Source of the DNA: Octopus sinensis
Lineage: Eukaryota
Assembly (NCBI RefSeq): GCF_006345805.1
Contig: NC_043002.1
Location: forward strand, 105,958,001 to 106,022,000
Length of the DNA stretch: 64,000 bases
Reading direction: 5' to 3'
The translations under genes were made by a program, and so were the position numbers. Under the pieces are notes generated by a model. The model worked only from the letters and a program-made list of their open reading frames with translations, ran no database searches and was not told the DNA's origin. This document shows, piece by piece, positions 1-64,000 of the stretch (its first letter is position 1; the number at the start of each line of letters is the position of its first letter).

Positions 1-1459
1 TTTTACACACACACATACACACACACAGAACGATGAGGAAAAGACGATGAAAAATTGATGCTATACCATCACAGCAGCTTCACTGCTTCACTACACGTCT
101 CTACCTATTTGTCTTTACATCTCTTTTTAGAGAGAGATCTCTTTCTCCATCGTTCAGTCTCTAGTTCTATCTATCAATTTATCGTCTTGTCTTTAATTGG
201 CTGGCTTTCTCTTATATGTAGCACTCCCTTTATATTTCCTACTCAACATTCCCTAAAGAAACAAACACATTTGTCTAATTCGTAATATAAGTTTCTGAGA
301 TGCTCCATCAGGAGCGACATGAAGAGCCACGAACCAGCGAGGGAGCGTCTGAGCTGTTACTTGCACTGTTAGAAATAGCGGCCAGATTGCCTTCAAATTA
401 CACAGTCTACCATCTTAAAACACCAAAAAAAAAAAATGAAAGGAAACGTTACGTCATTAAATCACTGAAATACGGAAAAGATAGAACGAACACGGCTCGC
501 TAAAAATACCACAGATTGTCATGCAAGAGACAAATTTTCAATTTTGTAAGCTCTTGATAGCTTACAATATATCGTTAGAGCTCTACGAAATGTACTCAAG
601 CTACGGCCCAAACCTTAGAGCAATGCTACACCCGCACTACGAAAAATACCGTTTCACAAGAGCCAGAACATGCTTGCCTGCCCAAGACCAACAAGAGCTT
701 TCTGCACCTGTCTATCAGTATTTGGGAAAAAATTCCAGAAACTGTGACAAGGATTATCTCAGTCGAAGAGATTAATACTTTTAAATATGGGGTGTATAAA
801 CACTTTTAGCCTCTCACTGTCAGAAATGAGTGAAATAATGACTGGCACGTTGGAAATCTATAACATACAAGGCTATTGTTCACAAGTGCTCGACATAAAT
901 CTGCCGTGAAATCCTAGATAGTCAGCTTCAGATATAATATTTGCAAGTATTGATTAATGAATACAAATACATTACTCTACATCTGTATCGAGCGTTAATA
1001 TGTTTTGGCATGCTTGATATTATTTATCAAGCATAATAGGATGTAAATATTTGGGTATGTCTGCGTGTGTGTGTGTGTGTGTGTGATCATTAAATTCATA
1101 ATTAATTAATTTAGTAATTAATTATGGTGTTAATGATGTTCTCTGGCTATCAGATGTGGTGTGTTTACATCCATAAATTGGCATTTCTTCCTGTATGTGA
1201 GCTTTTGAATGCGTGTGGACATATAAGTGAATGCACACAGATGTGCATGTATGTGTGCGTAGTTATGTACATGTATATACAAATATGTAACATTCATATA
1301 AAAGTTGTTATAACTGTTGTTGTTGGAGGGTAACGCATTGCATAATGTGTATTATATATACATATATATTCATATATATATATAACTTAGAATAACTTAG
1401 AAAGGTTTTTGGCCAGTATTGGCCCAGGCCATGTCTAACTTAATAGCACCACCTGGCTA

Positions 1460-1503
<44 letters not shown>

Positions 1504-1680
1504 ATATTTGTGCTTGTGAGGCATATGAACGTGTGTTCATGAGTGTGTGTGTATAGTAGTGGGTATCTGTAGTAAATACATGGGAGATAGATATTCAATT
1601 TCAAAGTTATTACTTGCGGCAAATATATTGAAAAAGATTTTATTGAATAAAATATATGCTCCTCTTTATCATTTAATAAA

Positions 1681-1711
<31 letters not shown>

Positions 1712-1910
1712 AGCACGCACAATTTATATATGCTCAGTTAAACATTTCCACTCAGTATTCAACTAACTCAAAGTGCCTGTCAGTATTTCCACGAAATTCA
1801 GATTCAATCAAAGTACCACAGCTCAGCTATTAAATGACTGGCGGCATCACGACGAAATTCAAACGTAACAGTTAATTAACTTTGATGCATATGCAAGAAG
1901 GCACGGACAA

Positions 1911-1941
<31 letters not shown>

Positions 1942-1957
1942 GTGTGTGTGTGTGTGA

Positions 1958-2228
1958 GGCGCAATGGCCCAGTGGTTAGGGCAACGGACTCGCGGTTTCG
2001 ATTCCCAGGCCGGGCGTTGTGAGTGTTTATTGAGCGAAAACACCTGAAGCTCCTCGAGGCTCCGGCAGGGGGTGGTGGCGATCCCTGCTGTACTCTTTCG
2101 CCACAACTTTCTCTCACTCTTTCTTCTGTTGGCCTGCTCGCTTAGCCCGCGGCTAAAACAAGCGCATTGTGACCAGCGACGTATAGCAACATCTGATAGC
2201 CTGGTCGGTCACGGTGATCACGGTGATA
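1958..2228 (+). mobile_element. tRNA-derived SINE (distinct family, single copy here)
   Basis: A box TGGCCCAGTGG at about 1965 and B box GGTTTCGATTCCC at 1994-2006, a GC-rich body and a short tandem tail (CACGGTGAT x2), embedded in microsatellites. Confidence 0.8.
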
Positions 2229-2370
2229 TATATATATATACATACTGAAAGAGAGAGAGAGTTGAAGACACATTTGAGCATATGTGTATGCATGCGTATG
2301 TACGTATATAAATGTGTACGTATATATGCTTATATGTGTGAGTTTGTGCGTAAGAATGTGTGTGTGTGTG

Positions 2371-2406
<36 letters not shown>

Positions 2407-3077
2407 TAAAATGAAAATGTCTCTATGGTGTCGTGCATCCCACTGCAAACAATTTATAAGGTTTACAATTGATTAGTAATTAGGCAGGTAAGTTTTATTA
2501 GAGTGGGCCCTAAACTTCATAACATTCATATATTGTAAATAGGATTGTTTTTTTTTTTCTTCTTTTTTTCACCTTTATCGACACCTGCTGCGAACGATCA
2601 CGCGTTTGAGAAGGTGCAACAGCCATACGCTGTTGAGACTCTCGCCTGATTCTTTCTTCTGACAAAATCTCAAAGAAAGAAATAAAGAGCTTTTTCATGG
2701 TTAGCGTTCCAACCCCGCCAAACATCCCAAATGCCACGAGTTTAAAATTTTATTTTACCTGCAATTGGTGATACTTCAGCGACCGACACAGTAGCCCACA
2801 CCTTCTACCGTAGAATTTAAAATGTATGTGGGTATATCGGAATCACTAAATAGGAACATATAAGTCATCTACTTTGTTGCCTCATAGCAAATTTGGAAAT
2901 TGCTAGACCTCGCTTTGAACTAGCAATATCTGAATATGTGCATACTGTGAGGAAGGCTATGATCCAGGACACTTGTAAAATAGTACACACAAGTAAGTAG
3001 ACACTCATCAAAGAACACACAAAGATTCGGAGAGAATTACGTGTAGGTGTATAGAATACAGGTATGAAACTATATAT

Positions 3078-3518
3078 TCTTTTTTCTTTTATTTGTTTGT
3101 CATTTGACTGCGGCCATGCTGGACCACCGCCTTTAGTTGAACAAATCGACCCCAGGACTTATTCTTTGTAAGCCTAGAACTTATTCTATCGGTCTCTTTA
3201 GTCGAACCGCTAAGTTACGGGGACGTATACACATCAAAATCGGTTGTCAAGTGATGGTGGGATACACAATACACAAACACATGCAAATATGCACAGATAC
3301 ACAAACACATGCAAATATATACACACACACACACACACATATGCATATATACGACGGGCTTCTTTCAGTTTCTGTCAACCAAATTCACTCACAAGGCTTT
3401 GGTTGGTCCGAGGCTATAGTAGAAGACACTTGCCCAAGGTGCCACGCAGTGGTGCTGAACCCAGAACCATTGTGGTTGGTAAGCAAACTACTTACCACAC
3501 AGCCACTCCTGCGCCTAT
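3078..3518 (-). mobile_element. SINE family A, near full length (tRNA-like head, CORE-like body, internal microsatellite, tail)
   Basis: The reverse complement reads GGCGCAGGAGTGGCTGTGTGGTAAG...GCACCTTGGGCAAGTGTCTTCTACTATAGCC, then a microsatellite, then a tail with CCAGCATGGCCGCAGTC. Many related copies occur in the window. Confidence 0.85.
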
Positions 3519-3799
3519 ATACACATACATATATCTATATCTATCTATCTATCTATATATATATATTATATATATGTATATATATTATATAATCATAGAG
3601 GTGATTATGTGGATATGGTTTTAGGGGTAAACCAACGAACGCTTACATATATAACAATGGTTCTGTAGAGAGCGCAAACCCTTGTATTACTTCGTAGAGT
3701 ATTTGGGTGATGGTTATTTATGGTATGGTTAGGAATTGCCTTTGAATGTTGTACAGTTAGTTAGTGGATTCAGTAGACCATGTGTGTGTGCACGCGCGT

Positions 3800-4009
3800 A
3801 TATCTGTGTTTGTCCCGTGCCACCGCTTGGCGACTAGTGTTGACATGGTTACGTCCCCGTCACTTAGTGGTTTGGTAAAAGAGAACAGACAGAACAACAA
3901 CCAGGCTTTAAAAAAAATAAGTACTGAGGTCGATTCATTCGACTAAAATTCTTCAAGGCAGTGCTCCAGCATGGCCGAGGTCTAATGACTGAAACAAGTA
4001 AATGATAAA

Positions 4010-4012
<3 letters not shown>
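3800..4012 (+). mobile_element. SINE family A, tail half
   Basis: Shares GTCGATTCATTCGACTAAAA...GCTCCAGCATGGCCG...GACTGAAACAAGTAAA with other family A copies, in opposite orientation to 3078-3518. Confidence 0.8.
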
Positions 4013-4044
<32 letters not shown>

Positions 4045-4047
<3 letters not shown>

Positions 4048-5312
4048 GGATTGGGCAAAATAATGGAAACACCTTAAAATTTCAAACAAGTTTATTTTAA
4101 TATGGGGTAGGACCACCTTTGACAGTAATTACAGCTTGAATTCTATGAGATATGGACTCGTACAAAGCTTGAATTGTTTCCAAACAAACTTTTATCCATT
4201 CTTCAGCTAAACAGTCTCCAGTTCTTGTAATGATGATGGTGGAGGATATCGACTCCTTACTTATTTTTCTAAAATGCACCATAAAAATGTTCAATAATAT
4301 TGAGATCTGGGGACTGTGGTGGCCCGATAAGATATTCAACTTCACTAGAATGTTCCTCGTACCATTCAGTAACAACTTTAGCAGTGTGAATTGGTGCATT
4401 ATCATCCTGAAAGATTGCGTTTCCCTCTGGAAACAGTTCTGCAACCCTAGGATGAATTTGATCAGACAAAATGCTTAGTCTTGACTGTTAATTCTGCCGT
4501 GAATGGAAACCATTGGGCCGGCAGATTTCCAAGATATAGTCCCTAAGATCATCACAGATCCTCCTCCATGTTTAATAGTTGGAAAAAGTAGTCTGGGTCA
4601 GATGCTTCTTTTGGCTGTCTCCACACGTATACTCAGCTGGTGGTCGGAAATAAGGTAAAGGATGACTCGTCCGAGAAAATATCATTCTTCCACTGCTCTA
4701 AAGACCAATTCTGTAGGTTTTTACTCCACTCTAAATGCTTTGCAACGTTTGTTTTCGAAAGTAGTGGTTTTTCTGATTGCAGCCCTCTCGTGAAATCCGG
4801 CTTTATGCAGTTCCCAACGAACAGTTTTTATGGAAACTGGGTTCTCAGGGTGGTCATTAAGCTCTGCAGTAATTTTGGGAGCTGTACTTTTATGATCCTT
4901 TCTAACTATCGCGTAAGAGTCTGACAGTCCCTATCTGAAAGTTTTGGTTTTCTTCTGGAGTTTTGTTTCGACGAGGAGGTTTTTCCCTCTTTCTCAAAGG
5001 CTGTCATTACTTTCGAGACAGTACTTCTTGATACACAAAATATTTCAGCTGTTTTCGTTACGCTAGCGCCTGCCATACGAGCACCACAATTTGACCTCTT
5101 TGAAAGTCCGATAGACCTGTCATTTTAATAATTTTAAATTACCTTTTTCTGATGATATCTGAAAAGAAACAGCAATTTTAGCAAAACATATTAAGCAACA
5201 CTAATAATAGATAAAAAAAGATAAAAATAAACAAACTTTTGACGGTTTTATAGATATTTCAAAATTATGATGTTATGATGCTAGGTGTTTCCATTATTTT
5301 GTCCCAACCCTG
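4045..5312 (-). mobile_element. Full-length degenerate Tc1-like transposon with DD36E spacing
   Basis: Inverted repeats of about 29 bp (CAGGGATTGGGCAAAATAATGGAAACACC and its near complement) flanked by TA. Frameshifted transposase from about 5123 to 4097 with N-terminus MTGLSDFQRGQIV, catalytic region FQDDNAPIHT...PPQSPDLNIIEH and C-terminus RIQAVITVKGGPTPY. Confidence 0.92.
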
Positions 5313-7709
5313 TATATGTATGTGTGTGTGTAAGTATGTATATGTGTGTGTGTGTATGTGTATTTATGTATTGTCTTTTTCAAACCAAAAATGTTTACAT
5401 TAGTTACTCTGACGCTCGAGCTTCGTGTATAAACTTGTGGCAAATGTTATGCACGAAACTTGCGTAACAGAATAATTGCAGTGGTGTTTTCAGCTTCGAG
5501 AATTATATATATGGTTTTACAATATGTAAAGCATGTAAAACAGTGTATATATAATTTTTATTAGCTGAAAATACTACAGAAATTACTGAAGGGACTGGTG
5601 TTTCGAACCACTTAACAAAACTATATAAGTAGGAGAAAAGGAAATAGAAAAACATGTGATATTACTAGCCATTTTTGGTGTAAGAACATCGATAGAGAAA
5701 ACGGCTTTCAATCTGGTAAGAAAATATTTTCTTCTTCGACTTAAGTACTGAAATATCTTCAGGACCAATTCGCTCAAAATAAGCTACTTTACGCTTTCAA
5801 ACTCCAGCAACAAATCCATAAAATAATAAAACACCATGAAACAGTTAATAGTGCACAGAAATGTAGCTATCACTCTCCAAGTGTATTCTCACTCCATTGT
5901 AGAGTCTGCCTGAAAGAATCTGTTTTTGCAACTTCTTAAAACATTCTAATGAAAAATGGATACAAGACTTGTATCACACATATATAATTCTTGATAAATA
6001 ATATAGCCAATTCTATTACGGGAAAACGTTTACATAAAAAAAATATCTATGTATACGCGATCAAATACATTTTGCAACTTTTGTACCATAGAAAAGCTAT
6101 TCATCTGAAATAATTGTACCAAATTACTTAATTGCCTCACAAAATTAATTTCTTCAGACTCATACATGCAAAGGTACCTACAAACAAAATTAGAGGCATT
6201 TCGATGGGGATAAAATAGGATGTTAATATTATATCTGTGTAGACAAGTAATTATAGTGACTTCCATTTCTCTATAAACATATTGCAATTCGAAGTTTATG
6301 GATACAGTCCATACACAGAATATATGGCACTTATAACAATACTCGTGTGTGTGTGTGTATTCAACAGATATTAAATGATTTAATTAAATAGTTTAATTAA
6401 TTACGATAAAATTAAGATGCATGTATACATATATTCAAATGTTCAAACCAACACACGCACAGAAACGAACGCGCGGACAGAATATCAACTCAAGCATAAC
6501 AACTAATCGAACCTTTCATTTCAAGCATATCTACAGAAAGAATAATCGCCATTCTGATTTTCATAAACAACAAAGGTGGATCTACCTGAAGAAATATCAT
6601 TTGGTGAAACTAGTGGTTAGTAGTAATGATATAAACTGAAGGAATCCCCAGCTAGTTATGTGTGTGTGTGTGACACACACACAAGCGGTTGTTTTATTGG
6701 TCGTTCGTTATTTGTTACCATTACAAATCGGAGAATCATCTCACCAGAAGTTAATTTTCATAAGTGAAGCCAATTTTGGTTCCCTAGAATAAATTACCAT
6801 CATGTGATCTTTATGTGCAATTTAACTTCATTTTCTTTCTTTTCTTTTTCGTTTTTCGTTTGAACTACAAAGTCCTTCATGCTCGTACACAGGTATTTCG
6901 ATTTATTTGAATCTCATCAGTTCCAGGCAATTCAGGATTTCCTACTTTTACCATATTTCTTCGCGAAAAGAGAGAGAGGGGGAAGGAAATATTTTAGCAA
7001 AGAGAAAGGTGGGAAAGATAAAGGCATTTCACTAAGAGGTTGTTCTGGTTTTTTTTTTCCTGTCATAGTTCGTTAATTGTGTAGAAGGAAAGCGAGAGAT
7101 AGAAGTATATACAGTTATCCTCAAAGCTGGAGGCTTTTGAGTAATTATGAAAGTGTTTTGATCTTCAAAAGTAAAATAAAATTTTTTTATATATATGCAT
7201 TTATGTTTATGTGTGAATTGTCGGTATGCTAATTAAAAATGTAATACCTGAGTGTGTATGAATGCATGTGTGTGTGTGCAGGTGTTGTTAGATATATATT
7301 TAAAAATACGTATATCTGTGATTTTACACACACACACACACACACACATACATACATATAGATTTTTATATATACATCAATCTGCATAAATTTATAATTA
7401 TGATAACTCCACTGCCATGTATATATCTTAAATGGTTAGTGCTAATGATTTATAGGCACGAATATGTTTCAATTCACTATGTAAGGTCATTTATATATCC
7501 AAAATCATATATATATAAGCACACACACACACACACTTTAGGATGTACAATGACTTTGAATTGTGAGCTGAAACATCAGATTATAGTTTTGAAATTCGTT
7601 TTTACCAGTGACCTGTTCAGTAACAATGCTGTAAAGGTCTTGTACTTTGTGTCATTTTTTACGCAGTCATTAACCCTTTAAATTGTAAGAAGGTTGGTTT
7701 ATATTTATG

Positions 7710-7810
7710 TATGTATGTATGTAGGTAGGTAGGTAGATAGGTAGGTAAGTAGGTAGGTAGGTAGGTAGGTAGGTAGGTAGGTAGGTAGGAAGGAAGGTAG
7801 GTAGGTAGGT
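7710..7810. repeat. (GTAT)n/(GTAG)n microsatellite
   Basis: Visible directly. Confidence 0.95.
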
Positions 7811-8520
7811 CAAGGCACGATTAAGACCATTTGAAAGCCTAATCAAACCGCAACAATGGGACCCCGCACAATTTCTGGAAGGGGATCAAGAAGAAGGCAG
7901 TTTTTAGTATGATGGTTAGTCTTATATTTCTCATAGGTTGTTCACAATGTGAGATAGGTTGCGTGTGTGGACAATGACTACACTAAAGTGGCAGCATATG
8001 TGGACAATGGCTACGTTAAAGGTTGAATTTTCAAGTATTTTATTAACCTGCATTGTTGTATTTATAAATAGACATTCAATAGATACACGGAACAACGTTA
8101 ATCGAACATAATAGTTAGTAATCTTCTGTATATAACACGCTGGGCAATATTATGAAAGTAGTACAAGGAATTTAACTCACTGTATATAATTGATGTTCGT
8201 TAATGGGCATCAAAAATTAAGGTGGATACACCTTTTATTGAGTCCGACATAAGTATGTTACATAAAGAAAGTGACAGGGGGAGAGAGAACAATTCACTGA
8301 GACAAGCGACATTAAGTCCTCTGGATGGTTAGTGGCTCTCTGGTTAGGTTGAATTTCAGTCTTTTTATGGCTGTGAACTATCCTTCTAGAATCTTCAACC
8401 AAACTAGCGCGAAACCTAACGTACTTCCTTTGAAGTTTGCCACCTCTTCAATAATAAATCAGCTACATTCTTTTAGGCGTTAATAGCTTCTTTGGTGATA
8501 GTTTTCCTGTTATGGGAGTA

Positions 8521-8731
8521 CAGTAATCCCTCAACTATCGTGGGTGTAGCGTTCCATAATCCCCCGCGATAGCTGAAATTCCGCGAAGTAGAAACAGTAC
8601 TGTACTGTATATTCTTTTTTTTATTATTTTTATAATTTGTTTGCATTTATTTTATCATAAATGCAAAACAACAACACGGAGGAATCGACGTAAGCTTGAA
8701 TAATAAACCGCGATATGGCGGGGGATCACTG
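8521..8731. mobile_element. pogo/Tigger-like MITE
   Basis: TA-flanked imperfect TIRs CAGTAATCCCTCAACTATCGTGG and CCGCGATATGGCGGGGGATCACTG; 211 bp, non-coding. Confidence 0.75.
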
Positions 8732-9048
8732 TATATTTAATTTGTGGTTCTAGCCTTGGAAAATCTGAGAGCTATAGTTTAAATCTCAGCGGTGGTCTCG
8801 CTACAGTAGTCACCTTACAAGACTTCCGAGATTAGTGTCCGAGAGAGTGAGGAAAGTCGTATCTTGGCCCAAAAGCTTGCAAGAGTGTGCTCCAATGACG
8901 TCATCTAAGGTGCCAGATAATAGTGTTAGACCAGGCAACTGATTATGTCTTTCATTCAGGTACGCCATGCCCTGAATTAAACATAGAACGCAAAAAGCAG
9001 GGACAAATATTACAAGGCATCCGGTTCTACTTTCTTACAGTTCAGCCA

Positions 9049-9155
9049 ATCTATCGCTCTGAATTGATACTTTTCTTATCGACCCCGAAAGAATGAAAAG
9101 CAATTAAATATTTAGCTTCTTCCAGACTACTTATTTTTGAACCAGGCCCCACAAC
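9049..9155 (+). repeat. 107-bp direct repeat, copy 1 (copy 2 at 10403-10509)
   Basis: The two copies differ at 2 of 107 positions by my alignment. Confidence 0.9.
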
Positions 9156-9836
9156 CGTTTTAAATATAAACTTGTTTATTACAACGCTAAGTAATCATTT
9201 TTCAACAGTTTTCAATTCATTTTTTGAAATAACTGTTGTAATTTATCAGTTGCATTGAATAAAATTCTTTAGTCGTACTCTCCTTCCCTTGATGACCTAA
9301 GCACGTGCTTATGTTATTTAATGGTTAATCAAGGTCTGATGTAACTATGTATGTATTTTCGAAACATCTGCATATACTCATGGATATATATACTGCTATT
9401 ACAATTATTTACTTCTAATGTCTATCAGGTGTATATGTATGTGTCTAACATATGTGTATACATCACATACAGATAGACACTTACGTATACACACTCATAT
9501 ACATACATGTGTGTGTATGTATAAACTTCTTCGTGTATATGTGGGTGTTCGTAAATATTTTTATACGTAAACACACACACATATATACTTATATTTGAAA
9601 CTTAGTGCATATAATATACTTATATTTGAAACTTAGCGCATACATATATGTATATTCACTCATCTATATGTACGAATTAATATACGTAGACCTTGTAGAT
9701 AGCTCTTCTTTTCTTTCTCCGTTACTTCTATCTCTATGTATGTGTGTTTGCATGTATATATCTCTACATGTTTGTATACTTATATCTTTCCATCTAGCCG
9801 TACTATTTTAGCTTCTCTCATGCTTTGTACACTTTA

Positions 9837-9841
9837 TGTGC

Positions 9842-9903
<62 letters not shown>

Positions 9904-9925
9904 ATGCATTCGTGCGTGTGTGTGT
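9837..9925. repeat. (GTGC)n microsatellite
   Basis: Long run of GCGT units. Confidence 0.95.
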
Positions 9926-10228
9926 GTACGCTTCCAAAGATATCCATTTCCAATCCTTTAAATCTAACCTGAAAGAATATCCCTCCCTCTCCTTATTCCC
10001 CCTCTATCTCTTCTTTCCTTCGCACTCGACCCAGATCTACTGACCTCAACTCTTTTCTATTCCACTCCCACCATTATACTTAACGTACTTTCCTCTCCAC
10101 CACCCAGCCATTTTTCACCCCCACCAAATCCTCATTATTTACTATTTTGGTTTCTTTTAAATATCTAGCGCACCAAAAACAAAAACTTTACGTAAAGTGG
10201 AGCGGCCTGTGTGTATGTGTGTGTGTTC

Positions 10229-10263
<35 letters not shown>

Positions 10264-10640
10264 ATATAATATATATATATATAGTGTGTGTGTGTGTGTG
10301 TGTGTGGTGTGTGTGTGTGTGTGTGTGTGAGACAATTATTTGGTAGCCATGATAAAACACCGAGGTGGAAATCCACGCCGCCATCTCTTCAGTTATCCGG
10401 TCATCTATCGCTCTGAATTGATACTTTTCTTATCGACCCCGAAAGAATGAAAAGCAATTAAATGTTTAGCTTCTTCCAGACTACTTATTTTTGAACCAGG
10501 TCCCACAACACCTCGGCATCCGAAACTCGGAGTTTTATCATGGCTACCGAATAATTGTCACATATCACATTTACAGATAAATTCCTCTATTTACAGAATA
10601 TCGCGGTCTCTTTCATTCTTTTTTTGTCTTACTTTTTTAT

Positions 10641-10678
<38 letters not shown>

Positions 10679-10989
10679 TGTGATTGTAACTGTGTGTCTG
10701 TGTGTATACAAATGGTAATTAGACACATATGGACTGTATATTGTACAATTAAATTCGATGAAACGAGGTTTTTATTCACTGAAAATGCACAAGTGATTAA
10801 ATTAGTCTATCTATTCGTATATCACACACGCACGCATACACACACACGCATACACACACACGCATACACACACACACACACATTCATTTCACACGCACAC
10901 ACAGGCACAAACAATATGAACCTTAAAATTACGATTAATACTAACCTCAAAGTGTTGCAGTGAATCTTAAAATACGGAAAATTCCCTTC

Positions 10990-11650
10990 ATACATAAAAC
11001 CAAATGATTGATTATTTTATGTAAACTACAGTTTGAATCAGTTACCAATTACCTTAAAAAATTTTCAGATAACTGGAGGTAGTCGATTCTATCAATCTCC
11101 TATGATGAAATATCAGTCAATAGTGTAGCGACTACATACAAACAATCTATTGGTATATAGTGGTTTAAAAGAATCTGTTAAATATCATAGAATTACATAA
11201 ATGAGTAGGAAGGAGAGGAAGAGAAAAACTGTATGTTATAACCCTCTATGTTCGATAAACGTAAACTCGTCAATAGAACAATCATTTCACAATCTGATAA
11301 AATAGAACTTTCCTCTTTGATATAATGACAGGAAAATATACTTCTCTACATATATGAGCTTCCTATAAATATTGTAAAATTCATGAATTTTTTTAAAATG
11401 CAATGGAGAATATAAACAAGAAATCACAGTTAATATACAAGTCTACAGAAATTGGAGGAATCTGCTAGATATGTAGCCAGGTTTGATTGAAATGCTATTA
11501 ATTATATAGGTATGACGGTATGACCACAAATCAATTTAAGAGCCGACTTGAACAGCATAGCTATAGATTCAGAGCAGTCCAAAGAAGACTAGGTTAAAAA
11601 TATACATCATATCTATATTTTTGAAAAATAATAGCATTGTGATACTTATT
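10990..11650 (+). mobile_element. Degenerate Penelope-like element fragment (RT C-terminal linker and GIY-YIG endonuclease)
   Basis: Decayed motifs RKTVCYNPLCSINVNSSI (typical PLE form WFNPPxSxNVxTNIG) and YIGMT...TNQFKSRLEQH (GIY-YIG YIG motif), with stops and frameshifts. Confidence 0.6.
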
Positions 11651-12640
11651 AGGCTTCCAATTCGCATTCAGTCCAGTATCACATTTTCCATTGAAAATGC
11701 AGTGGATCAGTGTTAGGTCCGTTGGAACACGAAACTAACGACGCTATTTATTATTCACCAAGCTATAGAAAATAGACATACGTATATGCAAACCTACACA
11801 CAAATATATACTAATTTACACAGACATACTTGCATTCATGCATGGAAGAATAGTTGCAAACCATTAAAGTAAATATAAATATACGCAAAGCATTGCAAAA
11901 GTTTAGCCAGTGGAATCTGTATTTACGTTTAGATATAAAACTGTTTACCACGCTGGATTTCAATCCTTTCGATCATGGCTGACATTGATAAAAAGAAACA
12001 TTAATACTGATAACAACGCAAATAACAACAGGAAACACTGCTCTGCAATAAATATAGAGAGTATTCCTGTTGCTGTGTACATAAATTTGTTACAAACCAT
12101 GCAATATTGCTGGGGCATCCCCATCAAAACTTATGCTAGTGCAAATATATGAGAACTGATATATCTGTTCCGGACAAATTAGGAATAATTATGCCGTCAT
12201 AGGTTAGTTGCCTGGCAGATGTGTTCATTTCCTTAAAAACTACTGTGAAAAAGACATTTTCCGCACAACTGCTTCAAAATCTAAGCTTCTCTGCTCAGAT
12301 TATAAATTGTGATTTTAATCAACATTTATTGGTGCACCAGGTAATGTTATTAATTATTGGAGTAGTTTTCTTGAAATGCTGGGATTTTCAAGCAAAAATG
12401 TAACCAGCCATACTTTACAAATACAATTTTTAATCAAAACAATAAAAATATGCAAGTTTTTTTTTTCCATGTTTTATGATCATTTTTGTTGTCCAAATAG
12501 CAGTGACGGAGCTTTGGTCCTTTTAAGAAAAAACAGCTCCTACTTTATACGAAGAATTCAAATAAGTAACAAAAAACACACACGTATATACAGTCATGTG
12601 CACGTTCACGCGCACGTGCACACAATCACTTACATACATA

Positions 12641-13770
12641 TTGGGTCATCCCATAAATAATGCGGTTTTTTCAATTGCATGAACTAAAAGTCGGAGGGAG
12701 ATGAAATAAACTACCTGCATCAATTTGCTATAAAAGCAGGTAGTAATTTTACCTTGTCCTTATTCTTAGTGCAAGATTTGAAGAGTGCAGTTCAATTTTT
12801 TCAATTACTTTTTCAAAACTATAATGGAAGTGACAAAGGAGTATATTCGGCATATTTTGCTTTATGAGTCCAATAAAGGCAACAACGCAACGGAAAGTGC
12901 GAGGAACATTAATGCATTATATTTGGGGATAGGACAATAAGCATAAGCCAGTGTCAACGGTGGTTCCAGAAATTTCTAGCCAGAAAGTATAGCCTAGAAG
13001 ACGAGTCTCGTCCTGGAAGATCTGCTGAGCTCGATGAGGACGTACTGTAAACACTAATGGAACAAAATCCCATCGTAACTGTTGAGGAACTTACAGAGAA
13101 GCTTGGATTTGGTCGTTCAATCATTCATCGACACCTGCGTACCATCGGAAAAGTCGAAAAATTGGGTCAATGGGCTCCTCGCAAACTTTCTGGGTCTAAT
13201 CGCGTGCAGAGAGTGAATGTGTGCTCTTCTTTGCTGTCACGTCTCACGAATGAACCGTTTTTGGATCGAGTAGTGACTTATAAACCCAAACCAAACGATA
13301 ACAAAGCAGATCTACTGTGAACAGCCTGAGCGGCTTAAGTCAGCGCTAGAAGAAAAGCGACCATCTTTGGTTTCATGACGAAACGTGTTCTTCCATCAGG
13401 ATAATGCTCAGCCACATACAGCGAGGTTGACATTCCAAAGGCTGGAGCAGTTTAAATGGGAAACGATGCCCCGCCCACCGTATTCGCTGGACATTGCCCC
13501 CCTCTGATTATCATTTATCCTATAGTTTTCAAAATCATTTGGACGGATAAAAATATGAATTCTGTAGACGAGGTCAGAACAGTACTGGAGGAGTATTTTT
13601 CGTCACGGACAAGTGAATTTTGGGAGAAGTACCTTGCAAGTCTATCAGAGAGATGTTAGAGCTTTGTAGAAAATGAAGGAGAGTATATTTTAGATTAAAA
13701 CGGCACTTTGTTTATCTTAATTTTGAAAAATAAAAGTATAAAAAAACGCATTATTTATGAGATAATCCAA
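12641..13770 (+). mobile_element. Internally deleted mariner transposon (DD34D)
   Basis: TIRs TTGGGTCATCCCATAAATAATGCG and CGCATTATTTATGAGATAATCCAA. Transposase ATG at 12824 (MEVTKEYIRHILLYE), with LGQWAPRKLS, FLDRVVT and FHQDNAQPHT...PPYSLDIAPSDY (34-residue spacing after correcting a +1 base). The region after the first catalytic Asp is deleted. Confidence 0.9.
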
Positions 13771-13779
13771 CACACACAC

Positions 13780-15100
13780 ACACACACACACATACATACA
13801 TACTCGAAGCGACAAGTCGCGTATTTGGCGTGGGAGACTATTCATCGAAAATACGATGATTACTATCTCCAACTTTGGAGCCACAACTCGCATCCTTGTT
13901 AAATAACTGGTTAATCTTCAGGTGAATTAACTGGGGGAGCCTTTTATTCCCGATCGTTGTGGTTTTCGACTGAAACTTGAATTTAGTATGCAGAGAGTTA
14001 CTACAAACAACATGGCTGGACGCAACATCAACAATAACACAATCGTGGAATAGAACGAAAACAACAGCTCAACAGGTAAACAATTTCTTTCTAGCTGTAG
14101 TTATAGAAGAAACCGTAACTACAAAACTCATGTCTCTTGAAGTTACGAAAAAGCGAAACTAAACCCCACTATTGGCTATATGAAACGACTGAAATCATAT
14201 TGGGACGATCTGCATCCAGAATGAAATCATTTTACTGCGAAGCAAACTACGCCAACAAGTAACATTTGTAGAACATAGAAAGAAGGTTAGTAACTGTAAC
14301 TCTATTAAGAAATCGAAAATTAACCTTCTTCCCAACTCTATAAGCAAAAATGAAAACGTGGTTCCGCAGCTAGCGACATTCCAATAGATTCCATAGTGCC
14401 TGCCAGCAAAACTACATTACTGGTTCAAGTAACTGACCACTGTCCCCTGCTACGACTATGGTAAATCGCAGGCACAACCGCAACGATTACTGTAGTAGTA
14501 GTGGCAGTCAGAGTTGTATGCCAGTGAAATGTGCCCTTGCCGAAATTTTCTGAGAAAAAATAACTTTGGCTTTGAAGGACTCTCGAGAGAGAGTATTCTC
14601 TACCAAAGTAAAAAAAAACACCAGATACGGTATTAAAAGCTGTTAACGAAATTGGTGATGAGTATTTACAACAGTGTGATGAACCCACATACTGGCAAAT
14701 TAACCCGTGTCTATATGCTCTAACTACTACTGTAAAACAGTACATGAATGATATTCAAAAGGTAAAAAAAAAATAACAAAGAAAGTACCATCATGGGTTT
14801 TGAAGACAGAGAAAAAGATAACTGGTTTACAGAAGACCATCAGTCATGCAGTCATGTAATGATGTTTTATTGCATGCAAACAAGCAAATCACTATACGTC
14901 CCACCAACAGAAAGTGAAAAAGGAGATAGAAATAATGTTTGGAGACAGAAAAAAAGAGGGCACTCACTTGCAAACTGATTACCCTCAAGCGGGATCTAAA
15001 AGCTGTCAGTGAAAAACTCCGACAGCAGAAGAGAATAACAGAGAAGAACAATAAGCAAAAAATTCAAAGGCATCAGTATACAGACACATGAGAGGAGGAG
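13780..15100 (+). mobile_element. Degenerate 5' ORF fragment of a non-LTR retrotransposon (R4/Dong-like)
   Basis: Decayed translation GYMKRLKSYWDDLHPE...FTAKQLRQQ and ...SVYRHMRG resembles N-terminal regions of R4-type elements; many stops. Confidence 0.4.
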
Positions 15101-15196
15101 CAGTAAACATCACGGAAGCTCCTTCACGAGAAGACATAGACTTTAGCTTTTTTACTATGACAAAAGTCCGGATATTGATCAGACCACGTATACATG

Positions 15197-15257
<61 letters not shown>

Positions 15258-15274
15258 TTGTATATACTGCTGCT

Positions 15275-15450
15275 GTTGCTTAGTCCAGGGTCGAGCCCGT
15301 TCATGAAAACCAGAAAACCTTTAATCAAATGAGTTCTAAACACAACAGCCTGTATTTGTTAAGACGGTGTATCTAGCGATCCATTATCCAATATGCCATT
15401 TTAAAGATTTTAGGGCGTAGTTTAATGGAGATTTGGCTGTTATTTCCAGA
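15275..15450 (+). mobile_element. Dispersed repeat family C (SINE-like), representative copy
   Basis: TGCTTAGTCCAGGGTC...GGAGATTTGGCTGTTATTTC. Related copies at about 32470-32650, 40275-40445, 51430-51580 and 58740-58890. Confidence 0.65.
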
Positions 15451-16343
15451 TTATAGAACCGTAATTAACTCTCCTCTCGGCTCAGCAATTATATATTATG
15501 CTTTCTATAAATTAATTAATCATGTTAATTATTCATTCGCTATTGTTGTATTTCAACGTAATATATAAGAAGGAGGTCATTATAAAAATAGAGTAGCTTA
15601 GTGTGAGATTGAAGGTACGCGGGGATGATTCTTGCATAAAAACAAAATAGTAAAGTCGGTATTCACATATATAATATAGTAGAGCAAGAAATATTAATTA
15701 TCATCATATCATTAATTATAGTTACTGATAAACAGGGCAAATATATAATCTTACTGAAAACTTTTGGTCAGGTAAGACAAGGTAGACAACTCTGGAATGT
15801 GAATTAATTTGAATTATAAGTAGTATGGAGGCATGCAATGGAGAGGCAAGAATGGTGTTCAGCAGAAACGGTGACAACTCCGAACGTGCTTCGATTATTA
15901 TGAGTCTGCAAAATCAGAGATGATCTGATTTGAATAAATGCCGCGACAAGACCAAATGGATAGACAGTCTGTAGAGTACTGGTCGATAATCACTACTATT
16001 AAACCGATGGATAAACAATATCAGTTGAGGGTCGGGTAGTTATTACCACTAGGCCTGTGGCTATGTAGTATCTGTATAAAAGTCGGATACTTAATTAGAC
16101 TGGTAAGGAGATAGTGTCAAACAAAACATGCTTTGTGACATTTAAAATTAAAATTATTGGGAAAAATCAACCAAGGATGTCATCTGCGTGCAAATATTAG
16201 AGTAAGAGTTGCGCTAACATTGTAGATGTTGGGAGAAAATAAATTCTAATTGATTAGAATACAACATTAGTGATGGAAGCGTTCATTATCTCAAATAACT
16301 TATGCTTGCAAAAAGAAATATATATATATATATATATAGATAT

Positions 16344-16388
<45 letters not shown>

Positions 16389-17584
16389 GGGGAGACAATC
16401 CAGAAATTTTAATCAATCGACAGTTAATTCAAGACAAGCAATTCAATCTGTCAACCTCAAACACATAACTTGATCTGCGGTACAATTAATCTTCTTACAT
16501 GACTTTTCGAAGCTTACTTGATTGCTCTGCGACCAATATACCCAATACATTCAATAAGGGTTTCAATGCTGCATTTTATTCACGAAGGACCAGTGACAAC
16601 GTATTTAATATGAACTAGTATAATAAAGGTTCCTGACTTAGTTATTGATGTGTGCTGTATCATTCGTGACCATTACTAATGATATAAAATTTTCCCCGTT
16701 CACCACCACACTCGCAAAAAGAAACAATCTTTCGATTAGTCATGTGTCATCATTATTTCTTAATTGAAACATCTATTAATTGTGACAAATATTATTACGC
16801 CTTGTGTGTGTGTGTGTATGTATGTGTATGTACGTGTATGTGTATGTACGTGTGTGTGTACACGGTAGCTAGATAGTTGATTGTGTATGTTATGTGTACG
16901 CATATATAGATTTTACAAGTATTCATACAAACATACAATACAAACACACACACACGCACACATACACTCACACGCACGCACACACACTCACACACACACA
17001 CACACATACACACACACACACACATACACACATGTATGCATGTATGATATGTACCCGTTGGTTTTAATAAGCGAGAGAAAAAGTACTCAGTCCGATAGTA
17101 GAGTGCAACAGTTTATTTCGAGCGGTCCCGAGCAAAAGGCCACTTGATCGATAAACAACAATTGAAATATTTCACTGATTTATCAAACCAGAAAGCATGA
17201 AAGGTGAAGCAGTAATTGAACACAAAAAAGGGCGTAACTATCATAGGGCGGAGCTACCATAAGGGGATGTGATTATCCGTAAAGGGGCGTGATTTTTGTA
17301 GAGTGGGAGTGGCTATATGACAATGGATTTTGTCCGGTACTCTAACCATTCTACCTCATTCACTCTCTTCTAATTTCGCTACACGGACATATATTTGGGG
17401 TGGGTATAAATCGACATCAGTATTTGACTGGTTGTAATTATTGAAGTCAGTCTAATCCACTTACACCCTATGGTACTTAGTACCGAGGCTGATTTAATCC
17501 ACTTTGTCTCATTCTTTAAGATGTGTGTTGCTTTGGTGTCATGGTAGATACCATGTGGCCGACATATGAAAAAGAATATACTTT

Positions 17585-18497
17585 TCTACTCTAGGCCCGA
17601 AATTTTGGGGAAAGGGGCCAGTCGATTAGATCGACCCAGTACGCAACTGGTACTTAATTTATCGACCTCAAGAGGACATATGAAAAAGAAAAGCCACTAC
17701 ACGGTCACCTGGCTTGTCAGAAACAGCAGTCAAATCTTCATCAAAATCACCCCTTTCTATTTTCAAGAGTCACCGTATATGTCGTTCAAGATAAATAGAA
17801 TCTAAATATTAAAAAAAAAGTGGGGCGATGTTTCGCTCGACAAGCGAAACATCGCCAAAAGTGGTGTGGGTCAAGACCGGAACGTTTTTTATCATATGCT
17901 TGCTGGATTTCTGGCTGAGCACTCATCAATAACAGCAATAAAATAAATCAATAATGTTAATATTATCGGAAGTCTGATAGAAACACGCCCTACTTTGCAT
18001 TTCATAATGACATGTTGATGCTCACATATTTAATATTAACACAAAATGACATCTCATCAACATGAAACGAACAAAACGTTACTATACTATCCTTCCCTCA
18101 ATCTTTCTGTACCTGTTATATTTTTCTTTCCGCTCTTGATGTTATTATTATTATTAAGTCGGCGAGCTGGCAGAATCGAGCTGGCACGACGAGTAAAATG
18201 CTTAGCGGCATTTCGTCCGTCGCTACGTTCTGAGTTCAAATTCCGCCGAGATCGACCTTGTCTTTTATCCTTTCAGAGTCGATAAATTAAGTACCAGTGA
18301 AACACTGGAGTCGATGTAATCGATTAGTCCCTCCCCCACCCCCACAATTTCAGGCCTTGTGCATATTGCAGAAAGGATTATTATTTTTAAGGCAGCGAGT
18401 TGGCTCGCCGAACAAAATATTTATCGGCATTTTATCCGTCTTTACAATCTGAGTTCAAATTCCACCGAGGTCGACTTTGTCTTTCGTCCTTTCAGGG
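17585..18497. mobile_element. Cluster of SINE family B copies (minus 17585-17680; plus 18160-18370 and 18388-18497)
   Basis: Head GGCGAGCTGGCAGAATCG, B box GAGTTCAAATTCCGCCGAG and body TCATCCTTTCxGGGTCGATAAATTAAGTACCAG, repeated throughout the window. Confidence 0.85.
17824..17856. mobile_element. 33-bp micro-MITE: 14-bp perfect TIRs, 5-nt spacer, 8-bp TSD
   Basis: AAAAGTGG [GGCGATGTTTCGCT cgaca AGCGAAACATCGCC] AAAAGTGG, with direct repeats at 17816-17823 and 17857-17864. Confidence 0.7.
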
Positions 18498-18906
18498 ATT
18501 CCTTGTCAATTCCTTGCATTTTTTTTTAGATAGGATAGAATGAAGCACAGAAATGAGGTAAACCAAAGAACTGGTGAAGGACTCTTTTTTTAACTGGGGA
18601 CCAGCTCTTTTTCATAAAGCGTTGATTTACCTCGTATCAAAGAAGTAGAGACTGTGTGAGCATGGGCTACAGTTGCGATGCCAATGCCATTACTACAGTC
18701 AAAAACACTTTTTACCCCTGCAGGAGTAATTACTGTAAGTATGGGGATCACTACATGACAGAGAGAGAGGAAGTGGGATGGACGTAGGGGGAGAGGGAAG
18801 GGAGAGAGAGAGAGAGAGCTTATTTCTAAATGCTCTGTAAACATACATGCACAATATACATACCTTTGCCGCTTGAAGTGGCAATTATTTTCGCGAAAAA
18901 AATTAC

Positions 18907-18941
<35 letters not shown>

Positions 18942-19019
18942 GGCTGCCTCTCGTTATCGAGTATGGCCATTGCACGAAGCTTAATCAATGTTGTTATCGT
19001 GCAATGCCTGTGCAAGAAG

Positions 19020-19490
19020 ATTTTTTTTTAAGTGAGTAAAGGCTGTGCACTGAGTCAATCCCACTCACTAAGCAACAGCAGCCATAATCCGAAAAGAAGA
19101 ACAAGTCAACATCATCGGTAAACACTGAGCCGCAGGTTTTATGTCGGAGTTATTCCAGTTACCTGAGTTACCTTCTCCTAGAAGGATGCCCTAACAAAGG
19201 CTAGGAGTCTTTCACTCCCAATGGTTTAACCGCGCGATCGGGTATTCAGTCCAATTATTTCTATGTCCCCGCGCATGATACAGCCTTAAGACATTTATTG
19301 GATGGCCGTTGACTCTCAAGAGTTCCTCCGCCTTTTGACGTGACGGGTTTTGTTTTTCATCCCGCAGGGTGTCCAATAAACACCCTCCTCACCAAGCAAG
19401 CTTGGTGGGGTTACCGGTTTAGTCGCCGACGACCCGACCATGCAACAGGTTGTACTGGGTTACATGTTACCAGTAGTACTCGAAAGTGAC

Positions 19491-19493
<3 letters not shown>
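19020..19493 (-). mobile_element. Short (about 470 bp) non-autonomous retroelement, RTE-like 5' region with A-rich 3' end
   Basis: GC-rich island that retains CpG. The minus strand contains GTCGTCGGCGACTAA near its 5' end and CTAGGAGAAGG internally, and ends in TACTCACTTAAAAAAAA. Confidence 0.45.
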
Positions 19494-19562
<69 letters not shown>

Positions 19563-19845
19563 ATACATACATATACATACATGCATACATATACATACAT
19601 GCATACATATACATACATGCATACATATACATACATGCATACATATATACATATATATATACATATATATATACACATATACATATATACATATACATAT
19701 ATACATATACATATATACATATACATATATACATATATATACATATATATACATATATATATACATATATATATACATATATAAAGAGAGATGTACATAC
19801 ATATACATACATACATACACACACACACACATATATATATATACA
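19494..19845. repeat. Compound (TA)n/(TACA)n microsatellite
   Basis: Visible directly; it generates the long Y/I/H/M/C ORFs in the supplied track. Confidence 0.95.
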
Positions 19846-19850
19846 TGCAT

Positions 19851-20039
19851 TTAGGCGAAAGCGTTGCTGTGTGGTAAGAAGTTTGCTTCCCAAACACATG
19901 GCTCTGGGTTCAGTTCCACTGCGTAGTACCTTAGGCGGGTGTCTTCTACTAGTGCGTCGAAGCAACAAAAGTTTTGTGAGCGGATTTGGTAGATGGAAAC
20001 TGAAAGACGCCCGTCATGTATATATATATGTATATATAT

Positions 20040-20073
<34 letters not shown>

Positions 20074-20308
20074 CGTACCTGTATCTATGCGTGTCAGTCT
20101 CTATATGTTTATCCCCTGTAACCGCTTGACAACTGTTGTTGGTTTGTTTGCGCCCCGGTAACTTTGTGGTTCGGCATAAGTGACCGATAGAATAAGTACC
20201 AGTCATTAAAAAAAAGTACTGGCATCGATTCATTCGACTTAAAATTCTTCAAGGCGATGCCTCAGCATGGCTGCAGTCCAATAACTGAAGCAAGTAAAAG
20301 ATAAAAGA
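19851..20308 (+). mobile_element. SINE family A, full length with internal (TA)n
   Basis: Head TTGCTGTGTGGTAAGAAGTTTGCTTCCCAA, body, microsatellite and tail GCAAGTAAAAGATAAAAGA. Confidence 0.85.
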
Positions 20309-20506
20309 CACACACACAAATATATATATATACATATACATATACATACACCCACACACATTATGGTATTACATTGCGCATAGCTGTTTATATTAATATA
20401 TATATATATATATATATTTAAATATTATTTTTTAGGGAATAAAAATTCAGGCAAAACAGAGGTTCAAATTATTCTCAATGAAGAAATATATTTTAATTTA
20501 GAGATA

Positions 20507-21448
20507 AGTAGGCCCCTACATCTCACCATATAAAAATAATTTTTATTTTTATTTTAAATACCTACTGTTTTATTATTTGGCAACACGTGTTTCATGAGGT
20601 ACATCCTCGGGATCCTAAACCACCCCGTGTTTTCCTGGAACCCTACTTAAAATGTCACCCCAATCATCATGCCCTTATATCACTTTATCAACGTTCAATA
20701 CAATAAACTATATTTTAATTTTTAAAGCCCTTAAGCAGTATGTTTAAATTAGTTTCGCTGGACCCTACAGTACGAGCCATAATTCAGATAAAAATTCAAA
20801 TAAAAAGTTACAAAAATAAAAGTTACACAAATAAAGTAAGGAATAAAAAAGCTAAAAAAAAATATACGAAAATTTATAAAAACTATGTTAGTAATATATA
20901 GTGCTCCAAATAAAATTAAATTTACAAAAGCTGTTAGTAATATATAAAAAAATATTTTTAAAATGTGAATAAAAATAAAAGGAATGGCAAGAAAAAATAT
21001 ATACGAATAAAAATAAAAGGGATGGCAAGGAAAATATACACGAATAGAAATTCATAAACATGGAGGCAATGACGAAAGGATAATTTCGAATAAAAGCTAT
21101 AGTTTCAATTGCGAACAGCAAAATTCCCAAGTAATATGAATGGTAACTTATAAAAATTTACAAGTAATACGAATTGTAACTTATAAAAATTTACAAAGTA
21201 AAATAAAATAAAATAAAAATAACTTGATGGTAACGTAAAGGAAATATACAATTCACCGAAGGCTCCTTTATCCTACAACGTCTTAATTATGGCTTGACAT
21301 TGCAAAGTCCAGCGAAGAACTCACACCCTCTTTCCTGCTACTTTAAACTATTATTAATTAACATATTGTCTAAATAGTAAAACATGGTTCACGAAACTTC
21401 AAAAATAAAAATAAAAATTCTTTTTATATGGTGAGATGTAGGGGCCTA

Positions 21449-21450
<2 letters not shown>
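20507..21450. mobile_element. Fold-back-like non-autonomous DNA element with TIRs of about 50 bp and internal tandem repeats
   Basis: AGTAGGCCCCTACATCTCACCATATAAAAATAATTTTTATTTTTATTTT at 20507 and its near-perfect reverse complement ending at 21450. Internal repeats of about 37 bp (about 20968-21050) and about 33 bp (about 21131-21200). No clear TSD. Confidence 0.65.
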
Positions 21451-21505
<55 letters not shown>

Positions 21506-21620
21506 TATATATATATATATATTTATTACTTGAATGCTCGCGCCTTAAATTAAAGCAATAACTTGGTTTAAATAATGATTTCTAATTTGAATTTTCCCCC
21601 TATTTCCTTCTTCTCTCCAG

Positions 21621-21705
21621 AGGATTCGGTTTTGTTACCTTTCGTGATCCTGCAAGTGTAGAAAAAGTACTGGCAAACGGACCACACGACTTGGATTCCA
21701 AGACG
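21621..21705 (+). CDS. msi: Musashi-family RNA-binding protein, RRM1 exon (RNP1 to end of RRM1)
   Basis: 85-nt exon with acceptor tttccttcttctctccAG and donor GTaaat. After one carried-over base it encodes [28 protein letters not shown], matching Musashi RRM1 (human MSI1 [29 protein letters not shown]). Confidence 0.95.
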
Positions 21706-24063
21706 GTAAATATACATTCTTATAATCTTTTTGACATACTTAGATATGTGTGCCTCTTGACGGTTTTGTATTTTCATGCATTTCTCTGTAGCAGAGGTAG
21801 AACTTCAAACTGCTAAAGGCGTATTGTAAATACGTATAGACCCTTTAAGGTCACATCTGGCAGAGAAAAATAATAAACCTTTAATTTTTACAACTTCACA
21901 TATGATACTTAACCTTTGTTTGTACAGTGAGATTACAATTACTACTATTTGAGTTAGAGTTCTACGTATATTGTCATTATCCAGTAGGCTTTTAATATAG
22001 TGGTTAGTCGCTCACTGTACTTAGCAGTGATACTAATTATGATATTCAGAGCATACGCAGTGAAAATTAAGATAAACACCAGTATAAATATTTAGTTCCT
22101 ATGTACGCAATGGTGAAACGTACGTAGGAACAAAATATTATACTGGTGTTTATCTTAATTTCTATGTTACTTATATTAATTGCTCTGCTTTTGCTTGAAA
22201 GACTTAACCTCTTTTCTCCATGTGGTTCGGCTGGAAATTACAATATAGGCGAGGTGTTTCCTTCCTAGTCTCTTATGCCGTAACATTAGCACATTCCGTG
22301 TCTTCGTGTAAGTGTGTGTGCGCGCCTGCGCATGTGTGTGTTTATGTAGATGCAGTACAGCCAAAAGGTTAGGAAGCTCGCTTCGTAATCACAAGATTTC
22401 GGCTTTAATACTTCTCTGTAGCATATTGATCTTGGGTCTTTTACTATAAGTTTCAGATCAACCAAAGCCTAGTAAATGAAACAGGGTATATGCAATATAT
22501 GCAATCAATTTGGAAATCCGTTGAATACACTGTGACTCGTACTTTGAAGGGCCAGCCATGGGCACAGTGTGCCACGCTGGCTCCACCTCGTAGTTACGTT
22601 TATAGGACACGCGTCCAACCACTAACGCAGTAGTTCAATGTGCAAGAACTTTAGTTAATCGAAAAGAGTGAATATTACTTATTGAAATCAATAGAACTCT
22701 ATTTATGTGTGTGTATATAAGTGCAAGCAAGATTTAGTCTTTTAGTTTTGCTTGCGATATTGAAGTCCTAGGTTCGATACCGCTACGTGACATCTTGTGT
22801 AAGTAGCTCTTATCATAGCCTCGTGAGTGAAACCAGGTGAACGGAAACTATGAGAAAGCCCGTTGGACAGTAGCTATTAGTAAAATTTCAACCTTATCAC
22901 ACATCTGACTCATCCTGGGAATTACGTTAAGAGTTCACGCGTACGTAATTCATCAAACAATTGGAACATTCGTCATCGAAATCAGTGAAGGAACTATTGA
23001 CTATTTATAGAATATATTTTATATAAGTATATGAGCATGTATGTATATGCCTACAAAATACGTATGTGTGTGTGTTGACGTAGCATGGCCAAATAATTTA
23101 GAATTTTCCATTATAATCACTAAATCCTGGGTTCGAGCATTTTGAGTAAGGATCTTTTACCATCGCCTCGGTTGGACCCCACTTTCTGAGTTAAACTGGG
23201 TTAATAGAAATTGTATGGAAGTATGTCGGATGGACTGCTGTAATTTAAAGGACCAGTCTTATCACACTGTGTCACGCTATATCCACCTGACAATTACATC
23301 AGACACACGCATCTGTGGAATACTCACCCACTTACACGCTAATTCAGTGAACATTTAGTTCAATTGATCGAACATCCAGAATAACATCGTCGAAACCGTA
23401 CGAGAATCTATTTAGATATGTGATTGTGCATGTGTGTGTATGTACACATACACATACGCATACACACACACACACACATGTATGTATGTATGTATGTATG
23501 TATGTATTATACATAGCGGTTCTGCAAAAGGGATGACTGAATACGCACCAGGCTTTAAAAATAAATACTGTCGAGTTGTTCGACTGAACTCTCCAAGACG
23601 ATGCTCCAGCATGGCCGCAGTCCAATGACTGAAACACGAAAAAGATAAAGTTGTGGTGTGCGTGAGAGAGAGAGAGAGAGGGGGACAGCGAATTTGTCCC
23701 AACTCTCTGGGGCTAATTTTACCATTATCTTTGTGGGGGTGGATAAAAATGAAAACTCAAGGGATCTAGTGTAGTGGCTTGATGGAAATGGGAAAAGCAT
23801 CGGAGCGATGCATTGCGGTATTTGTACCGACCATGTGTTCTGAGAACAACGTATGCAACGACACTGGCTCCAGCCACATTGGCATCTCCTTTCCCTTGGA
23901 ATGATATCTATAGTGTGGAGAAGGGTGAGAAGGGTAACTTGCATGCATAGGCCACAGCTAATCTTCTAAAAGAAAAAAAGTTTGGTGGGCTGGTGCAAAA
24001 ATATGGTCAATAGAAGCTTGTTATAATGCGTGTATAGATATGTACACATCCAATATTTATGCA

Positions 24064-24469
24064 TAGACGCAGGCGTGATTGTGTGGTAAGAAGCTTGCTT
24101 CCCCAACCACATAGACCCGGATTCAGTCCTACTGCGTGGCACCTTGGGCAAGTGTCTTCTACTACAACCACGAGTCGACCAAAGCCTTGTGAGTAGATTT
24201 GGTAGACGGTCACTGAAAGAAACCCGTCGTTTATGTGTGTGTGTGTGAGAGAGAGAGAGTATTTGTCTTCCACCACCATCACCATCGCTTGACAGCGACG
24301 GTGTGTTTACGTTCCCATAACTTAACGGTTCGTTAAAAGAGACCGAAAGAATAAGTACTAGGCTTACAAAGAATAAGTCCTGGGGTCGATTTCTTTGACT
24401 AAAACACTTTAGAGCGATGCTCCAGCATGGCCATGGTCTGACTGAAACGAGTAAAAGAATAAAAGAATA
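24064..24469 (+). mobile_element. SINE family A, full length
   Basis: GATTGTGTGGTAAGAAGCTTGCTTCCCCAACCAC...GCACCTTGGGCAAGTGTCTTC, an internal microsatellite and a tail ending GAGTAAAAGAATAAAAGAAT. Confidence 0.88.
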
Positions 24470-25275
24470 CAAGCGGTGACTCCAGGTCTTCAGCATCACT
24501 CGGACTCATTACAGTTTTCGTCACTCGGGCTCATCACAGATTTTGCATAAAACACATGCCTGCTCGAAGAATTCCACGTTTTTCCGCTTAGTTTCTAGCC
24601 CCAAATGGCTTTTTTTATATACCTAGCACACTATGTCTTTCTCTATTTCTAATTTAAGGGTAAAAATGAAACAACCCTACAAAACACAGCTGATCTTTGC
24701 ACACACACGCACAGAATAACAGCAATCAAATAACGACAGCGGATTGCATAACTGACACCAGTGATCTGACTACTCTTGACAAGAGATGTCAGTTAGTCTT
24801 TTACACCTACCAGATTCGTTCGTATTAGCCCGGGTTGCTGGACAATTTATCGTTCCTTTAAGATTATTGTAGAACGGAAACTTTTCATAAATTGAAAGTT
24901 AAATCTTAATCTCTACAGAAATTTAATGTTTCAAGAAAACTTTGAATTTGAATTATTTTCAATTTTTACGATTATAGATAACAACTCGGGCTGTAACTTT
25001 TGAACCCGAGTCAGGCGCGTATGAACGATATCGAGAGAACACCTGCTATGAATGATATTTTTTTATACAGGCACCTCTAAGACGACCACCAGACGCTAAA
25101 CGAAAATATATGAACTGCGACCAGGCTTTATAAAAGGAGCCCGAGTTATTAGTTGCAGATACATACTTGAAGTTACTGTTGGCAGAAATTAAATCTGTTT
25201 GCAAATACACGTTCACTTTACTAAATTTATACTCGGGCTAAGCCCGAACAGCCCGAGTTGCCACTGATATATATA

Positions 25276-25318
<43 letters not shown>

Positions 25319-25429
25319 GGGGAGAGAGAGGACTGTAGTGACTCAGAGGTTCTGTTTGAAGTGAAGCTATTTTGACTAATGACTACATAGTTTAACAAAT
25401 AATTGAAATGCATGCTTCAAATTTTTATG

Positions 25430-25626
25430 TAAGGCCCCTAACTTCGGGGGAGGGAGCAAGTTGATTACATAAACTCCAGTGCTAAACTGGTACTTAATTT
25501 ATCGACCTCGAAAGGATGAAAGACAAGGTCGACTGCGGCGGAATTTGTACTCAGAACGTAAGGACAGACGAAATTCCGCTAAGTGTTTTACCCGGCGTGC
25601 TAATGATTCTGGCAGCTCACTGCCTT
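25430..25626 (-). mobile_element. SINE family B
   Basis: Reverse-complement match to the family B head and body, with CpGs intact (GTCGACTGCGGCGGAATTTG). Confidence 0.85.
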
Positions 25627-25673
25627 ACATAATTGAAACATTTCAGTCGTAATACAAAACAGAACGGTATGTA

Positions 25674-26955
25674 CAGGATGGTGCAGAGACGACGGACGTT
25701 TTTGAAAAATTCACAAAATCATTCATTTTAGCTGTAAGCAAATTTTATTGACATCAATGTATTCGAATTGAATTAGCATTTGTCAAAATCAAGTGTAGAA
25801 AACAACATCCATCATGTGGTGTCCGTTTTTATTGATGCATTTCTGAAGGTGTTCTTGGAAGTTGGCCTCCACTCTCTCCAGCATTGCTCTGTCAATTTGG
25901 GCGACCTCCGTGCGAACCGCTTCCTTCAAATCATCCAATGTACAGGGCTTATACTCATATACACGTGTCTTGACGTTTCCCCACAAGAAATAATCACAAG
26001 TGGACAAATCAGGGGACCGAGAGGTCCAAGGAATATCAGCAAACCTGGAAATGAGGCGGTCACCGAAGAGAGGGTGAAGAACATCCATTGATGCTCTGAC
26101 TGTGTGGGCCGTCGCCCCATCCTGCTGAAACCACACACGTCAAATAGGCATGTGTTGTCGTCGTAATTCAGGCACAAAGAAATTGTTTATCATCTTTATG
26201 TAACGCTCAGAGTTCACAGTAACAGCATTTCTATTACTGTCTCAAAAAAAAGTAAGGACCAATGATGGCAGCTTATCCAACAGCACACCAGACAGCCACT
26301 TTTGAGCTGTACAGTGGTCTTTCGTGCAGTTCTCTCGGATTTTCAAGAGCCCAATAACGACAGCAGTTCTATTGATTCACCATGCCATTGAGATGAAAAT
26401 AAGATTCATCACTCATTAACAAAATTTGCTTCCATCTGACGTTCAAAGTTAAACCGCTGTACATAGTCCCATGGTTTCAACTGTTGCCCAACGACCAATT
26501 TGTACGAGTGGGAATGTAGGTTTTCAGGCAAAATATGCCTTGCCGATCGATTACCGATGCCAAGTTCAGTGGAATGCCTGCGAGCAGAGCGATTTGGATT
26601 CTGTATCAAAGCTTGTCTGACGCGTTCCACATTTTCCTTGGTCCGTACCGTTCGTGGCGCTCCTATTCATTAGTGTACCTCGTGTATGAAGTGCATTCAC
26701 CAACGTAAGATTGTGTTACGGATGGGAACAGCTTAAGTTCAGTAAATGTTGAAGTGGCACCGAAACTCACGCTGAACTGCTGTGACAGGCTCGTTATTCT
26801 TCACGTAACTGTTGTAGGCAAACAGGCAATGCCCTATCGTCTACAGTGTCATGGCTTCACCTGAAAAGAAAAGTTCTAAGACACTACGGACCGAATGATA
26901 CCTGGGGCTGAGTAATAACCATTTCAAAAATGTCCGTCCTCTCTGACCCACCCTG
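25674..26955 (-). mobile_element. Degenerate Tc1/mariner transposon with DD41D spacing (rosa/Visitor type)
   Basis: TA-flanked TIRs CAGGATGGTGCAGAGACGACGGACGTTTTTGAAA and TTTCAAAAATGTCCGTCCTCTCTGACCCACCCTG. Transposase motifs MSDESYFHLNG and WFQQDGATAHT...RSPDLSTCDYFLWG, with 41 residues between the second and third Asp. Confidence 0.9.
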
Positions 26956-29155
26956 TACAATGAATAATCTTTACTTCTTTCATCACTCAACAGTACAATT
27001 TCTATATGTGCACACGCACACACACAATCGTTGTAAAGGTAGTTTAAGTTCGCTTCTCATTCGCAAGTTTTAAGGCTCGGTTTTATAACATAGCATCTGG
27101 AGTAGAGGATCTTTTTCGGTAACCTCAGGTCAATGCATGTGTGTAAAAACCCACTGGATGTATATTTTTCTATAGTTCAAATGTCCAGCCTTGTCTCTCC
27201 GATTTCATCGTACACGTATCTGTGATATATTCAGTCACTTACAGAGTGATTCAACGGGCATTAAGCCCGTTGAATCAGCCTGTGATTGAATTGATAGAAC
27301 GACGGAAAACCCGTCGTCGAAAATTCTGAGCGAGATCCTTTTATTTATTTCAAAGTGATTGTTGAAGTAAGTACTTCATATTGTTGACGTTGATTTAGCA
27401 ATCCTGTCTTATTGACATGTGAAATTTGAAGGATATTTGACGGTTAGTTCTGGAAAACTGGCTGTCAAGTTCAGGTTGCCCATAGAATTGGTTCTAACTT
27501 CTTCTTTAGTGGGCGGATTCGCGTCAATTTTAGAAATCTTTATTTTAGAAAATGAGACAAAATACTTTGGTTTTATTTACGTCCTGCGTTCAAATTATTC
27601 CAAGGTCTAACGTCGGTTTTCATTCATCCGAAGGTGTAGCTGGGTGTCGGTAAAATCGACTGTTCTTTCCATATAAAATATGTGGCTTTTATTCCTCTGA
27701 AGGAGCGTTGAGCGGGGCTGTGGATAAAATCGCTGTTCCTTCAATCTAAAATGTGTGACCTTGTGTGTCAGTAATAGTATTACTATCAGTGTCTCTTCCA
27801 CAAACATTAGGATTCTGATTAATTTGTGCCTCATCCCAATTTACAATGTTGGTGAATCGACATCGGTTTATTTATAATAAATAATTTCTATACTGAAGTC
27901 TGAGCAGGGGAAACAGAGATAGGTAGATAATGTGTATGTGCGCTTCGCTGTACAAACGAGAAACACGTGGTAGAGTTTATATTTCCAAGGCGGTGATTCC
28001 ACTCCGTAGCTTTTTAGTGTTTTCTCTGTCACACATATGTAGGTTTCAACTATTATTGGCCCAGGTCATAGAAAATAAAGTTATTGGTGACCGAAATGTA
28101 TCCGGGTATAGGTGATTTGTCTCGCATTTCTCGAGGAAATCTGAGTAGCATTTAAATTATACGGCAACTTCTTGGGCTTCGTTCGAAACAATGTCGAATA
28201 AAGCAGAAGAACAATTGAGATAGAAACTAGTTGTGTCCCATTGTTATTATGTGATTATATATTTATATATGTATGTTTCATACGAATGAATATTTCACAC
28301 CGACATAGGGATGGAATTAAAATATTTTCTCAGCAAAATTTATGTATATTTGTGCGCGCGGGTATATATATATATAACATGAACAGGTGTGTTGCTTGAA
28401 GTAATTACCTAGTCATGAAATTGCCTTAATATCCTAGTAACATATACATCAATATTAAACTACAAAAGAAATGTAGTTCACATTATAAACTTCCCTTGTA
28501 TATAGCAATGAAATAAATAGATTCTCTAAATAATATATACGCGCAGGTAAATAGTTGTGTTTATTATCACGTTCAAGGTAATAAATACAAAGTAGAAGAG
28601 CACTTTGTTTTGTACCTTTGGGGAAGATTTTTTGTCTCAGTTTTCCGTTACATAAGAAGTTGCATATCCTGTCCATCGATAGTCTTCAGACAGGTTGAAT
28701 TACCTGGACGATATACCTTTGTTTGGATATCATATTCCCTTATCTAAGACTTTTTCTTTTAATTCTATAATATCTTAACAAATTTATTTAATTTTTGGAG
28801 CTGCGTACGGTATTATTACAAAATTTTAGTGAAAGGAATTGGTTATTTGAAGCAAAGCTGTAAAAACCAAAACTTTTTCATAAAGCTAACTGAATATTTC
28901 CACCTATTATAAAATATACATAACGTATATGTTATCCTTGGAGAGAAAAAAAATGTTAGGAATCGAACCCTGAAAAGTTTGATGCGCACTGGATATAATA
29001 AGAACAAAGAAAATGAGATATAAGTTCGACTTCTTCCAAATGCAGATTATAATTTTTTCCCCATTTTTTAGTAAATTTGTTAGCATATGTGTATGCGTAT
29101 ATATTGGCATACATATTTGATATTTATGTATATATTTTTCGTTTCCATTCTACAG

Positions 29156-29197
29156 GTCGACCCTAAAGTAGCATTTCCTAGGAAAGCACAACCAAAG
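29156..29197 (+). CDS. msi: Musashi-family RNA-binding protein, 42-nt exon (end of RRM1 and linker)
   Basis: Acceptor tttttcgtttccattctacAG and donor GTaaag. Encodes VDPKVAFPRKAQPK in phase 0, continuing the previous exon (human MSI1 IDPKVAFPRRAQPK). Confidence 0.95.
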
Positions 29198-32100
29198 GTA
29201 AAGGATATTTATTTTTTTTTTGCTCTAAACTTTGATATGTTTTATATGTTCTGCTATTTTTCTCAAACCTACTTGTTGTTTTATAGTTTGAAACTCATTG
29301 CCAGCATTTTGTGAAATATATACATGCATATTTTTTTTAAATTCCATTATTATTTATGTAATGTGTCCTTGCATAGTCAAGGCCAGATAAAAAATAAAAC
29401 AAAATATTATTTTAAATCTATAAAAATGTGCATATTATTATAAAACGAATAATTATTTATATATGCATACTTGCGTGTATATTCTGACATGAATACTTTA
29501 TTGATGGTATAAAAAGAAAAGTATTTATTTATTTAATAAGTATTCTTCTGAGAATGGAAAATAAAAACATTGTACCAAAAACAAAAAGAACTGTGATGAG
29601 TAATGATATATTTTGTAAATGTTTTTACTAACACACACACAAATATACACACACTCTGAAAAAAAAGACAAAGCATGTCTTGTGGATATGTTGTCTATAG
29701 AAAAGTTATGACTTCAAAACTTACCTGGGATTAAACCTCATCTGGATATTGCTCTGACAGTGCTAAGCTAAAAACTACTTGGAATTCAAACAAATTTGGA
29801 TATTTGTGTTGATAGGAGAAACGTGTATTCAAAACCTGCCTGGAATTCAAACAAATGCGGATATTGTGGTGGTGAATGCACATGTTACCAAGGACTTTAA
29901 CCAGAAAGTTTTTCCACTTAACATGATTTCATAATGACAATATTTTGTCTGCGAGGAACATTTTATCTTTTGTTTATTCCTTCCCCTGCCAAATATAATT
30001 ATTTGGAAATTTTTTAAAATTGACTTTTATAAAAATGAAAAAAATATAACACAATTCCAAAAAAAAAAGAAAAGAAAATTTGAAGTAAAAAGATAAAAAA
30101 CAGTATAAAACAGAAAAAAAGTAAAACTGAATTGTGAAAGTTTTTGAAAAAAAAAACCATTTTATTTACAATTTATATGTTGAAATCGCGTACTGTCTCT
30201 GTTTACAAACCTACAATTTGACTCTCGGAGCTATAAACTGTGCACATAAACATATTAACAAAAATACTCTGTATTTAGTTCCGCCAGTATTTTGTCCCTT
30301 TTACCTTTCGTTCTGAAGCAGTGCGATTAAATAATTATCAAAGTTCTAGATCGATATAAATGACTGAAATCAATAAAAACTATACACATACACACACACA
30401 AACTCTCTCTCTCTGTTGCGACTCCGAGTTATGCATTTTAGACACAAAAACATCCATACAATATTGAAATAAAATGGAACAGCAAACTTTGGATCAATTT
30501 AATTTTTTCTCTCTCCCGGATATTTCTTTAACAAAACGATACAAAGAATAACAGCAACAACATCGGTGATGATGATTGTGCTGATAGAAAAAAAAAATCT
30601 AAGAAATATGACAAACCAATTTTAGCTTTTTTCTTTTTTTTTTTAACTATAACAAGAAATTCCAGCAAGAAGGATTCGTGTTTGTTTGTTTGTTTTTAAT
30701 GTGTGTAAATCTGCAGAGTTCATTTCAAATCGTAATATTTGTGTCAAACAACGGATATTCACTATGAAAACCAAGGAAAAATCTACGAAAAGTTAAGCAA
30801 GAACAACAAAATATTTTCTTTGTGTATTTGTTTATTCATTTTTGCTAAGGAGAATAATAATGGAAATAAAAACCAATCAAATTAATTCTCGAAGATTAAA
30901 AAAGAAACTGCAAATGCTCAAAAGAAACAGGAAGCCAAAAGAATTTTGTAAAACTGGAAATATGACAGAATACATAGTGAAAAAAAAAATAACATCGAAT
31001 GTTTCTGTTATTAAGTCATTTCTTTTACCTTGCCACAAGGGTGATGAACAGGGGGACACTGAAGAAATCAAATTTAAAAAAGAAAAAGATAATAACAATA
31101 CTAATAATGAACACTGTCAAGCAGTGTTGGATGTAATACTTCACTAAATTTGAGTTGATTTGTGGTTTTAAAAAATTTCAGTTTTACTTAAGCCGATAAA
31201 ATAAACTGATATAAGGGCCAATTCGATAACTACCTACCCGCATTATAATTACATCAACCCTGTTGATGTTGTTCTTTAAACTCAGATGTCCTGTCTCTTA
31301 CTCAGAAATGGTGCATTTTTAAGACTACTGTATCTTTCCATTTTAAAGATGTGCGCGCGCGCGATATGGTGGATATTTGGCTACTATTGATAACAGGATG
31401 AATGATGCCACTTCCACACCGTATCCGTTCCCTCATCAATATGTATATCATTATATTAGACGGGTATTTTCATATACAGTAATGTGGTACAGCGGTGGGC
31501 GTAGTGTTGGTGGGTATATTGCTATATAGAAAGAGGTATGGTAGAGTAAATATGTTGCTGTGATAACTCTTGTCAATATCTGAGTTGCTACCTTCCATAC
31601 CTTTGTATAAGTACCAGTTATATCCCGAGTTCGATTCAGTCGTCGATTTATCCCCAAAACTTTTTCCTCCCATGTATATTTCTTGCGTTGTTGTTGTTGT
31701 TAGGGCGGTTGTGGGGTAGTAGTTACAACCTTTGACCTTCTGAATAAATGTCGACGATCGACTTCGTATGACATCTTTGTTCTAGCCATGACCAGCCATT
31801 TTTTTCATCCAGTGTCCTTAAGACAGAAGGGTGTAATTGGAGGGAGAAGTACCTGCTATTTTTAGTAGGGAGAACGACTGAGTTGACATATTGTTATTGG
31901 TGTTTAGTTTCATATCAGCCTTGCCCCTCCCGACTTTTTAAGAATATTTAACACTATATTATCTTATACTTTTCCTGTTTTAAGACAACAGTATGTGATT
32001 TAGCTGCTATTTCTAACCGGTTGATTTATCACGTCGAGCAAACGAAGGAGCTCGATGTACCAGTAATCTACTGATAGTGAATCGATCAACTTATTCCTTT

Positions 32101-33599
32101 CTAACAAATTCTGTGGCTTTGTGCCAAAGCTAGAAATTATCGTTGTTGTTGCTATTATTCTGATGCCAGATGCGGAAGAATCCAGCTGAGAAGACAGGAA
32201 ACTAGCGGGAGAGGAGAGAAGAGGGGTATAGACCAAGAATGTTGCTCTCTCGTACTCTGCCTATCTTTCTTTCTCTCTCTGCCCTTCTCTCCCTTTCCTT
32301 TCCCCCATTCCATGAATGAATCCTCTCCTCCCACTCTGTTACCCGTCACAACTAAGTCAAACTGCTACACTTAAGTAAACGCATACAAATGGACGAGTCT
32401 ATTTGTTTTCTCTCTAATGGGTGAGTTTATTTACACAAAGGAATCGCTGAAAATCGGCTCTTTATGTCGCTGTCGTTATTTAACCCCAGCACAAGCACTG
32501 ATTGAGCAGAACTGTGATCAGAGGCGTTCCAACCGTAACTATCCGTCTTTTCGTAGATCTATCTAACTAAACGTCCAACGTGCTTCTCTCATCTTTAAGA
32601 TAGTAAGGATCGTGATTCGATAGAATATGCCTGCTATTTCTAGCAGGTTTCTTTGTTAACTCATTTGTATTTTGTGTTCCAGATGGTCTCGTTTATATGG
32701 GGATGGAGTTGATTGGCAGAATGGGTAGAAAATCGAGGAAATTAACTTGAAGCAGCAGTACTTAGTTACGTTTCTAAATGTTCTGAGTTTAAATCCTGAC
32801 GGAATCAACTTTCAGTTTTTATCCTTCCGGGGTCACTAAAATAAGTAACCAACCAGTCAACGAAGGAGGCCTTTTTTTGCTCACCAATTGTGGGGAAATT
32901 CCTCGCCTACAGCTGACAAAATCTTCGAAAACAACAAAATCCCATATGAGAAACAATTGTCATAATCCTTCGGATCAAAACAGTAAAGTTAAATATATCG
33001 ATGTGGATTCATAAAATTAAAATACTATTCTCTGTCCAGATGTGACCGCACTTGCAGTTCGCCTCTCTTGGAACACTACTGAAAAGGTTTCGCATCCCGG
33101 CGTTATGCGATCACTCGATATGCTAAAAACAGCACTGAATTTCTCATTCAAATCACATCCTACTGTTTTAAAAGAAGGAAAATGAGTTAGATTATTGGTG
33201 TTTACATAATTCCATATAAAGGTGGGGTGGACACATCTGGAGTACATTTAATCGTACATGGATCCTGCTGGATCAGAGGTGACCTAAGGATAAACAACAA
33301 CAGAGTAAGACGTAGCTAAGTTTGGCTGAATTTATAATGCCCTATGAGAGCGACATCCTACTTTTGTCACTATAGCAATGCAAGTAACACGAACCAATGA
33401 GGGAGGCTCCCTAGCCCGTCACTATATCTACCAAAAATAGAAGTTAAATCTTCAAGTCTCACCGCTAGTGATTGGTTTACATGCAGCAGTCTTTAGGATT
33501 AGTGAGGTTATCGCTACAGTTGTTATTCATGCCTTTGCTTTATTCTATCCATTCAGAAAATTGTAGAAAATTGGACTTGGTTGTGAACTTTTATCCTTT

Positions 33600-33930
33600 A
33601 TGTATTCCATTCACTGTACTGCAGCCATGCTGGAGCACCGCCTTCGAGATTTAGTCGAACAAATCGCTTCCAGTACTTATTCTCTCTTTTGCCGAACCGC
33701 TGTTACGGTAACGTAAACAAACCAACACCATGTGTCAAGTGGTAGTATGATATACACACACTCACACATATACACACACGATAGGCTTATTTCAGCTACT
33801 GTCAACCAAATCTTCTCACAAGGCTTTGGTCGTCTTCGGGATATAGAAGACACTTGCCCAAGATACCATGCAGTGGGACTGAACCCTAAACCACATGGTT
33901 CAGAAGCAAACTTCTTGCCACACCTGCGCC
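33600..33930 (-). mobile_element. SINE family A
   Basis: GCAGCCATGCTGGAGCACCGCC tail and AGAAGACACTTGCCCAAG body in reverse orientation. Confidence 0.82.
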
Positions 33931-35149
33931 TTCACACTAACACGTGTGTGTGTGTTTTGAGATAATTCTGCATGTCAAGTAGTTGTGGTATTCATTCCGA
34001 GTTCAAACCCTGCTGAGGTCAACTTAAATTTCTTTTTTTAAGGGAGGGTCGATAAATAAGTATATTATTGATTCTATTCTCTATTCATTTTGTCCTCCCT
34101 CCTTTCTCTCCCCACCTCTCCGTAAGAAATAATCTGTATTCAGATCTGGAATGGAATAGACTCCACCAGATTTAAAATAAAGGATATACCGTCTATTATG
34201 GCGGCAGCCTTAAAGATTCGCCTGTCTGCACTGTAGATAGCAACTGTAACAAGCTGTATCCGTTGCCTGTCCAAAGTAGTCTTTCATCTTTAGTATTTCG
34301 TCTGTATAAGTTTTATAGTTTTTGCTAGTAAATATAACTATTGTAATTTGATGTTACTTAGCATTTCAGTCATGATCATCCATTTTTTTTCAAGCATAAT
34401 GTGGGATTGTACAGTATGTAATTTTTCTTTTCTGGGTGGTAAGATGTAACATGAGGAACTCACGTAGGTTCTCACCACACACATATTCTTGGTGCGTTGA
34501 CATCGTTTCATGTCAACAAAATCGGATTTTTGGTAGCCTAGCATACTTCACATTAGATATAATGGGTTCTTTGCACACAACAGTGCCGTTTCTTTCTATT
34601 GTTCGAATGCCAGTTCTATGGTTATTCTAGAAAGTTTCTTCGCTATCTGTGCGTGATGTGACTGTTTTAGAGATGTAGCTCCTATTGTATGTGTATGGTA
34701 TTGTTGCAGATAACATAATGATGATGTTTGGTGCAGCTTGTAGGTGGTGTTGCGCTGACCCTAGTAAATTTTCAAAGCAAAACTTCGAGTGATCAAAATG
34801 CGAGACTTGGTGTCTGCTCCCAGTTTTGAAACGAAGTGATTTCACTCTATAACCTCTCTAATGTTCGGATAAGCATTATTCACATATAATCTGTTTCGTC
34901 TCAGTCTTTTGCCCTATAAAAACTTTTATTGGATGAAAAAGTGGGATCATGGAATCGGTTGGCACAGAGTGACAGCCCATTTTTGGCGAGACATACACCT
35001 GCGCGGCGTAGGGTGCGCAGGGGATTGTGAACAAGCTTTATCAGTCCATATATAAATGAAAGACGACTTAATGTAATGTTTCAAAGCAAGCGCCAAATTT
35101 TAACTTTTGCGTCGCTCCTTCAGACGTATCAACATCAATGTGATAGATT

Positions 35150-35560
35150 ACAATCTGATAAAGAGAGTGCATGTGGTTTTAGGAGGTCTCTGGTGAGGGA
35201 CCCGTCACCCGTGGCCAAGAAAAAGAAATTTTCAACGGTCAGATGTCGTCAAGACACTTCCTCTGGCAGGTCCAGATCACCACCAAAAGAACAGTGGGTT
35301 GATAAGAGTTATCACTGTGCAGCTCAAGTTAGCAGGTCCCATTCTCGGACATGCGTGCACGATGACATTATGTAGAAGTGGTGACATCAGTTTCGCAAGA
35401 CCCAAGAGAACCATGTGATGGTATAACACCCAACATCATATGGCCTCTTAACTCTCTTGATTTGAATAATCTGGCCTGCTTCATCAATGGTGTCGCCAGC
35501 AGTTGACCGACCGGCAGCTCCACGGTGTCAAGGACTCGTGGGAGCTGCTGTTGTGAGCGT
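35150..35560 (+). mobile_element. Highly decayed mariner/maT-like transposase relic
   Basis: Translates to CDGITPNI..WPLNSLDLN, resembling the WPPNSPDLNPLD motif; frameshifted, no TIRs identified. Confidence 0.35.
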
Positions 35561-38500
35561 GATAGATAAACAAGTTGGGGAGTGGGGGCTATCTAATCCT
35601 AGCTTGCAGTCACTTTTGTGTCTACATTGGGGCTGAAGACGATTTTATAAAATGTTTCTTTGCTATATCTAGCCAATCGTGTTTGTCAGCAGGTGTTTTT
35701 TTTTTTTCTGTATGATGTCTTGCTTTGTTCAAAAATACCCAGTGTGTGTGCGTGGGGAAGGGGTGTCACCAATTAACAGTAAGGTAAATAAATGTGTGTA
35801 GTTTCTTTACATGAGTACATTCAAACTTCAGCCTTTCTGTTTATTATTCACAGACATTGGTCATTGACTCGAATAATTCTCGGTGAACAAATGCCTTGAT
35901 AATCCCCTGCGACCATCTGGATGGGTACACCTCACATTTGATGCGTTTCTTAAGAAAATATTCCTGAAATTTTATTTGCAATGTTGCATAAACGTGGTTA
36001 CATAAACAGTTTATCTTCAGACAAACTATCATTACATCTATACTCATCAATAATCCCTGGTGCTTATAAGTCAATGGTATCAAGTGGTTAGTCAGTTTGA
36101 CTAGATTTAAAGTCCAAAATGGTTATGGGAGCTTCTACGTGATCACTTGACCAATTAGAAATGGCAACCACATCACACTGTATTCTCTCTCTCTCATAAA
36201 TAGATAGGTAGATATGATTGGACAAAATAACGCTTCATGGAGGTTGCAACCATCTCACAATACAAAATGGTCACAACTGGAGCCCCCTTTTTTTATAGTT
36301 CTGCTAGGTTATTGCTGTTCTAGCGCTGAACAAAATAACTCAAAAACTAGTTTTTAAAATAAATTACCAGAGATGCCATATTTTGATCTAGAAAGCCACA
36401 TTGCCAATTTTCATGTTTGTTTGTATATGAGAGAAAGAGTGAGAAAACGCGAGCTCACTCTCAGTTGAATTAATTGCGGTTTCTAGGCATTATCATTACA
36501 AGGAAGTAACCACTAATACATGCTAGAACAACTTATGAGTCAAGGTCGGAGAAAGTCTCTGAGCCGTCACCCAATCTGCTAGAAATCGTAGCAACTTAAA
36601 TTTCATCTGAAACCACACCCTGTTTGAGTAGATACACTTTCCGTCACAATTAAACAATGCAGCAAGATATATGAAACATGATAGTCATGACGACTGAAAA
36701 TGTTGTCTTTGATCAGGTTCTGCTCAATCGGGTTTGACCGGGAGCTAAAAATTAAAATCTTATGCATTAACATCATTACCACTATCATCATTGTCGTTAT
36801 TTTGCTTTGTTTATTCGCTGCCTTGCATTAATTTGGATGGGCAACTTGATCCAAAGAAAGAGAGAAATCTGGTTTATTTAAAACGTAAATTTTGTCCTTT
36901 ATCCCACTTTTGCGTTGTTGCGACTGAGGTGTTGCCCCTATCCTCGGATCACTCTGTCAGACATTGAAGACAATCACCTTCGTGTCTATGAAGTGACGCC
37001 TGTACTCGACTTAAGATAGCCCTTGCTTCACTATACCTCTCAGTAACTTGAAGTAGTGTTTAAATTATTGGTCGGAGGGATGCAAATTACCCTTGGACTT
37101 CATTGTTGTAGACCACAAAGCAATGCACTGGAGTCCCTACATACGCAATCTTAATTAACATTGGGCCTCCGAGTAACAGCCCAGTGTGCACATGTCTTAA
37201 GACGGCTCTGCCTTTGGCCGGTAGCTGGAAAGTCATTTCATCTCACTCCATATAACTTTAGAATGATTATTTATCACATTTTATCTCAGTAGTGGAGCAA
37301 AACTATATGAAGCTAAACTGGCTAATTTTACGAGTGGGGGGACAATCTGAAATGAAGTGACGGTAGCTTGATATGTGTAAAATTTAGATTTCGTGCAGAA
37401 ATCGAGGACACATACAGCAAAAGATTCTATTCTATCTGATACTCTAGCGACTCTGCTTTAGTTATGACGTAATAATTGTTTCTAACAGACACAGAGCCAA
37501 AAATCGAGGGGTGGAGTAGTTGATACCACCAGTCTCAGCACATCACTGGTACTATATGTTAACGACTCTGAAAGGATGTAGAACAAAGTTGACCTCAGCG
37601 GGATTTGAACTCGAGATATAGCTCGATCAAATACCACACGACGGTGAAGAAAGAGTATCAGTAATAACCACGTTTGCTTACCAGATTTTCACTCACAGTT
37701 TCTGAAGATAAGAAACGAGTACCTCGGACTATCGATTTGTGGGGTTTTAGCTTCCTTAAGAAAACATGTATACAACTGCAATCTTGGTACCAAATTCTGT
37801 CTTTGCTCAACACAACGATGATGATGCAGATGGGTCGGTCGATCGATTCGTTACAAACCTATAACAAACGGCACTATTGTTTACAGAATAACCGAAAAAA
37901 GATAATCTCGTAAAAACCTTTTGAATGCGTGGTCGCAGTTAAATGCCCTAGCATGACTACGGTTAAGAGTCAAGGTCGTAGGTTCTATTATACTCTACAT
38001 ACGAGGAATATCACTTCTCATGACGTACGCCATAACCGTTTTATTAATACAAGGCGCCACTTTACAAGGGCCAAACCTATGAAAGCTAAAACAAACTGAA
38101 TGGAAGTACCAACAATGTTAGATGCTTGTTCGAGTGCTTAATGAGGTCATCAAGTCAACCGAGGTATGGTATATCCGAAGTGCTATGTCTGAGGCTCAGA
38201 CCCAGGCGCCCTACAGGCTTCATATATTAGCCGGATGATGATTGAACTAAAGATATAATAACAGTATCTGAGTGAATTTAGCTGCTACTTCTAGCAGGTC
38301 GAACGGCTATGTAATAGCCCGTTCCTTTGGGTCAGTGTTGTAGTCTATCGTGTGGTGGTATTAGGTGTAGTATAGAAGTTGAGGCATACTGCCATTCTGT
38401 TGGTAGCCAATACGCTCTTCTATAACTGAGGAACCAGGAAAGGGGTTAAAATTTGAATCAGCGACATTTGACTTTCAAACATTGATAGTATGTATATGGG

Positions 38501-39667
38501 ATCGAGAGCATTGTTTTATCACAGTCACGTTACACTGAGCATGTACTTGTAAACCTCCACATTTCGATAACAAGAGCTCCTACAGACGTCATATCAGGCG
38601 CGCCTCGGCCACCTAAGTTCAAATCCTCCTTCTGTTAGTTGCTACTACTAAATCGATATCTTATCTCTCTCTCTCTCTCTCTCTCCCCCCCCCCACACCT
38701 GGCAGAATGCTTCACAGTATATGATGAGAACTTCAGAGTTCAGATCCTGTCTGGCTCTTTTTTTTTTTTTTTTATTCTACTCCCTTCATTAAAGTACCAG
38801 TCTAAAACTTATAATTGTACTTAGGTATACAAATAAACAAAATTAAAATCCGCAAGATGTGATTGGAATGAAATCTGGCTGTAATTTCAAGCATACTGAA
38901 AAACTCATAGACTCCGTATTAGTCGTACTTGATCTAGTTGATTAACCCTACATCAGCTCTGATCTAGTAGCCACATAACTAACAGCACCTCATCCAGGAA
39001 TACCCTATCCATATTTCTCATACATAATGTAGGAATGCAGTCTAATCTTCCATTTTTAAAGCTATTTAAGAGAGATTTGACTGTTATTTCCAGCAGTTTT
39101 ATCACTCACATTGGTTCAGTGCCAGTAATGCCAGTAGTAGCAGTAATGGTAGTGTTGAGTGTCAAGTTGATATTCAACATGTATATTTAATAAGTTCACC
39201 ACCACCACCAGTTCAAGTCATAATGCAGGGCGTTGGAAGAGAAAATAAATCTATATACTCTACTATTGTCTGTTGCCGTTAGGTGGTGGAGTTGGTGGTG
39301 GTCGTCGTCGTGGGGATTAGTTAGGCAGACAACACATATACACACACGCCAATAAATTTCTACTCGTCTACCTGTATAAACTTACATACATAACGTGAAT
39401 ATTTTGATGTGTAAATAGATATTATATTTACGTGTACGTACATATATATGCAGTGAAAGAACCACTGTACTGTAATAAGTATAATTGTGTATTTATATAT
39501 GTATGTATACATATACAAAACGAAGGTTCATTAACAAAAATAGCATATGCAAGCTAGCAGATTACACACACACACTAGTTATACCTGCTGTATGATTTAA
39601 AATGCTATGTCGGAGTATGCTATATTTGTGTGTGTATAGACTTTATATATACACACATGTTTATACT

Positions 39668-39738
<71 letters not shown>

Positions 39739-42098
39739 TTTATTTAAAGCAGCAGAAAATCCAACAAAACCTGTTACTCTGAGTTTCACGTTCCCGTTCA
39801 GAGAGAGAGAGAGAGAAACTTTGTATATACACACGTTTATACTTGTGTGTGTCATTTGCGATAAATTGTGTCTAAAGGAGAAGCTATTCTGTCAATATTT
39901 TAAGGACTGTGTAAACTTTATTTAATCCATAGAGCTGACCAGGATCTGGTTAGGTTGCCAACTAACCACATTAAACTATCATAGAAACAACACCCTGAAA
40001 ATAAATGTGTGTATGTATTGGTAGGGGTGCGCTGAGGCGAAGGGTCATTCTCTGTTGGTATGCTGAAATCATAGCTTTATTAAATGTACTTTTTCATACG
40101 CACATATCTGAGGCTTTCACAAATAGGTTACCTTTGTTTTACTATATCGTTCGCTTTGTATCAACATGGTTTCATGTCGTTGCTGGATATTAACAAGTAG
40201 TAGTAATATATGAATTTGCTACCTGATGGTGGTGGTTTTGTCCGCAGCTAAGTATGTTTACATCAGTACTAGTTGCTGCTTAGTCCCAGGTCAACCCGAA
40301 TGAAGTAAAATACAATTGAAAGCATTCCAGCCATGACCATCCCGGCTTTTTTGCTAAGTACGGGGAACTGATATCTAATGTGGTCTTTTTGAAAGACAAT
40401 AGGGTGTGATTTGAGAGAGATCGGGATTGCTATTTCTAGCAGGTCAATGTTCTTTCGTTAGCTTGCTAGTATTTATTTCATTGACCCCTGGCGTGATTTG
40501 CACTTGGAACGAAAAGGGAGGCAATTGAAACCAACCGCTATTTCGTCATCGCTCTATCATTTTTTTATTTCGATTCATCCTAATTATTCTCCACAGTAAC
40601 TCAAGGTCACAGATTTTGGTATGGAGGAGCAATAATTTAGAATTTAGCCATGTCTAACTTACAGCAATAAGTTAGTGATCCTCTAGTATTTGGTTACTAC
40701 ATATTTTATCGGACTTAATACTTACCAGAGGGGGTAACCAGTCAAAAGCCAACTTTTAGTTCCCTTTCACATGTTAAGAATTTCGTTCTTTTTCTCAATT
40801 TGATCCCATTATGCAGTAAGTGTTTCCTGAGGACCATTACCTAGTAGGATTGAGCAAAATTCTATAGACAATGACTGAAGCAGCTCATCTTTACTCATGT
40901 AAATGAGTCCGTCAGGTTGTGTTTCCTATATCATAGCTTAACTTAATGATTTGATATGAATAAAATACACGCCGGACTGAATGTAAAACAAAATTGAAGT
41001 TGATACAATTGACTAAAGCCCTTGAAGGTGGTGCCCCATTTTGCTACAATTAAACTGAAGCCAGTGACCGCATGGGAACAGATATTCTTCATTGATTGCT
41101 AGCTTTATTCAAAATATGAACAGGCTTTTACAAAAGAAAAATAAATAAAAAAAACAACAACGCAGCACCAAAGGAACCTAGTGAAGCAAGCAAGCATGCT
41201 CACAGCATTACCACAGATGATGGTGAGGCTAAGGCACTGGAAAAGCCAAGCACCCTCACAGGCATCACCTGACACCTAGGTAAGGCAATCCGCCAACGAT
41301 AAGAATTTCACCATTAGTTTTAGATTAGTTCTCGAGAGTTAATATTTACTTCCTTATTGATAACAATTTATCTCAAGTCCTACTTATTGGGTATAAGTAT
41401 ATATGTATATAAACTTATGTATATGTAGGAGCACGGGAGGCATGGCTGTATGGTTCTGAGTTCAATCCTACTGCATGGCAACTTGGACAAATGCCTTTTA
41501 CAAGAGTATCAGGTTGAACAAATCTATTTATAGAATTTGGTTACCAGAAACTTTACAGAAGCCTCTCATGTGTACACATGTGTGCACACACGTGTACATG
41601 CACACATCGTATGCATCCTCTTAAATAAAAGAATGTTCAATTGCGTTACAAAATCTGATTTTATTTGAAGATCTTATGTTTCTGTTGGCTCTTGTTACCA
41701 TTCGATGACATTTGAAACCAAATCTGCTAATACTGAAAATGACAATCTGGTACATGCACTGGATCGTTCATACACCTGACTTGATACCCACTGCAGCCCC
41801 TCTTTTTAAATCACTTTTTTTAATGCTAACTATTGAAAAACTAGTGTCCCGTTTATTTGGCTGGTTGTTTAGAGCAGAGATTGCCATTAAATTATATCCT
41901 ACTGTCTTTAGTAAAAGAAGAGGAATATATTGACTAATGAATGATACCCTGAATAGACTTTTAGTAAAAGATGAAATGGTTAGTGAAGCATCTTTGATCA
42001 TAAATCAGCTGGATCAAGACTGATGGACATCTAAACAACTGAATTTTAAATATACCAACAGACAAACCTGATAATGTATATTTAGAATTACTCAAATG

Positions 42099-42154
<56 letters not shown>

Positions 42155-42539
42155 TTTTAATCATTATAGTATCATTCTAAGTTCTTATTTTGTCAGTCAG
42201 CTTTGCATTTCATCCCTCTAGAATTCATAACATAAATACTAGCCAAGTACTGGAGTTAATTAAATTCACAACATTCTAACCACCTACCCTTACAAACTAT
42301 ATGGCCTTGAGCCAAAATTTTTTTTAAATTATCTATTGGACAATTGCATAACAGAACTAGTAGAGCATCAAATAATACATCTTTCTGCATTAAGTTCCTC
42401 TTGTTCTGAGCACAAATCCCAAAGATCAACTACATCTTCAAACTTCCATAATCAACTGAATAAAGTCCCAACCAAACACTAAGGTTGATCAAGACTAACA
42501 TATCTTACAAATAGTGGTAGACTATAATTGTTAGAATAC

Positions 42540-43285
42540 CAGAGAAAATAATTTGTTTGTTCTAGTCCTTTATTCATTGTGTCCAAATCCTGCTAAAATC
42601 AGCTTTGCCTTTCATCTCTCTGTGGTTGATAAAAGTGCTCTCCACAAAAAAAAATTATTGGCTTTATGTCAAAATTAAAGGCGTCATTATTATTATTATT
42701 ATTCTACTGAGGTCAATTATGCCTTTCATCCTTTTGGGGTTGATAAAATAAGTACCAGTTGAACACTGGGATCGATATAATTGACTCATCACCTCCCAAA
42801 AGTTGCTGCTGTTGTGGAAAAATTTTAAACTATTATCATCATCATCGTTATTATTATTATTATTAAGGCAGCAAACTGACAGAATCATTAGCACGTTGGA
42901 CAAGATGCTTAGTGACATTTCGCCCATTTTCACATTCTGAGTTCAAATTCTGCCAAGGTCAACTTTACTTTTCATCCTTTCAGTTTCAATAAAATAAGTG
43001 CCAGTGAAGCACTGGTATTAGTGTAATTGACTTATTCCCTCCTCCTCCAAAATTGCAGGTCTGGTGTCAAAATTTGAAATCATTATTATTAAAAACTATG
43101 GATTAGCTGATACATTAGCATCAGTCAATATTCCTTGTTGAATATATGTATGTATTCTAGTTCTTTTACAACGAGTTCAAATACTATTGAAGTTAGCTTT
43201 GCCTTTCATCCTTCTGGAGTAAATAACAAAGTACTGGGGTCATTTTAACTAACTGCTCTCTTCACAAATTTCTGGCCTTGTGCCT
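42540..43285 (+). mobile_element. Tandem cluster of about four CpG-decayed SINE family B copies
   Basis: Repeated TTTGCCTTTCATCC..TTGATAAAATAAGTACCAG and GAGTTCAAATTCTGCCAAGGTCAAC, showing CG to TG/CA changes relative to copies at 18 kb and 25 kb. Confidence 0.8.
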
Positions 43286-44299
43286 AGGTTAGAAACTATT
43301 ATGCAGTAGTTCTATTTGATATTGCTATCACTGTACAGCTAAGCACAGCTCTCTGGGCCTTGGGCCGACTTGTGCAGTGTTTTGTTTATAGTTTTATATT
43401 TTTTATTGTATTGAAAGTCCTGCAAATAATGTCTTCAATGCCCAGTAGTGCTATTTTCTGTATGACACCCATATTCATAAGTCCTCTGATTTTGGTTATG
43501 CATTTGTATTTTAATCATTCTTAGGACTCATTGTTATGAAAGGATTGTTTCTATTTTCAGTCTGTAATGACATTCAAGTTATCATTATTTCCATATCTTA
43601 ATGTTTGAATAATTTTCTATTTCTTAGAGAGATATGTTATCATGACAATTCTGGATTTTGCCTCCTTATAATGTTATAAATTTCTGACATACAACACTTG
43701 TGAAACAAGTTGTGGCAGTAGTGGTAGTAAGAAGAGCAAATAACCTTTGTAGAAATAATTGGTCAGAACTGTATATAATTATGTGAAGTCTTCATGTTGT
43801 ATAATGCCAGAATCCATTTTCTTACATCACTCATACCACTACTCTACTGTTAACCTCTACTTAACATAACTATTCTCTCTTATATGTATGTATATATGTC
43901 CATGTGTATGTGGTGTGTATATAATTTCTCCATAAATACAACTAGCATACTTCAGATACACCCCAACTCCTGTTTATATCTGTTTATATGAAGCCATTCA
44001 CGTGATATGTGGTGAACTCTGCCAAGGAGGAAAAATTGTCCATGTGTACATACATGCATATACAAGTAAGCATATACATGCACAGATGCTTTGCACGTGT
44101 GTAAAATCTCATGTTTATGTTCCATTATTATCTAGTTGTGTGTATTAATATAGTGTACATGCATTAAAAAACTGCTTCACATTGGAGACAGCCCTCCAGT
44201 TGGAACAAAAAAAGACATATCTCCTATTTTGACAGATAGCTGTGTCATGTGCACGTGTTCATCTATGTATGTTAGTGCTGGATGTGTAAAGTTCTTTAG

Positions 44300-44341
<42 letters not shown>

Positions 44342-44818
44342 TTTATAAATACTTAATTGAGAAAATGTAGGCACAATACGTAAGAGCACAGCTGTATGTA
44401 TTTGTGCCTGTACTCTGTATATGTAAGTACTATATACACATGTCTCTGTACTGTGTGTGTGTCTGTGTGTGTTAATGACTAGTTATTCCACTACCAGTCA
44501 GTGATGCCAATGTTGTAAATCTCAGCCTGAGGTTCTTGAAAATGCTAGCCAAGGTCAGTCTCTATAAATAAACCACAAAACAACACATAGACCTCAACAC
44601 ATACACACAACCCCCAAAGTGACCAATTAGCTAGGAATTATGACACCATTTCACTGTCCTTTTTTTTCTTTTTTCAAGAGGAATTTGATTTTATAGCATA
44701 TTTACTACATATTTGCATACAAGACTAAAAAAAACTATTTGCACACACACACACACAAACACAATGTACCTTCATTTCCTTTTTGCCCATATCAGAAAAA
44801 ATAAGTCCAAAATGTGGA

Positions 44819-44855
<37 letters not shown>

Positions 44856-45310
44856 TTCCTACTATAGATAATGAACTAGTTCATTTTAGAGCAGATTGGT
44901 CCATCTAGAGCTGTCATTCTTAACAAGGTAGAAGGTATAAATTTCAGAATAACAGGGTGAAATTTGGGAATTCCATTTTGGAAAATGTTTTTAATTGAAA
45001 AATCGTTTGTTATTTACACTGGTTTTTGTTAGATTTATTTTCTTTAATGTTGACTTTAAGAATGTTAATGTTAAATTAATGTAAGATTAATGTAATAAAT
45101 TGTGCTGTACACATGCTACTTTTTCTTATATGGGGGTGGGAAAATGAAGATGCTAAACTGATAAAATACAGAAAACGAGTAACACTGATTGAGAGCAATG
45201 TCTGAATAATGTGTATGTAATGGACTGATGTGTCTAGAACAATGTTTACATAGTTTATACAGTTGGTCTATCTAGGGCAATGGATATATTGGGGCTAGTC
45301 TCTTCTAGAG

Positions 45311-45603
45311 CAGTAGTTCTCAACCAGGGGCCATATAAGATTTTGGGGGACCCACACAATAAAATAGTAAATTGGAGAGTCACTATAGTATTTCCAAGAC
45401 TCCTGAAGAATTTTCTTTAGATTTATGTATTGCAAGAAATAGCTAGGTTTCTTTCTCTAAGAATTTACATAGTTCAACCTTCACAAGGCAGTGTGTGAAA
45501 AGCAAAATAGGAATTATGAAAGAAGTTCCTATAAAACTAGTTTTTAAACATCAAATGGTTATGGCGGAGTCCATAAGTAAAAAAACTAGTTGAGAACCCA
45601 GTC
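45311..45603. mobile_element. hAT (Charlie-like) MITE
   Basis: Left end CAGTAGTTCTCAACC preceded by TTCTAGAG; degenerate right end GTTGAGAACCC. Right-hand TSD not preserved. Confidence 0.55.
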
Positions 45604-46002
45604 TTATGCAATGCTTACACATTGGACTGGTCCATCTGTCCATAAATGTCTGTAAAATTCTAAGACTTTAAACTGAAAGTGAATTTACAACTATTCCTAA
45701 CTGGTGAAGTAGATCATGCATGTGCTCTTTCACTGGAGGACATGTACTAATGGCTATATAGTTAAAGTGACAAATTCTTTTTTCTACACACACATCTCAC
45801 ACAACTCTGGTTCCTCTGCCCACAGACCCAACAATTATCACTACTTCCTCTACCAAGAAGAGAGGATCTTTCCATACTTATTTTTATTCTTGTAAAAATG
45901 GATTGGATACAACTTGAGACAGTATCCTATAGCCAGGTACCTCTTGGCACAGAACTAATTTGAAAAACAAGGATAGAAATCCTTGTTTTTCAAATTAGTT
46001 CT

Positions 46003-46680
46003 CTCTGTGCCATGAGGCACATAAGGCTGCAACATGATCTCTCCAATCAGCTCGGTTTTCTGCCAATGTTCTGGTCTCATTCCAACTCTTCCACCCTTCT
46101 CGTCTCCTTTCCTTGTCAATGGTCCTCCACCATGTGGTTTAAGGGTACCTCACTACTCTTTTCCTTTCGGACTTCCAATTTAATGCTACCATAAAATCCT
46201 TTTCTCACTCTCGTGTGAGGACATGTCCAATCCAGTTCCAGCTTCTGTGTCTTATTTCATCACTGATCCTGTTGATGCCCATTGTCATCTCAATTGTCAT
46301 TTTGGACTCCTTACAGTCACCTGATTTCAAGTATTCTCCTTAAGTATGTGAATTGGAAGCTGTCCATTGTTTTTTCTTCCATTTTTGTCAATTTTCAGTT
46401 TTCACATTCATGGACTAATACTGATCAAACTGTGCTGAACAGTTATACTTTTGCTTCTCCACAACTCTATCAGATTGTAGAATGCTCTCCAGGCTTTGTT
46501 CTTTATACCCTCCATTCCCCCTTTATCTTTTTTTGACTATCAGCCCAAGGTAAGCAAATTCTTCATCTTCCACCTCATTATTTTTCAAGTAATAGTACCT
46601 TATTCCATATCAAACCATTGTCAGATGTTTTATTTTTTGGTAACATAAACAATGTTACTGCTGAATTAGCATCAAAGCAA
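46003..46680 (-). mobile_element. RTE-clade LINE 3' fragment
   Basis: Decayed translation EVEDEEFAYLG...DSFQFTYLRRILEIR...WNWIGHVL...LAENRADWRDHVAALCASWH, typical of the RTE C-terminus. Confidence 0.8.
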
Positions 46681-46696
46681 AGATACAAACACATAT

Positions 46697-48150
46697 TATC
46701 ATCATCATTTAACGTTCACTTTCCATGCTGGCATGGGTTGGACGGTTTGACTGGGGACTGGTGAGCTAGATGGCTGCACCAGGCTCCAATCTGATCTGGC
46801 AGAGTTTCTACAGCTGGATGCTCTTCCTAATGCCAACCACTCCAAGTTTTATGTACCACCGGCACGAGGGCCAGTCAGGCAGTACTGGCAACAGCCACGC
46901 TCAAATGGTGTTTTTATGTGTCACCTGCACAGAAGCCAGTCCAGCGGTACTGCCAACGCCCTCACTCGTATGTTTTTCAAATACCACCGGCACAAGTACC
47001 AGTAAGATGACGCTGGTAACGATCACACTCGAATGATGCTTTTTATGTGCCACCGGCATGAAGGCCAGTCAGTGGCCATGGCAACGATCACACTCAGATA
47101 GTGCTCTTTGCGCTTCACTAGCACGGATGCCAGTCATGCGGTGCTGTCATCGAATTTGATTTTGATTTCACTTGTCTCAGCAGGTCTTCGCAAGCAGAGT
47201 TCAGTGTCCAATGAAAGAAAGGTATGCCTAAGTGGACTGGTTAAACCACTGGCATAGGCCACAGGCTATGGTCTCACTTGGCTTGCCAGGTTTTCTCAAG
47301 CACAGAATATTTCCAAAGGTCTCAATCACTAGTCATTGCCTCAGTGAGGCGTAATATTCGAAAGTCGTGCTTCACAACCTCATCCCAGGTCTTCCTGGGT
47401 CTACCACTTTTACAGTTTCCCTCAACTGCTAGGGTGTGACACTTTTTCACACAGCTATCCTCATCCATTTGCACCACTTGACCATACCAGTGCAGTCGTC
47501 TCTCTTGCACCCCACATATGATGCTTCTTAGGTCCAACTTCTCTCTCAAGGCACTTACTCTCTGTTGAGTATGCACACTGACATTACACATCCAGCGGAG
47601 CATATTGGCCATGTTCCTTGCAAGCTTACGCATGTCCTCAGCAGTCACAGCCCATGTTTTACTGCCATATAGCATGACTGTTCGTACACATGCATCATAC
47701 AGTCTACCTTTTACTCTGAGCAAGTGGCCCTTTCAGGGAGCAGAGGTAGGAGCTCCCTGAACTTTGCCCAGGCTATTCTTATTCTAACAGCTACACTTTC
47801 AGAGCACCCACCCCCGCTACTGTCTTGGTCACCTAGGTAACGGAAGCTATCAACTACTTCTAGTTTTTCTCCCTGGAATGTGGCGGAAGTTGTTCTCTGC
47901 GCATTTTCAGTGTTTATTGCTCCTGAGCATCTGCCACATACAAAAACTATCTTCCTAGTTAGCCTTCCTTTGATATTGCTGCCCCTCTTATGTGTCCATA
48001 GCTTACACTGGGTAAATCTTATAGAGTTTCTACCTCTTACTGAGTTTCTACCTTCTTATAGAAAAAATTTCGTCTTTGTATCTGGTTTGCAAGATTCTTT
48101 ATGTGAACTCATGTGTTGAAGCAAATTATGTGTCTTGGAGAGTCATAGTG
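46697..48150 (-). mobile_element. 5'-truncated RTE-clade LINE (second family) with 3' UTR and (GAT)n tail
   Basis: ORF 47322-47723 (KGRLYDACVRTVMLYGSKTW...RRLHWYGQV...GRPRKTW), preceded by LEVVDSFRYLGD and CKLWTHKR motifs. The 3' end is CCAACCCATGCCAGCATGGAAAG followed by GAT repeats. Confidence 0.88.
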
Positions 48151-51100
48151 TCTTAATGTCTTATTATCTAACACTCAACGGTTAGATTTCCACTCATTTC
48201 TTTAGTGAAGTGGAGCTGTCGGGTAGTTATTTATATATATCTTAATAATACTAAAACTCTAGATGTTTGTTTTCAAAATATCTCAGAAATAGTATATTTT
48301 ATCTTAATCTGAATTGCATATATATTTTCATATTCTATGCAGTGCAGTATGAGATTTTGTGATATTTGGACCTCTATTTATTAATGAAGATGATTAAACA
48401 CAATTTATATTTATTTCTTGATGAAAGAAATTATGGCTTCCATGACATCAACACACGTACAGAATACACACACATATAATGAATGTCATGGCATATGAAT
48501 CAACACAAATGCACATACACTATCTGTGACATACACACACACACACACATAATCTTCATGCTCTCTCTCTCTATCTCTCTAAGAAAAAAAGTCAACTTTT
48601 TGATATACACAATATTTCAATCATTTAGAAATATTCTTAAGTGAATGTGATTTCAAAAATATGTTGTTTGTACTGTATATTTTAGCTTTCTTTAAACAGA
48701 CAATATTTTAATGGGTTTTTTAATTATTTTCAAGTGAAAACCATATTTGTCATATTTAAAACACATTTTAAAGTGAAAATGACTTTAAAAATATAAATAT
48801 TTCGTAAGAGACCCATTTGTAACCTCAATGTGAAATAAAATTTTCCATAGGTTTTCTCAAGTGCATTCAACATATCTCAGCTCCAAAGATTTGGCTGCTA
48901 CTTTCAGCATGCCCTGCTACCCTGTAACAGCTATTTGCAATAAAGGACCAGAAATACCTGGTACATGGTAGCAGGGCATACAAGAAATAACAGCCAAATC
49001 TTTCCTTTTCTGAGGAAAGGAACCGTTATGCATGATTTTGATGTCACATTTGATGAAAGCATGCGAAATAACCTGGAAAGGAAGGGGGCACTCTGTTGCT
49101 GGGAAACTCAGACTTTACCTGTAACCCATTGGATCACCTGGAGTCTAGTATACATATAAAATGTATGAGTATTTATATTTGTGTGTATCTTGTATTTATG
49201 TGTCTTTGCACACACACACACACACACACACACGACAGGTTTCTGTAAAGTTTCTTTTAGTCAAATTTCACTCTCAAGGCACTGAACTTTAGGCTATAGT
49301 AGAAGGCACTTGAGCAAGGCATCACTCAGTGGGATTCAACTGGAAACCATGTGAAGTGAACTCCTTACCACACAGCCATCTTTGTGCAAGTTTTAACTCT
49401 GGAACAAGCACAAATTTTCAGAGCAGGAGAACGACACTAAGGGACAATGTAAGGTAAATTTGGCTATGATTTCAAGCAGGACAAGCAACCACATAGAGGT
49501 TCCTTGACTTATGTGTGTACCTATGTGTGTACTGCTCTAGAGGTGTAGGTAATATTTTGCCTAATATGTCTGCATTTCACTGTAGTGTAAACTCTACACA
49601 TTGTTATGCTTAATTCCTGATGTGAGAATAATATTATGCGTATTAGTGTTATTTAACCTCACATCCTGCTCTGAAAAACCTGTCATCAAAGGAGTTCTGG
49701 CCTTGACCACTGTTTTTTTCTTTCTTTGTGTATGTGTTTAGTTTTTACTTTTGTCAGACAGTATTCTCATGAGTACATGATCTATTGCTTTTTTCAAGAC
49801 TGTTCAGGCAACCGAGGTTATTATTTCTCGTTAGTCAAGCAACTTGTAGAGTTTTCTCACTAGCTTCTATTAGACAGCATCTTTGTAGCTTGTAAATACT
49901 TAATTCTAAGTTTTTCATAGAGAAAAGCAGTTGTCATCCCTGTATCCTTGTCTTTTTATTGAAAGGGTCCAGACCTGTGACAATACATACATTTGACCTT
50001 TCATTAAGAGGGCTAAACTTAGTGTTTGTACATGCATATTATCTCAGATGAGTGAAGAATATTGTAACTGTTGCATAGTTGCAGAGGCATAATCTGACTG
50101 AATAGTTAAGAAGTTCCCTTTGCAACCACAAGATCCCATATTTGACCCCCACTGTATGGTATCTTAGGTAAATGTTACTCACTTTAGCCTCAGGTTGACC
50201 CCCAGGAACTGTATAGAAGCCTGTTAGGTGAAGTGTACCTGTAATTCACACTGATTTTGCTTGAGAATTATGTTAACATTAAATGTGTTTGACAAATATT
50301 TGAGGAATGCCCAGCCATTCAGATTTAAATTCAGAAACAGGTAATTCAGTAGATCGAACAACTGAATTTTCATTGCCAAATGGTGGAGATGTACAACATA
50401 GTTCTTTAGCCCTTGTTCTACTCTAATCAAGCAAACTTATGTATGACCACTATGTTCCACTATCCCATTTTATAGTATATCTAGAGCTACAGGTTCTGAG
50501 CAATTAACATAAGTGGTTTTGTTATTTTTATTTTATTAAATATTAAGGTATGTATTGAAAGTGCTAAGGAAGGTAGTAGCTACCCTTCCTTTACACTACC
50601 TCGTTAACCTTTCCATTCCAGCTTACCCGCTTCTGTTGTTATCATTAACTCTGCTGACTAAATAATCTGAGTTAATCTTACATTAAGCTATTATCTCCAT
50701 CTCTTCTGTATTACCACTACTATCACTACCAACACCACCTCCACCCAATGCTATTCCATTACAACCACTACTACCAACACCATCACGTCTACTACCACCT
50801 ACACAAAGCTACATCCACCAATACCACCATCCCTACTACCACAATCCCCTCCCACTCCTGCAACTACCTAAATGTTAATCTCTCATAATCCAGTCCTTCT
50901 CACAGGACTGCAGGCAAGATAACTTTTGATAATCTGTTTTTAATGACTCTTAGAAAAAGTCTATGTATGTGTAGGTGTGTATGCATGTGTATTGTGTATG
51001 TGTGTGCACTGTCAGTACATGTGTGTGTGTATGTGTGTGTACATAAGTACAGGCATAACTGAGTGGTTAAAAAGTTTGCTCCACAATCATTAGGTCTCAA

Positions 51101-52199
51101 GTTTGACTGTAAGGCATCATGGGCAAATGTATTTTCTTTAAGTTCATGTCAACCCAAACCATATAAGGGAAACTGGGGAGATGGAAACTGTATGGGAGCC
51201 TGTTGGGTGGACAGACTGTACCTAGAATTCAAATAAACAACCTTGTTATGGTGTCACACTAATTCTGACTGAAAATTATGAAATACTCAGTGAAATACTC
51301 AGCCACTAACGTTATAACCGTGTACATAATTCATCTGAGGGAACATAGCTATGACAGTTTTATTTCCTTTCTTCCTCTACTCTTCTCTTCAACAAGGGAG
51401 CAAGAAGCAACATTTGTTATAATTTGACCCAAAGTGAGCCCTGGTCCAACCAACTTGACTGAAGACATTTTATCCATTACTATTCTATCTTTTGTTTATG
51501 CATAATATACATCAGATTCCTAAACATTTTTAATTTTTTAGATGACTGGTTTGAGAGTGTGTTGGCTGTTATGCTTTGCAAGTCAAATATCTCTTCTGCT
51601 CTTCTTGATTTCCAGTAATAGCAGCAATTCTAATGGCAGTGGCAATATTACAACACCATAGCTGTACAGTATATGAGAAATGATGGCATAGATATAAGGA
51701 GAGATTACTGTCTGAATGAAGCGAGAGTGGAGAAGAATTTGAACTTTAAGGTCACATAAGTTAAATGGAGTGATGGAGTGGGTGATGAGATATGAACAGG
51801 GCAGGGTGGTAACTGATGGAGAAAAAACAGTTGTAAAACTAAGGTCACCTTCCTTTACCAATAGGTTTATATGTTTCACAATGTGCATAAGGGGATGTAG
51901 AGGTATACTATGACTGCACATGGAACTTGGGTGTCCTAGTGGAGGTCACCTAGGGGAATAATGAAAGACTTAAGGTATTACAAGTATCTAAATTTGTAAC
52001 AAATTGAGATCAATGCTCAGTATATGACTGGTATTTTAGTTTTATTAATGAAAGGCATATGTAACGTCAACAGGATTTGAACCTACATGAATAACTGAAT
52101 AGCTCTTATAATCTTGTCTACTGCTCTATCAATTCTTCCTTAATAATAATATCAATGATAATAATAATAATAATGACAGCAATCATTTCTTATATTAGA

Positions 52200-52840
52200 T
52201 GCAATAGGGGAGGAAACAGTTGATTGTATCTATTCATGAACTTGACCGGTAATAATTTTATTAATCCAAGGACAAAAGGTAAAGCTGATGTCAGCAGAAC
52301 TTGAACTCAGAATGTAATGGATCATGACAAAATATTTAACTATACTGTACCAAATATGTCAATATATTTAACCACAAATGCCTAATAATTTCTTTTTTTT
52401 TTTGTTTGTTTGGCCACAAGGGCCAAAGACATTAGGGACAGTAAATATTATTAATTGTTTCAGATTTTAGACACAAGGTTAACAATTTTGAGGGAAGGGA
52501 ATGAGTTAATACCATCAACCTTAGTTTACAACTAGTACTTTATTTTATTGACCCTGAAAGGATGAAAGCAAAGTTGACCTTGGTGTGATTTGAAATCAGA
52601 CTGTAAAGAACAAGAAAAAAATAAGACCTGGCATTTTTCTAGTACTCTAACAAATCTGCCAGCTTGCCTAGGCATAAGGCCAGAAAATTTTAGGAGGAAG
52701 TTAAATTGACCTCGATACATAACTGATAGTTTATGTTGACCTCAGAATGATAAAAGACAAAATTGACTTTGGTAGAATTTGAACTCTGATGTAAAGAACT
52801 GGAACAAATGCAGCAAAGTATTTTACCCGATGCTCTAATG
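52200..52840 (-). mobile_element. Cluster of CpG-decayed SINE family B copies
   Basis: TACTTTATTTTATTGACCCTGAAAGGATGAAAGCAAAGTTGACC and GAATTTGAACTC repeated about three times in reverse orientation. Confidence 0.78.
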
Positions 52841-55800
52841 TTAACAATAGATATATATTAGAAGCAAATGTGTGTTTAAATTAATCACATACTGATGTTG
52901 CTATTTCTAACTGACCAACCTTATAGAAGCAACTTAATGGCTCACTTATGTTAGTTTTTTTGTTTTACATTATATGTATTATATATCATTTATTTATATT
53001 ATAAATTGATCTTTTTAATATTGCCACAACACCATAAATTTAAGGAGTGGGATAGATATAGTTAAATTTTTCACCAGTAAATGACTGGTGTCAAACCATG
53101 AAATATCAAATTTGGACTATAAAAAACATGGTTAGATAAACCATCTTCATTTATTTTATTCTCAGTTCTTATTCTGATAATTCCCATAACTTATGGAACC
53201 TCTATGTGGTCAATCTGTCTGCTAGAAAAAGCTGCTACATTCCCTTCAAACCATACAGATTGTCTTATAGAAATACATATTGGATAATGTTGTCCAGGGC
53301 ACATTGTTCTAGAATAGATGATAATCATAGCTGAAATAGCCCTTGAAGCTAAACACCAACAATTTCTCAATAACCCTCAAAATCCACCTCTAAAAAAATT
53401 TTAGAAGCCCCCAACCCCACAATATAAAGGGACATAACTTGCTAAACTTGCAAGTTTTCACAGATTTCATTTTTTATTCTCTCAAAACAGAGAAGAAATT
53501 TACTGATAGGAATTTTTCTTTAACAATTCAGAATAAAATTAAAGCAAAATAAACGAAATTTTCTTTTAGTTTAGTTTTGATTTTAAAATTACTTTTTGAA
53601 AAAATTTCCTAGAATTTAAGGGGTTTTTAATTTTAATTTTCCAAAGTGTCATTTCCTGCTGTCATTATGCAGAAAGAATACTGATTTTTAAAGCACAGGA
53701 AATTGCATAATAATAATAATATCACTTAATTTTTGTTCTTATTTTTATTCTGGGGCCTTTGAGAAAGATGTTATTGCACATGTCTTCTTTTGTATATTCT
53801 GAACATTGTTTTTTTTTTTTTTTTTTCATGAATGGCCTGGAGCAAAGCATGAACAGTGTAAATTTTTCCCTTCTCCACCTAGTCACTTATTCTTGATTCT
53901 TCCATGCTTTGGTGGTTGGAAATATTCTATATTGTCAGATTCCTTAATTATCTGACATCTCTGAGGTGGAATCCAGTAAAAGTTGACAGATCTTTTACAT
54001 CCTACATATTAGAATATTTTCTCTAGAGCATCAGTGTCTCCAACCAATGAGAGAAGTAGCAGCCAAATCTCTTTCATCTCACACTGTTCCATCTTAAAAA
54101 AAAGGAAGCATAAATCTGAAATGAGAGACTGGATAGAATACTTTTTACCATGAGTCAACCCAGCTGACCTGTGACTAACTAACACTAAAACTGCAGACCT
54201 TGCAAGCAACTGTGCAGCACACCCCTTTCCACTCTCAAAAATCATTGAATAATGTTCTTACTTTACCCATTATCAGTGTGAGGTATACTTTATATATTGC
54301 ACAACATGATAGAAATAGTAGCCAAACTGGTATCAAATTACTAGCTTCTTAACAAAGGAAGGCTATTTTGGATACACTGCTTGAAAATATAATAAAATGG
54401 TCACAGAAGGAATACTTTTACACATAAGTTTCTCAATGTAGGCTGCCCAAAGGGTAACTAAAATACAATTACAACTGTAACTATAAGATGGAATATATCA
54501 TTTTTCTTACATTAGGGGTCCTCAGACTAAGCACACATTGCAATCCACCCCAATGAAATTTTTGCCTCTACCCCTTGAAAAGACAGTTTTTATATCCATG
54601 TGACAAGGCTATTTTCTCTCAATTCCACCTGGTCTACTTGTGTACAGCCACTTTAATGGCCTCTTTCTTAACAACTATCATTACCTCCACCATATCAACA
54701 GCGCTATCTCCAACACACCAACACTCTGCACTGCTACAGTGCAAAACCACTATCACAACTACCACTACCTCTCATGCACTATCAACATAGCCACTAACAC
54801 CTCATCTCACAAGCACTGTCATCACCACAGGATGGTATGAAACCATTTTTATTCTATAATTCTCTAATCCTTTGTATAGGAGATGGTAGCAGTGTGGCTT
54901 ACTGTTTTCGTAGGGGATTAAACAGGGATTAAGGTCAACTGAGGAGGATATTAGTGGTAACAGTAATGATAATATTGGTGATAGTGGTGACGACAATGCT
55001 AGCAGTAATGGTTGTGATGGTAGTAGTGACAACCATCATCACTACTACAGTGGTGATTAGTAATGGTAGTGATGAAGCTGAAGTAGATGGTAATGATGGC
55101 AGTAGCTATATATGGGAACTATCAGCTTGGACACATGAACACAAACATTTACTGTTATATATGCAAGTGCATTTTTAATGTACAAAAAAGAGCTAAGGGA
55201 AATAGCTCGAGTGAATTTGATCCAGATTTGCAGTAACATTACTGAATGACATGCATGGAATTTGGAAACTTCAATGTTTCAATCAAACTACAAAGAATTC
55301 AAAAGCAAAATTGGAAAAAAAAATTAGAAGTTATGGTTTTAATACATACATACATACAACAGACAGAGGTAGGGCTGTGTGGTTAAGAGTACAAAAATTT
55401 CTTCTTGATCATGCTTGTTAAATAAGATGGGACACTAAAAGTGTCTTCAAAAGCAACCAACTGATGAGAACCTTTGCTATGTCATTGCCTATGATCCAAG
55501 AACTGTCCCTTCAACAGTTTCCTTTTACCAAATTTGACAGACATATTAGACACATACTTAGGCTATCACTCACACCTAAGCTCATAGACTCTCTAGCCAT
55601 GACTTTTTCTTATTTTCTGATATATCTTGGACCACATTTTGGAATGGTTGTGTGGTTAAGAAGTTTGTTTCATATTCATGTAGTTTCAGGTTTCAGTCCC
55701 ACTAAGCAGCACTTGTGGAGAAGTGTTTTGCATAGCCTTGGCTCAAATAAAGCCTTGCAAGTGGATTTGGTAGATGAAAGCTCAAAATGCCCATCACATG

Positions 55801-57289
55801 TGTGTATATGAAAAAGTGGTTGTTATATATTAGCTACAAATAGTTGGGTCTCCCATATAAGGGAGTTGAAAAACTTAAGTTAACTGAAATTACTTAAAAT
55901 CTTTCTTTAGGGACTGATTTAACTGAAGTTAGCTCCCCTACTTGTTCTTAAATTTTGAACACTCCTAGTTTTTGTTCAGTTGCATGGATGAGAATCTACT
56001 GTATGTGTTTTCTTTTTTTTTAGAAATAGAGATCTAAATATATATATCTGGATATGTTTATACAAGAAATTTTCAACACACACCCACACAAACATGTAGA
56101 ACCTTACACACCAGCTTACAACAACAAACTTAGACATGCACACATATGTAATGTATACTTTCTGCAGTTATCTAGTTTGTCCCCCAACCACACACACACA
56201 CATACTTTAGTTTACCAGTATTTCAAATGTGAAATTACCCCATCATAGTGGTTGTTAGCATGATTTGATTTACTGACCACACACTGACAATTTAAGACTA
56301 TAAAGATACACAATAACTTAATTGCTAGATTAAGAAAGAAAATGAAAATTGCTCGGGCAAGGCAGGTCCTTGCCATGAACCTTTTTATAGAGACTTCAAG
56401 ACATGTTGGGGTGAAGGGGGAAATTAGCGTCGGGGCCATAAAGGATGAAAACAGGTGATTTATATATATGTGTGCTGCCATGGCTGTTTGGTTAAGAAGT
56501 TCACTTCAGAACTATATGGTTTGGGAATTGAACCAACTGCATGGCACTCTTAGACAAGTGTCTTCCATTACATCCTTGAGTTGATCAATACCTTGTGAGT
56601 AAAATTTAGTAGATGAAAATTGTACTGAAGCCTGTTGTGTGTGAATGTATCTATTTGTAAATACATATGATGTGTGTGTTTGTATCCATGTTTACATTAT
56701 CCCTTAAACTAGTAGTTCAACAACTAGAAATTAAAAATATAAGTGCCAGACATTAGAAAATAAGCAGAGGCCATTATGATTGGCTAAACCTTTGAAGGCA
56801 GTGCCCCAGCATGACTACAGTCCAATGATTGAAACCAGTAAAACAAAGAATCTATTAAATACAGGACACCTAATGATTGCACAAAAGTTTTGAAACAAGT
56901 AGGTCAGGTCCAAACAGTTTCTCCTCAGGAACATTAGGCCCTGACCTCTCAGTTTTAAAACTTTTGTACAATTGTCAGACACCCTCCATTCAAATATATT
57001 GAGCCCCTCCTTGTGTAAATGGTCTTTTAAATGCTTGCATTAAGGTTACCTCATGTATGTGTATATGTTTGAGTATATAATAAAACAACTAGGATAAAGA
57101 AAACTCCCAAGCCAAATACTGATTTCTGGGTATCGTTTTAAAAGAAAAATCTAGAAGATTGAAATGTTTCTAGCCATATACTTACTTTTATCATTGGATA
57201 TTTAACTAAGAATACCTAGACAGTGACGTTCATGTGATACAAAAGTATGTCGCTTTCTGCCAGTTTACTCCCATTTTACTCTCACACAT

Positions 57290-57510
57290 GCACTTCACTC
57301 TCTTCACACCCTTCCTCTTCCTTTCATTCTATTTCTCTCCACTCATTCTGTTTCTTTTTCATTCTTCTCTCTCTCCTCAGTCTTCTTTCTCTCTCTCTCC
57401 CCTCATTCTCCTCTCTATCTCCCCTCATTCTCCTCTCTCTCCCCATTCTTCTCTCTCTCTCTCTCCTCATTCTTTTCTCTCTCTCTCCTCATTCTTCTCT
57501 TTTCCTTCAG
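57290..57510. repeat. CT-rich polypyrimidine low-complexity tract
   Basis: About 220 nt of almost pure C/T with recurring CTCATTCT. Confidence 0.9.
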
Positions 57511-60281
57511 CTTTTATCCACTGCGCGTGTGTTTGTGTAGTAAATTCTTACATACAAACATACATAGATGTCATATTGTCTGTATGGGCATCTCATAAAA
57601 TATGCATGCAAAGCTGTGTGATAACATCACCATAAACACAATATCAATATTATGTTATAAAATACACCCTCCAGAGATATCAGGAAAGTGTAATGAAATC
57701 TTGCAATATACTGATAACAATATGTTGATAACAAACCACCAAAGAAACGGGAGTTATCTGATGAAGCAGAATGGCTGTGTAGTTAGTCACTCCATAGCCA
57801 CATGGTTCCAGGATCAATCCAACCACATGGCTCCTTGATCAAGTTTTTTTTTTATTATAATGGAATTTGGCTGAGAGAACTGCAGAAGCCGTGTGTGTGG
57901 TAGGGTACCAAAGTAATCTCACAGAAACAAACTTTGATAATTAAATTCAAAAAGACTCCAAATTTAAATTAAAAATGGGATTATTTTGTAGGTATGTAGA
58001 TTCCAACAGTTTTTTAAAATACAGTAACACCAGCATAACCACTATCATAACGTTCACTCCATGTGGAGATGGAGAAGTGTATGTTACACACAGATTTCTG
58101 ATAGAAGCCTAGATCCCTGTTCAATGAAAATATATATAGAGTATATTTATTTTCATGTCTCGATTTCCAAGTACCATTCTGTTAACACTATTTTTATCTA
58201 TTGTATATTGTTCTGAAATTTGAATTCTCTCTTTTTCCTTGAGCCCTTTGTTAAACTCTTGCTCAAAGAAATATTTTCGTTATATCTTCAAAATATTTGT
58301 TATCACAGATGTATATATGTATGCGTACCTTTTGTGATGTATATTGGTGAAGAAAACTGAGATGAAAACAGTGCTTTTAAAATCAAGTCCTTGTTACATG
58401 TTCTGCATTAACTTACTGGTACTCCCTTGTTACTGACATCATCATATATGCAATGAACTTGTGATTAGCACCTTGGAAACCTACAACCAATGATGGTTTT
58501 ATTCACAGTATGAATGATAAAAATAAATAATGCAGACCCATTTTGAAGTGGAGCCAGATGTACCAGATTTACTTTGTTCTTTATTCTTTACCCTTCATTA
58601 GAAAGTGTGTTTCATTGTTGAGGGGAGGGGGAATGTAAGGGAGTAGTCTGCCCCTGAGGATTTTTATTTATTTAGCTGTGCAAAGTATGAGTAATACACT
58701 CTGAAAAGCAATAACTACTGAACTGGATAATGTCATTTATGTTTAGCCCCAGGTTAACTCTGAATGGGCTGACCTATGATCAAAGTCATTCTGCCCAAGA
58801 TCATTCGGTCTTACATCATCCAATGTGTCCCCTTCTAATGTGATGGATTGTGGTTTAAGGGGGATTTGGCTGTTATTTCTAACAAGTTGACCAATGCTGT
58901 CCAATGTTCATTGAGGAGTGTTTTAACTAATGAACTTGTCATCTCTGGTGTTACTGACTATACTCTTTAATTAACAATTCTTAAAAATTTGTTTTAACGT
59001 GTTTAATGAAGTCAGAATAAAAAGAGTTTAATTTGAAAATATTACATAAGAAATTTCTAATATTGTTTAGCTCAGCAAACATTGGAATACAACTGCAGAC
59101 ATGTTTTGGTCTTAGTAGATTTTATCTGTGAATCATGAACGTCACAGTACTTCCTGAAACAGTGATGGTTAAATCAGTTAGTAGACATATAATACTATAC
59201 AGGAGTGAAAATGAACAATTTGAATATTTAAAAATGATAAATCATTGTTAATTGTTCTTTTTTAGCCCTAGGTTAGTCTTAATCCATCAAACCTATCATC
59301 AAAAGTATTCCAGCTGTGTGCATTTTATATTCTATTCAAACATAGTATACACTATACAATGTAACTTTTGATATTTATTTAACCCCCAGATTAATCCTAA
59401 TCAAGCAGAGCAATGATCAAAAGCATTCTAAGTGTGGCCATTATATCTTGTGTTGTGGGAACTCAGGGTCACATTAGCCAATGTATTTTTTTTAATGTTT
59501 AATGTTGAAGGATGATCTGAGGGAGACTTGGATGTTATTTGTAACAGATTGAGACAATGTAAAGGTTTCCTTATTGCCAACATTGAACTAGATAATAACA
59601 AAGATGCCTTGAGCTTAATTGTCCCCAAGTTTTCTAAGTATAACACCTGCTGTTGCTGACATCTGGGACAATGTCTTCCGTCAAGTTTTGTTAAAGCAAA
59701 ATTTTTTTACCATACTTCTGTCATTTCATCACTCCAAGACAACCTATTATCTCTAAAATATTGTGCTACCACTTTCTTCTTCATTCTCTTTTCTCCTTCA
59801 CCTCCTCTATATCATGCAAGGATATGTGCAGCCCTGAAAATGGAAAAGTTCTCTGACCTTGCTTAATGCACCCACTTCAAACCTCTTGAGACAAAGAGAA
59901 ATCTTCACTGATGAATGAAAGTGGTCTCCACATAAATCCAGCTTATGTAGTTGCCTGCCTACTTCACTCCTATAAACCCTACATTTAACAATACCTAATC
60001 CTTACATCTCATGTATGTACTCTCCTTGACTCCATCTTTACTAACAATCAGATTTATGATTACTATATTTCCTGTTTTCTTAGAGTAGTACAAAAACAAA
60101 AATTGTTTTTGTTTATGTAAAAAGCTCATTGAACTAATCTCAGTGTACAACTTCAGTCAACTGAAAATTTAGATACAGAAAAATGTAACCAACTACTTCT
60201 AGAAATTGTAATGATTGTGTCGTTCCTATAATCATAATTTGCTTGTTGATATTGTTACAGCATAAACACCAATTGTAACTT

Positions 60282-60400
60282 GCATCCTTACACTGTATCC
60301 TAACACACATCCTTACACTTTATCCTAATACGCATCCTTACACTGTATCCTCTCCCATATTTTTATATTGTATTAGACTTCACATCTTTACATTGTATCA
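60282..60400. repeat. Degenerate minisatellite, unit about 23 bp
   Basis: CATCCTTACACTGTATCCTAACA-like unit, three good copies and two decayed ones. Confidence 0.85.
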
Positions 60401-60528
60401 TGAGTGAGCGCTATCATAAATTTTATCTTAATACTGATATATCACCATGACTTAGCAAAACTTGTGTCTGCTATATGTTGTAATTAAGACCTGTTATAAT
60501 TCTCTTGTTCATATTATGGCATTGTAAG

Positions 60529-60559
60529 ACTAAATTTTTTTTTTTTTTTTCAGGTGAGT
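60529..60559 (+). other. Candidate recursive splice site (3' splice site immediately followed by a 5' splice site) in the long msi intron
   Basis: Branch-like ACTAAAT at 60529-60535, 16 consecutive T (60535-60550), CAG (60551-60553), then GTGAGT (60554-60559), all on the msi sense strand. Confidence 0.6.
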
Positions 60560-61014
60560 GGCACACTAAAAACAAATTGGATTTTAACACCTACAACAAC
60601 AGTATGGTATTTCTCTCTCTCTCTTGCTAGTGACATTGCTGTTCCTCCTGCCTGTCTTGTGTATGTATTTCAAATCAAATTAATACTCACCCAACAGTAA
60701 AAGGATAGATACATTTACTTATTTGCGTATGAAAAACAGAGGGGGATAAGTTCATCATACAAGGTTAAACTTCTTTGAAGAAAGCAAGTACCTAATACAC
60801 TTGTAGAGCAACAATTATGTATCCAAGGATTTCTACACAGGCTGAAATTAGTAGTCCCTGTGAGCTACTGAATTTCTCAATACCCATAATAAAATATACA
60901 AATGTACGTAGTTGGAGATGCCTGACTATATGTATTGAGTCCCTGCCTCCTGTTAAAATTTCTTGTGGATGTTTTATCTTAGAACATTTCCTTATATATT
61001 GGTTCATAAGCATC

Positions 61015-61460
61015 ATAATCATTTAACATCTGTTTTCCTTGCTGGCATGGGTTGGATGCTTTGACAGGAGTTGGCCAACAGAAGAGCTGCCTGGGTTCCA
61101 TGTCAGTTTTGGCACAGTTTCTACAGTTACATGCCTTTCCTAAAGTTAATCACTTTACATAGTGTATTGGGTGCTTTTACACAGCACCAGCACATGTGCT
61201 TTTACATGGCACTGGCTTAGGTGTTTTTTACATGGCACCAGCACCCATGAGCCCACAACCATGATGTTACTTAGCTTCACATGTCTTCTCAAGCACAGCA
61301 AACTGCCAGAATTCTCAGTCCCTTGTCATCCTCTCTGTGAGATCAAACATTTGAAGATCCTTTCTAAGCAATTTATCTCACATCTTCTTGGGTCTACCCC
61401 TTCCACATATTACCTCCACAATTAGAGATTGACACTTCTTGATGCAGCTGACCTCATCCA
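61015..61460 (-). mobile_element. RTE-clade LINE 3' end (related to 46697-48150)
   Basis: Shared 3' end GCTGGCATGGGTTGGA; reverse translation DEVSCIKKCQSLIVEVICGRGRPKK. Confidence 0.78.
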
Positions 61461-62269
61461 GAAATTTCTGGAGAAGTTGCTATAAGCTTGTTATCTATCC
61501 AAGAGATTTGTATCTTCACATTCAACAAACATGTTGGCCACGGATACATGAACCGCTAATGTTGGAGCATTACAGACTGTAAGAGTGGCAGTGAGGATGT
61601 GTTAATGTGGTAAAGCAGTGAGGATGAGCTGTTATTGTGGGCTGTCAGGAAATGTAATTGCTAAGCAGAGATGAGGATGTTTTTCATTATTTTTCTGTTG
61701 GATATGATTTAACTCCCTTCCCAGTATGCTTCACAGGCAAGAACTGTCTACAAATTCAATCCAGAAATACATGACACCTGCTACTTGCTAGGAATACAAA
61801 CCAAATCTTCAAAAGTACATCGTTCCCTTTTAAATTAGGAAAGAAACAAAGGAGAACATTACCTGAGTAATGTTGAATAAAAGATGAGGCGGTTACAGTT
61901 GAAATAGCTTTTATGATATATAAGCTGATTCAAGGCTAACCTGAGGCCACACAGCAACAACTCTAAACACAGGCAAGACTCCTTACTTCTTTCTTCTATC
62001 TATGCTTTGACACAAAGCATACAGACTTATTTTTGCTGAGAGGGTAGTAACCTTTCTTCACCATATAATTGCTACTACTCTAGGCATCTTGGAATAGGAC
62101 ACAATTAATTGTCCATAAAGTTTGAATGGATTGGAAGAATATTACAGCTATTTATTCCTGCTGTCAGTTCATTCTCTTGTCAGCAGCCAATCTATTAGGA
62201 CAGACACCAATAATGATGATGTCTTGATAGTAATATTAATGCCTTTATTATAATAATAATCCTTTCTAC

Positions 62270-62517
62270 TAAAGGCACAAGGCCTGAAGTTTTGGGGGAA
62301 GGGAGTAGTTGATTACATCGACTCCAGAGTTTCATTGGTACTTATTTAATCAACTCTGAAAGTATGAACGGCAAAGTCGACCTCAGCGGAATTTGAACTT
62401 AGAATGTAAAGATGGACAAAATGCCACGGCAAAGTCGACCTCAGCGGAATTTGAACTTAGAATGTAAAGATGGACAAAATGCCACAAGGCATTTCATCTG
62501 GTGAGCTCACTGCCTTT
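62270..62517 (-). mobile_element. SINE family B with an internal tandem duplication of about 58 bp
   Basis: GGCAAAGTCGACCTCAGCGGAATTTGAACTTAGAATGTAAAGATGGACAAAATGCCAC occurs twice in tandem. Confidence 0.85.
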
Positions 62518-62537
62518 AAAAAGTGTGTGTGTCTGAG

Positions 62538-62649
62538 ATGCTTACAGCACCAAGGTTTCCTAAGCAGTCACCCATCTAAGAACTAACTAGACTCAACATT
62601 ATAACTTCAGTGAATCAATGAGAACTGGTGCATTCAATGTGATATGGCC
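62538..62649 (-). pseudogene. Decayed 5S rRNA copy (pseudogene or 5S-derived SINE head)
   Basis: Reverse complement GGCCATATCACATTGAATGCACCAGTTCTCATTGATTCACTGAAGTT...GTTAGTTCTTAGATGGGTGACTGCTTAGGAAACCTTGGTGCTGTAAGC is colinear with metazoan 5S rRNA. Many of the differences fall at CpG sites. Confidence 0.85.
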
Positions 62650-64000
62650 AAATTTGGATAAGTACCAAAGATTTGGGTAGAGGCAGGGCTGCAGTCAATT
62701 TAACCAATGCCAGTATGTGACCAATATTTATTTTATCACACACCACTCCCCCACTTTGGAAGGATGCATATCAAAAGTTGACTTGAGTTGGATTTGAACT
62801 CAGAATGTAAAAGACAATTTTTTTAAATGTCCATTGTTCTCCCATTTCTACTAATTGCTTCTAATAGGAGCACAAGGCCACAAATATGAGAATAGCATAT
62901 AGCCAATTGAATCCAAGCCCCATTAGGCATATCTTTTACCATAGCTACACATTGACCAATCCCTTGAGTGGAATTTGATAGATAGAAACTGTGCAGAAGC
63001 CTGTCATATGTGTCTATCATTATAGGTTCACACAGATGCAAATTGCAATGAAGTGAAGAAAGTACTCAATATCATTAGGTAGAGTGGAATAACATACACA
63101 TCTGTCTGTATGTGTGAATGTTTGCAACTTCTTTTCACATAGCATGATGGTAGTAAATGAGTGTCACTATCATACAAGGCCCTAGAAAGAGTCCTGAGCA
63201 TTGTCTTCTCCTAAGTGATTAAAAAAAAAGTCTCCCAAAAGGATTATAGCTCAAAATAATAATTATTTTATAGTATAGCTGGTTAGGTTAGATTTAATGC
63301 AAGCAGCCATGGCTGTGTGGTTAAGAAACTAACTTTGAATCTACAGAGTTTTGAGTTCAATCCCACTGCAGTACACGTTTGGCCCATATCTCTGGGTTGA
63401 CCAAAGCCTTATAAGTAAAAATTACATGGATAACAAATGTATGGAAACCTTTAACATTACCTTTCCTGTTTTGAGACCAGACTTGATCTACCACCTGGTT
63501 TAACACCACCACATGGCCCTTAGGAAACTTTAGCAGAGTCCACATTGTTACAAGTACTCAGACCTGGTGTGCAGTCTAAGAATCGTTTACTTTCATTCTC
63601 CTACCAGTCTCAGAGGTTTTGCAAAGGGTCATAGGCACTTCCCTACATCCCATATCTTAAGTCTGTTGTAAACATAAAGGCTCATTAGGCCAGAGCTGAT
63701 CTCAGTTTCCAAATCAACAGAGTACAATAGTCTCACTTATAATGGGACACCAGTCAGCCATGAGATTAACACTCAGCTGAATAGACTGAAGTGTTTTGCT
63801 CAAGACCACAATATATTGCCCAGTCTTTATGATGAGTCAAACACCCTAACAACAAGAGGCCTTTCCTCTGAGTAAGCCACAGGTGAAAAACTGATCCTAA
63901 AGCAAAATCGACTTCAGTGAGAATCAAACAAAAATTTCTTATAATAGTGGGAGTAAGTAATGTTTGTGGAAAGGTGGGAATGGAACTCTGTTGGTTTTGA

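Follow-up and report, generated by a model that had tools for sequence, protein, structure and literature searches.

A candidate recursive splice site deep in the long musashi intron of Octopus sinensis

The musashi locus and the structure of the site

The window, a stretch of 64,000 nt from the Octopus sinensis genome, covers part of the Musashi (msi) gene and most of what follows is contained in a single intron of it. Searches by tblastn with human and octopod Musashi proteins find exactly two msi coding exons, both on the plus strand (Table 1). The first is bounded by the acceptor ...ttctctccag| and the donor ACG|GTAAAT, with the donor GT at 21706, and its product is 100% identical to O. 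sinensis protein P0155. The residues of both exons are 100% identical in the Musashi homolog 2 of O. sinensis, O. vulgaris, O. bimaculoides and Argonauta hians, and octopod Musashi proteins run straight on from AQPK to MVTRTKK (MVTRTKKIFVGG). The next msi exon (MVTRTKK..., residues 105 onward of octopod Msi) has no match within the 64-kb window, and since the intron starts at 29198 and the following exon is not in the window, the intron measures at least 34.8 kb. The gene is large throughout the group, with annotated spans of 214 kb in O. sinensis, 269 kb in O. vulgaris and 312 kb in Argonauta hians. The initial annotation had placed no Musashi exon between the donor at 29198 and the site discussed here, and the search with octopod Musashi proteins agrees, both exons lying upstream. 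It had also named an intron ending before 60.5 kb as an outcome that would speak against its reading; the intron instead runs on beyond the window. Twenty intronic ORFs lying at most 10 kb from the site have no counterpart in the protein collection, and a metagenome scan for the site motif came back empty.

Table 1. Coordinates of the msi exons, the elements of the candidate site and the neighbouring repeat fragment
Feature	Position	Strand	Basis and remarks
msi exon, C-terminal part of RRM1, (R) plus 28 residues	21621..21705	+	tblastn with human MSI1 and octopod proteins
msi exon, 42 nt, phase 0-0, VDPKVAFPRKAQPK	29156..29197	+	tblastn; donor AAG|GTAAAG
Long msi intron	29198..64000 and beyond	+	at least 34.8 kb within window; transposon fragments, no msi coding exon
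Candidate branch point ACUAAAU	60529..60535	+	5/6 U2-pairing positions of UACUAAC matched by sequence
Polypyrimidine tract, uninterrupted T16	60535..60550	+	positions -4 to -19 all T
CAG acceptor	60551..60553	+	sole sense-strand AG of 3,580 with a 3' splice-site score of at least 12 bits
GTGAGT, donor predicted to be regenerated on ligation to exon 29156-29197	60554..60559	+	direct read and weight-matrix score
Candidate cryptic exon, 48 nt, in frame, VSGTLKTNWILTPTTT	60554..60601	+	weak donor ACA|GTATGG at 60602, score 1.4 bits
Alternative weak donor ATG|GTATTT, giving a 53-nt frameshifting exon	60607..60612	+	score -2.0
Candidate donor TGT|GTATGT, giving a 107-nt frameshifting exon	60661..60666	+	score 2.4, best among the downstream donors; absent from the initial annotation
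Candidate donor GTAAAA, giving a 143-nt exon	60697	+	score -0.8; absent from the initial annotation
LINE-like 3' end with remnants of the ORF2 C-terminus (GRGRPKKM..DL...)	61012..61460	-	self-BLAST and six-frame translation; LINE-like by eye

The site itself reads, on the msi sense (+) strand, gACTAAA (60529-60534), T16, CAG and then GTGAGTGG from 60554, so that by sequence an acceptor and a donor consensus are fused at AG|GT. The earlier description of this string as ACTAAAT, 16 T, CAG and GTGAGT proved accurate to the letter when the plus strand was read again, with exactly 16 T, and its distance of 31.4 kb from the donor at 29198 comes to 31,356 nt when counted to 60554. The presumed branch A would be 60533, 21 nt ahead of the first base past the AG, and the T16 tract places TT at -5/-6. 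The host intron is longer than 10 kb, and in the octopod protein models no annotated exon coincides with the site. The exon at 29156-29197 ends in ...CCAAAG and is the candidate upstream partner for ligation to the site. The predicted exon-to-site junction is ...GGAAAGCACAACCAAAG|GTGAGTGGCACACTAAAAAC, with CCTAGGAAAGCACAACCAAAGGTGAGTGGCACACTAAAAACAAATTGG as the junction k-mer, and the ligated AAG|GUGAGU would offer 8 consecutive base pairs to U1, from -2 to +6, counting the +3 G as a wobble. The unspliced sequence at the 29198 donor, GTAAAGGA, likewise goes on with GT.

Downstream of the site, candidate exons of 48, 53, 107 and 143 nt can be drawn, their donors being weak throughout on a generic weight matrix. 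The two shortest had been proposed before, and a direct read finds GTATGG and GTATTT starting where they were said to start, at 60602 and 60607; translation of 60554-60601 likewise upholds the 48-nt frame-preserving exon, which holds no stop. By the same generic matrix the donor that would be regenerated scores 4.8 bits, against 1.4, -2.0, 2.4 and -0.8 for the downstream donors in order. Because all of these are weak, definition of a cryptic exon is uncertain, and because they are weaker than the regenerated donor, skipping is what would be predicted.

Searches for such an exon at the protein level agree with skipping. None of five octopod Musashi protein models (O. sinensis, O. vulgaris isoforms X2 and X4, O. 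bimaculoides X2 and Argonauta hians) carries an insert at the AQPK|MVTR junction or the peptide VSGTLKTNWILTPTTT, and in these models, taken as a record of mRNA isoforms, there is thus no expressed RS-exon; this is the result to be expected if the cryptic exon is skipped. Protein searches seeded with the hypothetical cryptic-exon or junction peptide gave no match. The first of them reached proteins of 71-128 residues only and the second was dominated by vertebrate MSI2, the X-padded peptide query being the one that retrieved octopod proteins. A 66-residue frame across the site, compared with 1.84 billion representative proteins, returned one weak low-complexity match that is not meaningful.

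Rarity of the motif within the window

The joint strength of the two halves sets the site apart. Scored with a simple generic acceptor-plus-donor splice-site weight matrix, the 424 AG|GT sites on both strands of the window are headed by this one, at 17.0 bits against 6.8 for the runner-up. Its acceptor half reaches 12.2 bits, where the two real msi acceptors score 11.1 and 8.6, and its donor half 4.8 bits, compared with -0.2 for the donor at 29198, the sole real donor that could be validly scored. The exact pattern Y12-N-CAG|GTRAGT occurs once in the 128 kb of both strands, where component frequencies lead to an expectation of about 0.001 per strand; relaxing it by up to 2 mismatches raises the count to 2, where dinucleotide-preserving shuffles average 0.21. 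An empirical estimate that treats the acceptor and donor halves separately, and so keeps T runs as frequent as they really are, expects 0.0003-0.005 sites per strand, which makes coincidence unlikely within this intron.

The initial annotation had argued that long T runs are few and that one followed by CAGGTGAGT is unlikely to arise by chance. The plus strand holds 11 T runs of at least 10 nt, three of them of at least 16, and with the expectation just given the argument holds. Extrapolation to a 2.7-Gb genome yields tens of chance sites. Besides the one outlier, the window has no sense-strand excess of good AG|GT sites, and hence no independent sign that this genome uses recursive splicing. 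The motif is also a single one, picked by eye in a single window, so a look-elsewhere effect is possible. The observation itself is confirmed and is strongly non-random for the window; its recursive use is a plausible, well-formed candidate on the sequence.

Recursive use and its alternatives

The element could be a used recursive splice site, or ratchet point, in the long msi intron between the RRM1 and RRM2 coding exons, a reading that we advance tentatively and place somewhat short of probable. With the polymerase some 31 kb into the intron, U2AF and U2 would recognise ACUAAA-U16-CAG, probably assisted by exon definition across a cryptic exon of 48, 53 or 107 nt with a weak donor. The 42-nt exon at 29156-29197 would then be joined to 60554, and the first 31.4 kb would leave as a lariat. 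The new junction AAG|GUGAGU would act as a strong donor, win over the weak donors of the cryptic exon and be spliced in turn, either to a further recursive site or to the MVTRTKK exon past the window. Since the regenerated donor would itself be spliced away, the mRNA should keep no trace of the event. Such a mechanism fits the sequence, and it would be mechanistically ordinary, as the spliceosome requires no special factor for a site of this kind. The pure T16 homopolymer is an unstable and possibly young sequence, unlike the mixed C/T tract that is typical. Long U runs bind repressors that block U2AF, hnRNP C being the example in vertebrates. Ratchet points that function are ultraconserved.

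Could the T run and the donor simply have come to lie side by side? A T homopolymer followed by CAGGTGAGT through chance juxtaposition, ignored by the spliceosome or used at noise level and under no selection, is possible but on the unlikely side. T runs are, after all, fairly common on the sense strand, a rate of about 0.001 per 64 kb per strand amounts to tens of sites in a few-Gb genome, and the sense strand of the window offers no further good candidates. The expectation for this intron is nevertheless at most 0.005, and a near-optimal acceptor, branch-like site and donor coincide here, such that the spliceosome would be expected to see the site unless actively blocked; most strong conserved AGGT sites in human long introns, moreover, show some junction reads. 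A different proposal bears on origin rather than use, and is compatible with use or non-use of the site: the T16 would derive from an old retroposon, as its antisense poly(A) tail, with the body from 60551 onward on the minus strand, and the acceptor-like signal a by-product, as in antisense-Alu exonisation, either silent or mildly deleterious. Sense-strand T runs outnumber A runs by 11 to 6 at a length of at least 10 and by 4 to 1 at a length of at least 12, the pattern expected if elements with antisense poly(A) are tolerated in introns, and minus-strand retroelement fragments are abundant nearby. One of them, the LINE-like fragment at 61012-61460, is related to a copy at 46698-47467 (ORF 47322-47723), but it comes no nearer to the site than 61012, some 460 nt downstream, and the flank of the other copy is not homologous beyond that point. 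Nor do self-BLAST and nhmmer, run with 60000-61500 and 60400-61011, find a second copy of 60400-61011 in the window; no target-site duplication is seen, in that the 30 nt ahead of the T run share no 8-mer with the 3.4 kb downstream; and no related ORF turns up among the 1.84 billion protein representatives. A retroposon-tail or repeat origin was accordingly rejected as unsupported within the window. The excess of T over A runs leaves some room for an old, decayed antisense element, and we consider that origin unlikely.

If the acceptor is used, it need not be used recursively. It might serve an ordinary alternative, poison or cryptic cassette exon, with GTGAGT incidental or only occasionally re-spliced; the 48-nt form would add 16 residues to the RRM1-RRM2 linker, while the 53- and 107-nt forms would shift the frame and lead to decay. 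The 48-nt form is indeed in frame and stop-free, predicted Musashi/Rbp6 isoforms of many animals have lineage-specific inserts at exactly this junction, and the decapodiform transcript P0243 has a 13-residue cassette there. Yet the five octopod models lack any insert, the searches seeded with the hypothetical peptide were fruitless, and the regenerated donor is far stronger than those of the exon itself, all of which makes a plain cassette exon improbable. The functional unit might otherwise be no acceptor at all. Long neural introns need U1 telescripting, and the U1-binding CAG|GTGAGT might alone guard the pre-mRNA from premature cleavage and polyadenylation, or the sequence might matter as a minus-strand feature, for instance a CACCTG E-box; under either version the T run would be irrelevant. 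Pairing of CAGGTGAGT with U1 extends over 9 positions prior to any splicing, but GTRAGT hexamers are common (19 sense and 30 antisense in the window), only the fused acceptor makes this copy special, and nothing supports a minus-strand gene or element at the site, so that we regard this explanation as very doubtful indeed.

Recursive splicing of the msi intron, should it occur, would extend the mechanism to Lophotrochozoa and add a third Musashi-family gene with recursive processing. The branch site, U-tract and CAG|GTRAGT could then also serve as the sequence template for scanning the whole genome, sense strand against antisense. An unused site would instead show that a motif can be near-perfect and still not suffice, with repression of long U-tracts as the explanation it points to. 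Large brains and very long neural genes arose independently in cephalopods, and to our knowledge the accurate processing of introns as long as theirs is unstudied. We know of recursive splicing shown only in insects and vertebrates. The initial annotation had likewise known of no description in cephalopods, and a literature search on recursive splicing and cephalopods agrees: for cephalopods, octopus and molluscs it turned up no link, only unrelated or passing mentions such as terms in reference lists.

Comparison with known recursive sites and Musashi precedents

Among known systems, the cryptic acceptors that arise from antisense poly(A) tails, as in exonisation of the Alu type, resemble the octopus site in having a long U run directly before an AG deep in an intron. 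The octopus site differs from them in that its AG is followed by a consensus donor, and in that the window shows neither retroposon body, target-site duplication nor repeat copy. RS-exons are said to have been described in long vertebrate neuronal genes by Sibley in 2015, and intronic ratchet points in Drosophila reportedly by Burnette in 2005 and by Joseph and by Pai in 2018. As with the vertebrate RS-exons, the octopus candidate lies in a long intron of a gene for a neural RNA-binding protein and would have a reconstituted donor that is stronger than the donor of the RS-exon. Vertebrate sites are recognised by exon definition through a cryptic RS-exon, and this is also proposed for the octopus. 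In human cells, too, the regenerated donor is stronger than that of the RS-exon, and junction reads turn up somewhere in the ENCODE data for 60% of the long-intron AGGT sites that are conserved and have a strong acceptor (PMC6110456). The human sites were called from conservation and reads, in host introns usually longer than 100 kb, whereas the octopus site is called from its sequence.

The closest structural match is with the ratchet points of the fly. These fuse an acceptor and a donor behind a pronounced pyrimidine tract; 196/197 of them have TT at -5/-6, and their branch points lie at -36 to -21; their host introns span 11-133 kb, the segments removed 2.6-63.6 kb, and they are strongly conserved, mostly in neural genes (Duff et al. 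preprint 10.1101/006163). The fly sites need a cryptic exon of about 50 nt that is poorly conserved and usually out of frame, and whose donor is outcompeted by the regenerated one, which is stronger (PMC8605326). Compared with examples such as Ubx, kuz, Bx and luna, the octopus site is alike in its strong AG|GT acceptor-donor fusion, its pyrimidine tract and its TT at -5/-6. The presumed branch A at -21 would fall at the near edge of the fly range, and likewise of the 20-50 nt before the AG looked for in recursive sites generally, and the first segment of 31 kb falls inside the fly range of segment lengths; the host intron is again tens of kb long and in a neural gene, and a downstream candidate exon of about 50 nt would again have the weaker donor. 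The octopus departs from the fly in having GTGAGT where GTAAGT is preferred and a pure T16 where the tract is mixed. Conservation and RNA define the fly set, while the octopus site has been recognised by its letters, and in a lophotrochozoan host.

The Musashi family itself has precedents. In many animals, predicted isoforms of Musashi-2/Rbp6 have inserts at exactly the AQPK|MVTR junction that are unrelated and specific to their lineages, which marks this intron as a frequent source of cryptic or alternative exons and is not evidence for recursion. The squid (decapodiform) cassette exon DSDSYDQTQVTLE has no counterpart in the window. Arthropod inserts that start with VS or VR at the junction (P0146, Apis, Diorhabda) were considered as signatures of RS-exons and were not counted, as read-through of a normal donor or an alternative downstream donor explains them equally well. 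For human MSI2, junction reads support two candidate sites within one 128-kb intron, chr17:55478832-55607036 in hg19, and one of the two also shows a saw-tooth pattern (Zhang 2018, PMC6110456 Tables S2, S3). Drosophila msi has an expressed RS-exon whose recursive processing was shown by minigene reporters with mutations of the ratchet-point donor (Joseph et al. 2021, PMC8605326); it begins donor-like, with GTCAGTATCGG... (primer gGTCAGTATCGG...). Three lineages can thus be set side by side, with a validated RS-exon in fly msi, read-supported sites in human MSI2 and a consensus site, on sequence, in the octopod. That recursive removal of giant Musashi-family introns is an ancient bilaterian habit, with the octopus site as the first lophotrochozoan example of a genome-wide cephalopod programme, is a broader proposal to which we attach a low probability. 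The fly msi exon is mostly included in mRNA, under the name msi87 (its 87 nt being inferred from the primer name), whereas the candidate octopus exon is in none of the five octopod models; fly msi is a more divergent paralogue than Rbp6. Homology of the fly and octopus sites is not implied. What the fly msi RS-exon and the octopus candidate share is membership of the same gene family and an exon that starts with a donor-like sequence.

Repeats and strand bias around the candidate site

The introns of the octopus Musashi gene (msi) in the window are filled with transposon remnants. Those recognised by eye appear to include mariner-like transposase C-terminal ORFs (MWFQQDGATAHT...) and, in two related copies, C-terminal fragments of LINE reverse transcriptase (...GRPRKTWDEVVKHD...). 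The candidate recursive splice site (ACTAAA-T16-CAG/GTGAGT, 60529-60559) has a short tandem repeat about 200 nt upstream. The same intron holds a minus-strand 5S rRNA match, adjoined by a perfect tandem duplication with a tRNA T-arm-like motif; together these may represent a 5S-derived SINE or a 5S pseudogene.

Features of the msi introns and of the 42-nt exon start (window positions)
Feature	Position	Strand	Detail
Transposon remnant	4097-4444	-	recognised by eye
Transposon remnant	25789-26136	-	recognised by eye
AG/GT start of 42-nt msi exon	29154-29161	+	cag/GTCGAC
Transposon remnant	47322-47723	-	recognised by eye
Tandem repeat, 25-nt unit GCATCCTTACACTGTATCCTAACAC	60282-60351		about 2.8-5 repeats
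Transposon remnant	61012-61460		recognised by eye
Perfect tandem duplication	62368-62485		58 bp x 2; adjoins the 5S rRNA match
5S rRNA match, full-length	62539-62655	-	56 bits (gathering score 38)

Across the whole window, homopolymer runs on the msi sense strand favour T over A, both at lengths of at least 10 nt (11 versus 6) and at lengths of at least 12 nt (4 versus 1). Acceptor-like sites scoring at least 8 bits on a generic splice-site weight matrix number 15 on the sense strand versus 6 on the antisense. This bias is consistent with intronic tolerance of antisense poly(A) elements, or with a mutation bias linked to transcription.

The 42-nt exon and the extent of the gene

The real 42-nt msi exon also carries GT directly after its own acceptor and so is formally an AG/GT site. 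The donor half of this site scores very poorly, at -5.7 bits, which makes re-splicing there unlikely. Comparison with P0239 and P0240 shows that the O. sinensis RefSeq Musashi model (P0155), which starts at MVMKDPATKRS, lacks the first ~50 residues that the models of O. vulgaris, O. bimaculoides and Argonauta have; the 214-kb range given for the O. sinensis gene is therefore probably an underestimate.

Inserts at the orthologous junction in other animals

At the AQPK/MVTR junction, predicted Musashi-2/Rbp6 isoforms of many animals, a set in which insert-bearing forms were favoured by the query design of the protein searches, have unrelated, lineage-specific inserts that are 8-77 residues long (examples are P0026, P0028, P0033, P0035, P0148, P0162 and P0207). 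Such isoforms come, for example, from pika, hamster, mouse, cuckoo, frogs and lungfish, and from oyster, mussel, bees, beetle, caddisfly, ticks and mites. Among cephalopods, a decapodiform JGI transcript (P0243) has DSDSYDQTQVTLE, a cassette of 13 residues, between AQPK and MVTRTKK. The first codons of this cassette do not form a donor-like pair, and a search of the octopus window found no counterpart to it. Since these lineage-specific inserts fall exactly at AQPK/MVTR, the orthologous intron has repeatedly given rise to cryptic or alternative exons across animals.
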